A stretch of DNA of 64,000 nucleotides from an uncultured Clostridia bacterium. GTDB taxonomy: Bacteria; Bacillota; Clostridia; Oscillospirales; CAG-272. The notes beneath the pieces were generated by a model. That model searched no databases and was not told where the DNA came from. It worked only from the letters and a program-made list of their open reading frames with translations. Made by a program: the position numbers and the translations under genes. The DNA lies in the NCBI GenBank assembly GCA_944393415.1, contig CALYAD010000032.1, forward strand, positions 2,818 to 66,817. The letters are read 5' to 3'. Below are positions 1 through 64,000 of this stretch, one piece after another. How positions within the stretch are numbered: position 1 is the stretch's first letter; every line of letters starts with the position of its first letter.

Positions 1-37
1 CAAATATATATGACATCAAATTATTATGGAGATCAAG

Positions 38-232
38 ATGAATCATAAAATGCGTGAGAAGCGGCAAGCCTGCGGATTGTCTCAGGCTGATCTTGCTAAG
101 GCAATAGGCGTAGCGCGTCAAACCGTAAATATGGTTGAGAACGGAGAATATAACCCGACTCTGTCGTTATGCTTGAAAATCTGCCGTGCGCTCGGCTGTA
201 CGCTGGATGATTTATTTTGGGAGGAAAAATAA
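38..232 (+). CDS. XRE-family (Cro/C1-type) helix-turn-helix transcriptional regulator
   Basis: ORF 26..232. LSQADLAKAIGVARQTVNMVENGEYNPTL is a typical HTH_3 signature. ATG at 38 is preferred because GGAG lies 6 nt upstream. The stop overlaps the next start (TAATG). Confidence 0.85.
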   Translation: MNHKMREKRQACGLSQADLAKAIGVARQTVNMVENGEYNPTLSLCLKICRALGCTLDDLFWEEK

Positions 233-1605
233 TGTTTTACGATGAAAGAATTCACACGGGAAGAGGAAAGGCTTTCCGCAAGACCATGGTTTTTGCGACC
301 GTTCTGTTTTTTCTGTATGCGGTTATTCATACGGTATACCAGCTTATCGCCATGCCGTCATTCAATCCGGTTTCAATCATGACCGAGAGTCTCTGCGCTT
401 TAATTGGGCTTGGACTTATATTGTACGGAGAAATCGCCTTTGCCGGAAGTCAAGCCGATGAAAGGAAAGCCTATCAAAAAGACTGCTACTTTGCCAAGGC
501 GTTTTATTACCTTCTTTATTCAGTCGCCGGCGCATACTGCGTCATAGCTCCGATCTATCTGCTTTCCGACAACACGGGTTATCCTCCGAACACTGTACTG
601 TTCTTCATAGAGATTCCTTGCTGGCTTTTCCTGCTTTTACAGTTTAAGAAGGATGAAATACCGATCAATGCGGAGATCTTACTTGAGGACAAAAAGATTT
701 ATTGGACAAAGGTTTTGAAAAATATTCTGAAATTCGGCGGGGTCTGTGTCGGACTGACATGTTTCAGTTTTACTGTTACGCTGTTTTATCTGGTGGTATA
801 CCGTTCTGACGTGGGATTGTTTTCTCTTGCCGTTCTGCTTGCGATTTTGTTCGCGGGGTTACTGACATGGATCAGCCTGTCTCTTGAATATGCGCTGTTT
901 TCTGTCGCGGAGCGTGTGAGTGAAAAGGCAAAGCAGAAAGGCACACTCTCTCCGATCACGATTATTTTTTTGTGGGTTGGAATAGGCGCCGGCATTGCAG
1001 CCGATATAGGCAGGATTATTATCTCAGCTGCCGGATATGAATTCAATTCCGCTGATATTGTTGTCGCTTTCAATTACATAGACAGAAGCATGGCTGTTAT
1101 CGGAGGTTACTTCACCGGCTTGTTCCTTGTATATTTTTTGTCAGAGCTGCGTGCGCTGCCGGACAGAAAGCTCGTGAAAATCTTATCCGGAAATCTGCTT
1201 ATTCGGGTAATCAACTACGTATACGGCGTTTTGTCCTCTATTATTTTTATGATTATGCTCGATATGTACGGCGGTAATCCGGAGGCGGAATATATATTTT
1301 ATGTCAATTCATCGATGCTGTCCACAGCAATATCCGTTTTTTTCATGATCTTTTATGCGTGTCTGACAGGGTTGTGTTTCAAAATACTGTCCGGGTACAC
1401 GCTTGCGGGAAAGTGGTATTGGGCTGTCCCGGTACTCACCTTTTTTATAAAAGCGATTGATCTCGTTCTGAACGGAATTATTATGATTGTGTATGACCGC
1501 ACGGCTTTCTGGTTGCTGTCTGTCGTCGGTACGACTGCTATCGGCATTCTGTACTGTCTGGTATACAAGAAGATAAAGGAAAAGCCTCTGCTTTCGGCGG
1601 AGTAA
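232..1605 (+). CDS. Multi-pass integral membrane protein of unknown function, translationally coupled to the XRE regulator
   Basis: ORF 217..1605. ATG at 232 is preceded by GGAGG. Many hydrophobic segments are visible and no recognisable catalytic motif. Confidence 0.6.
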   Translation: MFYDERIHTGRGKAFRKTMVFATVLFFLYAVIHTVYQLIAMPSFNPVSIMTESLCALIGLGLILYGEIAFAGSQADERKAYQKDCYFAKAFYYLLYSVAGAYCVIAPIYLLSDNTGYPPNTVLFFIEIPCWLFLLLQFKKDEIPINAEILLEDKKIYWTKVLKNILKFGGVCVGLTCFSFTVTLFYLVVYRSDVGLFSLAVLLAILFAGLLTWISLSLEYALFSVAERVSEKAKQKGTLSPITIIFLWVGIGAGIAADIGRIIISAAGYEFNSADIVVAFNYIDRSMAVIGGYFTGLFLVYFLSELRALPDRKLVKILSGNLLIRVINYVYGVLSSIIFMIMLDMYGGNPEAEYIFYVNSSMLSTAISVFFMIFYACLTGLCFKILSGYTLAGKWYWAVPVLTFFIKAIDLVLNGIIMIVYDRTAFWLLSVVGTTAIGILYCLVYKKIKEKPLLSAE

Positions 1606-1673
1606 TTTAATCCGGGTTACTTTATAGTAATAAAATGTCTGATCCGGATCAGAGAGGCTTTATTATGATCCGT

Positions 1674-1721
1674 GAAAAAATGGCTGATGCAAATGCCGAT
1701 AAAGGCAGATGCATCAGCCAT
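1674..1721 (-). terminator. Intrinsic terminator downstream of rpsR (12-bp stem; usable from both directions)
   Basis: ATGGCTGATGCA (1680-1691) pairs with TGCATCAGCCAT (1710-1721). On the minus strand the stem is followed by TTTTTT. Confidence 0.65.
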
Positions 1722-1736
1722 TGAAGTTTTCGGTAA

Positions 1737-2081
1737 TCAGTCTCCGCTGACGTACGGCATAAGCGCTACGGTACGTGCGCGCTTAATTGCTACGGTTACC
1801 TGGCGCTGATGTTTTGCGCAGGTACCGGAAACTCTGCGGGGGAGTATCTTTGCCGCGCGTTCGCTTACGCAGCACTTTTTAAGTCTGGAAATATCCTTAT
1901 AGTCAATATATTTTATATTATCCGCGCAGAACTGACATACTTTTCTGCGCTTACCGCGGTTTACATTGCTGCTATTGCGTGTAGCCGTGGCTGTTTTAGC
2001 CGGAGCCGCCGCGGGAGCCTCTGCAACGGCTTCCGTCGTTTCGACTGCTTCCTCAGCGGTGGTTATTGCTTCGTTATCCAT
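1737..2081 (-). CDS. rpsR: 30S ribosomal protein S18 with a ~40-aa Ala/Glu/Thr-rich N-terminal extension
   Basis: C-terminal [62 protein letters not shown] matches the S18 core. Gene order is rpsF-ssb-rpsR. Confidence 0.9.
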
Positions 2082-2153
2082 GGTTTATACATGTTTTCCG
2101 GTTATGTCGGAAAAACTTCTCCTTTCAAAAAATATATTCGGCGATCGCGCTGA

Positions 2154-2618
2154 TCAGAACGGCAGATCGTCGTCGTTCGACATATCCTCAAATTGGGCAG
2201 ACGCCGACGGAGAGGATGAAAACTGAGGAGCGGGTGTGTCAAAGCTGTCCTGAGCGGCAAATCCGCTTCCCTGGGTATTGGAATCGACGAAATAGGCCTC
2301 GTCGACAAGTACCTCGGTCGAGTAGCGCTTGGCACCCTGCTGGTCCGTCCAGCTTCTTGTCTGTATACTTCCGGTTACGCAGATCGCACTGCCCTTTTTG
2401 AAATAACGGGTGATAAAGTCGGCCTGGGCGCGCCAAGCCACAAGGGTTATGAAATCAACGTTGCTGTTCTGGTTTTGTCCGTCTGCGTTTTTGGAATAGC
2501 GTCGGTTAATGGCAATTGAAAATGTTGTTACACTTACGCCGTTAGGAGTCTGGCGCAGTTCCGGGGTAGCGGTAAGATGTCCCGCAAGCACTACCTTGTT
2601 TAGGTTGAGTGACGCCAT
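2154..2618 (-). CDS. ssb: Single-stranded DNA-binding protein
   Basis: N-terminal OB fold (MASLNLNKVVLAGHLTATPELRQTPNG) and the acidic tail DDDLPF. Confidence 0.9.
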   Translation of the reverse strand: MASLNLNKVVLAGHLTATPELRQTPNGVSVTTFSIAINRRYSKNADGQNQNSNVDFITLVAWRAQADFITRYFKKGSAICVTGSIQTRSWTDQQGAKRYSTEVLVDEAYFVDSNTQGSGFAAQDSFDTPAPQFSSSPSASAQFEDMSNDDDLPF

Positions 2619-2637
2619 TTCTATCCCTCCCCGTCGG

Positions 2638-2931
2638 TTACGCTTCGGTCCTCGTGACCATATAGCGCATAATACCCTCGGTTATACCGAAAATACGCTC
2701 CAGCTCGGACGGGAAATCCGTCGGGGAACTGAAGTTTACAAGTACATAATAGCCTTCGTTTTTATCGTTTATGGGATATGCCAGACGACGCTTTCCCCAT
2801 TCGTTTACACCGGTGATCTCGGCGTGCTCGGAAATGAGCGCCGTAAACTTTTCAACTAAGGATTTTACGGCTGCTTCGCCTTCGCTCATATCAATGATAA
2901 AAAGAGCTTCATATGCGTTTTTCTTTGTCAT
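2638..2931 (-). CDS. rpsF: 30S ribosomal protein S6
   Basis: YEALFIID...EWGKRRLAYPI motif, and position upstream of ssb-rpsR. Confidence 0.9.
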   Translation of the reverse strand: MTKKNAYEALFIIDMSEGEAAVKSLVEKFTALISEHAEITGVNEWGKRRLAYPINDKNEGYYVLVNFSSPTDFPSELERIFGITEGIMRYMVTRTEA

Positions 2932-3026
2932 TTTTTACACCTCCCTATGGACTTTGACCGCGAACATTCAGTCTGATTTTTCGCGGTAAGGAGAAAACGC
3001 GTATAACCGCGCCTTCTGATTTTAAT

Positions 3027-3055
3027 ATTTTATCAGATTTTTTCTGTTTTGTCAA
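3027..3055 (-). promoter_or_regulatory. Sigma-A-type promoter of the rpsF-ssb-rpsR operon
   Basis: On the minus strand: TTGACA (3055-3050), 17-nt spacer, TAAAAT (3032-3027). It is followed by a ~90-nt leader. Confidence 0.6.
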
Positions 3056-3318
3056 CTATTTCACAATTTATTTACAATATTCCCGTAAAGTTTTTAAGGT
3101 GATAGAAAAAATATGTAACGCGCATTTATTAAGCGATTTCCGGGTTTTGATACGGTTAGGTAAATCGGTATTAAGAAATCAGAATAAATTATAACAGCAA
3201 ATTAACAAAAAAGCCTTGAATAAATATGTATTTGTGGTAAAATAATTCTAATGGTATCGGTAGCAATAAGCGGTGAGCTTTACGTTTCCGGCTCTTGGAG
3301 AAAGGATTTTGCCTGGTA

Positions 3319-4581
3319 ATGAAACTGAACTACAAAAACACTGTGCTTGTCGGTCTCGCGTTTATGACTATATCGGCGTTCTGGCAGCTGTACAATAATG
3401 AAGTTCCGCTTATGCTTCAGGATCTTATCGGAGAGCAAAACCAGCTTCTGATAAATATAATTATGTCGCTTGACAATATATCCGCTTTATTCCTTTTGCC
3501 GCTTTTCGGAGCATTTTCGGATAAAACGAATACCAAACTGGGCAAGCGTATGCCGTATATAGTTGCGGGCACGATACTGGCGGTCGTCTTTATGATGGGC
3601 ATGCCTGTGGCGTACGATGCCGGAAGCACAGTGCTTTTCTTTATAGCGGTAGCGGGCGTATTGCTTTCCACAAGTATTTATCGTTCTCCTGCGGTCGCGC
3701 TGATGCCGGATATAACACCAAAGCCCTTGCGTTCTCAGGGTAACGCGGTGATAAACCTCATGGGGGCCGTGGGACTCGTTTGCGTTCAGGTGCTTACCCC
3801 GGCTCTCAAGGGAAATAACAATTATTTGCTGCTGTTTTCCGTAATAGGCGCTTTTATTCTTATAAGTCTTGCCGTAATGGTGTTTACCGTAAAAGAAAAT
3901 AAATGGGTCGCGCTGATGCCTCCTGATGTTGAGACGGAGGAGGAGCGAATGGAAAGAGAAAACCGCGGCGTACATTTAAAGGGAAGCGTAAGAAAAAGCC
4001 TTATTTTTCTGCTTGTAAGCGTATTTCTGTGGTATATGGCGTACAGCGCTATCGAAACAAACTATTCTCGTTACGCGAGCGAGATATGGGGGCTTGGAGA
4101 GGGAGAATATACCAAACCGATGCTTTTCGGAAGCATTGTCGCGCTTATAAGCTTCGTGCCTCTCGGGATAGTTTCAAAAAAGCTGGGACGAAGAAAAACC
4201 GTGTTTATAGGACTGTCGGTATTGCTTGCCGCAGTTGTGATTATAGCAATAATATCTTCTTATACACCGCTGCTGTATCTTATGTTTGCGCTTGTCGGTG
4301 TTTCCTGGGCGGCGATAAACGTCAACTCGTATCCGATGGTTGTGGAAATGAGCCGCGGAGCGGACGTAGGAAAATATACGGGATTATATTACACGTTTTC
4401 CATGGCGGCGCAGATTGCCACGCCTTTAGTAACCGGATTCCTGTTTGATATACTTCCGCATATAAAATTCAGAATTCTGTTTCCGTACGCGGCGTTGTTC
4501 CTGCTGATAGCCTTGATCACTATGATATTTGTCAAGCACGGAGACGCAAGCGCGGAGCCGGAAAGCACCGGAAACGCATGA
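3319..4581 (+). CDS. MFS-family transporter (12-TM type)
   Basis: ORF 3295..4581. ATG at 3319 follows GGAGAAAGGA. Hydrophobic repeats are present, with LGKRMPYIVAG / LGRRKTVFIGL loop motifs typical of MFS. Confidence 0.8.
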   Translation: MKLNYKNTVLVGLAFMTISAFWQLYNNEVPLMLQDLIGEQNQLLINIIMSLDNISALFLLPLFGAFSDKTNTKLGKRMPYIVAGTILAVVFMMGMPVAYDAGSTVLFFIAVAGVLLSTSIYRSPAVALMPDITPKPLRSQGNAVINLMGAVGLVCVQVLTPALKGNNNYLLLFSVIGAFILISLAVMVFTVKENKWVALMPPDVETEEERMERENRGVHLKGSVRKSLIFLLVSVFLWYMAYSAIETNYSRYASEIWGLGEGEYTKPMLFGSIVALISFVPLGIVSKKLGRRKTVFIGLSVLLAAVVIIAIISSYTPLLYLMFALVGVSWAAINVNSYPMVVEMSRGADVGKYTGLYYTFSMAAQIATPLVTGFLFDILPHIKFRILFPYAALFLLIALITMIFVKHGDASAEPESTGNA

Positions 4582-4742
4582 ATATAAGATCTGCTGCGAT
4601 CAGAGGCCGATTACTGAGATAGTTTGAGGGCGGCGTGTCCGACCTGTACAGGGGCTTTCCAAGTAATATACATGACGTTATCGGATAAGATAATAAACTT
4701 GATCCATATAATAAAGGTAACAAACGAAAGGACGAGAATGTA

Positions 4743-5546
4743 ATGAAAATTAAAAACTGGGGAACTTTGGCGGCTGTAGGAGCGGCGGGTGCTTATCTTG
4801 CGTCCATATGCCCGAGAATAAATAACAGACCGGATATTTCTTCGTTTGAGGGAAAGGTATTCGCTCACAGGGGAATGTTCGGTGGTCAGATAGCGGAAAA
4901 CTCTATCGAGGCATTCGAAAAGGCGGTAGAGAACGGGTACGGTATTGAGCTTGACGTACAGCTGAGCTCGGACGGTCAGGCAGTGGTTTTTCACGACAGT
5001 TCACTGCTTCGTATGTACGGAGAGGCAAAGTCTGTAAGCGAACTTACCGCAAAGGAGCTTTCCGAGTACGGGATACCGACGCTGAGGGAGGCGCTGGTGG
5101 TTATAGACGGTAAGGTGCCGCTGATCGTTGAGCTTAAGGGCTACACAAGCGATGTGTCGGTATGCCCGATAGCCGCGGAGATACTGGACGAATATAAGGG
5201 AGAGTATTGCGTGGAGTCATTTAACCCGTATATCCTCAAATGGTATAAGGAATGCAGACCCGACGTGATCAGGGGACAGCTTGCCACATCGTTTATGAGA
5301 GAGGGTCCTCGGGCTCCGAAATATTTTCTGATAGAAAATCTCATGACTAATTTTATTACGAAACCGGACTTTATAGCTTATAACCATAAGTATCCGGGAA
5401 AGCTGTCAGTCGTTCTGTGCAGAAAGCTGTTTAATATTCCGGTAATCGCATGGACGGTTCAGACAGCGGGAGAATGGAGCAGATGCGCCGACAGATTTGA
5501 TTCATATATCTGTGAGGGTCTTCCTAAAAAGCGTATAAAGAAATAA
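4743..5546 (+). CDS. Glycerophosphodiester phosphodiesterase (GDPD) family protein with an N-terminal anchor
   Basis: FAHRG...ENSIEAFEKAVENGYGIELDVQLSSDGQAVVFHD is the GDPD catalytic signature. Confidence 0.85.
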   Translation: MKIKNWGTLAAVGAAGAYLASICPRINNRPDISSFEGKVFAHRGMFGGQIAENSIEAFEKAVENGYGIELDVQLSSDGQAVVFHDSSLLRMYGEAKSVSELTAKELSEYGIPTLREALVVIDGKVPLIVELKGYTSDVSVCPIAAEILDEYKGEYCVESFNPYILKWYKECRPDVIRGQLATSFMREGPRAPKYFLIENLMTNFITKPDFIAYNHKYPGKLSVVLCRKLFNIPVIAWTVQTAGEWSRCADRFDSYICEGLPKKRIKK

Positions 5547-5620
5547 AAAGGCTTAAGAGGCCGAGTCCAAAACCACGCCTGATCAGAAGCCAAACATTTT
5601 CGGAGAAGCTTTGGAAAGAT

Positions 5621-5653
5621 CGTAAGAAACCCTTTTAAAAAGGGTTTCTTACG
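5621..5653. repeat. GAAACCCTTTT/AAAAGGGTTTC hairpin repeat (copy 1); bidirectional terminator between convergent genes
   Basis: CGTAAGAAACCCTTTT-A-AAAAGGGTTTCTTACG is a 16-bp stem followed by AAAAAAA. It shares the 5' extension GAGAAGCTTTGGAAAG with copies at 12732 and 36598. Confidence 0.65.
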
Positions 5654-5666
5654 GTAAAAAAAGCGT

Positions 5667-6446
5667 CTACGTGTGATTTTTAATATTTTGATCCGTTTCT
5701 CGGCTTTTTTGGGTGTAAAGGTATCCTTCCTTACATCTTCCGAGACGTTCAATAATTTTAAGGTCATACAGAATAAGCAGAACTATACCCGCAAGCTGCA
5801 TGGAAATTCCGGCTGTCCTTGCGAGGTCGCGCGAAAAAAATAATTCGGGAAGCTCTTTGGGCAGAAATATCCGATAGTCGTCCGGGCAGGTCAGGGTTAT
5901 GTCGTCGAAAAGCTGTGAGGGAATTATCTCGGCTTTCCTATACTCCTTCGGTCTGCGGCGTCTGGATTTTTTATTCTGAGGACTTCCCGATATTCTTAGC
6001 TCGGTAACTCCAACAGACAGCAGCCGAAGGTGAAAGCCCGGTACTGATAAATATGAGCGTATTTTGTATAGCTCCGGAAAGACGTCGTATAAGCTGCCTT
6101 TTCGGGGGCTTTTTCTTTTTGTCGACTCTCCGGTATGCGGGTCAGTGGTTATAATAAGCTTTTCCTTTATTATCGGATATACTACGGTCACCGTACCGGA
6201 TGCGAGCAGCTTATCAAGCTTCCGCCTCAGACGCTCAAAGGCTTTCGTCTGTATCTCAAATACAGCGTCGCCGTATTCAGCGTCGCAGACAAATCCTCCG
6301 CGCCTTATCTCATGCATATCCGGATCCGGCTGAACGTAGTATTTCAGCGCGGAATGGAGACGATATTCCGAAAGCGTGCCTATTCCCTTGACGGCGGAAA
6401 GCTCGGAAGCGGCCCTGACCGCAAGCGCAAAAAGCTCGGTATCCAT
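5667..6446 (-). CDS. Conserved hypothetical protein (possible nuclease-like fold, unverified)
   Basis: ORF 5667..6503. ATG at 6446 (MDTELF) follows AAGGAAGAA. No motif could be assigned with confidence. Confidence 0.5.
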   Translation of the reverse strand: MDTELFALAVRAASELSAVKGIGTLSEYRLHSALKYYVQPDPDMHEIRRGGFVCDAEYGDAVFEIQTKAFERLRRKLDKLLASGTVTVVYPIIKEKLIITTDPHTGESTKRKSPRKGSLYDVFPELYKIRSYLSVPGFHLRLLSVGVTELRISGSPQNKKSRRRRPKEYRKAEIIPSQLFDDITLTCPDDYRIFLPKELPELFFSRDLARTAGISMQLAGIVLLILYDLKIIERLGRCKEGYLYTQKSRETDQNIKNHT

Positions 6447-6697
6447 AATAGTTTGTTCTTCCTTATATAAAATTTTACGCGGCAGGTGCGACGCTTTTAT
6501 CATTATATCATATATCGGTTAAAAAATAAAGAGTTTATTGTAAACGCATAAAAATGTGTCGTATTGGGCAAAATCGGAAGCAGAGAAAGGTTAAATCGAT
6601 CGTAATATATCTGCATGTGGTTTGGAAAATCTGGAAAGATTTAATTGTATCTGACCGCGAAAACGTTACTGGTAGTAAGAAAGGATCAAATAAAAAT

Positions 6698-7153
6698 ATG
6701 AACAGAAGTAACGCTGAATATAAAAAATATGCTGACTCACACGCAAAGCCTTCGCCGATAGTAGCGAATTGTATCAAGGCTTTTTTTATAGGAGGGATCA
6801 TATGCACCTTAGGGCAGCTGTTATTTTTAGTATACTCCGGACTCGGCATGGCGGAAAACAACGCTCGGGCGCTTGTTTCGGTATCTCTGATTTTTTTGGC
6901 GGTATTGCTTACGGGACTTGATCTGTTTGACAATATCGCGAAGGTCGGAGGCGCCGGAACATTGGTTCCGATAACCGGCTTTGCGAATGCCGTCGTCTCT
7001 CCGGCAATTGATACAAAGGCAGAGGGGTGGATACTCGGAGTAGGAGCAAAGCTCTTTACAATAGCCGGACCGGTCATTCTTTACGGAACGCTTGCCTCTG
7101 TAATTTACGGCGTTGTTTATTATATCGTAACGCTTGTTATGGGTATGATATGA
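6698..7153 (+). CDS. spoVAC: Stage V sporulation protein AC
   Basis: GGAGTLVPITGFANAVVSPAIDTKAEGWILG and KPSPIVANCIKAFFIGG motifs. ATG at 6698 follows AAGAAAGGA. Confidence 0.9.
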   Translation: MNRSNAEYKKYADSHAKPSPIVANCIKAFFIGGIICTLGQLLFLVYSGLGMAENNARALVSVSLIFLAVLLTGLDLFDNIAKVGGAGTLVPITGFANAVVSPAIDTKAEGWILGVGAKLFTIAGPVILYGTLASVIYGVVYYIVTLVMGMI

Positions 7154-7190
7154 CTTTCAGAATTTTAAGCGCGGAAACGGAGTTTGACAA

Positions 7191-8204
7191 ATGGGTAAAA
7201 AAACACTTAGATTTGAAAACGCGCCGGTGATATTCTCCTCGGCGTCGGTAGTGGGTAAAAAAGAAAAGGAGGGGCCGCTCTCCGATTATTTCGATATGCA
7301 CGACCCAAGCGATAAATTCGGGCTTAAGACATTTGAGCAGGCGGAAAGCGAAATGCAGAGAACGGCGCTTAATCTCGCGCTCTCGAAGGCAAAGGCGAGA
7401 CCGGAGGATATTGAAGCGGTATTCGCCGGCGATCTTATGAACCAATGCACAGGCAGCTCGTACGGTCTTGCCAGCTTCGGCATACCTTACTTCGGGCTTT
7501 ACGGCGCGTGCTCGACCGCCGCTGAAGGCCTTATGCTTTCCGCGATGACCGTGGACCGAGGAGTTTTTTTGACAGCGGCTGCGGTATCCTCCTCTCATAA
7601 CAGCTCGGCGGAAAGACAGTTCAGGTTTCCGCTTGAGTACGGCTCGCAGAGACCGCCTACGGCACAGTGGACGGCGACCGCCGCCGCGGCATTCCTCATA
7701 GGCAGAAAGGAGGACGGCAGAAAGGGCTGTGCCGCGATAACCGAGGCCTTGCCGGGAAGGATAGTCGATAAGGGCATAACCGACGCAAATAATATGGGAG
7801 CGGCGATGGCTCCTGCGGCGGCGGATACGCTTCTGCGTTATTTCATCGACGAGGGACATCTGCCGTCCGATTTCGATCTGATAGTTACCGGTGATTTGGG
7901 TCATGAGGGACATTCCATATGTAAAGAGCTTCTTTCCTCTGAGGGACTGGAGCTCGGGGATATATTCAGCGACTGCGGAATAATGCTCTATGACGCGAAG
8001 AAGCAGGACACGCACAGCGGAGGCTCCGGATGCGGCTGCAGCGCCTCGGTAACCGCGGGATATATAATGAAGGGTTTTGCGGACGGTAAATTTAAAAATG
8101 TGCTCCTGATAGGCACAGGGGCGCTTATGAGTCCGTCTTCGGTTCAGCAGGGACTGAGTATTGCGGGTATCGGGCATCTCGTTCACCTGACCTCCGTTTC
8201 GTGA
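7191..8204 (+). CDS. spoVAD: Stage V sporulation protein AD (thiolase-like fold)
   Basis: MGKKTLRFENAPVI...GDLMNQCTGSSYGLASFGIPYFGLYGACST is typical of SpoVAD. Gene order is spoVAC-AD-AE. Confidence 0.9.
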   Translation: MGKKTLRFENAPVIFSSASVVGKKEKEGPLSDYFDMHDPSDKFGLKTFEQAESEMQRTALNLALSKAKARPEDIEAVFAGDLMNQCTGSSYGLASFGIPYFGLYGACSTAAEGLMLSAMTVDRGVFLTAAAVSSSHNSSAERQFRFPLEYGSQRPPTAQWTATAAAAFLIGRKEDGRKGCAAITEALPGRIVDKGITDANNMGAAMAPAAADTLLRYFIDEGHLPSDFDLIVTGDLGHEGHSICKELLSSEGLELGDIFSDCGIMLYDAKKQDTHSGGSGCGCSASVTAGYIMKGFADGKFKNVLLIGTGALMSPSSVQQGLSIAGIGHLVHLTSVS

Positions 8205-8266
8205 GAACGGTTAAGCGCGTAGCGCCGTTCGGCGCAAAAGACGCGGGAAAGGAATAGGTTATTGAT

Positions 8267-8632
8267 ATGGAAATATTTACAGGTTTATTAAAGGCGTTTG
8301 TAGTGGGAGGCTTACTTTGTGTGATCGCCCAGATATTGATAGATAAAACAAAGCTTACTCCGGCAAGAATACTGGTTACCTATGTGGTGGCCGGGGTAGC
8401 TCTTACCGGCTTGGGAGTGTATCAGCCGTTAGTGGATTTTGCCGGAGCCGGAGCGACAGTGCCGCTGACCGGATTTGGGTATACGCTTGCGAAGGGCGTT
8501 GAAAAGGCCGTGACCGAAACAGGGCTGCTGGGAGCCATAACCGGAGGCCTGACCGCGACGGCGGCGGGTATCACGGCGGCCATGACATTCGGATTCATTG
8601 CGTCAGTCGTATTTCCTTCACGCCCAAAATAA
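8267..8632 (+). CDS. spoVAE: Stage V sporulation protein AE (AEb type)
   Basis: LLCVIAQILIDKTKLTPARILV...AGAGATVPLTGFG motif, paralogous to SpoVAC. Confidence 0.85.
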   Translation: MEIFTGLLKAFVVGGLLCVIAQILIDKTKLTPARILVTYVVAGVALTGLGVYQPLVDFAGAGATVPLTGFGYTLAKGVEKAVTETGLLGAITGGLTATAAGITAAMTFGFIASVVFPSRPK

Positions 8633-8670
8633 AATAATCACAACTTAAAAGTAATCTAAATGATGTAAAA

Positions 8671-8703
8671 AACAGACCTCGATAATAATAGGTCTGTTTC
8701 TTT
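8671..8703 (+). terminator. Intrinsic terminator of the spoVA genes
   Basis: AACAGACCT (8671-8679) pairs with AGGTCTGTT (8690-8698), followed by TCTTT. Confidence 0.6.
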
Positions 8704-8864
8704 ACATGCGCCGGAGTTTGAATAAAGGTTATTATGCCCAAAAATAAGTCTTGAGGTTAAGCAATATGCACAAAATGCAAATATTTCTTTGTTTAAGACG
8801 CCGAATATTTGTGTATATTAATTCTTTGTGTGCGTTTTAAATATGTCAATGTTTAAAAAATACA

Positions 8865-8893
8865 TTGCTATAACAGATGATTAATGCTATAAT
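8865..8893 (+). promoter_or_regulatory. Sigma-A-type promoter of the large lipoprotein gene
   Basis: TTGCTA (8865-8870), 17-nt spacer, TATAAT (8888-8893). Confidence 0.5.
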
Positions 8894-8931
8894 ATTAGCA
8901 CATAAATATATTTTGCAAAGGAGTGCAATAT

Positions 8932-11900
8932 ATGAAAAAAGTCAGAATACTTGCTGTTGTTTTGGCAGTGCTGATGCTTCCTATCGGATTGCTGATCTCG
9001 TGTGAAACCAACCCTTCAGACGAACCGTCCGATAGCTCGTCGTTTACGACCAGTTCTGTGGAAACACAAGAGGTTTCAACCACTCCTCCCGATAACGACG
9101 GAACTCGGGATGGATATCTTATGTATTTCTCTTTTGACGAAGCCGACAGAGGAGATTTAAGGACCGATCTGCTTCCTTACGCTACATATTTTACTACGGC
9201 TGAAAAGGAAGGCTCCTTATACCTTATCGATGACAAGGGCGGAGTGGACGGCTCCGGAGCTCTTCTGATCCAGCGTTTAGACGCTCAGACGGACGCGTAT
9301 GTGGAGCTTACGACCACGGGAATGCCGAGTCTTTCCGCGCAGCACACCGTTGAGTTTGATATAAAGGTCAGCGAAGGGCTTTTGGGAGACGGTATCAATC
9401 TCTACAGCCGCAAGAGCGTCAATAACGCCGCGTGCTCTGAGACCTTTGTCAGGATAACGGAGGACGGGGTTTATGACGGAGACGGAGCGCTTCTTTACGA
9501 GATAAACGGAGAAGAGTGGCTTCATGTCGCGATAGCCGTTGACGATGAAAATCTTACATATGATATATATGTAAACGGCGGCAAGCTTACTGCTTCCACC
9601 AAATTTACTAACGTGAGCTATCCCGCGTGGAGTGAGCAGAGACTTACCACGTACCGTATTTCCACAAATGCTACCACGGTTTCCGATGTATACGCTTACA
9701 TTGATAATCTTTGTATCGTTGCGGGTCTTGATCCGAAGGAGCATGACGAGGCTAAAGACGATATAACCTATAAGGATACCTTTACGCAGGCTCTTCCCGC
9801 TTTCGAGACGACCAAGGAGGATACTCTCGCTCTGGTTGAGCAGCATGCTCTTACCGAAAAGAATCTTGCCAGCACGCTGTCCCTTTATAAGGTTGACAGA
9901 AACAATATGGCGGCGGAGGTCCCGCTGATGTATGACTATACCGTTGAGTCGGGCGGTACCTACGGCGGAGTTTTCGGCGGAAAGGTGTATGTCAACAGAG
10001 AAAACAGCGAAAACTATATCCAGTTTGTCGCCGATGTAAATCTGACCGTAAACGTCACGATCACGGGCTCGCTTCTTACAGGAACCTATACGATCGGGGG
10101 AACCGCAGAGGAGCCGGAGGCATGGATTACGCTTACGGACGGCGCGCTTGAGCGCGAATATTACGGCGTTCTTGAAGGCAGCTCGATAAATCTTTACTCC
10201 GATTTCAATCTTACACAGCTTGTCGGGGTATATGATCTGTATGAAAGTGAAATTCCCTTTAACAATATTCCGCTTGTCGTGGACGAGGAGAATTACTACG
10301 TTTATATTTATATCGACGACTACTTCGGCACGGTGGATTTTGTGATCCATACAGCGGACAGCAGTCTTGATTATCCCGATAACGCAGAGTATTCGTATGC
10401 CGATGGGGTTCTTACGATAACCGTCGGGGAAAATGCCTTTACCTACAATTATGACGGCACTAACCTTACCGCTGGCGAGGGCGAGGATCTGAAGACCTTT
10501 GAGGTTTATGTTGACGATTCCGCGTGGGAGCTCGGCGAGAATGAGGAATATGTCCTCAAATGGCAGAACTTTGCTACAGGAATCAATCAGCTTGATTTCT
10601 ACGCGGACGTCGAGGAGGGAACCGGAGCCAACTGGACCAATATCAGATTTGATTACTATATTCCCACAAACGGTGTAAACTTTACCTTCCTTGTAATTGT
10701 TGATACAGGAAGCAGCGCGGAGGGTTGGTCATATTATTCGGCGACTATCAGCCACTCCACTGCCGGCTGGTACACCTTTGACAAGGTAATAACCTCAATG
10801 GGTGGATCAAGAACCCCGGATATGGAAAGATTTACGGGTAAGGTTTCCATCACCACCACCGGATGGAACAACGGTCCTCAGGGCGCTACCGATCACGAGG
10901 AGCGTGTTGACGGCTATGCTATCTATCTTTCGAATATAGAGCTTTATTCCGGCAAATCCATCGTTGTTCAGGGACCTGATGAGGAGCATCCCGACTGTAC
11001 TCATGAGGGTACGCTTGTTCCTTCCGACGATTTCGTCGCTCCTACCTGTACCGATAACGGATACTATCCGCTGGTATGCTCTGTTTGCGGAGCCACCAAG
11101 GTAGACATTGACAGAGAGATGGAGTTCCCGCTCGGTCACAATTATGAGGGTGCGGAGACCGAGAGAGTCGAGCCTACCTGCGCAAGCGCCGGTTATGTTT
11201 ATCAGTACTGTGTGACCTGCGGTGAAAGGGCGGTCGCCGAGGAGATCCCCGCTCTCGGTCATGATTACATAACGAGATATGACCCCAATACCAGAGAAAT
11301 GAGACAGACCTGTAAAACCTGCGGCGATCAGTCCTCGCTTGTTCTGTCCGAATCGATACTCACCACTAAGGAAAAAATAGAGAAGCTCGGTATTACCAAT
11401 GCCCAGTACTTTATCTATGATGATAATAAGAGCTATTCCGTTGGTTCTCCTAACGTTAATCCGTCGGGTGCTACTGATCCGGGCTTCATAACAATCAACC
11501 CCAAATATGCTGTGTTTGCCGCGGATGCCAACGGTATGTTCAAGTTTACGCGCGGAGCCAATCTCACGCAGGACCCGTATATAGATTTTGATATCGACAA
11601 TAAATTCCAGAATACTCATGTTATAGAATTTTCTCTGATGCTCGGTGAGGCTGTCGGAGGAAAGTACCCGAAGCTGGCAGGTAACTACATTACGCGTCCC
11701 AGCGCGGGAATGTGGAGCGCGAACCTGTTTACAACGAATGAAAACGGAGTTCTTTCCTTTAACATGAATACCGAGTATACGATTCAGCTGAGTGAAGAAA
11801 GAGTTACTCATTTCGCGTTTGTCTTTACGCCAAAGGACAATGTATTTGATGTATATGTGGACGGATATCTGAGATTTTCCGGAATTACTATGACCACTGA

Positions 11901-12549
11901 CTCGAGAATTTCCGACTTTTTAGGAAATGATTTCAGAATTACATATGCAAAGAACGTCGACGCGGAAGGAATGAGCTTCTATATAGGCGATATGATGGCA
12001 TACGAGGCTGACTTCCCGGTATGCGTTGTAGGTATGGGAAGCTCAAGCGGCGGTTCCGAATACGGCGGCGATGTGGAGCTTATCGGCGATGTTACCGACG
12101 GAAATGTAGCCGTAACCGACAGCGACGTGGCTCTCAGACTCCCCGGATATGTATATACTACAGCGTATGTTCTTGATTTCACTCTTACCGCGGACTCCTT
12201 GTCTGACGGCGCACTCCTTGCGGGTAATAAGCTTGACGCTTATGGATTCGAAAACACGCTTGACCTGATAACGGTAAGAGACGGATATATATTCGTCCTT
12301 GACAGAGCGGTATGCAGAACTACGGATGTAAGCGACGGTCTCAGATTTACGATTGTGATGGACGATGCCATGAACCAGGTGGTCGTGTATCTCGACGGCG
12401 TTGAGATTCTGGGCGGCGCTCTCCGCTATCCGGATGGATATTACGCACTTACGGATTCCTTGATACAGGGATTTGTATTTAAGGCAGAAGCAGGCTCCTA
12501 TAATATAAGCGGGCTTGATATGTACACCGGATTTTCCGTAAAAGAATAA
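8932..12549 (+). CDS. Large secreted lipoprotein with LamG/concanavalin-like jelly-roll regions and a central Cys-rich module
   Basis: Signal peptide plus lipobox (MKKVRILAVVLAVLMLPIGLLISC). Repeated 'DxYVNG / LxxY..G' LamG-like segments. A Cys-rich block lies at roughly aa 690-800. Confidence 0.7.
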   Translation: MKKVRILAVVLAVLMLPIGLLISCETNPSDEPSDSSSFTTSSVETQEVSTTPPDNDGTRDGYLMYFSFDEADRGDLRTDLLPYATYFTTAEKEGSLYLIDDKGGVDGSGALLIQRLDAQTDAYVELTTTGMPSLSAQHTVEFDIKVSEGLLGDGINLYSRKSVNNAACSETFVRITEDGVYDGDGALLYEINGEEWLHVAIAVDDENLTYDIYVNGGKLTASTKFTNVSYPAWSEQRLTTYRISTNATTVSDVYAYIDNLCIVAGLDPKEHDEAKDDITYKDTFTQALPAFETTKEDTLALVEQHALTEKNLASTLSLYKVDRNNMAAEVPLMYDYTVESGGTYGGVFGGKVYVNRENSENYIQFVADVNLTVNVTITGSLLTGTYTIGGTAEEPEAWITLTDGALEREYYGVLEGSSINLYSDFNLTQLVGVYDLYESEIPFNNIPLVVDEENYYVYIYIDDYFGTVDFVIHTADSSLDYPDNAEYSYADGVLTITVGENAFTYNYDGTNLTAGEGEDLKTFEVYVDDSAWELGENEEYVLKWQNFATGINQLDFYADVEEGTGANWTNIRFDYYIPTNGVNFTFLVIVDTGSSAEGWSYYSATISHSTAGWYTFDKVITSMGGSRTPDMERFTGKVSITTTGWNNGPQGATDHEERVDGYAIYLSNIELYSGKSIVVQGPDEEHPDCTHEGTLVPSDDFVAPTCTDNGYYPLVCSVCGATKVDIDREMEFPLGHNYEGAETERVEPTCASAGYVYQYCVTCGERAVAEEIPALGHDYITRYDPNTREMRQTCKTCGDQSSLVLSESILTTKEKIEKLGITNAQYFIYDDNKSYSVGSPNVNPSGATDPGFITINPKYAVFAADANGMFKFTRGANLTQDPYIDFDIDNKFQNTHVIEFSLMLGEAVGGKYPKLAGNYITRPSAGMWSANLFTTNENGVLSFNMNTEYTIQLSEERVTHFAFVFTPKDNVFDVYVDGYLRFSGITMTTDSRISDFLGNDFRITYAKNVDAEGMSFYIGDMMAYEADFPVCVVGMGSSSGGSEYGGDVELIGDVTDGNVAVTDSDVALRLPGYVYTTAYVLDFTLTADSLSDGALLAGNKLDAYGFENTLDLITVRDGYIFVLDRAVCRTTDVSDGLRFTIVMDDAMNQVVVYLDGVEILGGALRYPDGYYALTDSLIQGFVFKAEAGSYNISGLDMYTGFSVKE

Positions 12550-12558
12550 TAAAAAAGA

Positions 12559-12589
12559 CGGAGCTTTAAAAAGCTCCGCCTTTTTTTTT
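12559..12589 (+). terminator. Intrinsic terminator
   Basis: CGGAGCTTT-AA-AAAGCTCCG followed by a T9 run. Confidence 0.8.
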
Positions 12590-12632
12590 CAAAAAAATTT
12601 TTCTGGAGGGAAGGATCTGAGTGGGCGTGATA

Positions 12633-12679
12633 GCGTGAAAGTTGAGTCAGATCAAATCAGAGTTCAGGCGGTTTCACGC
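12633..12679 (+). repeat. Long-loop inverted repeat GCGTGAAA-N31-TTTCACGC (member of the dapL-leader repeat family)
   Basis: GATAGCGTGAAAG...CAGGCGGTTTCACGC has the same arms, the same 47-nt span and the same CAGRCGK 3' core as 62864-62910 and 62694-62739. Confidence 0.55.
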
Positions 12680-12747
12680 ATATGTGAGGCTTCGCCGCCG
12701 TCTCCGATTTTTCCGTACTTACTTTTTTCAGAGAAGTTTTTGAAGGT

Positions 12748-12779
12748 TTCAGGGAACTTTTTTCAAAAAGTTCCCTGAA
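12748..12779. repeat. Hairpin repeat, variant copy (TTCAGGGAACTTTTTT/AAAAAGTTCCCTGAA)
   Basis: Preceded by AGAAGTTTTTGAAGGTTTCAG, which is homologous to 36598-36621. Overlaps the 3' end of cca. Confidence 0.5.
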
Positions 12780-14112
12780 TATTTCTCAGATGCAGAGCCT
12801 CGGTTTTCAGTTTTTCAGGGTCATTTTCAATCTCACCGGATATGACCTTATCAAGAAGCGAATTTAAGATTATACCGATCTCCTTTCCTTTCGGAATACC
12901 GAGAGAAATAAGGGTGTCTCCGTTTATCTTCAGCTGTTTTAAAGTAAAACAGTCGGAAGCGGTCTCAATCTTTTTAATGATTTCAAGTATTTCGTCGTAA
13001 ACGGCGATGCGTGAGGCATGCTCGGGCGCCTGAGCATGATTATCGGCGCGCTGCAGCGCGATAAGCTTTTTCAGCGTATCGTTTCCGAGACGGTTTAAAT
13101 AGCGACGCACGTATTTTTCATCCGCAGGGATCTGAGTATCGTGATATTTTATCAGTATCAGAGCTTCGTTTTTTGTTCGCTTGTCGGATTTAAGACGATC
13201 AAATATTGTTTCGGCAATTCTGACACCTTCGGCACAATGTCCGTAAAAATGCCCGATCCCGTCTTTTATGGAAAACGTGTTTGGTTTTCCTATATCATGA
13301 AAGAGGGCCGCAAGTCTAAGAGCAGGCTCTCCCGGTACGCCGGAGACGGTTTTGACGGTATGAGTGTACACATCATAAATATGATGAGGGTTATGCTGAT
13401 GAAAGCCTATGCACGGAGTAAGCTCCGGTATTACCCGGCAAATGACCCCGCTGTGTTCCAGCAAAACTTTTTCGGCGTTTCTGCCGCACAGCAGTTTTTT
13501 TATTTCCGAATATATTCTTTCTGCGGAGAGCGCGTCGAGCATACCGGCGCATTTCAAAGCGGCGGAGGCGGTTTCATATTCAATATTAAAGCCATAAACG
13601 GACGCAAAACGCAGGGCGCGTAGTATTCTCAGTCCGTCCTCTGAAAACCTTAACTCTGGCTTTCCTACCGCGCGTATGATACCGCTTTGCAGGTCTGATA
13701 CACCCCCGGCAATATCAACTATCCCGGATTTGGGGTTAAAGGCAAGCGCGTTAACTGTGAAATCCCGCCGCGCAAGATCACTGCATATGCTGCTTGTGTA
13801 ATTCACGCTGTCCGGATGCCGTCCGTCCGAATAGGTGCTGTCGGTGCGGAAGGTCGTTATTTCAATCGGCTCGTTTTCTATCATAACGGTAACGGTTCCG
13901 TGCTTAATACCGGCGGTAAAAGAAGCGTAGCCTTCAAAAACCTCAAGAGCTTCCTCCGGGTGAGCGGAGGTTGCGATATCACAGTCACCGGGGGGAAGTC
14001 CCAGAATACTGTCGCGTACATATCCGCCGACGATGTAGGCTGAATATCCCGCGGCTTCAAGCCGTGAAATCGCGATTTCAGCGGCTTTGTTCAGTTTAAT
14101 TTCCGGTTTCAT
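12763..14112 (-). CDS. cca: CCA-adding tRNA nucleotidyltransferase with HD domain
   Basis: GGYVRDSILGLPPGDCDIAT (pol-beta nucleotidyltransferase head) and HDIGKP (HD). ATG at 14112 follows GAAAGGAGAG. Confidence 0.85.
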   Translation of the reverse strand: MKPEIKLNKAAEIAISRLEAAGYSAYIVGGYVRDSILGLPPGDCDIATSAHPEEALEVFEGYASFTAGIKHGTVTVMIENEPIEITTFRTDSTYSDGRHPDSVNYTSSICSDLARRDFTVNALAFNPKSGIVDIAGGVSDLQSGIIRAVGKPELRFSEDGLRILRALRFASVYGFNIEYETASAALKCAGMLDALSAERIYSEIKKLLCGRNAEKVLLEHSGVICRVIPELTPCIGFHQHNPHHIYDVYTHTVKTVSGVPGEPALRLAALFHDIGKPNTFSIKDGIGHFYGHCAEGVRIAETIFDRLKSDKRTKNEALILIKYHDTQIPADEKYVRRYLNRLGNDTLKKLIALQRADNHAQAPEHASRIAVYDEILEIIKKIETASDCFTLKQLKINGDTLISLGIPKGKEIGIILNSLLDKVISGEIENDPEKLKTEALHLRNIQGTF

Positions 14113-14160
14113 TTTGATCACTCTCCTTTCATCGGCAGATTGATACGGTCTTTACGCGAT

Positions 14161-14856
14161 TTAAATATAAGTCTTCTGATTTTTTATTATCTGCATGACA
14201 GGCATATAGTCCTTGCCAGCTATTATCAAATGCTCAAGCAGAGTTTTGTTGAAGGGCTTGAATGTCTCATATACATAATTTGTTATTTGGATATCGGCGA
14301 CGGAAGGATAGGGATTTCCGCCCGGGTGGTTATGTACCAGAATGAAGTTAGGCGCTGAGAATTTGAAAAGGATGGTCGCGAGGAGCTCAAGATTGATATC
14401 GACAGAGCAACCGGCGCCTTCGGCCATAGTCTTGATGCCTATGAAGCGGTATTTATTGTCAAGCATAAAAACTGAAAGCTTTTCCCTGACATCCTTCATG
14501 TGTAAAAAAACACAGTATTCCGCTATCTTTTGGATTTCGTCAAACTTGACTCTGGATCTCAGCTTGTCAAGGTTGTAGTAGCTGGATATTTCCGGTATCA
14601 GCTTCAGAATGGAGGCGGAATATTCTTTAATGCCTGTGACACGTGTAAGCTCCTCTATATCCGCGTCCATGACCGCGGATAATGAACCGAAGTGTTCTAT
14701 AAGTCGGTGAGCGATCGGATTGGTGTCCTGTTGGGGCAATACATAGAAGAGTAAGAGCTCCAGCACCTCATGCGGATCAAAGCCGCTCAGCCCGCCTGTG
14801 ATAAATTTATTTCTGAGTCTTTGTCTGTGATTTTTATGTACGTTTTCTTTGGGCAT
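14161..14856 (-). CDS. radC: RadC-family JAMM/MPN protein
   Basis: N-terminal HhH region (HRQRLRNKF...) and the C-terminal HNHPGGNPYPSVAD JAMM motif. Confidence 0.85.
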   Translation of the reverse strand: MPKENVHKNHRQRLRNKFITGGLSGFDPHEVLELLLFYVLPQQDTNPIAHRLIEHFGSLSAVMDADIEELTRVTGIKEYSASILKLIPEISSYYNLDKLRSRVKFDEIQKIAEYCVFLHMKDVREKLSVFMLDNKYRFIGIKTMAEGAGCSVDINLELLATILFKFSAPNFILVHNHPGGNPYPSVADIQITNYVYETFKPFNKTLLEHLIIAGKDYMPVMQIIKNQKTYI

Positions 14857-14890
14857 GGCTGAACCTCCTTTTCATTTTAATGCGCGGAAC

Positions 14891-17047
14891 TCAGCCTCTC
14901 ACACCGTCGGCCGGCGATTCGTATGTAAAGTCAAAGCTTACTCCTTCCTCACCGAGCTTAAGAGCGGCTGAAAAAGGCTTTCCGGCTTTTGATATAAAAC
15001 CGTCGAGTCTTTGAGTTTTACCGCTGGTAAGCAGTGAGGTGGCGGCTGAGACCGGAATTGCCCGGGAGCAGAGGGTAAGAGGAATACGGAACTTACATCC
15101 GTCCTTGTACGCGGAGCAGCCGTAGCCGTAGGCGCCGCGAAGCACTGTAGCCCCGCACCTGGGACATTTGCCGATCTCCTGACCGGATATTCCGATATCC
15201 ACGTCCGATGAGCTTGAGGTTCCGGTCTGCGTGAAGACCGAGGCGATCTCGTTCTGAGCGAGCAGAAGGCTTTTTCTTACCGATATTTCCCCATGATAGA
15301 CCTTTTTCAGCGCCTGACCGAGCTGAGATGTTTTATATTTATCCATGGAGATGCCGAGCAACGATAGCATGCGGATTAGATATTCTCCTTTAGGAAGTAT
15401 GCTGTAAACATCCTTTTTTAGAGATATATACCCGCTTTGCAGAGCGTTGTCAATAATTCCGGTACGCGTCGCCTCAGTTCCGAGCTCAAGACCCTCAAAT
15501 ATAGCGCGGTAATCGTCGTCGTCGCTCTCATTTTCTTTTGACTGAGCCTTATCGTCCTTAAAAGGGTTTTTAAGGTAATTATTGAGTGTCTCAACAGTAT
15601 AATGCTTAGGCGGTGAGGTGGTTTTTTCTACAGGACGAAAGTCGTGCTCGACCTTATCGCCCTTTTTCAGATCAGGAAGGAGCTTATCCTTTTGATTTGA
15701 ATCATCGTAAGCGGTCCAGCCCTTTTCGAGGATAACCATGCCTTTCAGCTGAAACTCCTCCGTATCTTCTCCCAGTGTTATGGTGATCTCGGTTTTGTTG
15801 ACTATACAGTCCTGTGAGCAGAACACTGCCGCGAATCTCCGGAACACAGTGGAATACAAAAGGTTTTCACTTTGCGAAAGCTCGTTTTTTCTTGGTATTT
15901 TGAATGTCGGGGTAAGAGCTGAATGAGCTTCTATCTTATTATCGTCAAAAATGCTTTTGCCGTCTTTAAAGCTGACAGGATAGCCGAGCTTGGAAACATT
16001 GCCGATTATCTGTTTTATCTTATCCTTTTCGGCGGTGGCAAGATATTCGGAGTTGGTTCTCGGATAGGTCAGAAAGCCGCGCTCGTAAAGCTTTTGCGCT
16101 GTTTCAAGGCTTTCGTTCATCGGCATTTTATATTTTTTTGAAAGAACATTCTGGAGTTTAGTGAGAGAGTACAGCTTTCCGGGAGGAAGGGTAGTCTTTT
16201 TCTTTTTGACTGAGGTTACGACGGCGGGCAGGGAATTGTAGGTTTTGCACAGTGCCTCTGCTTTTTCAAGCTCGTCTTTGCCGAAGCGCCGCTTTGAGGT
16301 AAGCTCAATCTCCGAGCCGCCGGATTCTGTGTGGCTTATTATGGCGTAGTATTTTTCGGGAACAAAGTTTTTGATCTGATTGTCCCTGTCGTATATCGCT
16401 TTGACTATTGGTACTATTACACGACCGACCCGTAAAAACGCACCGCTTTTCACTGTGGCGTATCGGGTAAGATTTGTACCGTAAAGCCAGTCAATGAAGG
16501 TTCTTGCGAATCCCTCATAGGCGAGAAGGTCGTATTCCTTTTCATCCTTCATTTCGGAAAGAGCCAGGCGAATAGTGTCGGGAGTCTGGTCCGGAAGCCA
16601 AAGCCGTTTTTGAGTTTTTTCGGTTTCAAGCGCCTTTGAAATGCATATCCGCACTATTATCTCGCCTTCGCGGTCGGCATCCCCGGCGTTTACTATAGTA
16701 TCGACGTCGCTTCTGTTGCATAGGTAACGTATAACGCCGAATTGTTTTTCGACACCGGTATCTGTTTTTCCGTTTTTATCCGGTCTGAGCTGAAAGTTAT
16801 ATTTTTGCGGGAAGCACGGCAGCTTGTCGAGAGTCCATTTTGGCTTTTTCCCCGGGACATAGTTATCGCCTTCGGTGTAAAATTCTATATCCGAAAGCGT
16901 GAAAAGGTGACCGAATGCCCATGTGACTATATAACCGCATCCTTCGTAGTACCCGTTATTTTTTTTCATCGAGCCGTTGCCGAGACCGTTTATCGCATCT
17001 ATGATATTTCTGCCGAGGCTCGGTTTTTCGGCTATGATCAGTATCAA
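14891..17047 (-). CDS. topB: DNA topoisomerase III
   Basis: The Toprim start MILIIAEKPS, YLTYPRTNSEYL with the active-site Tyr, and a C-terminal Cys4 zinc ribbon (CPRCGA...CSAYKDGC). Confidence 0.9.
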   Translation of the reverse strand: MILIIAEKPSLGRNIIDAINGLGNGSMKKNNGYYEGCGYIVTWAFGHLFTLSDIEFYTEGDNYVPGKKPKWTLDKLPCFPQKYNFQLRPDKNGKTDTGVEKQFGVIRYLCNRSDVDTIVNAGDADREGEIIVRICISKALETEKTQKRLWLPDQTPDTIRLALSEMKDEKEYDLLAYEGFARTFIDWLYGTNLTRYATVKSGAFLRVGRVIVPIVKAIYDRDNQIKNFVPEKYYAIISHTESGGSEIELTSKRRFGKDELEKAEALCKTYNSLPAVVTSVKKKKTTLPPGKLYSLTKLQNVLSKKYKMPMNESLETAQKLYERGFLTYPRTNSEYLATAEKDKIKQIIGNVSKLGYPVSFKDGKSIFDDNKIEAHSALTPTFKIPRKNELSQSENLLYSTVFRRFAAVFCSQDCIVNKTEITITLGEDTEEFQLKGMVILEKGWTAYDDSNQKDKLLPDLKKGDKVEHDFRPVEKTTSPPKHYTVETLNNYLKNPFKDDKAQSKENESDDDDYRAIFEGLELGTEATRTGIIDNALQSGYISLKKDVYSILPKGEYLIRMLSLLGISMDKYKTSQLGQALKKVYHGEISVRKSLLLAQNEIASVFTQTGTSSSSDVDIGISGQEIGKCPRCGATVLRGAYGYGCSAYKDGCKFRIPLTLCSRAIPVSAATSLLTSGKTQRLDGFISKAGKPFSAALKLGEEGVSFDFTYESPADGVRG

Positions 17048-17105
17048 TTTTTAACTCCTTGAGATAGTTTTTGTTGTTTTTTGCTCGTATTGGGTCGTAA
17101 TTTGT

Positions 17106-17957
17106 TCATATGTAAAGCAGATTGCTCATATAATTAATAAAGCTACGGAATTCGTTTTCAGGCTCAGGAAGTTCAGGATGCCAGCGTTTTTCCAGCTCGT
17201 ATGAAAGGCAGCCTTTATAATTGTCGTCAATCAGCATTTGTATTATTTCCTTTATCGGAATTGTACCTTTGCCGATGGAACAGAGTGAGTATCCATCGGG
17301 GGTTTTGATATGATCCTTAATGTGAAGATGATGTATATATGCTTTAAGCTTGCCGTAAAATTCGGTATAGCTACCGTGACCGGCATTAAAAGCCCTGTCG
17401 GTATGAGCGATATCCCAGATAATTCCGAACGCGCTGTCCTTGATTTTATCGCAGACATAGCCGAGTATGGCGGAGTTGTTGAAATCTCCGTGAGCTTCAA
17501 GCAGGATCTTTACAGGATTCTCCGTTTCGGGATAGGAAGAGCATTTTAACGAATTTGAAAAACGGCACAGATATTTTATCGCGTCGCATACCTGATCGGC
17601 GATTGCTCTTTCTGAGGAGCCTGCGGGGATGTTATTGCCGAAAACGCGGATTGCCGATATATTGCAGCTGTAAGCGCGGATAACGGCGTTCTTTGCCTCG
17701 TTTAAGGACCTGTTATATGTGTTAATGTCGTGAAATGACGCGGAGGTCCCGAGACAGATCGCGCGGAGCCGATACTTTTCCAGAGCGCTTTTGAAATAAT
17801 AGGCGCCCGCGTCTGAAAGCTCAGGAATTTCGTTTGTATCAAGAATACCGCCGAGCCCGCGTATTTCGATCCCGCTGAATCCGAGTGCGGCGGCTTCGGA
17901 AATAACCCTGTCAAAGCTCCATCCGGGACAGCCCAAGGTGTTGAGTATAAGCTTCAT
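17106..17957 (-). CDS. Sugar phosphate isomerase/epimerase (xylose-isomerase-like TIM barrel)
   Basis: AP_endonuc_2-like pattern: GFSGIEIRG...LLEAHGDF...WDIAHT...HIKD. Confidence 0.8.
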   Translation of the reverse strand: MKLILNTLGCPGWSFDRVISEAAALGFSGIEIRGLGGILDTNEIPELSDAGAYYFKSALEKYRLRAICLGTSASFHDINTYNRSLNEAKNAVIRAYSCNISAIRVFGNNIPAGSSERAIADQVCDAIKYLCRFSNSLKCSSYPETENPVKILLEAHGDFNNSAILGYVCDKIKDSAFGIIWDIAHTDRAFNAGHGSYTEFYGKLKAYIHHLHIKDHIKTPDGYSLCSIGKGTIPIKEIIQMLIDDNYKGCLSYELEKRWHPELPEPENEFRSFINYMSNLLYI

Positions 17958-17975
17958 TATAATATACCGAATAAT

Positions 17976-18485
17976 TTATTCGTTGCTTACGAAGTACACT
18001 TTTTCCATTACCTGATCTTCGTACGGTTTATCACGGAAGTCGGTCTTTACATCAGCTATTTTATCCACGTTTTCGATTCCCTCGATCACCTTGCCGAACG
18101 CCGCGTACTGACCATCAAGAAAGGTCGAATCGGCGTGACATATAAAAAACTGACTGGATGCGGAATCCGGTATATTGGTTCGCGCCATAGAGACCACGCC
18201 TCTTTTATGAGAAAGCTCGTTTTTTACTCCGTTTGCGGAGAATTCTCCCTTAATAGTGCTTTTCGAGCCTCCCATGCCTGTTCCGGTGGGATCGCCGCCC
18301 TGAATCATGAAACCGGATATAACTCTGTGAAAGATAATTCCGTTATAAAACCCGTCGGCGACAAGCTGTTTGAAGTTTTCAACCGTTACGGGAGCCGTTT
18401 CAGGATAAAGCTCTATAGTTATTGTTCCTCCGTTTTTTAAGTCGATATTTACAAGGTTTGTTGGTTTTTCTGATTTGATAAACAT
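17976..18485 (-). CDS. ppiB: Peptidyl-prolyl cis-trans isomerase, cyclophilin type
   Basis: FHRVISGFMIQGGDP...GGSKSTIKGEF...SMARTNIPDSASSQFFI. ATG at 18485 follows AGAAAGGAAG. Confidence 0.9.
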   Translation of the reverse strand: MFIKSEKPTNLVNIDLKNGGTITIELYPETAPVTVENFKQLVADGFYNGIIFHRVISGFMIQGGDPTGTGMGGSKSTIKGEFSANGVKNELSHKRGVVSMARTNIPDSASSQFFICHADSTFLDGQYAAFGKVIEGIENVDKIADVKTDFRDKPYEDQVMEKVYFVSNE

Positions 18486-19041
18486 ATTAATTCTTCCTTT
18501 CTTATTCCAAGCGGAGTATTTTATTTTGTTTTTTGTCGTGATATCGTCGAAAACACGTTTGAAAACCACAGCTATTGATTTTATAGCTTTATTATAGTAT
18601 TTAATAATATTTAGTTTTCTTTAAAACAATTATACAAATATTTTATGTACTCGGTTATTGCTTTTGATAAACTGATTGTTAAAACAATTAATTAAATCAG
18701 GATAGTTCAAAATCGCCGAGTTTTAGAGCTGCTTTTTACTTTTTGGTTAATTTTATTCCCTATATTACGACATTATGCTGCAAGATAATGGTAAAAATGT
18801 TATTAAAATAGATGATTCAGTATTTTCTGACTTCAAAGCGCACAATCAAAGGGCAAAAAATATTTTAAAATTCATTTATTTTGCTAATTGCGTTATTTCC
18901 TATAATATGGTAAAATATAATCAAGTCAGACAGTATAACCCATGGATGAATAAGGAAGAAAATCATTAAATTCTCATTTTCATGGTTATTTGTCACAAAC
19001 ACTCAAAAATTATTGTGCCGTAAACGGCGGGAGGAAAAGAA

Positions 19042-19833
19042 ATGGACCAGACCACAAAAATTCTTATTTGCGACGAAAACGAGGATTGCAGAAGACTGAC
19101 TTCTGATTATCTCAGAAGCGCGGGCTTCCGCACACCGGACGAAGCGACTAACGGAGAAGAGGCGCTCATGAAGATCGGTAAGCTCCATCCCGATATTGTG
19201 ATCATTGATATCTGGATGTCCAAGCTTGATACGATTTCTATACTTAAAAGCTGCAGTGCGTCAAGCTTTCATCCGGACAAGGCTCCGTCATTTATCGTTA
19301 CGAGTCAGATGAATAATCCCTCTATGTTTACTGAGGCATCGGAGGCGGGAGCCGACTATTGTATCCTGAAGCCTATAAACTATCCCAGTCTCGCGGAACG
19401 TATCAGAAGACTTATGCGCATGAGGGAACAGCCGGTTCATCTCAAATCTCAGCCGCTTGAGAGCCGGGAGTCGGTCGAGCTTGAGGCTCAGGTAACAAAG
19501 GTTATACATCAGATAGGCGTACCCGCACATATAAAAGGATATCAGTATCTTCGTACGGCTATAATGATGACGATCAAGGATAACGATATCATAAACTCGG
19601 TTACAAAGATCCTGTATCCTTCTGTCGCGAAGCAGTATGACACTACCTCTTCAAGAGTTGAAAGGGCGATACGTCACGCCATTGAAGTGGCATGGGACAG
19701 AGGAGACGTAGACACGCTGAACTCTTATTTCGGATATACGGTTCAGACTAATCGTGGCAAGCCTACAAACTCCGAGTTTATCGCGATGATAGCCGACAGT
19801 CTTCGTCTTGCCAACAAAAGCATGGTGCTTTGA
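19042..19833 (+). CDS. spo0A: Sporulation master regulator Spo0A
   Basis: Receiver domain plus the Spo0A-specific C-terminus: [17 protein letters not shown]...[18 protein letters not shown]...[10 protein letters not shown]. Confidence 0.93.
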
Positions 19834-19871
19834 TAATTCTATTGGCAGCCTAATGACAAATACACAGAAAT

Positions 19872-19912
19872 TCACCCGTTATCTTCAATTGATAGCGGGT
19901 GATCTTTGTTTG
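19872..19912 (+). terminator. Intrinsic terminator after spo0A
   Basis: TCACCCGTTATC pairs with GATAGCGGGTGA (12 bp, one G.U pair), followed by TCTTTGTTT. Confidence 0.6.
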
Positions 19913-19963
19913 GATTTGACGGCGGATCTTCGGACTTTGCTCGGTTATTACTTTCTGCCGGGG

Positions 19964-20614
19964 TTAAATATTACGTGTTGATCTTCTTTTTTCCGCCTCA
20001 AGTGCGGAAAATCTGCATCCGCAATAATCCTGACGGTAAAGATTATATTGCTCGGAAAGCTCGCAGGAGCGCCGATAGCCGTTTCTTTTTTTGAAATCAG
20101 ACGGCAGATAGCTTACACCGTAAGACTCTGCGAGCTCAAAGCCGATTCTGTTGAGTACAGTGGAATTTTTATGCGGGCTTATGGAGAGCGTAGTACAGAA
20201 ATAATCGTAGTTATGAGAGCGAGCGTATTGGGCAGCGTGTTCAAGACGGAGACGATAGCATTTATGGCAGCGCTCTCCGCCCTCGGGAAGCTCTTCAAGT
20301 CCCCTTGATATCCCGTCAAAATCCCGAGGGTCATAGCTTTCTATTACGGTTTTAACATTTTTTATATTTTTCATCTCGGCAACAAGACGTCTCAGCTCAT
20401 TTGCGCGGAAATCGTATTCTTCCGCGGGAAATATATTAGGATTATAATAAAGGAGAGTAATATTAAAATAATCCGACAGATATTCTATAACATAGCTTGA
20501 GCATGGAGCGCAGCAGGCATGAATAAGCAGCGAGGGATGTATCTCTGTATTTTTTATATCCTCAAGTATTTTATCAAGCAGCTTCTGATAATTTATTTTA
20601 ATATCAGCGTTCAT
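19964..20614 (-). CDS. queH: Epoxyqueuosine reductase QueH (DUF208)
   Basis: LLIHACCAPCSSY and CxxCYxxR...DYCGC motifs. ATG at 20614 follows GAGAGGAA. Confidence 0.85.
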   Translation of the reverse strand: MNADIKINYQKLLDKILEDIKNTEIHPSLLIHACCAPCSSYVIEYLSDYFNITLLYYNPNIFPAEEYDFRANELRRLVAEMKNIKNVKTVIESYDPRDFDGISRGLEELPEGGERCHKCYRLRLEHAAQYARSHNYDYFCTTLSISPHKNSTVLNRIGFELAESYGVSYLPSDFKKRNGYRRSCELSEQYNLYRQDYCGCRFSALEAEKRRSTRNI

Positions 20615-20648
20615 ACGCGGTATTCCTCTCAAGCGTCCGGCGTCCGGA

Positions 20649-21356
20649 TCAAATATTGTATTTTTTTAAAAATTTCTCGATTTCTTCATTGTACGCCGCG
20701 CTGTTGGTTTTGACAATATTGTGACCGCCGTCTATCACGGCAAGCTCGGAGCGCGGCAAGGACGATGCGATAAGTCTGGTATGTTCCTCTTTTATTACGT
20801 CGTGACTGCCGACCAGAACAAGTGCAGGCATATCCATTTTGCCAAGCTGCTCGGGTGTGAGATCCGGCTCCTTTATCATCAGGGAAAGCAGGTCCAGCTC
20901 CGCACGCGCTTTGGGGTTCTGAGGATTTTTCCTCAAAGCCTTGCGTAGCTTTTTATAGTCTCTCTGCATGTCACGCAAAACATACTCCTTAAGACCGTCC
21001 GGGAACATATTAGCGCCGTTAAGGACCATTCCTTCCACCATTTCCGGGAACATGCGGGCAAATATCATAGCGATATTGCCTCCGTCGCTGTATCCTATGA
21101 GTACAGCCTTTGGGATTTCAAGCTCAGTCATAAATTCGCGCAGATCAACTGCGAACTGCTTGAGCGTAAAAGGCTTGTCGCCCTTCGGAGTTTGGCCGTG
21201 GCCTCGGGTATCCACTGTAATTACACGTCGGAACGCGGAAAAGTGATGAACGACGTAAAAAAAGCTGGATGAGTTGCCGCCGTTGCCATGAAGAAGAATC
21301 AAAGGAGCGTGAGTGCGGTCTGAGCCGCTGTCGGTATAAAAGAGTTCGGTATTCAT
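20649..21356 (-). CDS. Alpha/beta-fold hydrolase
   Basis: LLHGNGGN oxyanion region, the nucleophile elbow GYSDGG, and a C-terminal GGHN. ATG at 21356 (MNTELFY). Confidence 0.8.
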   Translation of the reverse strand: MNTELFYTDSGSDRTHAPLILLHGNGGNSSSFFYVVHHFSAFRRVITVDTRGHGQTPKGDKPFTLKQFAVDLREFMTELEIPKAVLIGYSDGGNIAMIFARMFPEMVEGMVLNGANMFPDGLKEYVLRDMQRDYKKLRKALRKNPQNPKARAELDLLSLMIKEPDLTPEQLGKMDMPALVLVGSHDVIKEEHTRLIASSLPRSELAVIDGGHNIVKTNSAAYNEEIEKFLKKYNI

Positions 21357-21565
21357 ATTATTAGTCAACTCCAAATAAAACAGTATAACTATTATATCAA
21401 TGAAACATGTGAATGTCAAGGACATTTGCTTTGAAATGGAAAATATTTTATATCAGAAACAAAATGAGTCCGCGGGCAAGCTTCAAATGAGCTGCCCGCG
21501 GACTGTCGTTATCAGGTTGTTGTATTATCAGGCACGTCACAGGACCGCTTTGTACTCGATCAGTC

Positions 21566-23818
21566 TCAGCCCTTTTTCCAAGTATAGTAACTGTAATCAA
21601 ATCTTAAGTACATTGCAGCGGTCGAGGGATCAGCGAGGTCGCCTGAGGAAATCCAAAGTGAATCGGCTTTCCAGTTTTCCGTGTCCTTGAATGTAACGCT
21701 TTTAAGGCTGGAGCAGCTATAGAACGCCATGTCTCCAATAGAAGCAACGCCGTTTCCGATAGTAACGCTTGTAAGGTTTGTGCAGCCAAAGAACGCTAGA
21801 CTTCCAATAGAAGTAACGCTGTCGGGGATAGTAACACTTGTAAGGTTGGAGCAGCTATAGAACGCCTCGTCGCCAATATAAGTAACGCTGTCTGGAATAG
21901 TAAAGCTGGTATTTGTTTTACCGATGGCATACTGAATTAAAGTTTTTTCGTCTTTAGTGTATAAGCTGCCTTCTATTGATCTGTATGCGCTGTTATTTTC
22001 CGATACAGTGATTTCAGACAGGCTTCTGCAATCAGAGAACGCTCCGGCGCCAATAGAAGCAACACCGTTTCCGATAGTAACGCTTGCAAGGCTGTCGCAG
22101 TCAGAGAACGCTCCGGCGCCAATAGAAGCAACGCTGTCAGGAAAAGTAACGCTTGAAAGGTTGTCGCAGTCAGAGAACGCTCCAACGCCAATAGAAGTAA
22201 CGCTGTCTGAAATAGTAACGCTTGAAAGGTTGTCGCAGTCAGAGAATGTCTCATAGCCAATAGAAGCAACGCCGTTTCCAATAGTAACGCTTGAAAGGTT
22301 GTCACATCCGGAGAACGCCTTCTCTCCAATATAAGTAACACTATCTGGAATAGTAACGCTTGAAAGGCTGTCGCAGCCATAGAACGCGCCGCTGCCAATA
22401 GAAGTAACGCTGTCAGGGATAGTAACGCTTGAAAGGCTGTCGCAGCCATAGAACGCCTTGTCGCCAATAGAAGTAACGCTGTCTGGAATAGTAACGCTTG
22501 TAAGGCTGTCGCAGCCATAGAACGCGTCGCTGCCAATAGAAGTAACGGTGTCAGGGATAGTAACGCCTGTAAGGCTGGAGCAGTCAGAGAACGCGTCGCT
22601 GCCAATAGAAGTAACGCTGTCAGGAATAGTAATGCCTGTAAGGCTGGAGCAGTCAGAGAACGCAGAAGGAGCAATCATACGTGTGCCGGATTTAATGGAA
22701 TAAGAGCCTGATATTGTGTCTTCAGCTTTAATTAAGTATTTTCCTATATACAGTACTCCGTTTTCCCAGTTTCTGTTATTATTGTAATACCCGGTGTTAT
22801 AGAACGCGCTATAGCCGATAGAAGCAACACTGTTTCCTATGGTAATGCTTGAAAGGCTGGAGCAGTCAGAGAACGCGTCGCTGCCAATAGAAGTAACGCT
22901 GTCAGGGATAGTAACGCTTGAAAGGCTGGAGCAGTATGAGAACGCCCGGTCTCCAATAGAAGTAACGCTGTCAGGAATAGTAACGCTTGTAAGACTGTAG
23001 CAGTATGAGAACGCAGAGGGGGTAATCATACGTGTGCCGGATCTAATGGAATAGGAGCCTGATATGTCTTTAGCTTTTATTAAATATTTACCGATATACA
23101 GTACTCCGTTTTCCCAATTACTGTCATTATTGTAATATCCGGTTTGTTCGAACGCGTCGCTGCCAATATAAGTAACGCTGTCAGAAATAGTAACGCTTGT
23201 AAGTCTGGAGCAGCCATAGAAAGCCCAATATCCGATAGAAGTAACGCTGTCGGGAATAGTAACGCTTGTAAGGCCTGATAAAAAGAACGCCTCGTCGCCA
23301 ATAGAAGTGACGCTGTCGGGAATAGTAACGCTTGTAAGTCTGGAGCACTCAGAGAACGTCTCGTCGCCAATATAAGTAACGCCGTCAGGAATAGTAACGC
23401 TTGTAAGGCATCTGCTGTTAGAGAACGCCCCGCTGCCAATATAAGTAACGCTGTCTGGAATAGCAACGCTTGTAAGGCTGGAGCAGTATGAGAACGCCCC
23501 GATGCCAATAGAAGTAACGCCGTCGGGAACAGTAACGCTTGTAAGTCTGGAGCAGTATGAGAAGGCTTCAGCGCCAATAGAAGCAACCGGCTTACCGTTA
23601 TATGTGCTCGGAATAACAATATCGGGGGTATCCTTACATGTGCCGATGCCGCTTACAATGTAATATGTTTCGTCATCGCTTAAGGTATACTCAAGTCCTT
23701 CGGTATATTTATCGTCGGAATTGTCTTGAATGTTATCGTCCTTAATATTACAGGCAAAAAATACACAGATAAGACAACATATAAGCGCAAAAAACAAGAT
23801 TTTTTTCAATACTTTCAT
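21566..23818 (-). CDS. BspA-type leucine-rich-repeat surface lipoprotein
   Basis: About 30 units of SVTIPDSVTSIGxxAFxxCxxLT. Signal peptide plus lipobox MKVLKKILFFALICCLICVFFAC. ATG at 23818 follows AGAAAGGAATGGTCAT. Confidence 0.85.
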   Translation of the reverse strand: MKVLKKILFFALICCLICVFFACNIKDDNIQDNSDDKYTEGLEYTLSDDETYYIVSGIGTCKDTPDIVIPSTYNGKPVASIGAEAFSYCSRLTSVTVPDGVTSIGIGAFSYCSSLTSVAIPDSVTYIGSGAFSNSRCLTSVTIPDGVTYIGDETFSECSRLTSVTIPDSVTSIGDEAFFLSGLTSVTIPDSVTSIGYWAFYGCSRLTSVTISDSVTYIGSDAFEQTGYYNNDSNWENGVLYIGKYLIKAKDISGSYSIRSGTRMITPSAFSYCYSLTSVTIPDSVTSIGDRAFSYCSSLSSVTIPDSVTSIGSDAFSDCSSLSSITIGNSVASIGYSAFYNTGYYNNNRNWENGVLYIGKYLIKAEDTISGSYSIKSGTRMIAPSAFSDCSSLTGITIPDSVTSIGSDAFSDCSSLTGVTIPDTVTSIGSDAFYGCDSLTSVTIPDSVTSIGDKAFYGCDSLSSVTIPDSVTSIGSGAFYGCDSLSSVTIPDSVTYIGEKAFSGCDNLSSVTIGNGVASIGYETFSDCDNLSSVTISDSVTSIGVGAFSDCDNLSSVTFPDSVASIGAGAFSDCDSLASVTIGNGVASIGAGAFSDCRSLSEITVSENNSAYRSIEGSLYTKDEKTLIQYAIGKTNTSFTIPDSVTYIGDEAFYSCSNLTSVTIPDSVTSIGSLAFFGCTNLTSVTIGNGVASIGDMAFYSCSSLKSVTFKDTENWKADSLWISSGDLADPSTAAMYLRFDYSYYTWKKG
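21700..23560 (-). repeat. Tandem ~69-bp coding repeats (LRR units) arranged as two super-repeats
   Basis: Near-identical nucleotide units (…aatagaagtaacgctgtc(a/g)gg(a/g)atagtaacgcttg(t/a)aag…) recur throughout. The NWENGVLYIGKYLIKA block occurs twice. Confidence 0.85.
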
Positions 23819-23995
23819 AGCTATGACCATTCCTTTCTTACGATGAATCAGCGTTTTGTACGGTTTGCCCCCGGCAAATCGACGCCGTGCTTTCGGCGCC
23901 GAAGTGACAATGAGGCAAGCGTGAAACAGAAGACCGAAAACCGTACTCCCTGCGTTACACAAGCTGTTACGAACGCTCGGTGTATGACGTAATTT

Positions 23996-24023
23996 ACTAT
24001 AGCATAAATATTTATTTTGTCAA
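23996..24023 (-). promoter_or_regulatory. Sigma-A-type promoter of the LRR gene (implies a ~170-nt 5' UTR)
   Basis: On the minus strand: TTGACA (24023-24018), 16-nt spacer, TATAGT (24001-23996). Confidence 0.55.
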
Positions 24024-24123
24024 GCTTTGTGAAATATTATCCGCATATATAAATTTTATGAAGTGTTTCCCCTGATCATTTATGTATCAAATGTAAATAA
24101 TTAAGCTCTTAACTAATTTTCAC

Positions 24124-24177
24124 TTGACTTTTAAATTTATTATGATATAATACATAGATAGTTAAGGCGTTAACTAT
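24124..24177 (+). promoter_or_regulatory. Promoter of the marR-ABC operon with an overlapping palindromic operator
   Basis: TTGACT (24124-24129), 16 nt, TGaTATAAT (-10 at 24146-24151). A perfect inverted repeat ATAGTTAA-GGCG-TTAACTAT lies at 24158-24177, and a related TTAAGCTCTTAACTA at 24101-24115. Confidence 0.6.
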
Positions 24178-24206
24178 TAATATGTTACATGAAAGGAATA
24201 ATTACA

Positions 24207-24719
24207 ATGCCGGATAAGATCAATGGACATAACAAATCCCGCGAGGTAGTGGGAAAAATGATGAGAGTGAACCGACTGCACAGAAGCGTTGTGGATAAAC
24301 GCTTTGCGGAGCTTGATATTCACAGAACACAGCATATTCTGCTGATGTATCTCCTGCAGAACGGGGGTTCTCCGTCTCAAAAACAGATCGCGGCTCATTT
24401 TAATGTGACCCCCGCGGCGATAGCTATGTCGATGAAAAAGCTTGAGAAAAACGGACTTATAGAGAGAAAGCAGGCTATGCTCGACAATCGGGTCAATATA
24501 GTGAGCATAAGCGAAAAGGGTAAGGAGATAATGGAGAAGAGCCGCCGGATGTTTGATGAGATAGACGAGGCGATGTTTGACGGTATTTCCGAGGATGAGT
24601 ACGAAAAGCTTAAAAGCATTTTCGACCGTATTACCGACAATCTGCTCCGTATCGGCGCTGAGGACGAGATTCCTTTCAAACGTTTGGTAAAAAACGGAAG
24701 CGGCAGCGGAAAAAACTGA
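24207..24719 (+). CDS. MarR-family transcriptional regulator
   Basis: Winged-helix region: TQHILLMYLLQNGGSPSQKQIAAHFNVTPAAIAMSMKKLEKNGLIERK...DNRVNIVSISEKG. ATG at 24207 follows GAAAGGAAT. Confidence 0.85.
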   Translation: MPDKINGHNKSREVVGKMMRVNRLHRSVVDKRFAELDIHRTQHILLMYLLQNGGSPSQKQIAAHFNVTPAAIAMSMKKLEKNGLIERKQAMLDNRVNIVSISEKGKEIMEKSRRMFDEIDEAMFDGISEDEYEKLKSIFDRITDNLLRIGAEDEIPFKRLVKNGSGSGKN

Positions 24720-24802
24720 GATCAAAGATGGAGCTTCTGATTAAAGCTGTTCTTTAATAATACTGAAACGCCGCTTTGGCGCAAGAAAGGAATGATCTAT
24801 AA

Positions 24803-26545
24803 ATGAAAAAATGGTGGAAATACATCAGACCGTATAAGCTGTATTTCATACTTGGTCCGCTGTGTATGCTTGTAGAGGTCGTGGGAGAGGTGCTGATGCC
24901 GAAATTTCTGGCTCAGATAATAAACAATTCCACGGGAGTCGGGGCGTCTGTCGGAGTTGATATCGGTATAATGTTTGCAATGATTCTTACCGCGGTGCTT
25001 ATGATGGCGGGAGGTGTCGGAGGCGCGTATTTCGGAGCGAAAGCGTCCGTTAATTTCGCGGCGGACCTCAGAAAGGATGTATACGCGAAGGTACAGAGCT
25101 ATTCTTTCTCCAATATTGACAAGTATAGTGCGGGCTCGCTTGTAACAAGGCTGACTAACGATGTCACCCAGATGCAGAATACCGTAAATATGCTGCTTAG
25201 GATGGCACTGAGATCACCCGGTATGCTTATAGGCGCGCTTATAATGGCTATTCTGCTCCGACCGTCTCTCGCGGTGGTGCTTTCGGTAACGATTCCGCTT
25301 ATGGTGCTGGCGATTATTTTTTTGATAGTCAAAAGCTTTCCGCTTTTTACTCTTAAGCAAAAAAAGATAGATAAGCTGAATTCCACCGTGCAGGAAAATA
25401 TAACGAATATCAGAGTCGTTAAATCCTTCGTCAGGGAGGATCACGAAAAGCAGAAATTCGCGAAAGCCAACAGAGAGCTGAAGGATGCCGGAATGCGCTC
25501 CATGAAGCTGATGATACTCATGTCACCGGTGATGACGCTGTTTATGAATTTTACAACTCTGGCGGTGCTTTGGTTCGGAAGCGAAATGGTTTATGCGAGC
25601 GGTATGCCTTACGGTGATCTGTCGGCGTTCATTACATATGTTTCTCAGATACTTACGTCTCTTATGATGGTAACCATGCTGTTTATGATGCTCTCACGTG
25701 CCATGGCGTCCTCCCGCCGTATACGCGAGGTGCTTGAGGAAAATGTGGATCTGAGCGACGAAAACGCAAGGTATAAAGAGCTTACGGTAAAGGAAGGCGG
25801 TATAGAATTCAGGGACGTATCCTTCCGTTATTATAAAAACAGCGAGGATCCTGTCCTTGATCACATAAATCTGAAAATAAAGCCTCATTCGACGGTGGGT
25901 ATTATAGGTTCGACAGGCTGCGGAAAGACTACGCTCGTATCACTTATCGCGCGGCTTTATGACGCGGACGAGGGGCAGATACTGATAGACGGCGTGGACG
26001 TGAGGGATTATTCCTTGTATAACCTCAGAGAGGGAGTGGGAATGGTGCTTCAGAAAAACGTGCTTTTTTCGGGCTCGATAGAGGATAATCTTCGGTGGGG
26101 AAACGAAAACGCAAGCATGGAGGAAATAGAAGCCGCGTGCGAAAGCGCTCAGGCGAATAAATTTATAAAAAGCTTCAGCGGTGAATACTCATACGATCTC
26201 GGGCAAGGCGGGAAAAACGTTTCCGGCGGTCAAAAGCAGAGGCTTTGTATCGCGAGGGCGCTGTTGAAAAAACCGAAAATACTTGTTCTTGACGACTCCA
26301 CCTCTGCTGTCGACACAGCGACGGAGGCTCAGATACGAAGGGCGTTCCGTGAGGAGCTCGCGGATTCCACAAAGATAATAATCGCGCAGAGGATAACATC
26401 GGTCATGGACGCGGACGAGATAGTTATTATGAACGACGGAAGGATAACCGGTGTAGGTACGCACAGCGAGCTTCTTGCGTCAAATACCGAATATCGCGAG
26501 ATCTATTATTCGCAGATGGAAAGCAGCGGAAGGGAGGGTGCGTGA
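24803..26545 (+). CDS. ABC exporter, fused permease/ATPase (heterodimer half 1)
   Basis: Six-TM domain, then Walker A GSTGCGKTT, signature VSGGQKQR and Walker B ILVLDD. Confidence 0.9.
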   Translation: MKKWWKYIRPYKLYFILGPLCMLVEVVGEVLMPKFLAQIINNSTGVGASVGVDIGIMFAMILTAVLMMAGGVGGAYFGAKASVNFAADLRKDVYAKVQSYSFSNIDKYSAGSLVTRLTNDVTQMQNTVNMLLRMALRSPGMLIGALIMAILLRPSLAVVLSVTIPLMVLAIIFLIVKSFPLFTLKQKKIDKLNSTVQENITNIRVVKSFVREDHEKQKFAKANRELKDAGMRSMKLMILMSPVMTLFMNFTTLAVLWFGSEMVYASGMPYGDLSAFITYVSQILTSLMMVTMLFMMLSRAMASSRRIREVLEENVDLSDENARYKELTVKEGGIEFRDVSFRYYKNSEDPVLDHINLKIKPHSTVGIIGSTGCGKTTLVSLIARLYDADEGQILIDGVDVRDYSLYNLREGVGMVLQKNVLFSGSIEDNLRWGNENASMEEIEAACESAQANKFIKSFSGEYSYDLGQGGKNVSGGQKQRLCIARALLKKPKILVLDDSTSAVDTATEAQIRRAFREELADSTKIIIAQRITSVMDADEIVIMNDGRITGVGTHSELLASNTEYREIYYSQMESSGREGA

Positions 26546-26546
26546 A

Positions 26547-28511
26547 ATGGGCATCAGATCTCTTGAAAAGCTTCAGAAGCAGTACGCCCGCGAGGTAAGA
26601 CAGGAACGCCGCGGACCGGGCGGGGGACCGCGGCGCGGAGCCCACGGCGGAGGAAAACCGAAGAACACCGCGAAAACAGTAAAAAGAATGCTCTCTTATG
26701 TCGGGGAATATAAGCTCCATCTTGTAGCGGTTCTTTTCTGTATGCTGCTGAGCACGCTTACTTCTCTTATCGGAGCTTATATGCTTTCGCCGGTAATCAA
26801 CCGTATACAGCTGACAGTTGACCCGGACGCGGATATCAAATGGTCGGCCGTCGGTAAAGCGGTTGACGGGATAATAGAAAAATTCGCTTCGCTGCCGTTT
26901 ATAGACGCGCTGATAAGTAAAGGCACTTATCACGCGGTGGCGGTGTATGTTCTGGCGGCAATAATTATACTTCTCACCGTTTATCTCGTGGGAGTACTCT
27001 CTTCTTACTTGCAGGCACGACTTATGCTTGTGGTTTCGCAGGGCGCGACGGAAAAGATCAGGAACGATCTCTTTGACAAGCTGCAGTCGCTTCCGATAAG
27101 GTTTTTCGATTCAAATACGACCGGTGAGGTCATGTCGCGCTTTATAAACGATGTCGATAATATCGATGTTATGCTGAATAATTCGCTTACCTCTCTGGTA
27201 TCCGGAATGGTATCGCTGATCGGCACGTTTATCTTTATGGTCACGACTAATATCTGGCTTACGCTTGTCACCGTGGTGTTTATACCTTTATTTATATTCG
27301 GCGGCGGATGGCTGGCAAAAAAGTCCGGGAAATACTATTCCGGACAGCAGGCGGCGCTCGGCGCGGTAAACGGTTATATAGAGGAGTCGGTCACGGGTCA
27401 GAAGGTGGTAAAGGTTTTTAACCACGAAGAGGTTTGCGTGGAGGAATTTGAGCTTCTCAATAACGATCTTCGAGACAAACAGCTAAAGGCTCAGTTTTAC
27501 GGCGGAATAATGGGACCTGTCATGGGTAACATTTCTCAGATCGGGTACGCTGTCACGGTAGGCGTCGGCGGAATACTGATGATAACCAGCGGACTCGGTT
27601 CTGGCGACCTCACCGTGTTTGCCGGTTATTCAAAGCAGTTCAGTATGCCGATTAATATGATATCTCAGCAGATGAGCACGGTGTTCGCGGCGCTTGCCGG
27701 TGCCGAACGTGTGTTCAATATAATGGATATGGAGCCGGAAGACGCGGGACGGAGTGAAAAGGGCGCGGAAAGCGAGATCAAGGGAGAAGTTGTATTCGAC
27801 GACGTAAGCTTTGGTTATCTCCCCGACAAAACGGTTCTTAAGCATATTTCGCTTACGGCTCATCCGGGACAGAAAATAGCCTTCGTCGGTTCAACCGGAG
27901 CGGGGAAAACAACTATTACTAACCTTCTCAATCGCTTTTATGATATAAACCAGGGAAGTATAACGATAGACGGGATACCGCTCAGAGAGTATGACCGCGA
28001 GTTTCTCAGAAAAAATATCGCGATGGTACTGCAGGACACACATCTTTTTACGGGTACCGTGATGGAAAATATACGTTACGGAAGGCTTGACGCGACGGAC
28101 GAGGAGGTAATAGCGGCAGCCAAGACCGCGTCGGCTCATTCGTTTATCATGAGGCTGGACAACGGTTATAATACGGTTCTCGAGGGAGACGGCTCAAACC
28201 TCTCGCAGGGACAGCGCCAGCTGATTAATATTGCGCGCGCGGCTTTGTCGAAGGCCCCGATACTTGTGCTTGACGAAGCCACCTCATCCGTGGATACCCG
28301 TACCGAGCGTCACATCGAACACGGTATGGACAGACTGATGAAAAACCGCACCACCTTTGTTATCGCGCACCGTCTATCGACGGTACGTAATTCCGACGCG
28401 ATAATGGTTCTCGAGCAAGGTGAGATAATAGAGAGGGGAACTCACGAGGAGCTGCTTGAGCTGAAGGGCAGATATTACGAGCTTTACACGGGTAAGAGAG
28501 AGCTTGACTGA
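26547..28511 (+). CDS. ABC exporter, fused permease/ATPase (heterodimer half 2)
   Basis: ATG at 26547 is 1 nt after the upstream stop and GGAGGGTG lies upstream. Walker A GSTGAGKTT, signature LSQGQRQ, Walker B ILVLDE. Confidence 0.9.
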   Translation: MGIRSLEKLQKQYAREVRQERRGPGGGPRRGAHGGGKPKNTAKTVKRMLSYVGEYKLHLVAVLFCMLLSTLTSLIGAYMLSPVINRIQLTVDPDADIKWSAVGKAVDGIIEKFASLPFIDALISKGTYHAVAVYVLAAIIILLTVYLVGVLSSYLQARLMLVVSQGATEKIRNDLFDKLQSLPIRFFDSNTTGEVMSRFINDVDNIDVMLNNSLTSLVSGMVSLIGTFIFMVTTNIWLTLVTVVFIPLFIFGGGWLAKKSGKYYSGQQAALGAVNGYIEESVTGQKVVKVFNHEEVCVEEFELLNNDLRDKQLKAQFYGGIMGPVMGNISQIGYAVTVGVGGILMITSGLGSGDLTVFAGYSKQFSMPINMISQQMSTVFAALAGAERVFNIMDMEPEDAGRSEKGAESEIKGEVVFDDVSFGYLPDKTVLKHISLTAHPGQKIAFVGSTGAGKTTITNLLNRFYDINQGSITIDGIPLREYDREFLRKNIAMVLQDTHLFTGTVMENIRYGRLDATDEEVIAAAKTASAHSFIMRLDNGYNTVLEGDGSNLSQGQRQLINIARAALSKAPILVLDEATSSVDTRTERHIEHGMDRLMKNRTTFVIAHRLSTVRNSDAIMVLEQGEIIERGTHEELLELKGRYYELYTGKRELD

Positions 28512-28512
28512 G

Positions 28513-29052
28513 TCAGCGCCGCAATGCTTTTGATATCGCGCGTGCGCAAAAATACGCCGCGATTACCGACAGGATGTCTTTTATTAGGAATGGCAGCGAC
28601 ATTGACAGAAGCGATGTAATAAAACCCACTCCCGAGATAGCGGAATACTGAGAAACGCCGCAGAAATGACATAAAAGCAGACCGAGTACACCGAAAAGCA
28701 CGGGGAAAAGCCCCCCGTGCTTTTTCAGCATTCGGTGTACGCCCAGTCCGCAAAATAAAGCAAGGAATATAAATCCCCAGAGAAATCCTCCGGTAAGTCC
28801 GGCGGTAAGCATATGTATTCCGCCCCTGAAGCCTGAGAATACAGGAACGCCTAAAGCTCCGAGTGCCAAAAAAACTATAACCGAGACGGTTCCGTACTTC
28901 ATTCCGAGAAAATAACCGCAAAGCGCTACCGCGAAGGTCTGCAAAGTAAGCGGTATACCGGTCGGCAGGGGGAAAGATATCTGAGAAAGCACGCAGATAA
29001 CCGCGCTCATCAGCGCGCAGCTGACTATATTGAAAGTGGTTTTTGATCTCAT
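28513..29052 (-). CDS. bioY: Biotin transporter S-component BioY
   Basis: SQISFPLPTGIPLTLQTFAVALCGYFLG is the BioY signature. The gene lies downstream of birA. Confidence 0.9.
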   Translation of the reverse strand: MRSKTTFNIVSCALMSAVICVLSQISFPLPTGIPLTLQTFAVALCGYFLGMKYGTVSVIVFLALGALGVPVFSGFRGGIHMLTAGLTGGFLWGFIFLALFCGLGVHRMLKKHGGLFPVLFGVLGLLLCHFCGVSQYSAISGVGFITSLLSMSLPFLIKDILSVIAAYFCARAISKALRR

Positions 29053-29092
29053 GGGAATTTTTTGATTCCTTTCATAATAATTTGCGTTATTA

Positions 29093-30082
29093 TCAGCGCA
29101 GTCTGACGCTTACCTCGCCGGATGAAATGCTTTCCATTTCCCCGTTCTCAAAAAGGACGGAAAGAGAACAGTCGTCGTTTATGCCGACGGCTTTTCCGGG
29201 ACGTGCGGTATCGCCTTGTATTACATTTACGTCTTTTCCCAAAATAAGGGAACGGCGGCGGTATTCCGGCACGAAAGAACGCAGCCCGCCTCGGTATATA
29301 TCAGAAAAATTATCAAGTATACGGGCAACGATTTTATGCCTTATGCGATTTGTGTACTCCTGATCACGGGCATCATAAAGAGCGCCGGCGATACCTTCAA
29401 GCTCACGCGGAAGCTCTCCTCCGAGTACGTTTATACCTATTCCGACTATGATATAATCAAAACCGTTTGCCTCAAGGCTGACGGCTCCCTCGGTAAGTAT
29501 CCCGCAGATTTTTTTGTTTTGGTAGTAGACGTCGTTTACCCATTTGATAAGGACGTGCTTTGAGGTTACCTCCTCGATTGCGCGGCAGACGGCTACCGCA
29601 GCCGCCGAGGTTATCATAACGGCGTCAGAAGGTAAAAGTCCGGGCAGGCTTACAAGAGGACGCAAAAGTATGCTCATATATATCCCGCCGTGAGGAGGAG
29701 AGAAAAAGCTTCTTCCCAGTCTGCCGCGGCCGGCGCTCTGTCGCTCGGCGATAATTACCGTGCCCTCGGGCGCGCCGTCGAGAGCCGCCCGTTTTAGCTG
29801 TGTGTTCGTTGAGTCAAGCGAGCCGTATATATTTATATTGAAGCTGTCGGGCGAGCGCAGGTATTTGATTATCCCGTTTTTTGTTATCGTAACAGTGTCT
29901 GACGTCAGTCTGTAGCCTCTGTTTGGCACTGCCTCTATCCGGCATCCGTCAGAACGAAGAGCTCTTACCGCTTTCCATACCGCGTTTCGGGTTACGTTAA
30001 GCTCTGCGGCCAGTACCTCTCCGGAAATAAACTCACCTTTATAATCTTCAAGCTTATCAAGCACTTCTTCCCTCAGTGTCAT
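29093..30082 (-). CDS. birA: Bifunctional biotin-protein ligase / biotin operon repressor
   Basis: N-terminal HTH (ISGEVLAAELNVTRNAVWKAVRALR) and the ligase motif GRGRLGRSFFSPP. Confidence 0.9.
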   Translation of the reverse strand: MTLREEVLDKLEDYKGEFISGEVLAAELNVTRNAVWKAVRALRSDGCRIEAVPNRGYRLTSDTVTITKNGIIKYLRSPDSFNINIYGSLDSTNTQLKRAALDGAPEGTVIIAERQSAGRGRLGRSFFSPPHGGIYMSILLRPLVSLPGLLPSDAVMITSAAAVAVCRAIEEVTSKHVLIKWVNDVYYQNKKICGILTEGAVSLEANGFDYIIVGIGINVLGGELPRELEGIAGALYDARDQEYTNRIRHKIVARILDNFSDIYRGGLRSFVPEYRRRSLILGKDVNVIQGDTARPGKAVGINDDCSLSVLFENGEMESISSGEVSVRLR

Positions 30083-30110
30083 AAGTGTATTAATCCCTTT
30101 CTTTTATAAA

Positions 30111-30162
30111 ATTGTAGCATATAAAAAAAGCAATGTCAACCGTATTCTTAAAACAGGTGACG
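30111..30162 (-). promoter_or_regulatory. birA-bioY promoter with a candidate BirA operator
   Basis: On the minus strand: TTGACA (30139-30134), 17 nt, TACAAT (30116-30111). An imperfect inverted repeat TGTCAAC-N15-GGTGACG (30134-30162) overlaps the -35. Confidence 0.5.
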
Positions 30163-30273
30163 ATCAGAGTAGCTTTAAAATGTTATCCGAAAGCGGATAA
30201 CATCAACGTATTAGTATATTATTGTCACCGGAGAACAGTAAGCTGTTGCTTTTATGCGATGGTGTCTTTTCAT

Positions 30274-30299
30274 TAGAAACCCTTTTTGAAAAGGGTTTC
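30274..30299. repeat. GAAACCCTTTT/AAAAGGGTTTC hairpin repeat (copy 2)
   Basis: AGAAACCCTTTT-TG-AAAAGGGTTTCT, immediately left of the IS3 left end. Confidence 0.6.
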
Positions 30300-30408
30300 T
30301 TCCAGTCTGTCGAAAAAACAGTGGAATGTTATACTATAAGAAGAGTCGACAAACACCCAAAAATCTGGTATAATAGAGAAAAGAAAAAGAAGAAAGAAGG
30401 GAAAAGAG

Positions 30409-30684
30409 ATGTCGATTTACAGCAAGGAATTCAAGGAAGATGCAATACGACTGTCAGACGAGATCGGGAACAAGAAAGCAGCCGCCCAGCTTGGGATTCC
30501 GTACTACACCTTAGCGGACTGGAGAAACCACAGCAAGCACAAGTCTAAGGGAACGGCGACAATGAGCGAGGAAGAGCTGCGGATCAGGAACCGTGAGCTT
30601 GAACGCGAAAATGCCGAGCTGCGGGAAGCAAACAACATTCTCAAGGATGCGCTCGGTTTTTTCGCAAAAGACCGGAAGAAGTGA
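30409..30684 (+). CDS. IS3-family transposase OrfA (HTH plus leucine zipper)
   Basis: YSKEFKEDAIRL...GIPYYTLADWRN... followed by a coiled coil (ELERENAELREANNILKDALGFFAK). Confidence 0.85.
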   Translation: MSIYSKEFKEDAIRLSDEIGNKKAAAQLGIPYYTLADWRNHSKHKSKGTATMSEEELRIRNRELERENAELREANNILKDALGFFAKDRKK

Positions 30685-31581
30685 AGACTTGTGAGCGGCA
30701 TCTTTTCGTGCTCGCAAATAAGGGGAAGTACAAAGTCAAAGAAATGTGCCGCGTGCTGAAGATCAGCGAGTCGGGATATTACCCGTTGGCTGAAAAACAG
30801 AACCAAACCAACAGCGAGGGAGCTTCTTTCGGTCGAGATCAGGGCAATACTGAACGAACATCCGGACAACGACAATTACGGCGTCAAACGAATGGTGACC
30901 GCGCTTGACCAAAAAGGGGTTCATGTAAGTCACAGAACGGTATACCGCGCCATGTCAGAAATGGGGATCATACACCGCAGAAGAACGCCTCGCGGCATAA
31001 CCAAGGCTGCAACCGAGATTCAGGACCTGGAAAACTTGATCAAACGCGATTTCAAGGCGGAAAAACCGCTCCAAAAGCTGCTTTCCGACATCACCGAGAT
31101 ACAGTGCTGTGACGGGAAGCTATATCTGTCAGCTGTGCTTGATTGCTTTAACGGAGAACTTCTCTCAATCGCGATGGACAACCATATGAAGAAGGAGCTG
31201 TGCATCCGAACCGTAAAAGAGCTGGAAATGCAGTACGGGAAGAAGCTCGAAGGAGCGATCTTTCACAGCGACCGGAGAAGCCAATATACCGGCGAAGCGT
31301 TCAGAGACGCCTTGAAAGATGCGGGACTGATACAGAGTCTGAGCGGCACGGGACATTGCTTTGACAACGCCAGAATGGAGAGCTTTTTTGCGACCCTGAA
31401 AAAAGAAAAGATATACAGGATATCCGCATATAAGCTGACACGGGAGCAAGTCAAGAGCATCATTTTCAGATACATATTCGTTTACTACAATCGTATCAGA
31501 ATATCCTCGGTCAATCCACAAGGATTACCTCCTGTCGCGTACAGGGAATGGGCGAGAGCAACCGCACCGACCGTTGCCTGA
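30655..31581 (+). pseudogene. IS3-family transposase OrfB (HTH_21 plus rve/DDE integrase), interrupted by an extra 1-nt frameshift
   Basis: The -1 frame is open across the orfA end (T-rich GGTTTTTTC at 30655). The reading ...ISESGYY then needs a frame change at CCC 30782-30784 to continue RWLKNRTKPTARELLSVEIRAILNEHPDNDNYGVKRMVTAL... The rve core (SDITEI...HSDRRSQY) is intact. Confidence 0.7.
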
Positions 31582-31769
31582 ACCGCGCCGCGTGCCGCAT
31601 CTGTTTCCCTCCGCTCGGGGCTTCGCCCCTCTCTCCGGAAAACATATGCAGATTCTACCCCCTTACAGATTTAGGGCATTTTTCGACTCCACATTTCTTG
31701 ACAATTCCATCAAGCACATACTAATGCTATGAATTGAAAACTTCCTTTTAATCATATTTTTTACTCCTT

Positions 31770-32183
31770 CTATTTTATTTTTTGTAACATGAATGCGACC
31801 TCTTCTACATTCTTTACATTTGATAAAGTATAAGAGGAATCTTTGGTTGTTATTTTCAATGTCCCACTATTCAAAACAATTCGCCTGCTTTTTGTTTTTC
31901 GATAATTGATAGCTATCATATCGGTCACGTGAATTTTATCCCATTTTCCTTTGGTATATATCCACAAAAAACCGTTAGATAATTTTATTAAACAATTTGG
32001 CCTTTTTAATTCATAGCAAAAACCTCCAATAAAAATTATTACCATAACAACTGACAGAAGGAAATAAACAATCCATCCATTTGGTTTTATAGTAACGGAT
32101 AAAAGTGAAAATAGGGCGAATAGAATTGCTCCTAAAATCAACATAATATTTGATAATTTTGTTTTAAATGCAATCTCTTGCAT
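31770..32183 (-). CDS. Small membrane protein (2 TM plus a possible PH-like C-terminal domain) on an AT-rich islet
   Basis: ORF 31770..32234. ATG at 32183 follows GGAGG. GC content is visibly far below the flanks. The PH-like assignment is an inference from the pattern, not verified. Confidence 0.5.
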   Translation of the reverse strand: MQEIAFKTKLSNIMLILGAILFALFSLLSVTIKPNGWIVYFLLSVVMVIIFIGGFCYELKRPNCLIKLSNGFLWIYTKGKWDKIHVTDMIAINYRKTKSRRIVLNSGTLKITTKDSSYTLSNVKNVEEVAFMLQKIK

Positions 32184-32504
32184 AATAGTCAATCCTCCAA
32201 TCAAATTTTGGATTCCAATAATTATAACTCTCATTGAAAAAGTTTACCATCATTCTAAGGTTAGATGTAGGTAAAATTTGTGTAAATTTCAATAATAGAC
32301 TATTTCAGAAAATTTAATACAATAGAATAAAGTTGAATTCGTCATGCGGGAGGTTTTGATTTGCCGTCAATTTCCGATGAACTATTCTTTTTATAACACT
32401 TTCTTATATAGAGTTCTTCTTTCTTTTCTGCCGTAATCTCTTAGAGTGGGTTGTTCACCTTCTCCTACCATTATGACAAGTACCACCTGTCAGCGTATAG
32501 AAAC

Positions 32505-32865
32505 ACTTATCCCTTGGAGGTCAAAGATGTAAAAAGCAGATGGGCTGCTTCCGCAGCCCATCTGCCCAGTCTGTCGAAAAAACAGTAAGCACATAGCAAT
32601 ATGCACAAACGTGAAAGTATTATGCGGTGCGGAACGCCGCATTGGGGAATCTGTGCACAACAGTTCCCGTTGTACCGGCGACGATTCTCCACCGTAAGAC
32701 GTCCCACCGGGACGATTTACGCCCCTCCTACGCTCTATTTGGGGAAATTTTCGTCCTCCATAGAGGATGCCAGGGGCTTTGCCCCTTGACCCCACCGCCT
32801 TTTGAAAAAGGCGGGCGAAAACTTTTTGTGTAATATTTTTGGTGAATTGACTTTTTCTACACGCT
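32505..32865. other. GC-rich, hairpin-dense non-coding island (candidate structured RNA, long 3' UTR, or IS/MITE remnant)
   Basis: No credible ORF. A 13-bp perfect hairpin lies at 32536-32565, and at least 6 further local stems (for example ATGCGGT/GCCGCAT, GGGAATCTGT/ACAGTTCCC, CGTCCC/GGGACG, GGGGC/GCCCC, CCGCCTTTT/AAAAGGCGG). A promoter-like ATGACA-17-TATAGA lies at 32473-32501 (+). On the minus strand the 13-bp stem is followed by U5. Confidence 0.35.
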
Positions 32866-32897
32866 GAAAGAAACCCTTTTGGGAAAAGGGTTTCTTC
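32866..32897. repeat. GAAACCCTTTT/AAAAGGGTTTC hairpin repeat (copy 3), probable rubredoxin terminator
   Basis: GAAAGAAACCCTTTT-GG-GAAAAGGGTTTCTTC, about 45 nt downstream of the rubredoxin stop. Confidence 0.55.
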
Positions 32898-32941
32898 GGC
32901 CCTTACGGGAAATGCATTCCCGGTTAGGTGTCGGATTATTT

Positions 32942-33100
32942 TTATTCTTCGGAGAACATGTCCTTGCCTACACCGCAAAGAGGGCAGACAAAATCCTCCG
33001 GCAGGTCTTCAAATTTAGTTCCGGGCGCTATTCCGTTATCGGGATCGCCAAGGGCCTCATCGTAAACCCATCCGCACGCGTCGCAAACATATTTTTTCAT
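32942..33100 (-). CDS. rd: Rubredoxin (52 aa; below the ORF-track cutoff)
   Basis: Manual translation: [52 protein letters not shown], with the two CxxCG knuckles. The SD is GAAAGGAAT 8 nt upstream. Confidence 0.92.
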
Positions 33101-33140
33101 GATTTAAAATTCCTTTCTATAAATTAACTGATTTTTATTT

Positions 33141-33688
33141 TTAATAGTTTTCGCAGCTGATCTCAAAGTAGCTCTGAGGATGCGCACAGGTGGGGCATAT
33201 CTCGGGAGCCTTGGTTCCGACCACTATATGACCGCAGTTACGGCATTCCCAAACCTTGACCTCGCTCTTTTTGAAGACCTCGGCGGTTTCAACGTTGCGG
33301 AGCAGCGCGCGATACCTCTCTTCGTGATGCTTTCTATCGCGGCCACAAGGCGGAACTTTCTGGCGAGCTCCGTAAAGCCCTCCTCCTCGGCGATTTTTGC
33401 GAATCCCTCATACATATCGGTCCATTCATAGTTTTCCCCTTCGGCGGCGTGTACAAGGTTTTCGGCAGTATCTCCGATTCCGTTAAGCTCTTTAAACCAC
33501 ATCTTAGCGTGTTCCTTTTCATTATCGGCGGTTTTAAGAAATAGCGCGGCGATCTGCTCATAGCCTTCTTTTTTTGCGACCGAAGCAAAGTATGTATACT
33601 TGTTTCTCGCCTGACTTTCTCCGGCGAACGCGGCCTCAAGATTTTTTTCGGTCTTTGTACCGGCGTACTTGTTTTTGTTTTCCATCAT
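33141..33688 (-). pseudogene. rbr: Rubrerythrin, reading frame broken by a 1-nt deletion in an A-run (or a homopolymer sequencing error)
   Basis: The N-terminal ferritin-like domain is intact in ORF 33224..33688 ([18 protein letters not shown]...). After ...AAIE the frame must shift at 33331-33333 to read [63 protein letters not shown], ending at 33141. Total length is 548 nt, which is 3n-1. Confidence 0.85.
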
Positions 33689-33740
33689 AATTACTCCTTT
33701 ATTTTAAAATTTGCTTTACAGTGTTATACTGAGGAAATGT

Positions 33741-34061
33741 TCAGTCTTTTTCTAAAGCGCCGTGATAGTCAAGGATTCCTCCGATGTTTAAAGCGTTTTT
33801 GTAGCCGAGCTTTTTTAGCGCGGCTACCGCTTTTCCGCTTCTCATTCCGCTCCGGCAATGAACAAATAAGAGGGTGTCGCGGTCCGATATTATACTGAGA
33901 ATGTTTCTTATATCGTCCAGAGGGATGTTCAGGCTGCCGGATATATGTCCGTTTCTGTATTCTTCCGGAGTTCTTACATCCAATAGGACAGCTCCTTCGG
34001 CGGCTCGGAACCGTGAAACTCCCGTGTCAATGCTTGTTTTTTCAAATAATTCTGAACTCAT
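33741..34061 (-). CDS. Rhodanese-domain sulfurtransferase
   Basis: LLDVRTPEEYRNGHISGSLNIP and the active-site loop HCRSGMRS. ATG at 34061 follows GAAAGGAATGTTCAT. Confidence 0.85.
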   Translation of the reverse strand: MSSELFEKTSIDTGVSRFRAAEGAVLLDVRTPEEYRNGHISGSLNIPLDDIRNILSIISDRDTLLFVHCRSGMRSGKAVAALKKLGYKNALNIGGILDYHGALEKD

Positions 34062-34144
34062 TTTTATGAACATTCCTTTCAGCTGCGGTTTGTAGAGTTA
34101 AAGGGAATAACTTTTAACTTCCGGAATAACGCCTTCAGTCAGTT

Positions 34145-34459
34145 TTACTGTATGAGTAATTTTTCTAAATCCTCCTTGGGGCGATATCCTACGGACGTCG
34201 CGGTGATCTTTCCGTGCTTTATCACGACAACAGTCGGTATACTTGAGACGTTGAAGGCTGAAGCAAGTTCCGGTTCCGCGTCTACATTTACTTTTCCTAT
34301 CTTGGCTTTTCCTTCATAATCCTGAGCAAGCTCCTCTATTATGGGAGAGAGCATTTTACACGGACCGCACCACGCCGCCCAGAAATCAAGAAGTACAGGT
34401 TTATCTGATTTTATTACCTCATCTTCAAAATTTTCTTTAGTTACTATTATCTCTGCCAT
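34145..34459 (-). CDS. trxA: Thioredoxin
   Basis: WAAWCGPCK active site. ATG at 34459 follows GAAAGGTGAT. Confidence 0.92.
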   Translation of the reverse strand: MAEIIVTKENFEDEVIKSDKPVLLDFWAAWCGPCKMLSPIIEELAQDYEGKAKIGKVNVDAEPELASAFNVSSIPTVVVIKHGKITATSVGYRPKEDLEKLLIQ

Positions 34460-34728
34460 ATCCTGTGAAATCACCTTTCTATATAAAATAAAAATTTGTG
34501 TTTAAGACGATGTTTCGTCGCTTAAAGTAATTATATTTTACATTATTTTTCTGGTCTTTTCCGTGACTAAGTCTCATTTAACGGAAAATATTATAAACAT
34601 TATATATTATAACTAATTATAGCATTTTTATGTGAATAAGTCAATAAAAAATTGCAATATTAACTGTATTTTTCAAAAAAGATAAGTCATATTACTTTTT
34701 TATCTCAAATAAAATTTTAAAAATTCTC

Positions 34729-34757
34729 TTGACAATTCCGGATTACTGTGATATAAT
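34729..34757 (+). promoter_or_regulatory. Consensus sigma-A promoter driving the Trp T-box leader
   Basis: TTGACA (34729-34734), 17-nt spacer, TATAAT (34752-34757). Confidence 0.75.
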
Positions 34758-34764
34758 GTATACA

Positions 34765-35043
34765 TCAAACCGATGAAGCGGAAGTAACGTCAATTAAAGA
34801 CTATACAGAGAGCCTGCGATGCTGAGAGTCAGGTTAGAAACCGGTTGGCAAATGGACCGCGGAGGGTGCAGTCAAAAGCGTGATCGCTGAGTATCTGCAA
34901 CGTTATCGCATACGTCAGTTGTGAGGGATATGTTTGTATCCTGTAAAGCGCGCATACCGAATGGAATGTGAATCAAGGTGGCACCGCGGATAAAGTTGTT
35001 TATTCGTCCTTGACAGAAAAATGCTTCTGTCAGGGATTTTTTA
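34765..35043 (+). promoter_or_regulatory. T-box riboswitch leader, tryptophan specifier (UGG)
   Basis: Stem I AGAGAG...GCUGAGAG platform. Specifier AAA-UGG-A at 34853-34855. T-box GGUGGCACCGCG at 34977-34988, inside an antiterminator (CAAGG / CCUUG with a UGGCACC bulge). Terminator CCUUGACAGAA/UUCUGUCAGGG plus U6 at 35008-35042. Confidence 0.85.
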
Positions 35044-35046
35044 TCA

Positions 35047-35087
35047 GGCTCCTTTGACGGAAACCGTCAGAGGAGCTTTTTCCCTAA
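35047..35087 (+). terminator. Second, tandem intrinsic terminator after the T-box
   Basis: GCTCCTTTGACGG-AAA-CCGTCAGAGGAGC (13 bp, one G.U pair) followed by TTTTT. Confidence 0.55.
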
Positions 35088-35329
35088 TATCAGAAGAAAT
35101 TTACGGGTTTTATCAACCGCGAAGAAGAAAGGGAACGGTCATATTTATGGTTTTGTTTGTTAAACGATGGCGTTACTTACATTAAACTTGAATTATCGTA
35201 TGTAACAGAAATATAAATAATTATCTTAAGCGGTAAACAGAAAAAGAATCAGCCGCGCTCAAAATGATGAAAGAGGCGCCGCTCATAGCACACAAACGCC
35301 GCATGGCGTAAGAAAGGAAAGGTAAAATT

Positions 35330-36547
35330 ATGATATACAATGGAATAGATTTCGATACTTACTTTAAAAATTATCCGGACAAAAACGGATTTTTCGGGAA
35401 ATACGGAGGATCGTATATACCGGAAGAGCTTCAAAAGGCAATGGAGGAAATTACGGAAGCCTACTATACAATATGCAAGTCATCTAAGTTTATCGCGGAG
35501 CTTCGAAGGATCAGAAAAGAGTTTCAGGGCAGACCTACTCCCATCTCATATCTTGAGAGGCTTTCCGGCAGGCTTGGTGATGTACAGCTTTATGTAAAGC
35601 GTGAGGACCTCAATCATACCGGTGCTCACAAGCTGAACCACTGTATGGGGGAAGCGCTGCTTGCGAAGTATATGGGCAAAAAGAAGGTTATCGCGGAAAC
35701 CGGAGCGGGGCAGCACGGCGTCGCGCTCGCTACCGCCGCGGCATATTTCGGACTGGAATGCGATATTTACATGGGCGCGGTGGATATTAAAAAACAGGCT
35801 CCTAACGTCGCGAGAATGAAGATACTCGGCGCCAACGTCGTCGAGGTGACAGACGGACTTGCCACGCTCAAGGAGGCCGTGGACGCGGCGTTCATGGCAT
35901 ACTGCAGGGAATACAAGGATTGTATCTACTGTATCGGCTCGGTCGTGGGACCGCACCCGTTCCCGATGATGGTACGTGATTTTCAGAGCGTAGTCGGTAT
36001 AGAGGCGAGAGAGCAGTTTCTTGAAATGACGGGAGAGCTGCCTGACGCTGTTGTCGCGTGTGTCGGCGGCGGATCTAACGCAATGGGTATCTTTTCAGGC
36101 TTTCTGAATGATCCCGTCGATATTTACGGCGTCGAGCCTCTCGGAAGGGGAGAAAAGCTCGGAGACCACGCGGCAAGTCTGAAATATGGGTCTGAGGGTA
36201 TAATGCATGGCTTTAACAGCATTATGCTCAAGGATGAAAACGGTGATCCGGCTCCCGTTTACTCTGTTGCGAGCGGTCTTGATTATCCATCCTCGGGACC
36301 TGAACACGCTTTCCTGCGTGACCTTGGCAGAGTAAAATACGATGTTATAAACGATGACGAGACAATCGACGCGTTTTTCACGCTTTCAAGACTTGAAGGT
36401 ATCATTCCGGCGATAGAGAGCGCTCACGCTGTCGCTTACGGAATGAAGCTCGCAAAGCAGATGGGGAACGGTTCTATTCTTATTAACCTGTCAGGCAGAG
36501 GCGATAAAGATATGGATTATGTAATAGAAAAGTACGGTATAAGATAA
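35330..36547 (+). CDS. trpB: Tryptophan synthase beta chain (stand-alone; no trpA adjacent)
   Basis: [11 protein letters not shown] (PLP lysine), GAGQHGVA and GGGSNAMG motifs. Confidence 0.9.
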
Positions 36548-36616
36548 CCGCGTTTATGATCCACTTCAAAAGCCTTTCCGGTGTATTTTATTCATCAAGA
36601 AAAGTTTTTGGGAAGT

Positions 36617-36650
36617 TTCAGAAACCCTTTTTTCAAAAAGGGTTTCTGAA
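36617..36650. repeat. GAAACCCTTTT/AAAAGGGTTTC hairpin repeat (copy 4)
   Basis: TTCAGAAACCCTTTTTT-C-AAAAAGGGTTTCTGAA, preceded by AGAAAAGTTTTTGGGAAGTTTCAG. Confidence 0.6.
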
Positions 36651-36804
36651 GAAAAAACGGAGCTGAGTCAATTGAAAACATTTGACTCAGCCCCTTCTGT
36701 TTTATACTTATTTCGCTTGAAATTATATTAATGCACTTGGGAAAATGTTTTCAGTATCGAGTATAATGAAATATATAACACTGGCGATACGGACGGTAAA
36801 CTAT

Positions 36805-36860
36805 AAAAACAATAATGGCTGCGGCAAAAGACAAAATTGCCGCAGCCATTATTGTTTTTT
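36805..36860. terminator. Strong bidirectional intrinsic terminator (17-bp stem)
   Basis: AATAATGGCTGCGGCAA (36811-36827) pairs with TTGCCGCAGCCATTATT (36837-36853), flanked by A5 and T6 runs. It ends the minus-strand nitrogen operon. Confidence 0.8.
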
Positions 36861-36898
36861 AAGAAAAAATAAATTGCGTTTCCTACGGTACTGTGAAG

Positions 36899-37483
36899 CT
36901 ATGAGTAAGTTTTTATAATTTCCTCAGCGATCTCTCGCTTTGAAACGCAGCGATCCATCGCCTGCTTTTCTATATACCGGTGAGAGTCAGGCTCCGTCAT
37001 TTTCAAATGCTCGATGAGTATCCATTTTGCCCGGTTGACTATGCGGATTTCCTGCATCTTTTCTTCCGTGGACATGGACTTTTTTTCGAACTTTTTCAGT
37101 CTCTCATGCGTTGAGATCATCCAGTCAAGCGCGTGAGAAAAGACGGTTTTTGACGTTGGTCTGGGAAGAACAAAAACCCCGTGCTCAGAGACCTTATCGT
37201 ATGTGGCTGAATAAAGCTCGGCTCGGACTAACAGCAGGGCGGCGGTTGTTTTTATCCCGCACAGATCGATAGCGAAACGGATACCGGTATCGTCGGGAAG
37301 GGGAGAGTTTATTATCACTAAATCGTATGATCTCTCCAAAACAGCTCTTTTTGCCGAGCTTATACTGCTTTCATACCTTACCGGAGAGAATTTCAGGTCA
37401 GGAAGCAGAGCCTGAAGAGATGAATTAAAAACGTCGGAAGAGGATACGGCAAGGACGCTGTAGGCATGTTCCTGTAAGCTCAC
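36899..37483 (-). CDS. ANTAR-domain RNA-binding antiterminator with a degenerate (pseudo-)receiver domain
   Basis: C-terminal ANTAR: IVNRAKWILIEHLKMTEPDSHRYIEKQAMDRCVSKREIAEEII. The N-terminal receiver-like fold has substitutions at its key positions: VSSSD replaces the DD pair, DLVIINSPLPD has Asn at the phospho-acceptor position, and LPRP replaces the KP lysine. Confidence 0.85.
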   Translation of the reverse strand: MSLQEHAYSVLAVSSSDVFNSSLQALLPDLKFSPVRYESSISSAKRAVLERSYDLVIINSPLPDDTGIRFAIDLCGIKTTAALLLVRAELYSATYDKVSEHGVFVLPRPTSKTVFSHALDWMISTHERLKKFEKKSMSTEEKMQEIRIVNRAKWILIEHLKMTEPDSHRYIEKQAMDRCVSKREIAEEIIKTYS

Positions 37484-37520
37484 GTTACTTCCTCCTTTGC
37501 GGCGAGATTAAGATAATCGG

Positions 37521-38738
37521 TCAGTTGAGTTTTTTGCCGTATAATTCAATGATCCTCTCCGGGATATAAGCCCGAACGAACTCACTCTTTCGCATTTCAA
37601 GGATCGCCTCGTCAAGGGAGGCGGGTAATTTACCGAACCCTTTAAGCAGCTCTTCACTTGCCTTAAAAAGATTTATGTCGGCGGCGGGCGGAGGAGTTAA
37701 TTTGTTTTTTATTCCGTATAGACCTGCGTAAATCAGCAGAGAGAACGCCAGATACGGATTTGCGGTCGGATCCGGTGAGCGAAGCTCCGCGCGGGGACGG
37801 TCACAGACTGACGCCGGTACTCTCACAAGCTGCGAGCGGTTTTCAGCGGACCAGGAAATGTATGCCGGAGCTTTGTTTATGCCTAAGCGTCTGTAGGAAT
37901 TCTCTCTCGGATTAAAAAATACGGTCATATCGGTAATAAAATGAAGCGTTCCGGCAATTATGTTCGGGAGAAGATCGTCTCCCGACTTGTTTTGGGCGGA
38001 AATATTAATATGAAAACCGTTTCCCGGTCTGTCTTTGAGCGGTTTGGGAGAGAAATCAGCCCACAACCCGTTTCTTCCCGCAACGGTTTTTACGACCGTA
38101 TTAAACGTCATGGCGTTATCCGCGGCGGAGAGAGCGTCGGAATAGCGGAAATCTATCTCGTTCTGACCGGGACCCTCCTCATGATGAGAGCTTTCCGGCC
38201 GTATTCCCATTTGCTCAAGCGTCAGACATATCTCGCGGCGGACGTTTTCGCCCTTGTCGTCCGGCGCGATATCCATATATCCCGCCTCGTCGTATGGCGT
38301 ATTGGTTTTTTCCCCAAGCTCGTTTAGTTTAAACAGGTAGAATTCAAGCTCGGCGCCGAAATAAAAGTCTATACCTTCTTTTTTTGCCTCAGAAACCGCT
38401 TTTATCAGAATACTTCTGGTGTCGCATTCAAATGTTCTTCCGTCGGGGTAAGTGATGCCGCAGAACATTCGGACCACACGTCCATGCTCGGGACGCCACG
38501 GAAGAACGGTAAGCGTGGAGGGATCCGGATGGAGCAGAAGATCGGAGTGGGTTTCGTCTCCGAAGCCTCGGATAGCGGAAGCGTCAAACGCTATTCCATC
38601 CGAAAACGCCCTCTTAAGCTCGCCCGGCATTATGGAAATGTTTTTTTGCTTGCCGTAAATGTCGCAGAAGGCAAGACGGATAAACTTGACGTCCTCTTCC
38701 TTTACGTACTGAAGGACCTCCTCGGCAGTATACTTCAT
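37521..38738 (-). CDS. glnA: Glutamine synthetase, short type I-like
   Basis: Beta-grasp N-terminus (VKFIRLAFCDIYGKQKNISI), the catalytic FGAELEFYLF, and NGFHINIS / SWSAENRSQLVRVP motifs. Confidence 0.85.
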   Translation of the reverse strand: MKYTAEEVLQYVKEEDVKFIRLAFCDIYGKQKNISIMPGELKRAFSDGIAFDASAIRGFGDETHSDLLLHPDPSTLTVLPWRPEHGRVVRMFCGITYPDGRTFECDTRSILIKAVSEAKKEGIDFYFGAELEFYLFKLNELGEKTNTPYDEAGYMDIAPDDKGENVRREICLTLEQMGIRPESSHHEEGPGQNEIDFRYSDALSAADNAMTFNTVVKTVAGRNGLWADFSPKPLKDRPGNGFHINISAQNKSGDDLLPNIIAGTLHFITDMTVFFNPRENSYRRLGINKAPAYISWSAENRSQLVRVPASVCDRPRAELRSPDPTANPYLAFSLLIYAGLYGIKNKLTPPPAADINLFKASEELLKGFGKLPASLDEAILEMRKSEFVRAYIPERIIELYGKKLN

Positions 38739-38790
38739 ATATATGTAACCATTCCTTTCTTAAACCTAAGCGGCGTTTGGCGCGCTTCCC

Positions 38791-39513
38791 TCAGTTTGCC
38801 ACGTACATTTGCTTGTATGGATTTCTGCTGTCCGGAGAAACGACGGTAAAGGGGAAATCCAAAATTTTATTTTTATCATATCCGAAGAGCAGACAGTATT
38901 CGGATATGTATTCGGAAATATGCTTTATGTCCTCGGGTTCTGCGTGTCTGGCGTGAACCTGACTTGGAAATCTGATATCCCTGCAGTCAGAGCGGAGATA
39001 CATTTTTCCGCCGTGCATTCCGGTGCAGGGAAAGTTGCTGACGATAGGCTTGTCGTGTGAATTAAGACCGAGAACCACGATTATCCCGCCTGCCTGGTAT
39101 TCACCTAAAAAGCTGCCCGCCGTTCCGCCGATGACTAAGACGGGGATCTTTTCCCTGTATTCTTTCATATGTATACCGGCGCGGTAGCCGGCGTTGCCTT
39201 TTACGTATATTCTTCCGCCGCGCATGGCGTATCCGGCGGCATCGCCGATATTTCCGTCAACTATTATACAGCCGTCGTTCATGGTATCGCCGACGGCGTC
39301 CTGGGCGTTTCCTTTGACTCTCAGCTCGGCTCCGTTGAGGTAAGCGCCGAGGGCGTTTCCGGGAGTACCCTCTATAAAAATATTTCTTTTCCCCATACCG
39401 GCGGCGATAAAGCGTTGTCCGAGACAACCGGTGATCTGACAGTCCCCCTCGGTATTTCTGAGCGCCTTGTTTAATTCGGCAAAATCAAGATTTTTCGCGT
39501 CAATACAATTCAT
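38791..39513 (-). CDS. Glutamate synthase GXGXG-domain subunit (GltB3-like)
   Basis: Repeated beta-helix GxxGxxxG units (GTPGNALGAYLNGAELRVKGNAQDAVGDTMNDGCIIVDGNIGDAAGYAMRGGRIYVKGNAGYRAG). Confidence 0.85.
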   Translation of the reverse strand: MNCIDAKNLDFAELNKALRNTEGDCQITGCLGQRFIAAGMGKRNIFIEGTPGNALGAYLNGAELRVKGNAQDAVGDTMNDGCIIVDGNIGDAAGYAMRGGRIYVKGNAGYRAGIHMKEYREKIPVLVIGGTAGSFLGEYQAGGIIVVLGLNSHDKPIVSNFPCTGMHGGKMYLRSDCRDIRFPSQVHARHAEPEDIKHISEYISEYCLLFGYDKNKILDFPFTVVSPDSRNPYKQMYVAN

Positions 39514-40760
39514 TATACCACACCTCCCAGCTTTTTTCTACGGGTATTTTGTGAATACGCGTATAAAGTCGGATATTTTTTCAAAAGCTCAAAATCAACG
39601 GTATCGAGCGGGATTCTTTCTCGGATAAGCGCCGTATAAATTCCCGCTCTCTCTACATCGCCTATCATTATATATCCTGTAAGTACGCCGTTTTTTGTAA
39701 AGAGGCGCTTAAGCGTCCCGTTACCTTTTTCCTCGTACATTTTTCCGCCTTCCTCTTCGCCGAAATAGCTCCCGGCTGTGATCGCGTGCAAGCCGAAGAA
39801 GCCGATTGAGTTCATGGGTATAGCCTTGTCAAATTTTGCTTGGCCTCCTGCCATATTGACGCCTGCGCAATAGCCCTGCATATATGCGTTCGGTAGAATG
39901 GCGAGCACACGTTTCCCGCCGAGCGAGATATCCTCGCCCTCCGTGCAGTCTCCCGCTGCATAAACGTTCTTAACGGAGGTCCGCATTTTTTCGTTAACAA
40001 TGATTCCTCTGTTTACCTCTCCTCCGATATCCTTTACAAGAGCGGTGTTGGCGCGTACTCCTACTACCATGACAAGGACGTCAAATTCCACACAGGCGCC
40101 GCTTTTCATGATGGCTCTGCTTCCGATGAATTCGGCGGCGGTATCACCGAGCATAAAGCTGATACCGTTTTCCTCAAGCCGCGCCTGCATTATCTTTGCG
40201 CAATCATCGTCCAGAATACTTGATAGGACTCTTGCGGCAAGGTCGCATACCGTTATATCCTTTACCCGGCCGCAAATTCCCTCGGCGCATTTAAGTCCGA
40301 TCAGTCCCGCGCCTATAATGAGAACGCGGGTATTCCTGTCAATAACCTTTTCAAGCTCCAGGGAATCGTCAAGCGTAATAAAGGTGAATTTGTTTTTTAC
40401 CGTTTCAAGCCCCTTTATCGGAGGAATAAAAGGAGAGGAGCCGGAGGCGACGCAGACCGAGGTAAAGGGAATCTTGCAGCCGTCGTTTAGGGCTACGTTT
40501 TTTGTTTCAGGATCGATCCCGACCGCTTTTTTTCCATAAATTACTTTACAGCCGTTTGAGTCGTAGAAATCGGTCTTTCGGTAATTCATCTTCGCAAGCT
40601 CTGTTTTCCCCTGAAGATAGTAAGAGATCAGGGGACGGCAGTACACGGGATGGTTTTCTTCTGAGACGACGGTTACGGCCGAGCTTTTATCAACGCTTCG
40701 GATGCCCTCGATGCAGCCGGCCGCGGCGACGCCGTTTCCGATTATAACATAATCAGCCAT
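39513..40760 (-). CDS. FAD/NAD(P)-dependent pyridine-nucleotide oxidoreductase (probable electron-input subunit)
   Basis: Two Rossmann GxGxxG motifs (IIGNGVAAAG; IIGAGLIGLKCAE) and a late AAGDC motif. ATG at 40760 follows AGAAAGGAATGGTCAT. Confidence 0.8.
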   Translation of the reverse strand: MADYVIIGNGVAAAGCIEGIRSVDKSSAVTVVSEENHPVYCRPLISYYLQGKTELAKMNYRKTDFYDSNGCKVIYGKKAVGIDPETKNVALNDGCKIPFTSVCVASGSSPFIPPIKGLETVKNKFTFITLDDSLELEKVIDRNTRVLIIGAGLIGLKCAEGICGRVKDITVCDLAARVLSSILDDDCAKIMQARLEENGISFMLGDTAAEFIGSRAIMKSGACVEFDVLVMVVGVRANTALVKDIGGEVNRGIIVNEKMRTSVKNVYAAGDCTEGEDISLGGKRVLAILPNAYMQGYCAGVNMAGGQAKFDKAIPMNSIGFFGLHAITAGSYFGEEEGGKMYEEKGNGTLKRLFTKNGVLTGYIMIGDVERAGIYTALIRERIPLDTVDFELLKKYPTLYAYSQNTRRKKLGGVV

Positions 40761-40925
40761 TGTTATGACCATTCCTTTCTTTGCCGTATAACGGCAGTCA
40801 TTTTTATAGAACTATCAAAAACTTTTCTTTAGCGAGATACGATGCCTTCAGGCATATTGAACTGTTGTGAGGACTTTTTTCGGGGTGTCTGAGAAGACTC
40901 CGAAATTCCGAGACATAGCCGCGGT

Positions 40926-41357
40926 TTACTCTCTTTCCTCATACACTATGGCTTTGTTGGGACAGCCCTTCACGCAGGCAGGTTCGCCGCAGGAATTTTG
41001 CAGGCAAAGCTCGCATTTCTGCATTACGCCGTCCTCTCCGGTAGCTAACGCACCGAACGGACACACCATAATACAGGTCAGACACCCAACGCACCTATCA
41101 CGGTCTATATGGATAACCCCGTCCTTTGTAAAGAGCGCCCCGGCGATACAGCTTTTGACACAAATCGGGTCTGAGCAGTGGCGGCAGGATACCGCGTAGG
41201 AAATTCTGTCGTCGCCTTCTATATGTATTCTCGGGTAAATTTGTTTACCCTTAAGCGCCGCTGCCATATCCTTAAGTCCGGAATTAGCGAAAGCGCAGTT
41301 ATATTCGCATAGGTGACATCCGAGACACCATTTTTCATTGACAAATACCCGTTTCAT
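40926..41357 (-). CDS. 4Fe-4S dicluster ferredoxin-domain protein
   Basis: CLGCHLCEYNC, CRHCSDPICVKSC, CVGCLTCIMVCP and CELC...C cysteine clusters. ATG at 41357 follows GGGGGA. Confidence 0.8.
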   Translation of the reverse strand: MKRVFVNEKWCLGCHLCEYNCAFANSGLKDMAAALKGKQIYPRIHIEGDDRISYAVSCRHCSDPICVKSCIAGALFTKDGVIHIDRDRCVGCLTCIMVCPFGALATGEDGVMQKCELCLQNSCGEPACVKGCPNKAIVYEERE

Positions 41358-41480
41358 ATCAATCCCCCATGCTGCCTTCAGGCAGCTCAAACAGATATAA
41401 AAATTTTTGTGTTTCGCACTTGCGAAAAATTCAAGCGTGAAAACATCTGCGTTCCGACATTATGTATTCAAGCCGGCGTT

Positions 41481-42986
41481 TTACTCTCCGGCGTGAGAGA
41501 TGCCGAGTATTTCAAGCTCCTTTGAAGTAAGTCCTACGCCGCGGAGCATCAGACGATTGCCGCGCAGAGCTTCTATGGAATTTATTCCCATGCCTCCCAT
41601 CATCTCCTTGATCTCATGCTTCCATGCGTTCATAAGATTGACAAGCCGCGCGCTTCCTATATCCGGATTCAGTCTTTTGACAAGCTCGGGGCGTTGGGTT
41701 GCTATTCCCCAGTTGCATTTACCGCTTTGGCAGGTGCGGCAGAGATGACATCCGAGAGCCAGCAGGGCCGCCGTAGCCACATAACACGCGTCGGCGCCGA
41801 GAGCGATCGCCTTGACCACGTCGGAGGCTGAGCGGATGCTTCCGCCTACGACAAGGGAAACGCTGTTGCGTATACCTTCGTCGCGCAGACGCTGATCCAC
41901 GGCGGCGAGAGCAAGCTCTATCGGGATACCAACGTTGTCTCGGATCCTGGTAGGTGCCGCACCAGTACCGCCGCGGAAGCCGTCAATAGCGATTATATCC
42001 GCGCCGCTTCGGGCTATTCCGCTGGCGATAGCGGCGATGTTGTGGACCGCCGCTACCTTTACGATAACGGGCTTTTTATACTCTGTAGCCTCCTTGAGAG
42101 AATAAACGAGCTGGCGGAGATCCTCAATCGAATAGATATCGTGGTGCGGGGCGGGAGAAATCGCGTCAGAGCCTTCCGGTATCATACGGGTTCGCGACAC
42201 ATCTCCGACTATTTTAGTTCCGGGAAGATGTCCGCCGATTCCCGGCTTTGCGCCCTGTCCCATTTTTATCTCAACGGCGGCGCCCGCCATAAGATAGTCC
42301 TCGTAAACGCCGAAGCGTCCGGAGGCTACCTGAACAATGGTATTTTTACCATAGCGGTAAAAGTCTTCATGAAGGCCGCCCTCACCGGTGTTATAAAAAA
42401 TACCGGTTTCCGTTGCCGCCCTTGCAAGACTTTCGTGGGCGTTATAGCTGATCGAACCGTAGCTCATAGCGGAGAACATAACGGGCATCGCAAGCTCAAG
42501 CTGAGGGGGAAGCCCGCATTTCAGTTTACCTTTCTCATCTCTCTGAACCTTATCGGGTTTTTTCCCAAGAAACACCTTGGTTTCCATCGGCTCGCGCAGA
42601 GGGTCGATGGGTGGGTTTGTGACCTGAGAGGCGTTTATAAGAATCTTATCCCAATATACGGGCAGCGGATTGGGATTTCCCATTGAGGATAGGAGAACGC
42701 CTCCGCTGTTTGCCTGCTTGTAGATCTCGTTTATCGTGCTGCTATGCCAGTTGGCGTTCTCGCGGAGCGTGCAGTTGCTTTTGACTATTTTCAGCGCTCT
42801 TGTCGGACAGAGAGATACACATCTCTGGCAGTTGACGCATTTGCTTTCGTCGCTTTGCATAAGCTTACGGTCTTCGTCATATGTGTGTACCTCGTTTGCG
42901 CATTGCCTTTCACATACGCGGCAGGCGATGCACCTGCCGTCATTTCTGACGACCTCAAATTCCGGATATATGAAATCAACGCTCAT
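41481..42986 (-). CDS. Glutamate synthase FMN-binding subunit (GltB2-like) with an N-terminal 2x[4Fe-4S] domain
   Basis: CIACRVCERQC / CVNCQRCVSLCP, then the GltS FMN core (MSYGSISYNAHESLA...GEGG...KMGQGAKPGIGGHLPG...ISPAPHHDIYSIEDL...DGFRGGTGAAP). The start overlaps the upstream stop (TGATG). Confidence 0.88.
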   Translation of the reverse strand: MSVDFIYPEFEVVRNDGRCIACRVCERQCANEVHTYDEDRKLMQSDESKCVNCQRCVSLCPTRALKIVKSNCTLRENANWHSSTINEIYKQANSGGVLLSSMGNPNPLPVYWDKILINASQVTNPPIDPLREPMETKVFLGKKPDKVQRDEKGKLKCGLPPQLELAMPVMFSAMSYGSISYNAHESLARAATETGIFYNTGEGGLHEDFYRYGKNTIVQVASGRFGVYEDYLMAGAAVEIKMGQGAKPGIGGHLPGTKIVGDVSRTRMIPEGSDAISPAPHHDIYSIEDLRQLVYSLKEATEYKKPVIVKVAAVHNIAAIASGIARSGADIIAIDGFRGGTGAAPTRIRDNVGIPIELALAAVDQRLRDEGIRNSVSLVVGGSIRSASDVVKAIALGADACYVATAALLALGCHLCRTCQSGKCNWGIATQRPELVKRLNPDIGSARLVNLMNAWKHEIKEMMGGMGINSIEALRGNRLMLRGVGLTSKELEILGISHAGE

Positions 42987-44080
42987 CAGAAACACCCCTC
43001 CCTTACATTTATTATAACAGGCTCTCCGCCGGCGGGAGCCCAAACGTTTTCCGCGTTCGGTTCCATTGCGCGGATCGACGCTTCTTCGCTCGCTATATAT
43101 ACCTTATTATCTTTTTCTCCGACGACCATCGAACGCAGCTTAAGACGGTCGTTTAACGCCATAAGTCCGCCGGTAAAGCCGAGAATTATGGAGAAGGGAC
43201 CGGTTACAAGCAGGCTCGGAAACATGGTGCGCAGATAAATATGCTTTTCTTTATCCTCAAGGTCGGTTTTGTTTTCTATTGTACTCCAGAAGGGCGCCGC
43301 GATCACGCTTGCCGCTTCGCCGAGCGTCAGTCCCTGAACACGTACAAGATAATCGATAATGTAAGTAATGACCTCAGTATCGGTCTGGAGATTACATTTA
43401 TAACCGAACATTTCTATGTATCTTCTGTTTGCGTCATAGGAAGATATCTCTCCGTTGTGGACTATGGAATTATCGAGCAGGGTAAACGGATGCGCCCCTC
43501 CCCACCAACCAGGCGTATTGGTCGGGTATCTGCCGTGAGCCGTCCAGCAATAGCCTTCGTATTCATCTAATCTGTAAAACTCTCCGACATCCTCCGGGAA
43601 GCCGACCGCTTTAAAAGTTCCCATGTTTTTCCCGCTGGAAAAAACATACGCGCCGGGAATCTCGGTATTTATTTTCATAACCGTTCTGACTACAAATTCC
43701 TTTTCATCCAGCTGCATGGACGCAAGAACGGATTTCAGCGGCGTTACAAAATATCTCCATATTATAGGCTCGTCAGTGATAGCCGGCAGCTTCCTTGTGG
43801 GTATTATCTCCGACTTCACAAGCTCGAATCTTTCCTTTAAGAATTCCTCGCAGCTTTTTCTTGTGGCTCGCTGGTCGAAGAAAAAATGTAACGCGTATAA
43901 ATCCTTGTATTCAGGATAGATGCCATACGCGGCAAAGCCGCCTCCGAGACCGTTGGAGCGGTCGTGCATAGGCTTCATCGCGTCGATTATTTGCCTGCCG
44001 GATATTCTTTCGCCGTCCCTGGCGATCACGGCGGCGATCGCGCATCCGGACGGAATACGTATCTGACCTTCTTTCAACAT
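42986..44080 (-). CDS. Class II (Ntn) glutamine amidotransferase subunit of glutamate synthase (GltB1-like)
   Basis: A pro-peptide then the catalytic Cys (MLKEGQIRIPSGCAIAAV), with HGRYPTNTPGWWGGAHPF and VHNGEISSY motifs. Start reassigned to 44080, because codons 1-29 of ORF 42986..44167 coincide with a leader hairpin and terminator. Confidence 0.8.
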   Translation of the reverse strand: MLKEGQIRIPSGCAIAAVIARDGERISGRQIIDAMKPMHDRSNGLGGGFAAYGIYPEYKDLYALHFFFDQRATRKSCEEFLKERFELVKSEIIPTRKLPAITDEPIIWRYFVTPLKSVLASMQLDEKEFVVRTVMKINTEIPGAYVFSSGKNMGTFKAVGFPEDVGEFYRLDEYEGYCWTAHGRYPTNTPGWWGGAHPFTLLDNSIVHNGEISSYDANRRYIEMFGYKCNLQTDTEVITYIIDYLVRVQGLTLGEAASVIAAPFWSTIENKTDLEDKEKHIYLRTMFPSLLVTGPFSIILGFTGGLMALNDRLKLRSMVVGEKDNKVYIASEEASIRAMEPNAENVWAPAGGEPVIINVREGCF

Positions 44081-44098
44081 ACTGATTACCAAGCCTTT

Positions 44099-44167
44099 CG
44101 TAAAATAAAAAGGAAAGGCGCTCACAGCCGGCAGCACTTGCCGTAACTGATGAACGCCTTTGCTCAT
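44099..44167 (-). promoter_or_regulatory. 5' leader of the GOGAT-glnA-ANTAR operon: AAAGGC-hexaloop hairpin overlapping an intrinsic terminator
   Basis: RNA: AUGAGC[AAAGGC]GUUCAU (44167-44150). Terminator: AAAGGCGUUCA (44161-44151) pairs with UGAGCGCCUUU (44124-44114), 11 bp, followed by CCUUUUUAUUUU. Confidence 0.6.
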
Positions 44168-44175
44168 TTAAGATT

Positions 44176-44204
44176 ATTATACCACGTTAAGCGCGGTTTG
44201 TCAA
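44176..44204 (-). promoter_or_regulatory. Consensus sigma-A promoter of the GOGAT operon
   Basis: On the minus strand: TTGACA (44204-44199), 17 nt, TATAAT (44181-44176). Confidence 0.75.
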
Positions 44205-44264
44205 CCTGTTTTGAAGAAAAAGCTCAGGCTTTGCAATTTTTTTCAAAAAAAATTGAAAAAGGGG

Positions 44265-44293
44265 TTGACAAAACGGTTTTTATGGTGTATAAT
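44265..44293 (+). promoter_or_regulatory. Consensus sigma-A promoter of gdhA
   Basis: TTGACA (44265-44270), 17 nt, TATAAT (44288-44293). Confidence 0.75.
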
Positions 44294-44302
44294 ACAGCAT
44301 GT

Positions 44303-44360
44303 AAAGGCAAAGGCGTCTTTTAGGTTAACACCTATAGTCGTTTTTGCCTTTTCTTTTATT
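44303..44360 (+). promoter_or_regulatory. gdhA 5' leader: AAAGGC-hexaloop hairpin, second hexaloop hairpin, and an overlapping intrinsic terminator
   Basis: P1 AAAGGC[AAAGGC]GUCUUU (44303-44320). P2 UAGG[UUAACA]CCUA (44321-44334). Alternative 13-bp terminator: AAAGGCAAAGGCG (44303-44315) pairs with CGUUUUUGCCUUU (44339-44351), followed by UCUUUUAUUU. Confidence 0.6.
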
Positions 44361-44374
44361 TGAAATTAAACTAA

Positions 44375-45721
<1,347 letters not shown>

Positions 45722-45735
45722 TAAATAAAATACTG

Positions 45736-45800
45736 TAAATAACAATGATAAAGGCAAAGGCGTCTTTAATGTTCGGCATTAGGGGCGTCTTCCTTATTTA
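45736..45800 (+). promoter_or_regulatory. Third copy of the AAAGGC-hexaloop hairpin, upstream of type III GS
   Basis: AAAGGC[AAAGGC]GUCUUU at 45750-45767, a 19-nt identity with the gdhA leader. It is followed by AAUG[UUCGG]CAUU and a 9-bp alternative stem (45757-45765 with 45783-45791), then CCUUAUUUAU. A -10-like TAAATA at 45736 keeps the same spacing as in gdhA. Confidence 0.45.
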
Positions 45801-45906
45801 TAAAAACAAAACAATAAATTTTCGGTACTTGGGTACGTACATCGGGATTATTATTTAAAAACAGCACAATTAGCCGTATAGGCGAAGGAAAGGAAGGAGC
45901 ATAATT

Positions 45907-48003
45907 ATGGCAACGGTAACAGAAGAATTCGGAAGTATGGTTTTTGACGACAGAGTTATGCGCGCAACGCTTCCCGCTAAGGTCTACGCTTCTCTCAAAA
46001 AGACTATAGATGAGGGCAAGGAGCTTGATCTTACTGTGGCGAACGCGGTCGCCTCCGCTATGAAGGATTGGGCGGTCGCGCGCGGAGCTACACATTATAC
46101 ACATTGGTTCCAACCGCTGACGGGAGTGACCGCGGAAAAGCACGACAGCTTTATTACGCCGGCTCCGGACGGCGGGGTGATCATGGAGTTTTCCGGCAAA
46201 GAGCTGATCAAGGGTGAGCCGGACGCCTCATCCTTCCCATCCGGCGGTCTGCGCGCAACCTTTGAGGCAAGAGGTTATACCGCTTGGGATCCCACCTCTT
46301 ACGCGTTTATAAAGGGCAAGACCCTTTGTATTCCCACCGCTTTCTGTTCCTACGGCGGAGAGGCGCTGGATAAGAAAACTCCCCTGCTTCGTTCGATGGA
46401 GGCTCTTAACGTGCAGGCGCTCCGTATACTTAAGCTGTTCGGGAACGATACGGTAAAGCGCGTCACGACCTCGGTAGGTCCGGAACAGGAATATTTCCTT
46501 GTTGACAGAGAAATGTACAACAAACGCAAGGACCTTATCTATACCGGACGCACACTGTTCGGAGCAAAGCCTCCGAAGGGACAGGAGATGGACGATCATT
46601 ACTTCGGTGTAATCAAGCCCCGGGTGGCAGCGTTTATGGAGGATCTCAATGAAGAGCTGTGGAAGCTGGGTATCTTGGCTAAGACGGAGCATAACGAGGT
46701 TGCCCCCGCTCAGCACGAGCTTGCGCCGATATATACCACCACCAATATCGCGACCGATCACAACCAGCTGACCATGGAGATAATGCAAAAGGTAGCGTCC
46801 AGACACGGACTTGTTTGTCTGCTTCATGAAAAACCCTTCGCGGGGGTAAATGGAAGCGGAAAGCACAACAACTGGTCGATTGGCACCGACTCGGGTCAGA
46901 ACCTGCTTTCCCCCGGGGAGACGCCTTACGAGAACGCTCAGTTTCTGCTGTTTCTGTGCGCGGTTATAAAGGCGGTCGATGATTATCAGGATCTTCTCAG
47001 GATCGCTGTCGCCACTGCCGGCAATGACCATCGTCTGGGAGCAAACGAAGCTCCTCCCGCCGTAGTATCGGTGTTTCTCGGCGACGAGCTGAACGCGGTT
47101 CTGGAGGCTATTGAAAATGATACCCCATACAGCGGTGCGGAAAGAAAGCAGATGAAGCTTGGTTCGGATGTGCTTCCGAAGTTTAACCGGGATACCACGG
47201 ACCGTAACCGTACCTCCCCGTTTGCGTTTACGGGCAACAAGTTCGAGTTCCGTATGCTCGGTTCCTCCAACAGTATAGCCTGCGCCAATATAATGCTGAA
47301 CGCGGCTGTGGCCGAATCTCTTAAGATATATTCGGATGCTCTTGAGAGCGCCGATGATTTTGAGACGGCGCTTCATGAGCTGATCAGGGATACGATAAAA
47401 GCTCACAAGAGAATTATTTTTAACGGCAACGGTTACGACGATTCCTGGATAAAAGAGGCGACCGAAAAGAGAGGACTTTGCAATTACCGTACTACCGCGG
47501 ACTGTATGCCTCATCTGCTTGACGATAAGAACGTGAAAATGCTTACCTCTCACAAGGTGTATTCCGAGGCGGAGTTAAGATCCAGATGCGAGATCATGTT
47601 GGAGAACTACTGCAAAACTGTTGTAATTGAGGCAAATACGATGGTGGATATGGTGAAGAAGCAGATTCTGCCCGCTGTCTCTGGTTATGCAAGTGAGCTT
47701 GCGGAAACTATAGGTAAAAAACTGTCGCTGGGCAGTGATATTTCCTGCGGATATGAAAAGGCGACCGTTAAAAAGCTGTCGCTGCTTGCAGATCAGATCG
47801 CGGAATATACTTCCGAGCTCGAGGCGGCCTTACTGAAGCTCAAGACTTCGGACGATATCTGCGAGGAGGCATATGCTATCCGTGATACGGTGCTTGGTGA
47901 AATGAGCAAGCTGCGCATAGTTTGCGACGAGGCGGAAACAGCTACCTCTGAAAAATACTGGCCTTTTCCGACCTACGGCGAATTGCTGTTCGGGGTCAAA
48001 TAG
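45907..48003 (+). CDS. glnN: Glutamine synthetase, type III
   Basis: 698 aa. N-terminus [20 protein letters not shown]..., plus [15 protein letters not shown] and [16 protein letters not shown], are typical of GSIII. Confidence 0.9.
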
Positions 48004-48065
48004 AAATTACACGTTTAGTCCAATGATATCCATATGTTCCGCCAAAGGCGGCAGGAGGTATTTAA

Positions 48066-49781
48066 ATGCTTATTGATACGCTATGGGTGTTTTTGGCCGC
48101 GATCCTGGTTTTCTTTATGAACCTTGGGTTCGCTTCTGTGGAAGCGGGATTTGCGAGGTCAAAAAACACTGTGAATATTCTTTCAAAAAACTTTATCGTT
48201 TTTGCCGTTTCTTCGCTTGGTTTCCTTCTTTTGGGGTGGGGGCTGATGTTCGGAGGCGACAACCCTATTATAGGCACAGAGAATTTGTGGATTTTAGGTA
48301 ATGTTGATTTATCGGCATACAACGATACATTGACCTCTAATGTCCCGTTCTGGGGTAAATTTTTCTTCCAGCTTGTATTTTGCGGGACTGCCGCTACGAT
48401 AGTATCAGGAGCGGTCGCGGAGAGAGTAAAGTACATATCATTTATCATATTTTCGTTTGTGCTCACGCTGTTTATATACCCGGTAGTAGGACACTGGATC
48501 TGGGGCGGAGGCTGGCTTGCGGACATTGGATTTATGGATTTCGCGGGAGATACCGCTGTACATTCGGTCGGCGGCTGGGCGGCGCTTGCCGGAGCTATGA
48601 TTTTAGGTCCCCGTATCGGTAAATACGATAAAAACGGAAAGCCGCGCGCGATTCCCGGGCACAACATGTCGCTGGCGGTGATCGGTCTGTTCGTTCTCTG
48701 GCTCGGATGGTTTGGTTTTAACCCTGGTTCGACCATGAGCTTTCAGAATCCGTCCGATATCATGCACATCCTGATGACCACGAATACCTCGGCGATCGCG
48801 GCTGTTTTAACCTCTACGGTTACCGCCTGGATTTTCATCGGAAAGCCCGATCTGGGTATGACAATAAACGGTTGTCTGGCAGGCCTCGTCGCGATAACCG
48901 GAGGATGCGCTTATATAAGCATTGAGATCTCATTGCTGATCGGGGCAATCGCCGGCGTTCTCGTTGTATTCGCGGTGATGTTCTTTGACCGTGTGGGAAT
49001 CGACGATCCCGTGGGAGCGACGTCAGTGCATCTCGGATGCGGGGTATTCGGAACTATCTGTGTGGGATTGTTCGCAAAGGAAGGCGTAACCACGCTCTCT
49101 ACCGCCAACGGTCTGTTTTACGGAGGCGGATTCAGGCTTCTCGGTGTGCAGCTTTTGGGAATACTGGCGGTCGGAGCGTTTGTGTTTGCCGCTTCTTCTG
49201 TAGTTTGGTTAGTTTTGAAAAAGACAGTAGGTATACGCGTTTCGGCGGAGGAAGAGATTGCCGGCTTAGATATCGGTGAGCACGGCAACCATGCGTATCC
49301 CGATTTTGTCACGGCTGTTGAAAGCATTGACTACGGTTATGAAGGAGCCGTAGCGGTTACCGGAGAGACGCCTGTCGCCGAGGCTATCCCTGTTAAAAAG
49401 CTTCCGTCCTTTGACGGCGGCGCGCCTAAATTGACCAAGATCGAGATCATATGTAAGGAAGCACGCTTCGAGGCCTTGAAAACCGCGATGATGAATATCG
49501 GTATTACCGGAATGACGGTGTCCCACGTTCTTGGATGCGGAGCTCAGAAGGGTAAGCCGGAATACTACCGCGGCGTTCAGGTAGAAGCGAATCTGCTGCC
49601 TAAGATACAGGTAGATATAGTCGTCAGCAAGGTTCCGGTGCGCGATGTTATAGAGACCGCGAAAAAGGTTCTGTATACCGGACATATAGGAGACGGAAAG
49701 ATCTTCGTTTACGATGTTGAAAATGTCGTTAAGGTACGTACCGGGGAGGAAGGCTTTGACGCGCTTCAGGATGTAGAGTAA
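48066..49781 (+). CDS. amt: Ammonium transporter fused to a C-terminal P-II (GlnB/GlnK) domain
   Basis: Amt core (DFAGDTAVHSVGGWAALAGAMILGPRIGKY; VHLGCGVFGT). A ~40-aa linker. Then a complete P-II domain (KIEIICKEARFEALKTAMMNIGITGMTVSHVLGCGAQKGKPEYYRG...GHIGDGKIFVYDVENVVKVRTGE). Confidence 0.9.
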   Translation: MLIDTLWVFLAAILVFFMNLGFASVEAGFARSKNTVNILSKNFIVFAVSSLGFLLLGWGLMFGGDNPIIGTENLWILGNVDLSAYNDTLTSNVPFWGKFFFQLVFCGTAATIVSGAVAERVKYISFIIFSFVLTLFIYPVVGHWIWGGGWLADIGFMDFAGDTAVHSVGGWAALAGAMILGPRIGKYDKNGKPRAIPGHNMSLAVIGLFVLWLGWFGFNPGSTMSFQNPSDIMHILMTTNTSAIAAVLTSTVTAWIFIGKPDLGMTINGCLAGLVAITGGCAYISIEISLLIGAIAGVLVVFAVMFFDRVGIDDPVGATSVHLGCGVFGTICVGLFAKEGVTTLSTANGLFYGGGFRLLGVQLLGILAVGAFVFAASSVVWLVLKKTVGIRVSAEEEIAGLDIGEHGNHAYPDFVTAVESIDYGYEGAVAVTGETPVAEAIPVKKLPSFDGGAPKLTKIEIICKEARFEALKTAMMNIGITGMTVSHVLGCGAQKGKPEYYRGVQVEANLLPKIQVDIVVSKVPVRDVIETAKKVLYTGHIGDGKIFVYDVENVVKVRTGEEGFDALQDVE

Positions 49782-49814
49782 AAGAAAGTCGATCTAAATA
49801 AAATAAATTAAAAG

Positions 49815-50060
49815 CGTTTGAGAAAAGAAGAGTAATGCGATCCCCCGCCTGCAGCGAGTACGGGAAGGTGGAAGCCGTATGGCGGGCTCGCGTGAAAAAC
49901 ACTTTTCGAGCCGCAAGCCGAAAGGAAGCTCCTCAGTAGGCGCGCCGTCAGGTCGCGCGTTAAGCGATACAGCCTTGTAGGAGGCGTAAAAAAGAACAAA
50001 TATAGGTGGCACCGCGAGAACAGCACTTGCCCTATAGAATGCTGAAAATACTTTGATTTT
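49815..50060 (+). promoter_or_regulatory. T-box leader, probable asparagine specifier (AAC), without an obvious terminator
   Basis: Stem I elements (AGAGUA; CAGCGAG...GGUGGAAG). Specifier GAAA-AAC-A (AAC at 49898-49900). AGUA box. GAAC...UAUAGGUGGCACCGCG (T-box at 50005-50016). Canonical antiterminator UAUAGG[UGGCACC]GCGAG...CUUGCCCUAUA. Confidence 0.7.
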
Positions 50061-50075
50061 TCGGAGGAAAAGATT

Positions 50076-51659
50076 ATGTGTTCGATCATGGGTTACTGTG
50101 GGAGCGGCGCCGCTTTAGCGCCGTTTACCGAAGGCTTTGAGAGAACCGTCTCACGTGGACCGGACGCGTCAAAAATAATTGACACAGGCAATGGTCTGCT
50201 TGGTTTTCACAGGCTTTCCATAATGGGGCTTACTCCCTTGGGTATGCAGCCGTTTGAGCTGGACGGAAGCTACATTGTATGTAACGGTGAGATATACGGC
50301 TTTGATAAGCAAAAGAAAGCGCTGGAGGAAAAGGGGTATACCTTTAAAAGCGACAGCGACTGTGAGATACTGCTTCCGATGTATCGTGAATACGGTACGT
50401 CCATGTTCGGTATGCTCGACGCGGAATACGCGTGTATAATATATGACGGCAAAACGCGGGAATATATAGCGGCAAGGGATCCGATCGGTATAAGACCGCT
50501 TTACTATGGGTATGACAAAAAAGGCGTTATAGTGTTCGCAAGCGAGCCGAAAAACCTTGTGGGACTGTGCGAGAGGATCATGCCGTTCCCGCCGGGACAT
50601 TACTATAAAGGCGGCAGCTTCGTTTGTTATTCCGATGTGTCAAGGGCGGATGCGTTTATTGACGACGATATCGAGACCGTATGCGGCAGGATACGCGATA
50701 AGCTGATTGCCGGTGTTGAAAAAAGACTTGTGGCGGACGCCAAGGTAGGCTTCCTGCTTTCCGGCGGACTTGATTCCTCGCTTGTCTGCGCCATCGCACA
50801 GAAAAAGAGCGAAACGCCTATAAAGACATTCGCGATCGGTATGAGCGAGGACGCCATCGACCTGAAATACGCAAGGCAAGCCGCTGATTTTATCGGAAGT
50901 GAGCATAGAGAGTTCTATATGACTCCCGCGGAAGTGCTGTCTTCGCTTGATAAGGTTGTAGAACTGCTTGGGACTTTTGACATAACCACGATCAGGGCAA
51001 GTATGGGTATGTATCTCGTATGTAAAGCGATCCATGAGCAGACGGATATACGCGTGCTGCTGACGGGGGAGATATCGGATGAGCTGTTCGGATATAAATA
51101 TACTGATTTTGCTCCGGATGCCGTCGAATTTCAAAAAGAGGCGGAGAAGCGGATACGGGAGCTTCATATGTACGATGTGCTTCGCGCGGACCGCTGCATT
51201 TCGGTAAACTCACTGGAAGCGCGAGTGCCGTTCGGGGATCTGGATTTTGTAAAGTATGTCATGGCAGTCGATCCCGAGCTTAAGATGAACAGATACGGAA
51301 AAGGAAAGTATCTGCTTAGGCATGCATTTGAAGGGAAAGGCTATCTTCCCTACGAGATACTGTGGCGTGAAAAGGCGGCGTTCTCCGACGCTGTGGGACA
51401 TTCAATGGTAGACTACCTTAAAGAATACGCCGAGGATTGTTACACAGACGAGGAATTTGAAATGAAACGGCGTAAATACGCTCACGCGACTCCGTTTACA
51501 AAGGAATCTCTCCTCTACCGCGAGATATTTGAAAAATACTATCCCGGTCAGGGAGAAATGATCATAGATTTCTGGATGCCGAACAGATCATGGAAGGGCT
51601 GTGATGTTAACGACCCCTCCGCCCGTGTACTTGCAAACTATGGAAACAGCGGTGTGTGA
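50076..51659 (+). CDS. asnB: Asparagine synthase (glutamine-hydrolysing)
   Basis: N-terminal MCSIMGY (Ntn Cys), and the SGGLDSS PP-loop. Confidence 0.9.
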   Translation: MCSIMGYCGSGAALAPFTEGFERTVSRGPDASKIIDTGNGLLGFHRLSIMGLTPLGMQPFELDGSYIVCNGEIYGFDKQKKALEEKGYTFKSDSDCEILLPMYREYGTSMFGMLDAEYACIIYDGKTREYIAARDPIGIRPLYYGYDKKGVIVFASEPKNLVGLCERIMPFPPGHYYKGGSFVCYSDVSRADAFIDDDIETVCGRIRDKLIAGVEKRLVADAKVGFLLSGGLDSSLVCAIAQKKSETPIKTFAIGMSEDAIDLKYARQAADFIGSEHREFYMTPAEVLSSLDKVVELLGTFDITTIRASMGMYLVCKAIHEQTDIRVLLTGEISDELFGYKYTDFAPDAVEFQKEAEKRIRELHMYDVLRADRCISVNSLEARVPFGDLDFVKYVMAVDPELKMNRYGKGKYLLRHAFEGKGYLPYEILWREKAAFSDAVGHSMVDYLKEYAEDCYTDEEFEMKRRKYAHATPFTKESLLYREIFEKYYPGQGEMIIDFWMPNRSWKGCDVNDPSARVLANYGNSGV

Positions 51660-51713
51660 ACAGCTCGGAAAAAATAACGTAGACTTTAACGTACGAAAGG
51701 AATGCTGATATTT

Positions 51714-52427
51714 ATGCAAAAAGGAAAACAACTTTATGAGGGGAAAGCAAAGAGGGTATATGAAACCGACGACCCCGAGCTTCTTATAGTGGACTATAAG
51801 GACGACGCGACCGCATTCAACGGACTTAAGAAGGGAACAATCGTCGGCAAGGGCGTCATCAATAACAGAATGAGCAATTTACTGATGCAAAGACTGGAAA
51901 AGGCGGGCATACCCACACATTTTGTAAAAGAGCTCAGTGAACGCGAGACGCTCGTAAAAAAGGTGTCAATCGTTCCGCTTGAGGTCATTATCAGGAATAT
52001 TGCCGCGGGCTCGTTTTCCAAGCGATACGGTGTTGACGAGGGCGTGGTGTTTGCTTCTCCCACGATCGAATTCTCCTATAAGAACGACGATCTCGGAGAC
52101 CCGCTGATAAACGAGTATCACGCGTATGCGCTAAAGCTGGCGACTCCGGAGGAGGTAGATACCATAAAAAAGTATTCCTTTGAGATAAATGAAGAGCTGA
52201 AGGCGTTCTGGAAGGAATGCGGAGTTACTCTTGTGGATTTCAAGCTCGAATTCGGCAGGCTGAAGGATGGGAGTATAGTGCTTGCCGATGAGATCAGTCC
52301 CGATACATGTCGGCTTTGGGACAGTAAAACGGGGGAAAAGCTTGATAAGGACCGATTCCGCCGAGATCTCGGCGGTGTAGAGGACGCGTACGCGGAGGTT
52401 ATGAAGCGTCTGACTGAGCATCTTTAA
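51714..52427 (+). CDS. purC: Phosphoribosylaminoimidazole-succinocarboxamide (SAICAR) synthase
   Basis: LYEGKAKRVYETDD...LIVDYKDDATAFNG. ATG at 51714 follows GAAAGGAAT. Confidence 0.9.
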   Translation: MQKGKQLYEGKAKRVYETDDPELLIVDYKDDATAFNGLKKGTIVGKGVINNRMSNLLMQRLEKAGIPTHFVKELSERETLVKKVSIVPLEVIIRNIAAGSFSKRYGVDEGVVFASPTIEFSYKNDDLGDPLINEYHAYALKLATPEEVDTIKKYSFEINEELKAFWKECGVTLVDFKLEFGRLKDGSIVLADEISPDTCRLWDSKTGEKLDKDRFRRDLGGVEDAYAEVMKRLTEHL

Positions 52428-52478
52428 TCGGGGTGAGATCAGGCGCTGAGGATACGTAAGAAAGGAATGGTCATGGCA

Positions 52479-52613
52479 ATGACAAAAGAATACCAATACC
52501 GCTTGAAAATAAAGGGAGCTCTGCGCTTATACGGCGCAGAGCTGTCGGCTGTTATAGAGAAATCATTTGGTTTTTACCCCAAAATAAACTATTTGACTGT
52601 TTTTAAAGGTTGA
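52479..52613 (+). CDS. Candidate unannotated small ORF (44 aa) between purC and guaA
   Basis: [44 protein letters not shown]. It is preceded by the exact AGAAAGGAATGGTCAT-N4-ATG cassette used by three bona fide genes. Its stop TGA lies within the guaA SD (TGAGGAG). It contains a 10-bp hairpin, so it may be non-coding. Confidence 0.3.
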
Positions 52614-52621
52614 GGAGAGAT

Positions 52622-54154
52622 ATGGAAAAAATTCTTGTTTTGGATTTCGGCGGTCAGTATAACCAGCTTATAGCGCGCAGAGTACGTGAGCAGCATGTTT
52701 ATGCGGAGATCAGAGCGTATAATAAGATATCGGTTGAGGAAATAGTAAAAAACGGATATAAGGGCATAATTTTTACGGGAGGTCCCAACAGCGTTTATGA
52801 CGAGGACTCACCTCACTATGATCCGGGTATTCTTAACATCGGCATCCCGATACTCGGTATCTGCTACGGTGATCAGCTGATGGCATTTATAGCGGGCGGG
52901 GTTATTTCCTCCGCGGGCAGTGGGAGCGAATACGGAAAAACCATTGTTTATACATCTTCATGCGCTTTATTTAAGGATGTGCCCCATGAAAGCGTATGTT
53001 GGATGAGCCATACCGATTACGTAAGCAGTCCTCCGGAAAAGTTCAAAGTAATAGCGTACACCGACAGATGTTCCTGCGCCGCGATATGCGACGAGGAAAG
53101 AAAACTGTACGGAGTGCAGTTTCATCCCGAGGTTACGCACACAGAGTTTGGCGGACAGATATTTCATAACTTTCTTTTTGAGGTATGCGGTTGCTCAGGC
53201 GATTGGAGGATGGAGGATTTTATTGAACGCTCCGTGGCTAGATACCGCGAAGAGCTTGCGGGCAAAAAGGCTCTTCTCGGGCTTTCGGGAGGTGTGGATT
53301 CCTCGGTCGCGGCGGCGCTGCTTTATAAAGCGATCGGAAACGATCTTACATGTGTATTCGTTGATCACGGTCTTCTGCGAAAGGACGAAGGTGATTTTGT
53401 GGAAAAGACCTTCCGTGGACAATTTGGAATGAGACTTGTCCGCGTGAACGCTGAAAGCAGGTTTCTCAGCAAGCTCAAGGGCGTCACCGAGCCGGAGAGC
53501 AAGCGTAAAATTATAGGAGAGGAATTTATAAGGGTGTTTGAGGAGGAGGCAGGTAAGCTCGGTAAGCATCAGGCGCTTGTTCAGGGAACAATATATCCTG
53601 ATGTCATTGAAAGCGGTAAGGGAGATTCCGCGGTAATAAAAAGTCATCATAACGTTGGAGGATTGCCTGATAACATTGCTTTCGACGAGATAGTCGAGCC
53701 TCTGAGAAATCTGTTCAAGGACGAGGTCAGAGCGGTCGGAACAGAGCTGGGTATTCCGAATGAGCTTGTCTGGAGGCAGCCGTTCCCCGGACCGGGGCTT
53801 GCCGTAAGGATTATCGGAGAGGTAACAAAGGAGAAACTGGAGCTTCTTCGCGGAGCGGACGCGATCTTCCGTGAGGAGATATCGAGAGCGGGGCTTGAAA
53901 AAACGGCTGATCAGTATTTTGCCGTGCTTACCGATCTGCAAAGCGTTGGGGTAAAAGGCGACGCGAGAGCTTACGGCCGTACCGTGGCGCTGAGAGCGGT
54001 CAGCACCGACGATTTTATGACGGCGGAATGGACGAGACTTCCTTATGATGTTCTTGAAAGGGCAAGTAACAGGATCACGGGAGAAATAGAAGGTATAACA
54101 AGAGTGGTGTATGATATTACATCAAAGCCCCCGGCAACGGTGGAATGGGAGTAA
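52622..54154 (+). CDS. guaA: GMP synthase (glutamine-hydrolysing)
   Basis: GATase-1 ([10 protein letters not shown]) and the SGGVDSS PP-loop. The C-terminus is ATVEWE. Confidence 0.93.
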
Positions 54155-54162
54155 AGCGGTAA

Positions 54163-55806
<1,644 letters not shown>

Positions 55807-55888
55807 AAAATCCGAAAACTCCGCCCGATTTGACAAGGGCGATCCTCACAAAACGCTGATTTGGCAAGAGAAAGGAATGGTCATAAGT

Positions 55889-57319
55889 ATGAACGTCGAT
55901 TCAAAGCCTCACGAGGAATGCGGTGTGTTCGGTGTGATAGCTCCCGGACCTATTGACGCGGCAAGCTTCTGTTATTATGGTCTGTATGCGCTCCAGCACA
56001 GGGGACAGGAGGGCTGCGGTATAACCGTCAACTGTAAAGGTATGTTTGTTTCTCATAAGGATACCGGACTTGTGAGCGAAGTGTTTAACGCTGAGCGTTT
56101 GTCCGGGTTTCCTCAGGGAGAGATGGCGGTGGCTCACGTACGCTACGGAACAACGGGAGAAAGGAGCCGCAGCAATTGCCAGCCCATCGAGGTAAATCAC
56201 AGAAAAGGGAAAATGGCGCTTGCTCATAACGGAAATCTGTCAAACGCGGCGTATCTGCGCGGTGAGCTTGAAATGTCCGGCGCTATCTTCCATACGACAA
56301 GCGACACGGAAACGATAGCTTATATCGTAACGAAAGAACGTCTTACCGCACAATCCACCGAGGACGCGCTCAGCGCGGCGATGAATAAACTGGAGGGAGC
56401 ATACTCGCTTGTGCTTATGGCGCCTGATAAGCTGATTTGCGCCAGAGACCCTTGGGGCTTCCGTCCGTTGTGTTACGGTAGGACAGCCGACGGTATTTAC
56501 GTGGTGGCGTCGGAAAGCTGCGCTTTAAAGACGGTAGGAGCTGAATTTGAAAGAGATGTCGACCCGGGGGAAATTCTGGTGTTTTCCGGAGATGGGGTTA
56601 TTAGTCGAAAAGAGCATTGCGGAAAACGAGGGAAAAAGCTATGTATATTTGAATATATTTATTTTGCGAGATGCGATTCACGCTTAGACGGTGTTTCGGT
56701 TTACGTGTCAAGGCTCCGCGCGGGAGAGATACTTGCGCGTACACATCCTGCCGAAGCGGATATTGTTATAGGCGTACCCGACTCCGGTCTGGATGCGGCG
56801 CTCGGATACAGTCATGGCTCAGGCATCCCATACGGCATAGGGATGATAAAAAACAATTATATTGGAAGGACATTTATTTCTCCGGGTCAGACGGCGAGGC
56901 TGGATCAGCTGAAGATCAAGCTTTCCGTAATAGAAGAGAGCGTAAAGGGCAAACGTGTGATACTTGTGGATGACTCCATTGTCAGAGGAAACACGATGGG
57001 TCGTATAGTGGGGCTTCTGCGCGAGGCGGGGGCAAAGGAGGTTCATATACGGATATCGTCTCCGCCGTTTCTGCATCCCTGCTACTACGGCACTGATATA
57101 GACTCTGAGGAGCATCTGATAGCCTGCAAGCACACCCCGCAGGAAATAGCGAGGATCACTGGAGCGGACAGTCTTGGATACCTGCCGGTCTCGTCACTCG
57201 GCGAGCTTATCGGAAACCGTGAATACTGTCAGGCATGCTTTACGGGAGATTACCCCACAGAGGTACCGTCAAATGACCGTAAGGATAAATTTGAACAAAA
57301 CTATTCAGACAATAATTAG
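55889..57319 (+). CDS. purF: Amidophosphoribosyltransferase
   Basis: A pro-peptide plus CGVFGV (Ntn Cys), the PRPP motif VILVDDSIVRGNT, and Fe-S cysteines near the C-terminus. ATG at 55889 follows AGAAAGGAATGGTCAT. Confidence 0.93.
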   Translation: MNVDSKPHEECGVFGVIAPGPIDAASFCYYGLYALQHRGQEGCGITVNCKGMFVSHKDTGLVSEVFNAERLSGFPQGEMAVAHVRYGTTGERSRSNCQPIEVNHRKGKMALAHNGNLSNAAYLRGELEMSGAIFHTTSDTETIAYIVTKERLTAQSTEDALSAAMNKLEGAYSLVLMAPDKLICARDPWGFRPLCYGRTADGIYVVASESCALKTVGAEFERDVDPGEILVFSGDGVISRKEHCGKRGKKLCIFEYIYFARCDSRLDGVSVYVSRLRAGEILARTHPAEADIVIGVPDSGLDAALGYSHGSGIPYGIGMIKNNYIGRTFISPGQTARLDQLKIKLSVIEESVKGKRVILVDDSIVRGNTMGRIVGLLREAGAKEVHIRISSPPFLHPCYYGTDIDSEEHLIACKHTPQEIARITGADSLGYLPVSSLGELIGNREYCQACFTGDYPTEVPSNDRKDKFEQNYSDNN

Positions 57320-57483
57320 ATCAGAGCGTGTCGGATAATGCTTTCGATGCTGCTGTATTTGATTTTTCCGGGATAAGATATCAGGGAAACGAATAAAATA
57401 AGGTGTATTATCGGGATCGAAATACTGTTATTTGAATACACGAAAATCGGTATTTACACCCAAAGACGGAATGAGGAGTCGAT

Positions 57484-58578
57484 ATGGTTAAAGAGTACAA
57501 TAAAAAAATAATTTTGGAAAACGGAGACGAGTATTACGGTTATGGATTCGGAGACGGCGGGGACAGGGTATGCGAGATAGTTTTCAATACCTCTATGGTG
57601 GGGTATCAGGAGATCATTTCCGATCCCTCTTATACCTATCAGGCGGTAGTTATGACTTACCCCCTTATAGGAAACTACGGCATCTGCGACGACGATTACG
57701 AAACCGACATACCTACCATCGGCGCTCTGATAGTCAGAGAGTATAACGACGAGCCATCAAATTTCAGAAGCACGGCGACACTGTCCGAGGTAATGAAAAG
57801 ATACGGGATAATCGGAGTGTGCGGGATAGATACCAGAAAGCTTACCCGTTCCATACGCGATCACGGTTCCGGTAAAGCGCTGATCACAAATGCGGATACC
57901 CCTGTCGATGAGGGTCTGAAAATTCTTTCGGAATACAGGATTCCCGCCGACGCGGTGTCAAGGGTCAGCTGTAAGAATATTTGGTATTCGCGAGCTGCTG
58001 AGGAAAAGCACCGCGTGGTCGCCATTGACTGCGGAATGAAGCGTAATATTATACGTTCGCTGAACAGACGCGGCTGTACTGTAATAACAGTGCCATGGAA
58101 CACGGGCGCGGACGAAATAATAAAATTGTCGCCTGACGGAATATTTATCTCAAACGGTCCGGGAGACCCGACGGACGCAAAGCCCGTTATCGAAACCATA
58201 AAAAGCCTGATAGGCAGATTTCCCATATTCGGCATATGTCTCGGTCATCAGCTGATAAGCCTGGCATACGGGGCCAGGACGTACAAGCTTAAGTTCGGAC
58301 ACAGGGGTGGAAATCATCCGGTGCGGAATCTGGAAACGGACAAAATAGAAATAACATCTCAGAATCACTCCTATGCCGTGGAAGCGGAGAGCCTTGAAGC
58401 GACGCCGCTGAGCGTAACCCATGTCAATCTGCTTGACGGGACAGTGGAAGGAGTAAGAAACGTAAGGGACAGAATATTCAGCGTGCAGTACCATCCGGAG
58501 AGCGCTCCGGGACCCCGGGACAGCGAATACCTGTTTGACCGCTTTACAGATATCATGGAGGGAAAGCTCGATGCCTAA
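57484..58578 (+). CDS. carA: Carbamoyl-phosphate synthase small (glutaminase) subunit
   Basis: FNTSMVGYQEIISDPSY, and GATase-1 GICLGHQL...VQYHPE. Confidence 0.93.
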   Translation: MVKEYNKKIILENGDEYYGYGFGDGGDRVCEIVFNTSMVGYQEIISDPSYTYQAVVMTYPLIGNYGICDDDYETDIPTIGALIVREYNDEPSNFRSTATLSEVMKRYGIIGVCGIDTRKLTRSIRDHGSGKALITNADTPVDEGLKILSEYRIPADAVSRVSCKNIWYSRAAEEKHRVVAIDCGMKRNIIRSLNRRGCTVITVPWNTGADEIIKLSPDGIFISNGPGDPTDAKPVIETIKSLIGRFPIFGICLGHQLISLAYGARTYKLKFGHRGGNHPVRNLETDKIEITSQNHSYAVEAESLEATPLSVTHVNLLDGTVEGVRNVRDRIFSVQYHPESAPGPRDSEYLFDRFTDIMEGKLDA

Positions 58579-61500
58579 AAGAACAGATATTAAAAAGGTG
58601 CTTGTGATAGGCTCAGGACCTATCGTGATCGGACAGGCGGCGGAATTCGATTATGCCGGAACGCAAGCGTGTCTTGCGTTAAAGGAAGAGGGCTACGAGG
58701 TGGTTCTCTGCAATTCCAATCCTGCCACTATAATGACGGATACCAGTATCGCCGATAAGGTATATATGGAACCGCTGACTCTTGAATATATCGCGAAGAT
58801 AGTACGCTTTGAAAGACCGGACGCCATTCTTCCGGGTATCGGAGGTCAGACAGGTCTTAACCTTGCGATGCAGTTAGAAAAAAAGGGTATACTGAGAGAG
58901 TGTCGGGTGGAGCTTCTCGGGACTACCGGTGCCTCGATAGAACAGGCGGAGGACAGGGAGCTGTTTAAGGAGCTGTGTGAAAGTATCGGCGAGCCTGTGC
59001 TTCCTTCCGATGTTGCCGGGTCTGTTGATGAAGGGCTTAAGATCGCCGAAAAAATAGGCTATCCGGTAGTGCTGAGACCGGCTTATACGCTGGGAGGCAC
59101 GGGAGGGGGTTTTGCGGATAGTGAAGCGGAATTCCTTCCGATAATGAAAAACGCCTTATCGCTTTCTCCGGTACACCAGGTTCTGATCGAAAAAAGCGTA
59201 AAAGGCTATAAAGAGATAGAATATGAGGTAATACGGGACAAAAATGATACGGCTATTACAATCTGTAATATGGAAAACGTTGATCCCGTCGGAATCCATA
59301 CGGGGGATTCGATTGTCGTGTGCCCGTCTCAGACTCTGACAAATAAAGAATATCATATGCTGCGGGACAGCGCGCTGAAAATAATACGTGCGCTGAAGAT
59401 CGAGGGGGGCTGTAACGTTCAGTTTGCGCTTGATCCCCGCTCATTTCAGTATTATGTTATTGAGGTCAATCCGCGTGTTTCGCGTTCCTCGGCTCTCGCG
59501 TCCAAGGCAAGCGGATATCCGATAGCCCGTGTATCTGCAAAGATCGGTGTAGGTATGACGCTTGACGAGATACAGATCGCGAATACGCCGGCCTCATTTG
59601 AGCCGACGCTCGACTATGTAGTGACGAAAATGCCGCGTTTCCCGTTCGACAAGTTCACCGACGCAAGTAATTCTCTTTCCACTCAGATGAAGGCGACGGG
59701 CGAGGTCATGAGTATAGGAAGGACTATAGAGGAAAGTCTTTTGAAGGCGGTCAGATCCCTTGAAACCGGGCTTAGTCATCTTCAACACCATAAGTTCGAC
59801 AGTGTAAGCGAGGCGGAGCTGTTTGATTATATAAGGATCGGGACGGACGACCGTATTTTTGCCATAGCGGAGCTTCTGCGCCGCGGGCGCGATGTCGGTG
59901 AAATTGCCGGCGCCACAGCCATCGATGCCCTCTTTATCCGCAAAATGAAAAATATTGTTGAAGAGGAAAAGGAGATAAAAGCGTTTCCCGGCGATATAAA
60001 AGTCCTGCGCAAAGCAAAGAGGATGGGATTTTCCGATAAGGAAATTGCGTGTCTTTGGAGTATGAGCGAAGCAGAGGTTTACGGGCTGCGCCGTCAAGCC
60101 GGGATAACTCCCGTATACAAGATGATAGATACCTGCGCGTCGGAATTTGACAGCTATATTCCTTATTTTTACTCTGTATACGAGGAGGAAAACGAGTCGG
60201 TGATCTCCGACAGAAAGAAGATCATTGTGCTCGGCTCCGGTCCGATACGTATCGGTCAGGGAGTGGAATTTGATTACTCAACCGTACATGCCGTCAAGAC
60301 CATTAAGGCGGCGGGCTATGAGGCGATTATCATAAATAACAACCCGGAAACGGTATCCACAGACTATACCTGCTCAGATAAGCTCTATTTTGAGCCTCTA
60401 TGCACGGAGGACGTAATGAATGTCATAGAGCTCGAGCGTCCGGAGGGAGTTATTGCCACTCTTGGAGGACAAACGGCGATTAACCTTGCGGAGCCATTGC
60501 GGGAGAGGGGTGTGAGGATCATCGGAACCGATTGCGACGCGATTGAAAAAGCCGAGAACAGGGACGCTTTTGAGAAGCTGCTTTCCGATCTGAACATTCC
60601 AAAGCCTCAGGGCCGGGCGGTAACCGATATTGAGAGCGGTCTTAAAACAGCCGCAGAGATAGGTTATCCAGTTCTTGTCAGACCCAGCTTCGTCCTCGGA
60701 GGCAGAGCGATGCAGATCGTCGCGAAAGAGGAGGATCTGAAACACTACCTGAGGACCGCCGTGGAGATCAACGAGGAAAAGCCGGTTCTTGTTGACAAAT
60801 ATATCCGCGGCAAGGAGGTTGAGGTAGACGCTGTCTGCGACGGAAGGCGTGTGTTTGTTCCCGGTATCATGGAGCTTGTGGAGAGGACCGGTATTCACTC
60901 CGGAGACTCGATAAGCGTTTATCCGCCCTTCAGCATTTCTGACAAAGTCAAGAAGACCGTTCTTGAATACACGGAAAAGCTGGGACTTGGAATAGGGATT
61001 ATCGGTCTGTTCAATATTCAGTTTATAGTTGACGAAAAAGAAAACGTGTATGTCATAGAGGTGAATCCGCGTTCCTCCAGAACCGTTCCGTTTCTTTCAA
61101 AGGCTACGGGCTACAGCCTTGCCGATATCGCGGCTCTGGTCATTCTCGGTAAAAGCCTTGCTGAGCAGGGACTGTTTGAGGTTTATGCCGGGGAAAAGGA
61201 GCGTTATTACGTAAAGGCGCCGGCGTTTTCCTTTTCAAAGCTCCGAGGAATGGACGCGTATCTCTCTCCGGAAATGAAATCCACGGGCGAGGCGATAGGC
61301 TACGATAAAAAGCTTCATAGGGCTGTTTATAAGGCGATGATAGCTTCCGGTCTGACGCTTCGCAATTACGGCACGGTGATAGTGAGCGTTGCGGATGAGG
61401 ATAAGGAGGAAGCTCTTCCTCTCGTTCGCAGGTTCTATAATATGGGCTTTAATATCGAAGCGACTGTCGGAACGGCAAGCTTTTTGAAGGAGCACGGTAT

Positions 61501-61753
61501 ACGCACAAGGCTTCGCCGCAAGCTCAGCGAAGGCAGCGAGGAGATTCTGGAATCCATTCGCGCGGGATATGTAAGCTATGTGATAAACACACGGGCGATA
61601 ATGTCTGGTATTCATTATGAGGATGGCGTAGCCATACGCAGATGCGCAAGTCAGAATAATATCACGATGCTGACATCGCTTGATACGGTAAAGATGCTTC
61701 TTGACGTGCTGGAGGAGGTCACCATCGGCATTTCGACGATAGACGCGGAATGA
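58571..61753 (+). CDS. carB: Carbamoyl-phosphate synthase large subunit
   Basis: MPKRTDIKKVLVIGSGPIVIGQAAEFDYAG and a duplicated ATP-grasp. Overlaps carA by 8 nt. Confidence 0.93.
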   Translation: MPKRTDIKKVLVIGSGPIVIGQAAEFDYAGTQACLALKEEGYEVVLCNSNPATIMTDTSIADKVYMEPLTLEYIAKIVRFERPDAILPGIGGQTGLNLAMQLEKKGILRECRVELLGTTGASIEQAEDRELFKELCESIGEPVLPSDVAGSVDEGLKIAEKIGYPVVLRPAYTLGGTGGGFADSEAEFLPIMKNALSLSPVHQVLIEKSVKGYKEIEYEVIRDKNDTAITICNMENVDPVGIHTGDSIVVCPSQTLTNKEYHMLRDSALKIIRALKIEGGCNVQFALDPRSFQYYVIEVNPRVSRSSALASKASGYPIARVSAKIGVGMTLDEIQIANTPASFEPTLDYVVTKMPRFPFDKFTDASNSLSTQMKATGEVMSIGRTIEESLLKAVRSLETGLSHLQHHKFDSVSEAELFDYIRIGTDDRIFAIAELLRRGRDVGEIAGATAIDALFIRKMKNIVEEEKEIKAFPGDIKVLRKAKRMGFSDKEIACLWSMSEAEVYGLRRQAGITPVYKMIDTCASEFDSYIPYFYSVYEEENESVISDRKKIIVLGSGPIRIGQGVEFDYSTVHAVKTIKAAGYEAIIINNNPETVSTDYTCSDKLYFEPLCTEDVMNVIELERPEGVIATLGGQTAINLAEPLRERGVRIIGTDCDAIEKAENRDAFEKLLSDLNIPKPQGRAVTDIESGLKTAAEIGYPVLVRPSFVLGGRAMQIVAKEEDLKHYLRTAVEINEEKPVLVDKYIRGKEVEVDAVCDGRRVFVPGIMELVERTGIHSGDSISVYPPFSISDKVKKTVLEYTEKLGLGIGIIGLFNIQFIVDEKENVYVIEVNPRSSRTVPFLSKATGYSLADIAALVILGKSLAEQGLFEVYAGEKERYYVKAPAFSFSKLRGMDAYLSPEMKSTGEAIGYDKKLHRAVYKAMIASGLTLRNYGTVIVSVADEDKEEALPLVRRFYNMGFNIEATVGTASFLKEHGIRTRLRRKLSEGSEEILESIRAGYVSYVINTRAIMSGIHYEDGVAIRRCASQNNITMLTSLDTVKMLLDVLEEVTIGISTIDAE

Positions 61754-61834
61754 TACGGACAGTATTTGAAGCGCGGTTGGTACTTAATATTGCCGCAACG
61801 ATTACGAATGCGGAAGAAAGGTTTGGTGTTAGTT

Positions 61835-62623
61835 ATGCATTTCACTAAAATGCAGGGTCTGGGAAATGATTATTTATATGTATACGGAGAAGCTCCGGAG
61901 GATGTGTCGGAGCTGTCTGTAAAGCTGTCCGACCGTCATACAGGTGCGGGCTCGGACGGTATGATCTTTATCTCTCCTTCGTTGAAAGCCGATTTCCGGA
62001 TGCGTATTTTCAACGCGGACGGGAGCGAGGCCAAAATGTGCGGAAACGGGATACGCTGCGTCGGTAAATATGTTTATGAAAAGGGCTATACGGACAAAAA
62101 GCATTTGAGAATTGAAACAATGTCCGGTATACGCGGACTCGATCTGAAGGTCAGCGGGGGCAGGGTAAGAAGCGTAACGGTAGATATGGGAAAGGCGGAG
62201 CCGTCGGAGGATGCCGCGCTTTTGGTAGATGGGGAAACGGTTATTTGCACACCTGTGTCAGTCGGAAACCCGCACGCGGTTATATTCGTAGAGGATATAG
62301 GAAAGGCTCCGCTGACTGCGCTGGGTCCGAAAATAGAACATAATGACTTTTTTTCCGAAGGGGTAAACGTTGAGTTTGTTCAGGTTCTCGGCGAAGGTGA
62401 GCTTCGTATGAGAGTATGGGAGCGAGGAAGCGGAGTTACCATGGCTTGCGGAACCGGAGCGTGCGCCAGCGCCGCGGCGGCAGTTAAAAAACGTTTCTGC
62501 CGTGCGGGAGAGCCGATTTCGGTTCATCTCGACGGCGGCACGCTGGAAATCGCCGTAGCGTCGGATTATGGTGTGACAATGACGGGTCCGGCGGAATTTG
62601 TTTATGAAGGGGATATAGCATAA
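61835..62623 (+). CDS. dapF: Diaminopimelate epimerase
   Basis: FTKMQGLGNDY, and the two catalytic Cys motifs (MCGNGIRC; ACGTGACAS). ATG at 61835 follows GAAGAAAGG. Confidence 0.9.
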   Translation: MHFTKMQGLGNDYLYVYGEAPEDVSELSVKLSDRHTGAGSDGMIFISPSLKADFRMRIFNADGSEAKMCGNGIRCVGKYVYEKGYTDKKHLRIETMSGIRGLDLKVSGGRVRSVTVDMGKAEPSEDAALLVDGETVICTPVSVGNPHAVIFVEDIGKAPLTALGPKIEHNDFFSEGVNVEFVQVLGEGELRMRVWERGSGVTMACGTGACASAAAAVKKRFCRAGEPISVHLDGGTLEIAVASDYGVTMTGPAEFVYEGDIA

Positions 62624-62659
62624 GCCAGAAAAGTTTTGATCAAGCTTTTTCAAAAGTTT

Positions 62660-63007
62660 GCGGATAGTTAAGGCGGAGCCTTGACTGCAACAGCCGTGAA
62701 AATTAATTTATTCGCGCTGGAATTCAGACGGTTTCACGTATAAATTTCTTGCTATTGCAAAACACGAAAATTTTTTAAAACCGACGGTACGCTTTTTGTT
62801 TTGCGGAGCAAAACACGAACATTTTTCATATATATTTAGCCGCCTTCGGCGGCATGGAGGATAGCGTGAAAGAAATATTACATCGCGTCAAAATGCAGAC
62901 GTTTTCACGCGCAAATTTTCTAAAAAGCTGAACGCTTTTTGTTTTGCAGAGCAAAACACGAAAATTTTTTATGTTTATTTTAGCCGCCTTCGGCGGCATG
63001 GAGGATT
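62660..63007 (+). repeat. Tandem duplication of a ~145-200-nt modular leader element upstream of dapL
   Basis: Unit A is about 62660-62862 and unit B about 62857-63007. Shared blocks: (C/G)CGTGAAA-N31-TTTCACG(T/C); CGCTTTTTGTTTTGC(G/A)GAGCAAAACACGAA(C/A)ATTTTT; and a 27-nt exact TTTAGCCGCCTTCGGCGGCATGGAGGAT. Confidence 0.7.
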
Positions 63008-63010
63008 ATT

Positions 63011-64000
63011 ATGTTAACACCGAATATGCACTACGCGGATCTCAAGGATTCATATCTGTTCGCGGGAATATCGCAAAAGCTTTCGGAATATCTTGAAGCG
63101 CATCCCGGAACGCATTTATATCGCATGGGTATAGGGGACGTGTCGCTTCCGCTATGCGCGGAGGTTATCAAAGCGCTCCACGAGGCTGTAAACGATCAGG
63201 CAAGCAAGGAGAATTTCCATGGTTATATGCCGGAATGCGGAGCTCCTTTCTTACGTGAGAAAATCGCGCTTTTTTACGCGGGACGAGGAGTGAGGCTTTC
63301 ATCGGACGAGGTATTTATATCAAGCGGGGCCAGCGACGAGCTTGGCGATATTCTCGACCTTTTTGACAAAAGCAGCTCTGCGCTTGTGATAGAGCCGGCT
63401 TATCCGGCATATGTGGATGCCAGTGTGATCGCGGGAAGAAGAATAGTGCGGCTTGCCTCGGGTAAGGAAAACGGTTTTCTTCCCGCTCCCGACGACGGTA
63501 TAGAAGCCGATATTCTCTATATCTGCTCTCCGAATAACCCGACGGGAGCGGTTTTTAACAGAGAACAGCTCCAGGCATGGGTCGATTACGCCAACCGTCA
63601 TGGCTCTGTGATCCTGTTTGACGCAGCTTATGAGGCTTTTATAGAAGAGGAAGGTATCCCGCACAGCATTTTCGAGCTGGAAGGTGCGCGCACGTGCGCT
63701 ATTGAAATATGTTCGCTTTCCAAAACGGCGGGCTTTACGGGTACGAGGCTCGGTTACACTGTGATTCCGAAAGAGCTTGAGAGATGCGGCATGAATTTCA
63801 ATTCAATGTGGGTGAGAAACCGTACAACTAAGACAAACGGCGTTTCTTACATAATCCAAAAGGGCGGAGCGGCCGTATTCACACCGCAGGGACAGAGGCA
63901 GATACGTGAAAATATTCAGGTTTATAAAAAGAACGCGAAAATCTTGATGGAGGCGCTCGACAGTATAGGTATCTGGTATACCGGAGGCAAAAACGCGCCG
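63011..64000 (+). CDS. dapL: LL-diaminopimelate aminotransferase (5' part; runs off the window)
   Basis: Manual translation from ATG 63011: MLTPNMHYADLKDSYLFAGISQKL...ICSPNNPTG...SLSKTAGFTGTRLGY (PLP-lysine region). The frame is open to the window end and is not in the ORF track. Confidence 0.85.
   Translation, partial: MLTPNMHYADLKDSYLFAGISQKLSEYLEAHPGTHLYRMGIGDVSLPLCAEVIKALHEAVNDQASKENFHGYMPECGAPFLREKIALFYAGRGVRLSSDEVFISSGASDELGDILDLFDKSSSALVIEPAYPAYVDASVIAGRRIVRLASGKENGFLPAPDDGIEADILYICSPNNPTGAVFNREQLQAWVDYANRHGSVILFDAAYEAFIEEEGIPHSIFELEGARTCAIEICSLSKTAGFTGTRLGYTVIPKELERCGMNFNSMWVRNRTTKTNGVSYIIQKGGAAVFTPQGQRQIRENIQVYKKNAKILMEALDSIGIWYTGGKNAP

Follow-up and report, generated by a model that had tools for sequence, protein, structure and literature searches.

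A NitR-type ANTAR regulator with an aspartate-less receiver and its candidate RNA targets in a nitrogen-assimilation locus of an uncultured Clostridia bacterium

What signal is received by an RNA-binding regulator whose receiver domain seems unable to accept a phosphoryl group, and on which transcripts does it act? The question is raised by the last gene of a glutamate synthase-glutamine synthetase operon in a stretch of 64,000 nucleotides (hereafter, the window) from an uncultured Clostridia bacterium. A preliminary description, made from the letters of the window, proposed an ANTAR protein with a non-phosphorylatable receiver that resembles partner-controlled proteins of the AmiR kind, and named the product of the adjacent glnA gene and a P-II domain encoded nearby as speculative sensors. 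In the present analysis, the receiver pocket, the RNA leaders of the locus and the candidate inputs are considered in turn.

The regulator gene and its operon

The regulator gene (36899..37483, minus strand) is an open reading frame of 194 aa with a Pfam ANTAR domain, begins at a GTG start codon preceded about 7 nt upstream by an AGGAGG Shine-Dalgarno sequence, and closes a minus-strand operon that encodes, in this order, an amidotransferase, an FMN/Fe-S subunit, a ferredoxin, a flavin oxidoreductase, a GXGXG subunit, GlnA and the regulator. The first five are split glutamate-synthase (GOGAT) genes (38791..44080, minus strand; GATase_2, FMN/Fe-S, Fer4, Pyr_redox_2 and GXGXG by Pfam), co-transcribed upstream of glnA and arranged in the same order in many relatives. 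The true start of the first of them is probably the ATG at 44080, because its longest open reading frame crosses the leader terminator. The next gene, glnA (37521..38738, minus strand; Pfam and NCBIfam), encodes a short GSI-alpha glutamine synthetase (GS) of 405 aa and is separated from the regulator gene by a gap of 37 nt. Its catalytic motifs appear intact, and it is about 40 residues shorter than its solved relatives, the best of which are GSI-alpha entries of ~442-467 aa (4lnf, 8tfb and others). Just past the ANTAR gene, the operon ends at a hairpin followed by a T-run (36811..36860, minus strand), read from the sequence of the minus strand as GGCTGCGGCAA...TTGCCGCAGCC and then ATTATTGTTTTT; it is missing from the list of the terminator scan, apparently on account of a loop longer than 8 nt. 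Behind this terminator lies a convergent gene for a PALP-domain protein (a pyridoxal-phosphate-dependent enzyme).

On the divergent side, gdhA, a type III glutamine synthetase gene and a gene for an ammonium transporter fused to a P-II domain (Amt-P-II; 48066..49781, plus strand) are followed by asnB behind a T-box. The fusion, named in the preliminary description, is confirmed by Pfam, and in a genome search it is the only bona fide P-II. The genome itself (2.33 Mb, 46% G+C, 96.7% complete) contains a single ANTAR gene, the regulator, and the closest named homologues belong to metagenome-assembled genomes of Oscillospiraceae, Acutalibacteraceae and Faecousia.

The linkage of the regulator to glnA reaches far beyond this genome. 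In addition to the close relatives, two further sets of loci, of about 80 species each, were taken from genome-contig scans; they include Clostridium cuniculi, C. disporicum, C. celatum, C. saudiense, Romboutsia, Sedimentibacter, Acetivibrio mesophilus and a Desulfotomaculum. glnA directly precedes the ANTAR gene in all close loci with enough DNA, in 72 of 74 loci of the second set and in 67 of 73 of the third, and the adjacency holds too in loci whose regulators are at 35-43% identity. By its gene context, namely an ANTAR gene just past glnA with a GOGAT linkage, the regulator is of the NitR type. NitR of C. saccharobutylicum is described, in a passage of PMC6316151 that cites Stutz 2007, as an ANTAR antiterminator that induces the GS/GOGAT genes on nitrogen limitation. 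We infer orthology with this protein from synteny and from the proteins of other Clostridium species; C. saccharobutylicum and C. acetobutylicum were not among the best 80 of three genome-contig scans.

The receiver pocket and its conservation

The C-terminal half is indeed an ANTAR domain, as first described: Pfam ANTAR scores 59.4 bits (cut-off, 27.3) over residues 140-190, and the AlphaFold2 model contains the three helices at 139-160, 164-178 and 182-193. The three-helix domain as a whole (residues 139-193; 36905..37069, minus strand) could be aligned to EutV (6wsh). When the residues that hold guanine 4 in EutV (Lys149, Glu160, Tyr164 and Met172; contact list from PMC8934654) are mapped onto the regulator, Lys153, Glu164 and Met176 of this pocket core are kept and His168 replaces the Tyr, whereas five of the 11 EutV RNA-contact residues, peripheral ones, are not conserved.

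The N-terminal half scores 17.5 bits with Pfam Response_reg, below the cut-off of 30.2. The AlphaFold2 model (21 homologues, pLDDT 83.6) predicts for it a complete CheY-like (βα)5 fold, with beta1 at 8-13, beta3 at 55-59, beta4 at 81-87, beta5 at 104-108 and a long alpha5 at 112-134, and the best Foldseek matches, Rv1626, EutV and AmiR, are followed by dozens of receiver domains at 2.1-2.9 A rmsd. Together with profile alignments and family conservation, these results delimit a pseudo-receiver at residues 7-112 (37148..37465, minus strand).

Its signature positions were located by HMMER profile-to-PDB alignments, with which the AlphaFold2 model agrees on the key positions. Ser14-Ser15 lie under the acidic pair in VVDDEE of NtrC4 (1zit) and AEDE of Rv1626; Asn59 (codon AAC, 37307..37309, minus strand), at the end of beta3, lies under the phospho-acceptor in DLVIMD and IVLD; Arg87 occupies the beta4 Thr/Ser position; and Arg108 (codon AGA, 37160-37162, minus strand) with Pro109 occupies the Lys-Pro position. 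The earlier reading of VSSSD in place of the acidic DD and of Asn in place of the acceptor Asp thus holds in both alignments and model. A loss of the conserved Lys had also been claimed: Arg108-Pro109 do stand at this site, but Arg is a conservative change and the family mostly has Lys (99 of 124), so that in the family alignment Arg108 is a conservative, lineage-specific variant of a retained Lys.

Could the Asp pocket be recovered by different gapping? The preliminary description had named this as the case against its own reading, and no such pocket is present in the AlphaFold2 model, the Foldseek matches or the profile alignments. The motif DLVIINSPLPDDTG is in register with the canonical D-x-x-x-x-D-x-x-M-P-x-x-D-G, and since NSPLPDDxG fits the D-x-x-M-P-x-x-D-G part of this register, no gap shift gives an Asp pocket. 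A re-gapped alignment was rejected: Asp54, five residues ahead of the acceptor, is the Asp that receivers usually have there, and Asp64/65 are the loop Asp before Gly, with which the strand ends of the model agree. From alignment and model, the N-terminal domain is an aspartate-less receiver (ALR), a receiver fold in which a residue other than Asp takes the place of the acceptor. Since the predicted fold is without the Mg-binding acidic pair, the acceptor Asp and the Thr/Ser, the regulator is, on the same grounds, unable to act as a classical two-component response regulator.

The altered pocket is not a peculiarity of one genome. In 20 close homologues, neither Asn59 nor any other residue of NSPLPDD varies. 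An exhaustive search through 1.8 billion cluster representatives yielded 178 matches below 1e-30, distant ones bearing generic ANTAR labels only, and 124 full-length representatives were analysed. Among these, position 59 is Asn in 100, Asp in 10, His in 4 and Ser in 3, followed by Ser, Ala or Thr; position 14 is Ser in 100; position 15 is Ser, Ala or Gly; position 87 is Lys in 50 and Arg in 24; and position 108 has, besides the Lys already mentioned, Arg in 14. Those members with Asp at position 59 are still without the acidic pair. Furthermore, Asn stands at position 59 in 71 of 81 regulators of the second locus set and 78 of 80 of the third, and the Asn59/Ser-cluster state is also found in C. 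cuniculi, C. disporicum, C. celatum, Acetivibrio mesophilus and a Desulfotomaculum. By these counts, Asn59 with Ser14 is the norm among hundreds of relatives in Clostridia, a family trait and not local decay, and the pattern of conservation marks the altered pocket as being under selection, not drifting. Within the family of NitR-type ANTAR proteins with aspartate-less receivers, the regulator is an ordinary member. The combination of ANTAR domain and pseudo-receiver is familiar as a category and would be no surprise to a specialist: aspartate-less receivers are enriched among ANTAR proteins, with Asn as the second most common substitution (PMC4395418), and AmiR is the classic ANTAR example of a receiver without the Asp (PMC3369931, PMC3369936).

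Leader hairpins as candidate targets

Three leaders in the window carry a small hairpin with the same hexaloop. In the leader of the GOGAT-glnA-ANTAR operon (44099..44171, minus strand), the hairpin GAGC[AAAGGC]GUUC constitutes the 5′ arm of an intrinsic terminator followed by a U-run; the leader folds at -32.7 kcal/mol (z -3.5), matches covariance model R1 with 31.6 bits at 44146-44171 and stands behind a perfect sigma-70 promoter (44204..44176). The gdhA leader (44299..44361, plus strand), identified likewise by folding and covariance model, has AAGGC[AAAGGC]GUCUU overlapping the terminator, with an R1 score of 30.1 bits at 44299-44324 and a perfect promoter at 44265..44293. In the leader of the type III glutamine synthetase gene, which has Amt-P-II downstream (45746..45801, plus strand; fold and terminator scan), the same hairpin again overlaps the terminator (fold z -5.9; R1 31.0 bits at 45746-45771). 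The two divergent promoters are both perfect TTGACA-17-TATAAT, with the C-AAAGGC-G hairpin within about 10 nt of each, and in each leader the AAAGGC hairpin and the terminator are mutually exclusive. A plain 9-mer search for the hairpin gave 55 matches in the genome, mostly coding and uninformative, and the covariance model was used instead; over the whole genome it gives three matches above 30 bits, all in the window, and the next best has 20.5 bits. At gathering or E-value thresholds, no Rfam family matches the hairpin leaders, the asnB T-box being the only match.

The hairpin recurs in the orthologous leaders of relatives, where the stems differ and stay complementary, for example AGGC/GUCU, GAGC/GUUC, CAGC/GCUG (Clostridium and Romboutsia) and AAGC/GCUU (Sedimentibacter); five of six pairs have changed on both sides, in an alignment restricted to stems of 5 bp or more, which builds in part of the pairing percentage. 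In more distant loci it is present, within 3 kb, in only about one quarter. ANTAR sites need A at position 1 and G at position 4 of the loop (PMC3369931), and the AAAGGC loop has both in all three leaders. A second conserved hexaloop at a fixed short distance was found neither in the three leaders nor in those of relatives: the apical hairpins of the terminators are variable in loop length and sequence and are without A1/G4, and the operon leader has no room upstream for a second hexaloop. According to the structure of EutV with RNA, the minimal ANTAR site is a single hexaloop (PMC8934654). The three C-AAAGGC-G hexaloop hairpins are likely to be the targets of the regulator.

A mechanism can be proposed from these elements. 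The regulator would dimerise through the long alpha5 helix, and the dimer would bind and stabilise the small AAAGGC hairpin during transcription; the 3′ arm of the terminator would then be left without its partner, and RNA polymerase would read through. Because the regulator's own operon carries a target hairpin, the regulator would also amplify its own synthesis (positive autoregulation). The pseudo-receiver would receive a non-phosphoryl signal that sets the activity. That the protein is a non-phosphorylatable NitR-type antiterminator acting on AAAGGC hairpins is, from sequence and model, quite likely. Several points count against the explanation: the five EutV contacts that are not conserved, the single conserved hexaloop of each leader where characterised attenuators have two, the partly built-in pairing of the stems and the low recurrence of the hairpin in distant loci. 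It is also physiologically odd for gdhA and GS/GOGAT to be under a single positive regulator.

The input signal and known systems

The family-wide aspartate-less receiver, the lock to a short glnA and the three genomic hairpins together leave a partner protein or a ligand as the places to look for the nitrogen sensing of NitR-type regulators. For the AmiR-like control by a partner that the preliminary description put forward, no binding protein of the AmiC/NasS type is adjacent; the conserved neighbour is glnA. TnrA and GlnR of Bacillus receive their signal from a GSI-alpha glutamine synthetase. Between the regulator and GlnA, the distance matrices over 32 taxa correlate with r 0.73, and the partial Mantel r, controlling for three other operon proteins, is 0.60, which was reached in 0 of 999 permutations; in comparison, two known glutamate-synthase subunits give 0.64 and the adjacent pair glnA-GXGXG gives 0.06. 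This mirror-tree signal fits co-evolution, and it could equally come from transfer of a two-gene cassette or from similar evolutionary rates. On the invariant adjacency and the co-evolution, GlnA is the best-supported guess for the regulator's partner, to be taken tentatively. Slightly more doubtful is the specific form of this idea, in which the aspartate-less receiver would be a docking module for the short GSI-alpha GS, and binding by the co-transcribed enzyme in its feedback-inhibited state would switch the antiterminator off. The whole explanation, a NitR-type aspartate-less antiterminator with the hairpin mechanism and a non-phosphoryl input most likely via GlnA, is probable.

No HATPase_c match is present anywhere on the contig of the window, in agreement with the earlier statement that the window has no histidine kinase, and as far as can be read from the DNA a kinase is excluded as the input. 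About eight kinase-like ATPase domains do occur elsewhere in the genome, in a receiver domain an acceptor-site Asn is able to become Asp again (PMC4395418), the residue next to Asn59 is Ser, Ala or Thr, and Ser14 is nearly invariant, so phosphorylation after all could be imagined by deamidation of Asn59 to Asp or by a Ser/Thr kinase hitting Ser14-Ser16. It is very unlikely, however: the family is without the Mg-binding acidic pair even where position 59 is Asp, the Thr/Ser position is basic, and a gene-linked kinase is found in none of the more than 200 loci examined. The conservation of pocket residues (Ser14, Asn59, basic 87 and Lys/Arg108), which are not decayed, would suit direct binding of a small molecule in the altered pocket, for instance of glutamine, 2-oxoglutarate or a nucleotide second messenger, with no protein partner; for NasT, another ANTAR protein, binding of c-di-GMP to the receiver is reported (PMC10783516). 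Yet the loop NxPLxD[DE]xG is conserved in ordinary receivers too, for structural reasons, and direct binding is unlikely.

In Bacillus subtilis, GlnK-AmtB holds TnrA, and by analogy the P-II domain of the Amt fusion might respond to 2-oxoglutarate and ATP/ADP by keeping the regulator at the membrane or setting it free. Being the sole true P-II of the genome, in the same nitrogen locus and downstream of a hairpin-controlled gene, this domain is a candidate, and Amt-P-II genes are often close to the ANTAR gene in relatives; their position relative to it is variable, however, and unlike glnA they are often absent from the flanks examined, and a membrane tether narrows the possible geometry, which leaves P-II a rather unlikely partner. 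The regulator might also receive no signal, being constitutively active with the pseudo-receiver as a dimerisation scaffold and with nitrogen control exerted elsewhere, for instance at the promoter, by antisense RNA as in Clostridium, or by the amount of protein made under the autoregulatory loop. Several aspartate-less receivers are constitutive dimers (PMC4395418), clostridial glnA is reported to be under antisense RNA control (PMC4676874, PMC6316151), and a target in its own operon means that dosage feedback exists; but a positive feedback loop with no input would lock on, the promoters match the sigma-70 consensus perfectly and show no evident operator, and the strong conservation of the pocket speaks for more than scaffolding. 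This makes constitutive activity quite improbable.

The value of the locus lies in a compact, fully defined regulon and in the evidence that points to glutamine synthetase as sensor. One regulator appears to control all of primary ammonium assimilation (GS, GOGAT, GDH and type III GS) in many Clostridia of gut and rumen, among them Oscillospirales, Lachnospirales, Clostridium and Acetivibrio. If docking of GS proves true, this would be a GS-sensed nitrogen circuit of gut and environmental Clostridia that works at the RNA level, in place of the DNA-level GS-TnrA/GlnR of Bacilli.

Among the closest known systems is NitR itself, whose gene in the glnA-nitR-gltAB arrangement of C. saccharobutylicum and C. 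acetobutylicum is likewise directly 3′ of glnA and linked to glutamate synthase. Orthologues in Clostridium sensu stricto have the same Asn, Ser cluster and glnA adjacency as the window protein, although identity is only ~36-39%. The window GOGAT genes are of the split archaeal type and lie upstream, whereas those of the NitR cluster lie downstream, and position 108 is Arg in the window protein and Lys in the NitR-type Clostridium proteins. A matching layout is seen in Clostridium/Acetivibrio thermocellum, where the receiver-ANTAR gene Clo1313_2030 ends a seven-gene GS-GOGAT cluster (Clo1313_2030-2036) that is co-regulated as a unit (PMC4676874). The related protein of Acetivibrio mesophilus has Asn at the acceptor position and Lys-Pro. 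[quoted passage not shown]

AmiR of Pseudomonas aeruginosa consists of a non-phosphorylated pseudo-receiver, a long coiled-coil and an ANTAR domain, and is controlled by AmiC, which is encoded next door. It matches the window protein in structure (1qo0, Foldseek E 2.6e-6), but its sequence similarity is marginal (E 0.028, in the ANTAR half only), and the neighbour of AmiR is a periplasmic-binding-protein-like ligand sensor where that of the window protein is a glutamine synthetase. The best solved matches, Rv1626/PdtaR of M. tuberculosis (1s8n, E 4.6e-10) and EutV of E. faecalis (6wsh), have the same receiver-coiled-coil-ANTAR architecture; unlike the window protein, both work with cognate kinases and their Asp pocket is intact. 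Two hexaloops are the pattern in characterised ANTAR attenuators, and EutV acts on such dual motifs, in contrast to the window leaders, which carry one conserved hexaloop each. As for the input, a parallel is the GS-TnrA and GS-GlnR pair of B. subtilis, in which a GSI-alpha GS, of the same subclass as the window GlnA, senses nitrogen for a regulator; TnrA and GlnR are MerR-type DNA-binding proteins, whereas the window regulator is an ANTAR protein, for which contact with GS is hypothetical.

Promoters and probable start codon of the GOGAT operon

Two back-to-back sigma-70 promoters with perfect consensus (12/12 matches each) lie in divergent orientation at window 44176-44293, and their transcripts lead to GOGAT-glnA in one direction and to gdhA in the other. 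Because both promoters are perfect, control of GOGAT-glnA and gdhA seems to operate entirely after initiation. For the first glutamate-synthase gene (minus strand), the longest open reading frame begins at 44167 and reads through the leader hairpin and terminator (window 44080-44167); the true start is probably ATG 44080 (MLKEGQIRIPSGC...).

Hairpin register and extent of the proposed regulon

In the leaders of gdhA (44299-44324, plus strand) and of the type III glutamine synthetase gene (45746-45771, plus strand), the 5′ stem of the hairpin, the candidate ANTAR target, repeats the loop hexamer (AAAGGC AAAGGC), and with the two copies in tandem the hairpin would be able to form in an alternative register. 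Another type III glutamine synthetase gene is found beyond the window, on contig C41 of the same genome (23131-23682). It appears not to be part of the regulon, since a search of the rest of the genome found no hairpin match above 21 bits.

Neighboring nitrogen-related elements

The sole above-threshold P-II of the genome is the domain fused to the ammonium transporter (window 48066-49781, plus strand), and a weak P-II-like match of 23 bits, under the cut-off, is located on another contig (C20:14033-14308). Upstream of asnB, a T-box leader is found at window 49808-50037 on the plus strand (Rfam, 79.7 bits, E 1.2e-16); as its score falls short of the Rfam gathering score of 93, it is absent from a default Rfam search.

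The short glnA product and the ANTAR gene

The glnA gene (window 37521-38738, minus strand) encodes a short GSI-alpha form of 405 aa, compared with about 442–467 aa in solved relatives: approximately 12 residues are deleted internally, on the C-terminal side of the GxGxH motif, and the C-terminus is reduced in length. In relatives too, the partner of the ANTAR gene is a short form, of 404–410 aa. Loci L130, L200, L222, and L244, which come from a small number of Clostridiaceae assemblies, have the ANTAR gene directly behind the GXGXG glutamate-synthase gene with no intervening glnA, and these natural exceptions offer a possible test of the idea that GlnA is the signalling partner of the ANTAR regulator.

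Follow-up and report, generated by a model that had tools for sequence, protein, structure and literature searches.

What decides whether transcription starting between the divergent nitrogen-assimilation genes of this locus reaches them? In the window (the whole 64-kb stretch of DNA analysed), gdhA (44387..45721, + strand) encodes an NADP-specific glutamate dehydrogenase (Pfam ELFV_dehydrog; NCBIfam NF006929, 755 bits, above cut-off), and the gene after it, glnN (45907..48003, +), encodes a type III glutamine synthetase (GSIII; Pfam GSIII_N, E 1e-80). The opposite strand carries the split glutamate synthase (GOGAT) genes (38791..44080, -), whose order is common to most related loci. Pfam assigned them to GATase_2 (42986..44080, -), Glu_synthase (41481..43043, -), Fer4 (40926..41390, -), Pyr_redox_2 (39513..40772, -) and GXGXG (38791..39513, -). 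They are followed by the gene for a short GSI-alpha-type glutamine synthetase (GS) of 405 aa (37521..38738, -; Pfam Gln-synt_C and Gln-synt_N) and by an ORF for a 194-aa protein with a pseudo-receiver (36899..37483, -). A sequence-only reading of this DNA had placed an ANTAR protein in the GOGAT operon, and this last ORF matched PF03861 (E 2.9e-16).

Promoters, hairpins and terminators in the window

Two back-to-back sigma-A promoters had been proposed to fire outward, and both were present as TTGACA-17-TATAAT with 12/12 consensus positions: one for the GOGAT/GS/ANTAR operon (44176..44204, -; read from 44204 to 44176) and one for gdhA (44265..44293, +). Their -10 elements end 8 and 9 nt, respectively, before a hairpin that starts 0-3 nt inside each of the two divergent transcripts, as close to the transcript start as had been claimed. 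No exact TnrA/GlnR operator (TGTNAN7TNACA, a 17-bp inverted repeat) was found near the three leaders described below. One-mismatch matches at 44254 and 45734 were no better than many others in the window, and a DNA operator of this type was rejected on both grounds.

The two hairpins had the predicted sequences and the same AAAGGC loop. The class A hairpin of the GOGAT operon (44150..44167, -) reads AUGAGC[AAAGGC]GUUCAU, and the class B hairpin of the gdhA leader (44303..44320, +) reads AAAGGC[AAAGGC]GUCUUU; folded alone, they have energies of -4.3 and -3.5 kcal/mol. A third copy, of class B and with the same sequence as the gdhA-leader hairpin, lies between gdhA and the GSIII gene (45750..45767, +). 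Each hairpin is 18 nt long with the core C[AAAGGC]G and an invariant G.U pair beside the closing pair, and the core GCAAAGGCGU is identical in all three. Comparison of the gdhA and GOGAT hairpins bore out the covariation that had been noted: three of the six stem pairs differ by double changes, and the G.U and C-G pairs are identical. The exact 10-mer GCAAAGGCGT occurs three times in the window, versus ~0.12 expected (2 x 64000 / 4^10).

The sequence-only reading had proposed a covariance-model search. Model R2, built from 112 units from other genomes with the window sequence excluded, recovered exactly three sites in the 64 kb: the third copy (35.5 bits, E 4e-9), the gdhA-leader hairpin (34.9 bits, E 6e-9) and the GOGAT hairpin (31.5 bits, E 9e-8). 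The next-best match had 12.5 bits (E 0.31), and no further copies were found in the 64-kb window by the model with filters off. A match at 51846 was rejected as an extra copy because it has only a partial core and lies inside another region. No curated Rfam family was detected in the window at gathering thresholds, and permissive thresholds over 44000..46000 gave only sub-threshold noise.

Each hairpin overlaps an intrinsic terminator. The terminators claimed for the divergent leaders were found as described, with 13 bp plus UCUUUUAUUU for gdhA and 11 bp plus CCUUUUUAUUUU for GOGAT. In the GOGAT leader (44102..44165, -), the base stem pairs 44161..44151 with 44124..44114, the tip hairpin lies at 44149..44125 and the U-tract at 44113..44102. 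The terminator is the minimum-free-energy fold of this leader (-32.7 kcal/mol, z = -3.8), and its fold has -30.6 kcal/mol versus -14.5 kcal/mol when the hairpin is forced. The gdhA-leader terminator (44303..44361, +) pairs 44303..44315 with 44339..44351, with the tip hairpin at 44321..44334 and the U-tract at 44352..44361; it is likewise the minimum-free-energy fold (-26.7 kcal/mol, z = -3.6), with -23.2 kcal/mol versus -7.3 kcal/mol for the hairpin-forced fold. The GSIII-leader terminator (45757..45801, +), which overlaps the third hairpin and lies between the gdhA stop codon and the GSIII gene, consists of a 16-bp stem at 45757..45791 and the tail CCUUAUUUAU. It too is the minimum-free-energy fold, and the comparison of folds gives -22.1 kcal/mol versus -8.6 kcal/mol when the hairpin is forced; its U-tract is weak, which counts against a switch at this site. 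In all three leaders, the terminator fold is 14-16 kcal/mol more stable than the hairpin-forced fold.

The folds of the gdhA leader are mutually exclusive, as had been stated; however, the terminator 5' arm is not formed there by the loop and 3' arm of the hairpin. This arm, AAAGGCAAAGGCG, comprises the hairpin 5' arm, the loop and the first base of the 3' arm, a register that is possible because the hairpin 5' arm repeats the loop sequence.

Hairpin-terminator units in other genomes

We collected ~124 hairpin-terminator units around homologues of the ANTAR protein in 80 genomes; all loci were selected via these homologues, and co-occurrence of motif and ANTAR gene is partly built into the sampling. 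The 10-mer core occurs 79 times in ~1.0 Mb of these loci, versus ~2 estimated by chance. When the core was the only criterion, 108 of 174 matches formed 4/4 outer pairs, versus 1-13 in slid controls. Among 115 distinct units, 97.8% of stem cells are paired, and four of the six stem pairs have changed on both sides (121 cells). The covariation score was 0.518 versus 0.225 for shuffled alignments (0/500 shuffles reached 0.518) and at most 0.16 when the partner was slid; the covarying cells mostly stem from two ancient stem classes and not from many independent events. The covariation, the absence of a TnrA/GlnR box and the invariant G.U pair favor a selected RNA structure over a DNA operator, as the sequence-only reading had argued. 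A G.U pair in RNA would be a G:T mismatch in DNA.

The loop consensus over the ~124 units is AANGRY with a C-G closing pair, and from one order of Clostridia to another the loop hardly varies. Stems of class A (AUGAGC/GUUCAU) lie before GOGAT or GS/ANTAR operons, and those of class B (AAAGGC/GUCUUU) before GSIII genes and gdhA; the stem variants AAGAGC and UGAAGC, which contain no start codon, have the same architecture. A GSIII gene is the commonest downstream gene (56/139 candidate units in other genomes), and purC, purA and pyrG are occasional targets. Some units occur in tandem, with a spacing of 65-89 nt. Two cultivable species, Allobaculum stercoricanis (DSM 13633) and [Eubacterium] hominis, are among the carriers.

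Promoter position and terminator overlap were also conserved. In 68 units the consensus promoter ends 7-10 nt before the hairpin, which therefore stands at the very start of the transcript; of the class A units in other genomes, 31/36 have this spacing. In class B leaders the consensus promoter is conserved before the first units; roughly half of the class B units lack one, being the second of a tandem pair or lying inside an operon (e.g. 45750). The hairpin 3' arm is paired within the terminator helix in at least 118/124 units, and 116/124 have a U-tract with no fewer than 6 U in 9 nt. On average, the terminator fold has -21.3 kcal/mol and the hairpin-forced fold -9.8 kcal/mol. These counts and energies extend the proposed mutually exclusive terminator well beyond the window.

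The ANTAR protein and its candidate RNA substrates

ANTAR substrates have been described as small hairpins with hexaloops in which position 1 is A and position 4 is G. The claimed fit to this rule held for AAAGGC in all three copies in the window and for AANGRY elsewhere. The eut and nasF seed sequences have these loops too (AAUGGC, AACGGC, AAAGGC and AAAGAC), closed by C-G; at the level of sequence, the consensus AANGRY is that of the loops of proven EutV/NasR targets. Two further features of classical ANTAR substrates were found: the hairpin shares bases with the 5' arm of a terminator, in the window and in at least 118/124 units elsewhere, and an ANTAR protein (PF03861, ORF 36899..37483) is encoded in the same locus.

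The second hairpin of the classical dual-hairpin substrate (another A1/G4 hexaloop on a stem of at least 3 bp, behind a short variable linker) was not found. We scanned both sides of the hairpin for ANNGNN loops on stems of at least 3 bp, with shuffled controls. Such hairpins occurred downstream in 14/124 units (9.0 +/- 2.6 by chance) and upstream in 8/124 (13.4 +/- 3.4 by chance). Given the promoter spacing, there is no room for a second hairpin upstream. The published dual-hairpin seed alignment offers 9/17 usable sequences, with variable linkers that would align unreliably in a covariance model; the explicit descriptor scan tests the criterion that such a model would. The sequence-only reading had called the second hairpin present but not conserved. 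The latter holds; what is present is merely the terminator tip of each leader, with the predicted loop UAAC in gdhA (UUAACA once the stem loses a pair), AGUGC in GOGAT and the predicted loop UUC in the GSIII leader (UUCGG on a shorter stem). Apical tip loops of units elsewhere are 3-10 nt long and not conserved.

A variant recognition mode, which had been suggested to account for the single hexaloop, overstates the difference. Walshe et al. 2022 (PMC8934654) showed that the ANTAR dimer contacts one hexaloop at a time and proposed a single hexaloop as the minimal motif; the window hairpins have the sequence of this motif, so that it is the architecture of the attenuator that differs, and not recognition. 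Single-hexaloop transcription attenuators were not described in that paper, which expects single-hexaloop sites mainly where no time constraint applies, and no published example of a single-hexaloop ANTAR attenuator was found in the literature searched. A single hexaloop leaves the protein only ~20-40 nt of transcription in which to bind, and this counts against a switch of this kind.

The ANTAR protein has a receiver fold, a coiled coil and a C-terminal ANTAR domain (model mean pLDDT 79). Its best fold matches were Rv1626 (E 1.9e-10), RNA-bound EutV (E 1.1e-7) and AmiR (E 1.3e-6). The phospho-acceptor Asp of Rv1626 (DLVIMD) aligns with Asn59 (DLVIIN), which is invariant across 21 relatives. 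The acceptor residue of true response regulators is thus replaced; the protein is therefore of the pseudo-receiver type, like AmiR, and phosphorylation is not the signal. The EutV RNA contacts K143, K147, K149, E160 and Y164 correspond here to R147, R151, K153, E164 and H168, with an EutV numbering offset of 2 deduced from residue names in PMC8934654. R147, K153, E164 and H168 are invariant in an alignment of relatives (A1), and AmiR likewise has His at the position of H168. The proposed ANTAR link was thus strengthened by the loop match, by the units near ANTAR homologues in 80 genomes and by the retained EutV contact residues. Relatives of the protein were found at no fewer than 588 places in a collection of one genome per species, and a protein search returned 5266 clusters.

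The neighboring synthetase matched GSI-alpha structures (~E 1e-102), keeps the catalytic motifs and scores below the TIGR00653 cut-off. With its catalytic motifs intact, it may be only an enzyme. Its gene immediately precedes the ANTAR gene in 79/79 loci, whereas the GOGAT genes are dispensable. Because the GSI-alpha gene always precedes the ANTAR gene, the arrangement suggests that the synthetase supplies the signal to the ANTAR protein, a sensor role read from gene adjacency. No published GS-ANTAR interaction was found in the literature searched.

The proposed switch, its rivals and known systems

We consider it probable, at roughly 70%, that the three leaders are protein-dependent transcription attenuators of one nitrogen-assimilation regulon and are set by the ANTAR protein. 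The sequences, folds, covariation, cross-genome conservation, gene association, domain architecture and contact residues were seen in this analysis, and from them we infer that the protein binds the hairpins; the protein-RNA link is drawn from co-occurrence and from resemblance to other ANTAR systems. The attenuators would be a one-hairpin build of a known type of switch that usually has two.

In the proposed mechanism, each unit would be transcribed from a strong, probably constitutive consensus sigma-A promoter or would lie within a read-through transcript. By default, transcription would end 45-70 nt downstream at the intrinsic terminator, whose 5' arm would hold the loop and one arm of the hairpin that starts at about +1 to +3 of the RNA. 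Upon induction, the active dimer of the 194-aa ANTAR protein would bind the C[AAAGGC]G hexaloop as it emerges and prevent the weak hairpin (-3.5 to -4.3 kcal/mol) from opening. The base stem of the terminator would then be blocked, the leftover tip hairpin would end at least 11 nt from the U-tract, and RNA polymerase would read through into the GOGAT operon (the regulator's own), gdhA and glnN. The single hexaloop hairpin would act as the classical P2 (antitermination), P1 (recruitment) being absent. The switch would presumably be turned on under nitrogen limitation. The GSI-alpha synthetase may report nitrogen status and control the ANTAR protein by direct contact, by analogy with AmiC-AmiR, NasS-NasT and Bacillus GS-TnrA/GlnR. 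Positive control of gdhA together with GS/GOGAT is unusual by the standard of enteric bacteria and counts against the model.

More tentatively, and with more doubt than confidence on our part, many Clostridia of the gut and rumen (Oscillospirales, Lachnospirales, Christensenellales and some Erysipelotrichales) may have as their master nitrogen regulator the pseudo-receiver ANTAR protein together with the short GSI-alpha synthetase. Such control would be wholly post-initiation: promoters would fire constitutively, single-hexaloop hairpins at 5' ends would decide read-through, and the synthetase would sense glutamine or 2-oxoglutarate and gate the RNA-binding protein.

The rival explanation that survives best keeps the switch and assigns it to another trans-acting factor (GS itself, another RNA-binding protein or a small RNA), the ANTAR protein having its targets elsewhere. 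The ANTAR-hairpin link is correlative only, the GS gene is linked to the units as tightly as the ANTAR gene, and the second hexaloop of classical ANTAR substrates is missing. We nevertheless regard this as improbable: AANGRY with the C-G closing pair is exactly what proven ANTAR substrates have, the ANTAR protein keeps the hexaloop-contact residues of EutV, one hexaloop suffices for an ANTAR dimer (PMC8934654), and Pfam revealed no other RNA-binding domain encoded in the operon.

It is less probable still that the units are unregulated, the 5' hairpin being an mRNA stabiliser and the terminators leaky constitutive dampers or insulators between divergent strong genes. Hairpins placed right at the 5' end are known to stabilise transcripts, and promoters with 12/12 consensus positions might need damping. 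However, this would leave unexplained the near-invariant loop across orders of Clostridia, the sharing of bases between hairpin and terminator (at least 118/124), the tandem units at 65-89 nt spacing, and the confinement of units to nitrogen-assimilation or nitrogen-consuming genes beside the ANTAR gene.

The conserved 18-mer might instead be a DNA operator with a repressor bound at +1 to +20, the RNA folds being incidental. The element does come right after the -10 element, where repressors typically bind, and the direct repeat AAAGGCAAAGGC forms part of it. We judge this very unlikely, because the stem covaries with pairing retained, the invariant G.U would be mispaired in DNA, roughly half of the class B units lack a promoter (e.g. 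45750), at least 118/124 units overlap a terminator, and there is no TnrA/GlnR box. Least likely of all is ribosome-mediated attenuation, in which AUGAGC of class A leaders would start a near-leaderless peptide (MSKGVH...) controlling the terminator: 37/37 class A hairpins open, at about +1 to +3, with AUG or GUG, and the window AUG shares its frame with the first GOGAT gene, but the leader peptide was rejected for want of a conserved ORF (7 to >36 codons, nothing conserved past the hairpin), the peptide has no Gln, Glu or Asn codons to report nitrogen status, class B hairpins and the variants AAGAGC and UGAAGC have the same architecture with no start codon, and an A-to-G change at position 1 also keeps pairing (A-U to G.U).

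If the master-regulator reading is correct, the system would be an RNA-level counterpart of Bacillus GS-TnrA/GlnR and the first found in nature to achieve co-transcriptional antitermination with one hexaloop and no recruitment hairpin. Nitrogen control is poorly understood in the dominant gut and rumen Clostridia, which lack the NtrBC and TnrA paradigms. The regulon that the units define is compact, taking in GS/GOGAT, GDH and GSIII and, in certain genomes, also purC, purA and pyrG, and the 18-nt signature of the units is searchable in any genome. The ~120 natural competitions between a single hexaloop and a terminator bear on the question raised by Walshe et al. 2022, whether such a site functions under the time pressure of the polymerase. 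The strict GS-ANTAR pairing suggests a regulatory role of the synthetase and, if so, a new coupling of metabolism to an RNA-binding regulator. The promoter and 60-nt switch could serve as a compact nitrogen-responsive expression module for anaerobes. The switch may also account for the phenotypes seen when glnA and gogat are deleted in engineered Clostridium thermocellum. That species has a similar gene cluster, Clo1313_2030-2036, whose expression changes together (PMC4676874). Its gogat deletion raises GDH activity (PMC9888227), and deletion of its type I GS "deregulates nitrogen metabolism", in the words of a title cited in PMC9888227.

Among the closest known systems is EutV/EutW of Enterococcus faecalis (PMC3369931, PMC8934654). 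The eut leaders have the common hexaloop C[AANGRN]G with A1/G4, AAAGGC being the loop of eutA P2, and their hairpin likewise overlaps an intrinsic terminator. The regulator is likewise built of a receiver-like domain, a coiled coil and an ANTAR domain in which the RNA-contact residues are conserved, and it too has several attenuators per regulon, its own operon included. In contrast, there is here one hexaloop hairpin per terminator instead of two, the P1 recruitment hairpin being the missing one; the hairpin stands at the very start of the transcript and has an invariant G.U beside the closing pair. The regulator has Asn in place of the phospho-acceptor, and no gene for a histidine kinase lies next to its own. 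The targets are GS, GOGAT and GDH genes, and not ethanolamine-utilisation genes.

AmiR of Pseudomonas aeruginosa is a 196-aa ANTAR protein with a non-phosphorylated pseudo-receiver, as here, and its G4-stacking residue is likewise His. Its target is a terminator in the leader, and it is controlled by a co-encoded ligand-sensing partner, AmiC, with no kinase. The partner proposed here is a glutamine synthetase, whereas AmiC is an amide sensor resembling periplasmic binding proteins. Similarity to AmiR is low outside the ANTAR domain (E 0.15 for the domain alone), and the amiE leader was modelled as a dual hairpin.

Also close are regulons predicted in Clostridia/Peptococcaceae. In Ramesh et al. 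2012 (PMC3369931, Table S2), ANTAR control of GS/GOGAT genes in Clostridia was predicted, likewise with an ANTAR gene beside GS and split glutamate synthase genes. The predicted sites (in D. reducens, C. thermocellum and others) overlap terminators upstream of GS, GOGAT, amt and P-II genes, and some genomes have many, including tandem ones. They were described with the dual-hairpin model; our comparison is with this description, and some of the sites may be of the single-hairpin type. gdhA, purC, purA and pyrG are not among the targets in the portion of Table S2 consulted. For NitR of Clostridium acetobutylicum, the published account, as cited in PMC4676874, invokes antisense RNA.

Bacillus subtilis GS-TnrA/GlnR, in which a GSI-alpha enzyme signals to a regulator by contact, is a functional analogy only. 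TnrA and GlnR are DNA-binding, MerR-type regulators acting at initiation, whereas the regulator proposed here would act on RNA after initiation, through a GS-ANTAR contact that is hypothetical.

Leader hairpins and terminators in the window

The sequence-only reading had placed two consensus promoters back to back, firing outward, with identical-loop hairpins at the 5′ ends of both transcripts. The promoters were present between 44176 and 44293 on the minus and plus strands, each matching TTGACA-17-TATAAT at 12 of 12 positions. The minus-strand promoter belongs to a seven-gene operon comprising five split glutamate-synthase (GOGAT) genes (domain matches GATase_2, Glu_synthase, Fer4, Pyr_redox_2 and GXGXG) and genes for a 405-aa glutamine synthetase and a 194-aa ANTAR protein. 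The plus-strand promoter drives NADP-specific gdhA (domain and family matches), 3′ of which lies a type III glutamine synthetase (GSIII) gene (+; domain match). Both hairpins were found: AAAGGC[AAAGGC]GUCUUU (class B stem) at 44303..44320 (+) in the gdhA transcript, and AUGAGC[AAAGGC]GUUCAU (class A stem) at 44167..44150 (-) in the operon transcript. The -10 elements end 9 nt (gdhA) and 8 nt (operon) upstream; thus, the hairpins begin within ~3 bases of the transcription start. A third hairpin, identical to the gdhA copy, lies between gdhA and the GSIII gene at 45750..45767 (+) and overlaps a 16-bp terminator. Beside the loop-closing C-G, all three have a G.U wobble pair (44154/44163, 44307/44316 and 45754/45763). 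A covariance-model search had also been suggested; a model trained on 112 units (hairpin plus overlapping terminator) from other genomes, with the window sequence left out, recovered exactly these three sites in the 64 kb (35.5, 34.9 and 31.5 bits; next match 12.5 bits).

Folding of both leaders, likewise suggested, gave a long terminator hairpin with a U-tract after it as the minimum free energy structure. Relative to structures in which the small hairpin was forced, the terminator folds gained 14-16 kcal/mol in stability; by itself, the small hairpin contributed only -3.5 to -4.3 kcal/mol. The proposed overlap of hairpin and terminator in the gdhA leader was confirmed with a correction: the hairpin lends its 5′ arm and loop to the terminator, rather than its loop and 3′ arm. 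The loop sequence is repeated in the 5′ arm, which makes this possible.

No good promoter was found before the GSIII leader hairpin in 45690..45750 (+). The best candidate, TTGACG-16-CATAGT (9/12), ends 32 nt 5′ of the hairpin, compared with 7-10 nt in other units. GSIII transcription is probably read-through from gdhA, and would therefore meet two consecutive attenuators. Directly next to this hairpin, at 45734..45750, is a TnrA-like box with one mismatch, TGTAAATAACAATGATA, which is probably a chance match. The count of TnrA-box patterns in the window was raised by a repeat: the 17-mer TGTCAGGGATAGTAACG and close variants occur within 21800..23200 (+) at 22135, 22411, 22549, 22900, 22969 and 23179, at intervals in multiples of 69 nt, a periodicity suggesting that a coding region here contains a tandem repeat of 23 aa.

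A mechanical ORF at 42986..44167 (-) starts at the AUG in the 5′ arm of the operon hairpin (AUGAGC). It extends across the entire leader and joins the first GOGAT gene in the same reading frame only for lack of a stop codon in between. Translation of that gene most likely begins from the ATG at 44080 (-), and gene callers could annotate the GATase subunit 29 aa too long (44080..44167, -).

Conservation of the unit in other genomes

Close relatives of the ANTAR protein (36899..37483) number in the thousands in Clostridia. When one genome per species was scanned, at least 588 places encoding a relative were found, and 80 loci were fetched with 10-kb flanks. The 10-mer core GCAAAGGCGU occurred 79 times in 1.0 Mb of fetched loci, relative to an estimated ~2 by chance. 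With the degenerate core GCAANGRYGU as sole criterion, all four outer pairs formed in 108 of 174 matches, compared with 1-13 when the partner was slid. Requiring an overlapping terminator gave ~124 units. Among 115 distinct units, 97.8% of cells paired, four of the six pairs changed on both sides (121 cells), and the covariation score exceeded all 500 shuffles and all slid controls. The compensatory changes first noticed between the two window leaders recur in other genomes; most cells with two-sided changes reflect two ancient stem classes. Pairing was also kept in the rarer stems GAAGGC/GUCUUC, UAAGGC/GUCUUA, AAGAGC/GUUCUU and UGAAGC/GUUUCA. Loop variants (AAGGGC, AAUGGC, AACGGC, AAAGAC, AAAGGU, AAUGAC and AAUGGU) gave the consensus AANGRY.

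The closing C-G and neighboring G.U pair did not vary in the 115 distinct units, a set selected for G.U; in a scan without that requirement, 132 hairpins had typical loops, and 115 of these had G.U there. The proven eut and nasF hairpins, in contrast, have Watson-Crick pairs at this position. The G.U pair may serve recognition or keep the hairpin weak. A near-perfect consensus promoter ended 7-10 nt before the hairpin in 31/36 class A and 37/87 class B units; the remaining class B units were second members of tandem pairs (spacing usually 65-89 nt) or lay within operons. These findings indicate that the hairpin-terminator units are real, beyond chance and conserved across several orders.

In L030, the class A terminator (7386..7460) forms a near-perfect palindrome of 70 nt, and the hairpin motif can consequently be read in either direction (7390+ and 7453-); the downstream GOGAT genes match only as short fragments (7505..8486), which suggests that they are pseudogenes. 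In L071, a DDE transposase gene (PF01609) lies between identical class B leaders at 8453(-) and 6339(-); apparently, an insertion sequence entered the GSIII leader or a site next to it and gave rise to the second copy.

Probable ANTAR identity and the single-hexaloop design

In the published seed alignment of proven ANTAR targets, the loops are AAUGGC, AACGGC, AAAGGC, AAAGAC and AAAGAA, each C-G-closed. The window loop AAAGGC, which had been recognized as ANTAR-type from A at position 1 and G at position 4, is identical to the P2 loops of Enterococcus faecalis eutA and Klebsiella oxytoca nasF; by this match the hairpin is a canonical ANTAR hexaloop. The regulator has an ANTAR domain, and the best matches to its predicted fold are Rv1626, RNA-bound EutV and AmiR. 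Positions equivalent to the EutV hexaloop contacts are conserved; the G4-stacking Tyr164 of EutV corresponds to His168, and AmiR likewise has His. Binding of the hairpin by another factor is therefore disfavored, since the loops match ANTAR loops exactly and the RNA-contact residues are conserved. A constitutive 5′ stabilizer followed by a leaky terminator is improbable; it would leave the invariant loop and the restriction to nitrogen genes unexplained. That the conserved element is a DNA operator is more improbable still, being contradicted by the covariation, the G.U pair and the units lacking a promoter. Least probable is a class A hairpin marking the start of a leaderless leader peptide, which variable ORF length and the class B units contradict.

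ANTAR substrates were defined as two tandem hexaloop hairpins (Ramesh et al. 2012, PMC3369931). A test for this dual arrangement was negative: a second A1/G4 hexaloop occurred in 14 of 124 units versus 9.0 ± 2.6 by chance, no excess, in agreement with the earlier remark that the second hairpin is not conserved. The terminator tip, which is variable, is the only other hairpin in the units, and the promoter lies too close for another one 5′ of the hexaloop hairpin. At any one time the ANTAR dimer is in contact with one hexaloop, and a single hexaloop was named the minimal motif; single sites were expected mainly where transcribing polymerase sets no time limit, and a bioinformatic study was called for (Walshe et al. 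2022, PMC8934654). Judged from its sequences, this family amounts to a large, naturally occurring collection of transcription attenuators with one hexaloop each; we found no earlier account of such a collection in the literature searched. Some sites of Ramesh et al. 2012 may belong to it, read then as dual hairpins. For many Clostridia and Peptococcaceae, that paper predicts dual sites before GS, GOGAT, amt and P-II genes (PMC3369931), so the idea of ANTAR nitrogen regulation is not new. The ANTAR interpretation of the sequence-only reading stands with two amendments: its "variant recognition mode" is a variant in attenuator design, not in recognition, and ANTAR nitrogen regulons had already been predicted.

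Proposed regulon and mechanism, and the glutamine synthetase partner gene

Class A units (AUGAGC/GUUCAU) lie 5′ of GOGAT or GS/ANTAR operons, and class B units (AAAGGC/GUCUUU) 5′ of GSIII and gdhA. In some genomes units, often tandem, precede purC (SAICAR synthetase; L034 2591(-), L037 1621(-), L064 734(-)), purA (adenylosuccinate synthetase; L035 1227(-)) and pyrG (CTP synthase; L058 12296(-)), extending the regulon to nitrogen-consuming nucleotide synthesis; units also precede a gene for an 856-aa PPDK_N-domain protein (L058 and L072 1095(+)). In Clostridium thermocellum, a cluster of the same gene content changes expression as a unit (PMC4676874), GDH and GOGAT transcripts fall together, and gogat deletion raises GDH activity (PMC9888227). 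These observations, made apart from the present element, fit a shared regulon.

We propose that, by default, transcription from the strong promoter would end at the leader terminator. Active ANTAR protein would bind the 5′-terminal hexaloop on emergence and hold the weak hairpin closed; the terminator base could then not form, and the remaining tip hairpin would end at too great a distance from the U-tract to cause termination. The regulatory ratio would be multiplied by tandem units, and by the gdhA and GSIII leaders in series. Because the regulator-encoding operon is itself a target, positive autoregulation is proposed.

At its acceptor position the receiver domain carries Asn, as it does without exception in 21 relatives (pseudo-receiver), and on this sequence evidence the ANTAR protein cannot be switched by phosphorylation. 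A short GSI-alpha gene lies directly upstream of the ANTAR gene in 79/79 loci and is the one constant neighbor; GOGAT genes are missing from ~15 loci. The window partner (37521..38738, -) keeps the catalytic motifs and scores below the curated GlnA cut-off. In the window and all loci, the paired synthetase has 392-405 aa, compared with ~445 aa for GSI-alpha enzymes, without ~20-30 C-terminal residues and with a ~12-residue deletion after the HINIS motif; though short, it keeps the metal- and substrate-binding motifs. Since these genomes also encode GSIII, the short enzyme may have become specialized. We infer that glutamine synthetase may gate the ANTAR protein by nitrogen status. Its possible role as sensor for an RNA-binding regulator is the most interesting aspect of the system, and the proposed gating would resemble that of AmiC-AmiR, NasS-NasT and Bacillus GS-TnrA/GlnR.

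What the first reader, a model, noticed from the sequence alone, without database searches (positions are those of the whole stretch)
62660..63010. Tandemly duplicated modular leader upstream of dapL, belonging to a dispersed repeat family
The 387-nt dapF-dapL spacer is not an L-box. It consists of two copies of one module.

**Module structure.**
1. A long-loop inverted repeat (G/C)CGUGAAA-N31-UUUCACG(C/U) with a conserved CAGRCGK just 5' of the distal arm.
2. A terminator-like hairpin UGUUUUGC-RGA-GCAAAACA followed by a U-run.
3. A GCCGCC-UUCG-GGCGGC tetraloop hairpin fused to AUGGAGGAU.

**Role at dapL.** In the second copy that last block supplies the dapL SD and start (GGAGGATTATTATG).

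**Other copies.**
- Part (1) recurs at 12633-12679 with the same 47-nt span but a different interior.
- Parts (1, distal arm) through (3) recur inside the GOGAT operon (see the separate finding).

**Interpretation.** Conserved arms with variable interiors, and reuse as a ready-made translation start, suggest either a mobile cis-regulatory cassette or a processing/stability element. A simple terminator is less likely.
Basis: seen in the sequence. Interest (0 to 1): 0.6.

Follow-up and report, generated by a model that had tools for sequence, protein, structure and literature searches.

The report
Miniature IS110 elements before dapL
The "leader" in front of dapL is two side-by-side copies of a small transposase-less mobile element, related to IS110-type insertion sequences, that has landed between the ribosome-binding site and start codon of over 100 genes in this gut bacterium and supplies a replacement ribosome-binding site; it is not a lysine-sensing switch.

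Summary
The 387-nt dapF-dapL spacer holds a 69-nt unrelated small repeat followed by two tandem, non-identical units (62692-62862 and 62863-63010) of a ~150-nt structured repeat. The second unit supplies dapL's Shine-Dalgarno (SD) sequence.

- **Abundance.** The family has at least 234 copies at 174 loci in this 2.33-Mb genome. Copies are co-oriented with the downstream gene and end 5-7 nt before its start codon.
- **Insertion.** Three congeners have dapF and dapL overlapping (ATGA), so the spacer is an insertion. Another strain of the same species has four units.
- **Spread.** A covariance model finds the family in 40 of 201 genomes (32 of 97 genera) of the same GTDB family.
- **Structure.** Four hairpins covary well; a closing helix has weaker support.
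- **Origin.** Both termini match a clade of ~1.64-kb IS110-family insertion sequences. These insert at the same kind of site in the same orientation. A loop in their non-coding region covaries with their right junction, as expected of a guide RNA.

Best reading: non-autonomous miniature IS110 derivatives (selfish DNA), not a dapL-specific regulator. No matching transposase was found in this genus.

The parts
61835..62623 (+). dapF (diaminopimelate epimerase), stop TAA at 62621-62623. Its last residues (..EGDIA*) differ from congeners (..EGEAEI*) because the insertion begins inside its 3' end.
   Evidence: PF01678 on the identical product; for the congener C-termini.
62606..62614 (+). GAAGGGGAT: remnant of the ancestral dapL SD, which lay inside the dapF 3' end. 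It is now about 400 nt upstream of the dapL ATG.
   Evidence: Congeners read GAAGGGGAGGCAGAGATATGA or GTGAGGTGGAGATATGA, with the dapF stop overlapping the dapL ATG.
62624..62692 (+). 69-nt segment that is not part of the family. It holds a second small two-hairpin repeat (about 62630-62690) with four other copies in the genome.
62692..62862 (+). Unit 1 (variant). Left end AGCCGTGAAAA; distal arm TTTCACG at 62732-62738; an internal partial duplication (GCAAAACACGAAAATTTTTT at 62757 and again at 62808); hairpin TGTTTTGCGGAGCAAAACA at 62797-62815; GC hairpin at 62839-62853; SD GGAGGAT at 62856-62862.
   Evidence: repeat families D1-D4 and inverted pair I2; 81 bits, E 2e-18.
62863..63010 (+). Unit 2 (canonical). 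Helix A 62864-62871 with 62903-62910; closing helix P 62913-62920 with 62960-62967; hairpin B1 62922-62928 with 62934-62940; hairpin B2 62941-62947 with 62951-62957; GC hairpin D 62983-62988 with 62992-62997; replacement SD GGAGG at 63000-63004, 6 nt before the dapL ATG.
   Evidence: 163 bits; covariation; fold.
62866..62931 (+). Short ORF opened at the unit 1/unit 2 junction (unit 1 SD + AGC + GTG). It has 21 codons and its stop lies in the B1 loop. Its length varies between copies, so it is not a conserved peptide.
   Evidence: Read from the sequence; junction ORF lengths of 3 to 38 codons.
63011..64000 (+). dapL (LL-diaminopimelate aminotransferase), which runs off the window. It now starts directly after unit 2.
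   Evidence: PF00155.
41356..41474 (-). 5'-truncated copy of the same element between two co-directional genes of the GOGAT operon. It supplies GGGGGATTGAT|ATG.
   Evidence: 67 bits, E 7e-15.
12632..12679 (+). Solo copy of module A (AGCGTGAAAG-N30-TTTCACGC). It belongs to a different composite repeat and is not next to a start codon.
   Evidence: 36 bits, E 5e-7.

Best explanation
The dapF-dapL spacer is inserted selfish DNA. It holds two tandem copies of a ~150-nt, transposase-less, highly structured miniature element derived from a clade of IS110-family (DEDD recombinase, guide-RNA-directed) insertion sequences.

**How the parent elements behave.** These elements insert, in one orientation, between a gene's SD sequence and its start codon. 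The transposase strand is antisense to the target gene. The end that faces the start codon carries a GC hairpin followed by (C/A)ATGGAGG(A)TTA. This replaces the displaced SD at the normal 5-7 nt spacing, so the target gene stays translatable.

**Why arrays form.** Each inserted copy recreates an SD-plus-spacer target at its own right end. Further copies can therefore stack into arrays: two units here, four in another strain.

**What happened at this locus.** The insertion split an ancestrally overlapping, translationally coupled dapF/dapL pair and rewrote the last codons of dapF.

**Shown here.**
- The repeat family, its orientation and its position.
- Empty orthologous sites.
- The replacement SD.
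- Covarying helices.
- Termini shared with full-length IS110 elements.
- A guide-like loop in those elements that covaries with their junction.

**Inferred.**
- The miniatures were moved in trans by such a recombinase plus guide RNA.
- dapL is translated from the element's SD on a read-through dapF-dapL transcript.
- Any effect on dapL expression is a by-product, not lysine control.
For: **Family and position.**
- 234 nhmmer hits in 174 arrays (128 single, 32 double, 14 triple), 27.9 kb in all; 10 contig ends stop inside the repeat.
- 111 of 132 arrays that end in module D abut an ORF of at least 60 aa. SD-to-start spacing is 5-7 nt in 88 of the 93 measured.
- 59% of left flanks carry an SD-like tetramer within 14 nt, against 18% at random positions. 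Positions -8 to -3 are purine-rich and -2/-1 are mostly (T/A)(T/C).

**Insertion.**
- dapF and dapL overlap as ATGA in congeners G001, G002 and G010.
- Sites occupied in G009, G005, G012 and G006 are empty in this genome.
- A strain with an identical DapF has four units.

**Structure.**
- On a cross-genus alignment, helices A, B1, B2 and D are 93-97% paired, with 4-7 pairs each changed on both sides.
- No shuffle of 500 reaches the observed values, and slid controls pair at only 36-51%.

**IS110 link.**
- A 1.65-kb element in a genome of the same GTDB family (L160) begins AGCGTGAAAG right after an SD-like AGGA. It ends ...TATTTGTGCTGACGCATTGCGGCAGAATGGAAATTAGTAT and encodes a 414-aa IS110 transposase on the opposite strand.
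- 33 full-length relatives across Bacillota share AGCGTGAAA at the left end after a native SD. They share TTTTTCATTACTATTTGTGCCGCC..GGCGGAATGGAGGTTAnnATG at the right end.
- The HMM built only from this genome's miniatures hits the last 45-90 nt of 23 of the 33, always terminal and in the same orientation, with E down to 9e-8.
- 36 of 43 aligned bases are identical.
- In those elements an internal non-coding loop matches the right junction by 6 nt or more in 29 of 33 copies, across 21 different junction hexamers. The mean longest match is 6.55 against 4.49 in permutations (z = 12).
- Genome G225 has both a transposase of this type (77% identical to L160's) and at least 10 miniatures.

**Precedent.** IS110-family elements are known to be guide-RNA directed and site-specific, and an IS110-associated MITE-like element (MITEPpu9) is described (PMC12288879, PMC11187229).
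Against: - No transposase of the matching clade is present in any of the 13 assembled genomes of the genus.
- The only IS110 fragment in this genome (contig C15) is 33% identical to that clade, and its relatives' flanks do not match the repeat.
- Sequence homology to the full-length elements is limited to about 10-20 nt at the left end and 45-90 nt at the right end. The middle of the miniature (most of module A, helix P, hairpin B1) has no clear counterpart. A covariance-model alignment of module A to an internal hairpin of the full element is weak (E 2e-4 to 2e-3).
- The miniatures show no loop matched to their own junctions. Their strong structural conservation is therefore not explained by a self-encoded guide.
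- The right-end similarity includes the SD itself, which could partly be convergence.
- Movement was not observed directly. The 2-versus-4-unit difference could come from recombination or from MAG assembly of repeats.
Confidence: 0.8

Rival explanations
1. The element is, or has become, a host-useful portable expression module. It would carry a 5'-UTR cassette with its own promoter and/or terminator, an mRNA-stabilising hairpin and an SD, in the manner of Neisseria REP2 or the Borrelia IR sequences. On this reading it sets the expression of dapL and about 100 other genes.
For: - It always faces a start codon and supplies the SD at optimal spacing.
- The helices are kept by compensatory change in many genera, which is more constraint than a decaying relic needs.
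- Hairpin B1 is flanked by an A-run and a T-run, like a bidirectional terminator.
- REP2 is a described precedent for a repeat carrying a promoter, an RBS and an ATG (PMC3184786).
Against: - The consensus scan finds no sigma-70-like promoter in the spacer, and its single terminator-like call does not exceed the number expected in shuffles.
- About 72% of copies lie between co-directional genes, where read-through would suffice.
- Presence is patchy among congeners and sites are not orthologous, which is typical of selfish spread.
- The termini are those of an insertion sequence.
Confidence: 0.1
2. It is an independent REP/BOX/MIRU-like host repeat with no descent from an insertion sequence. 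It would spread by recombination or an unknown host process, and its resemblance to IS110 ends would be convergence imposed by the shared need for an SD.
For: - No cognate transposase is present in the genus.
- The architecture is modular and mosaic, with optional modules and a module A shared with another repeat.
- Copy number varies between strains, as with MIRU.
Against: - The similarity extends beyond the SD. It includes TTTTTCAT-N3-TATTTG, the GC hairpin, and the 9-10-nt left terminus AGCGTGAAA in the correct position and orientation in 30 or more full-length elements.
- The target site and orientation rule are the same.
- No Y1/RAYT or TnpB gene is present.
Confidence: 0.07
3. It is a dapL-specific (lysine or diaminopimelate-responsive) leader, that is, an attenuator or riboswitch.
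For: Its position in front of a lysine-pathway gene, a hairpin-rich sequence, and a short ORF at the unit junction.
Against: - No Rfam match, including the lysine riboswitch.
- The same sequence precedes more than 100 unrelated genes.
- Congeners have no spacer at all here.
- The junction ORF varies from 3 to 38 codons.
Confidence: 0.01

Closest known systems
IS900 / IS901 / IS902 / IS1110 group of IS110-family insertion sequences (Mycobacterium avium complex)
   Same: From my own knowledge of the IS900 literature (not retrieved here), these elements insert in one orientation between the ribosome-binding site and the start codon of target genes. They have no terminal inverted repeats, and the transposase is antisense to the target gene. 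The full-length Bacillota elements found here behave the same way.
   Different: - The host phylum and the sequences differ.
- The element at dapL has no transposase.
- It is about 150 nt long rather than about 1.4 kb.
- It is present at about 170 loci per genome.
- It carries a conserved replacement SD preceded by a GC hairpin.
Bridge-RNA / seekRNA-guided IS110 and IS1111 elements (IS621, ISEc11, ISEc21; PMC11208160, PMC11187229)
   Same: The full-length relatives have a DEDD_Tnp_IS110 transposase (PF01548) and a ~270-nt non-coding region upstream of it. An internal loop of that region covaries with the element's junction (z = 12). This is how guide loops were recognised in those papers.
   Different: - Which loop is the target guide and which the donor guide was not worked out here.
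- The miniature at dapL shows no loop matched to its own junction, so it is probably guide-less as well as transposase-less.
MITEPpu9, the MITE-like element associated with ISPpu9 (IS110 family, Pseudomonas putida; PMC12288879)
   Same: A short non-autonomous element that shares its end regions with an IS110-family insertion sequence and is thought to hitch-hike on that element's machinery.
   Different: - MITEPpu9 carries an sRNA gene, has 8 copies and sits in REP sequences.
- The family here has hundreds of copies, targets SD-start spacers and rebuilds the ribosome-binding site.
Neisseria REP2 (CREN) and Borrelia plasmid IR repeats (PMC3184786)
   Same: Repeats of about 120-150 bp without terminal inverted repeats. 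They have internal stem-loops, lie immediately upstream of ORFs and bring a ribosome-binding site.
   Different: - REP2 also carries a promoter and the ATG and has about 26 copies.
- No promoter was detectable here, and the ATG belongs to the target gene.
- No link to an insertion sequence is described for REP2.
MIRU (mycobacterial interspersed repetitive units) and pneumococcal BOX elements
   Same: Intergenic and often intra-operon; modular or tandem units whose number varies between strains (2 versus 4 units at dapL).
   Different: - MIRU units carry short ORFs that couple translation of the flanking genes. The junction ORFs here are not conserved in length.
- There is no sequence relation to either family.
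- BOX and MIRU have no known parent insertion sequence.

Membership tests
Non-autonomous (miniature) derivative of an IS110-family insertion sequence | Both termini shared with an autonomous element that encodes a DEDD (IS110-type) transposase | tested here: met
   - The left terminus AGCGTGAAA is present in about 30 of 33 full-length elements.
- The right 45-90 nt are hit by the miniature HMM in 23 of 33, always terminal, with E down to 9e-8; 36 of 43 aligned bases are identical.
- The autonomous elements come from other genomes, not from this genus.
Non-autonomous (miniature) derivative of an IS110-family insertion sequence | No terminal inverted repeats and no long target-site duplication | tested here: met
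   - The ends AGCGTGAAAG... and ...CATGGAGGATTA are not inverted copies of each other.
- Left flank and right end are not identical in individual insertions.
- Only a (T/A)T before an A recurs at both junctions, which is compatible with a 2-nt crossover core.
Non-autonomous (miniature) derivative of an IS110-family insertion sequence | Site-specific and orientation-specific insertion, the same as that of the parent element | tested here: met
   The miniatures and the full-length elements both have a native SD-like run immediately to the left and a start codon 4-7 nt after GGAG on the right. In the full-length elements the transposase is antisense to the target gene.
Non-autonomous (miniature) derivative of an IS110-family insertion sequence | A cognate recombinase in the same genome, and mobilisation in trans | tested here: not met
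   - No transposase of the matching clade is present in the 13 genomes of the genus.
- Co-occurrence was seen only in G225.
- MAGs often lose multicopy insertion sequences, and mobilisation itself cannot be tested with these tools.
Bridge-RNA/seekRNA-guided IS110 elements (applies to the full-length relatives) | A non-coding-region loop whose sequence covaries with the element's target or donor junction | tested here: met
   - 29 of 33 elements have a match of 6 nt or more between an internal loop (CACTG-guide-ACTG) and the right junction, across 21 junction variants.
- Mean longest match 6.55 against 4.49 in permutations, z = 12.
- No such match exists in the miniatures (z = -1.5).
Lysine riboswitch (L-box, Rfam) | A match to the covariance model upstream of a lysine-pathway gene | tested here: not met
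   No Rfam family reaches its gathering score in the window, and there is no lysine riboswitch hit at E <= 10 in 62400-63200.
REP/REPIN mobilised by a RAYT, or an IS200/IS605-derived element | A Y1 (HUH) transposase or TnpB in the genome | tested here: not met
   PF01797 and PF07282 are absent from the 96.7%-complete assembly, and the control genomes gave hits.
MIRU-type intercistronic repeat | A conserved short ORF in each unit that overlaps the stop and start codons of the flanking genes | tested here: not met
   ORFs that open at unit junctions have 3 to 38 codons and stop at varying places. Copy-number variation between strains is present.

The most novel reading that the evidence does not exclude
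The miniature may not be a passive relic. Compensatory changes maintain its helices across at least a dozen genera, although it lacks both a transposase and a junction-matched guide. This points to selection on a folded RNA (or single-stranded DNA).

Two forms of this reading remain open:
- It is a shortened scaffold of the IS110 guide-RNA region that still binds the recombinase, acting as a hitch-hiker, helper or decoy.
- It is a domesticated 5'-UTR module that places about 5% of the genes of these gut bacteria, dapL included, under one shared translational or RNA-stability control.
Probability: 0.15. Interest if true: 0.8.

Novelty: new variant of a known kind. Interest (0 to 1): 0.55.

Why it matters
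**Annotation.** These units look like riboswitches or attenuators: long, conserved, structured leaders in front of metabolic genes. They will mislead RNA-motif hunters in gut Clostridia, and here one mimics a lysine-pathway leader.

**Biology.**
- A clade of guide-RNA-directed IS110 elements and their miniatures home to the few nucleotides between the SD and the start codon, and they repair the damage by bringing their own SD.
- In this genome they have rewritten the translation-initiation region of roughly one gene in twenty.
- They break ancestral translational coupling, as at dapF/dapL.
- They also form strain-variable arrays.

**Possible uses.** This gives a natural set of many target and junction variants for studying how such recombinases read their targets. 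It could also serve as a strain-typing marker. I found no description of this clade or its miniatures in the searched literature.

Tried and rejected
- **Rfam.** Searches at gathering score and at E <= 10 found nothing relevant.
- **Exact 27-mer of module D in 185,579 species genomes.** No hits. The family is too diverged for exact words.
- **HUH/Y1 transposase and TnpB as mobilisers.** Absent.
- **The resident IS110 fragment on contig C15 as parent.**
  - Its relatives' flanks show no similarity to the repeat.
  - It is only 33% identical to the matching clade.
- **A full-length element in this genome, sought as an A...D pair 1-6 kb apart.** None found.
- **Target-site duplication and terminal inverted repeats.** Not present.
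- **An anti-SD pairing of AAUUUUCU with GGAGGAUU, suggested by the minimum-free-energy fold.**
  - It is mostly G-U pairs and poorly supported.
  - That segment instead pairs with GAAAAUUU.
- **G-U versus A-C asymmetry, to decide which strand folds.**
  - The result was 31 against 11 in module D within this genome.
  - There is no consistent bias across genera, so the test is inconclusive.
- **Copy-specific complementarity between the module A loop and each copy's own flanks, as a test for a self-encoded guide.** No signal.
- **Sigma-70 promoter and terminator scan of the spacer.** Nothing above shuffles.
  - The genome search does not accept DNA alignments, so a covariance model was built instead.

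Full report
**1. What is in the sequence**

dapF ends at 62623 and dapL starts at 63011. The 387-nt spacer has three parts.
- **62624-62692:** 69 nt that are not part of the family. They contain another small two-hairpin repeat with four further copies in the genome.
- **62692-62862:** unit 1.
- **62863-63010:** unit 2.

The repeat finder and a covariance model confirm the two units (81 and 163 bits).

They are not fresh duplicates of each other. The last 28 nt are identical, the middle is 90% identical and the first module only 75%. Unit 1 also has an internal partial duplication.

Unit 2 ends ...GCCGCCTTCGGCGGCATGGAGGATTATT|ATG, so dapL's SD (GGAGG, 63000-63004) belongs to the element.

No Rfam family matches, including the lysine riboswitch.

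**2. The family in this genome**

The window is part of a 2.33-Mb, 76-contig MAG of an uncultured gut Clostridia bacterium. Its relatives are labelled Clostridia, Eubacteriales or Oscillospiraceae.

- An iterated nhmmer search finds 234 copies in 174 arrays (128 single, 32 double, 14 triple). They total 27.9 kb (1.2% of the genome), and ten contig ends break inside a copy.
- Of 132 arrays that end with the hairpin+SD module, 111 abut an ORF of at least 60 aa. The start is ATG in 102 of these, and SD-to-start spacing is 5-7 nt in 88 of the 93 measured.
- By crude ORF calls, the upstream gene is co-directional in about 72% of arrays, so many copies lie inside operons.
- The first unit of an array is immediately preceded by a purine-rich, SD-like run followed by (T/A)(T/C). 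59% of left flanks have an SD tetramer within 14 nt, against 18% at random positions.
- The native SD therefore stays on the left, the element lies between it and the start codon, and the element's own SD takes over.
The solo copy belongs to a different composite repeat.

**3. It is an insertion**

- Three congeners that have dapL (68-78% identical) have dapF and dapL overlapping by ATGA, with the dapL SD inside the end of dapF.
- In this genome the insertion starts right after that SD (GAAGGGGA|T...). It changes the last residues of DapF (..EGDIA* instead of ..EGEAEI*).
- Sites occupied in four congeners are empty in this genome.
- Another assembly of the same species, with an identical DapF, has four units in this spacer. 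Two further assemblies break inside it.

**4. Distribution and structure**

- A BLAST-type search finds the family in 7-8 of the 13 genomes of the genus and hardly outside it.
- A covariance model built from 33 copies finds it in 40 of 201 genomes and 32 of 97 genera of the same GTDB family.
- On a cross-genus alignment the following helices are 93-97% paired, each with 4-7 pairs changed on both sides:
  - helix A (GCGUGAAA/UUUCACGC around about 31 nt);
  - hairpin B1 (an A-run, a GC stem, then a U-run);
  - hairpin B2;
  - the GC hairpin D.
- A further helix P (AAAUUUUC/GAAAAUUU) encloses B1 and B2. Other genera read, for example, AAATCCTCG/CGAGGATTT or AAACTTCACC/GGTGAAGTTT. It is 72% paired in an alignment that did not model it, and it has five double-change pairs.
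- Shuffled and slid controls are far lower.
- Which strand folds could not be settled.

**5. What it is**

Earlier notes of this scan on other genomes suggested IS110-type parents for similar repeats. I treated that as a lead and tested it for this family.

- **Resident fragment.** The IS110 fragment in this genome (contig C15) and its relatives do not match the repeat.
- **A full-length match.** Among IS110 transposase loci from 151 genomes of the GTDB family, one (L160) is a 1.65-kb element.
  - It starts AGCGTGAAAG immediately after ...TAACTAGGATTTAT (an SD-like AGGA).
  - It ends ...TTTCATTCCTATTTGTGCTGACGCATTGCGGCAGAATGGAAATTAGTAT at the contig end.
  - It encodes a 414-aa transposase on the opposite strand.
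- **Relatives of that transposase.** 33 were recovered full-length from many Bacillota, and all show the same plan.
  - A native SD sits on the left (for example ttggaggtgttt|AGCGTGAAAAAT).
  - The right end is TTTTTCATTACTATTTGTGCCGCC-loop-GGCGGAATGGAGGTTAnn|ATG.
- **End homology.** The HMM made only from this genome's miniatures hits the terminal 45-90 nt of 23 of these 33 elements. The hits are always at the very end and in the same orientation, with E down to 9e-8. 36 of 43 aligned bases are identical.
- **Guide-like loop.**
  - In the full-length elements an internal loop of the non-coding region (CACTG-GGTTAAT-AT-ACTG) repeats the right-junction sequence.
  - It changes with that junction. 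There are 21 different junction hexamers, and the match is 6 nt or more in 29 of 33 elements.
  - The mean longest match is 6.55 against 4.49 in permutations (z = 12).
  - This is the signature by which guide (bridge/seek) RNAs of IS110 elements are recognised (PMC11208160, PMC11187229, PMC12288879).
- **The miniatures lack it.** They have no such matched loop.

The units before dapL are therefore best read as non-autonomous miniatures of this IS110 clade. Arrays arise because each copy's right end recreates an SD-spacer target.

**6. Limits**

- No transposase of the matching clade is present in the 13 genomes of the genus. One genome elsewhere in the family (G225) has both a transposase and at least 10 miniatures.
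- The middle of the miniature has no clear counterpart in the full-length elements. A covariance-model alignment of module A to an internal hairpin of the non-coding region is weak.
- Why a guide-less, transposase-less element keeps its helices by compensatory change is unexplained. This is the basis of the novel reading.
- No promoter or terminator stands out by consensus.
The effect on dapL expression is therefore inference only: translation from the element's SD on a read-through transcript, with the former dapF-dapL coupling lost.

**7. Comparison and verdict**

- The closest known behaviour is that of IS900-type IS110 elements, which insert between the ribosome-binding site and the start codon (my own knowledge; not retrieved).
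- The closest known miniature is MITEPpu9 (PMC12288879).
- The closest functional look-alikes are Neisseria REP2 and the Borrelia IR repeats (PMC3184786) and MIRU.
- None of the searched papers describes this Bacillota clade or its high-copy miniatures.
A dapL-specific or lysine-related role is not supported.

Noticed in passing
window 62630-62690: A second small repeat lies between the dapF stop and unit 1. It reads TTTTGATCAAnCTTTTTCAAAAGTTTGCGGATnGTTAAGGCGGAGCCTTAAC and forms two hairpins. Four more copies exist in the genome (C27:16842, C26:18785, C54:61209(-), C38:7122(-)). In C38 it again lies just upstream of a unit of the main family.
   Followed up: partly
window 12480-12840 and about 9 other loci (e.g. 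C17:29933, C19:2969, C10:29204): Solo copies of module A (AGCGTGAAAGTTAnnTnAGATCAAGTCAG..TTTCACGC) sit inside a different composite repeat. Its outer ~40-nt segments (ttctggaaggaatatataatnggatttgagnaagcgggtt) recur in inverted orientation, and the loci are mostly between convergent genes. It may be a separate MITE-like family that shares one module.
   Followed up: partly
genome contig C15:49921-50561 (outside the window): A truncated IS110-family transposase (C-terminal 219 aa, PF02371) lies at a contig end. It is only 33% identical to the clade whose ends match the repeat.
   Followed up: yes
window 62866-62931 and other unit junctions: At tandem junctions the upstream unit's SD is followed by AGC and then GTG. 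This opens short ORFs of 3-38 codons, whose stop often lies in the B1 loop. Ribosomes loading on displaced or internal SDs would therefore translate a few codons and then stop.
   Followed up: partly
full-length IS110 loci L169-L215 (other genomes): The non-coding region holds a second conserved hairpin. Its loop contains an SD-like or anti-SD-like run (for example CTACGACTCCTCCTACCGTGCTTTGTAG). It is a candidate target-binding loop for a ribosome-binding-site target, and the miniatures lack it.
   Followed up: no
window 62600-62623: The insertion rewrote the last codons of dapF (..EGDIA* against ..EGEAEI* or ..ECEVEI* in congeners). This happened because the ancestral dapL SD and ATG lay inside the end of dapF.
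   Followed up: yes
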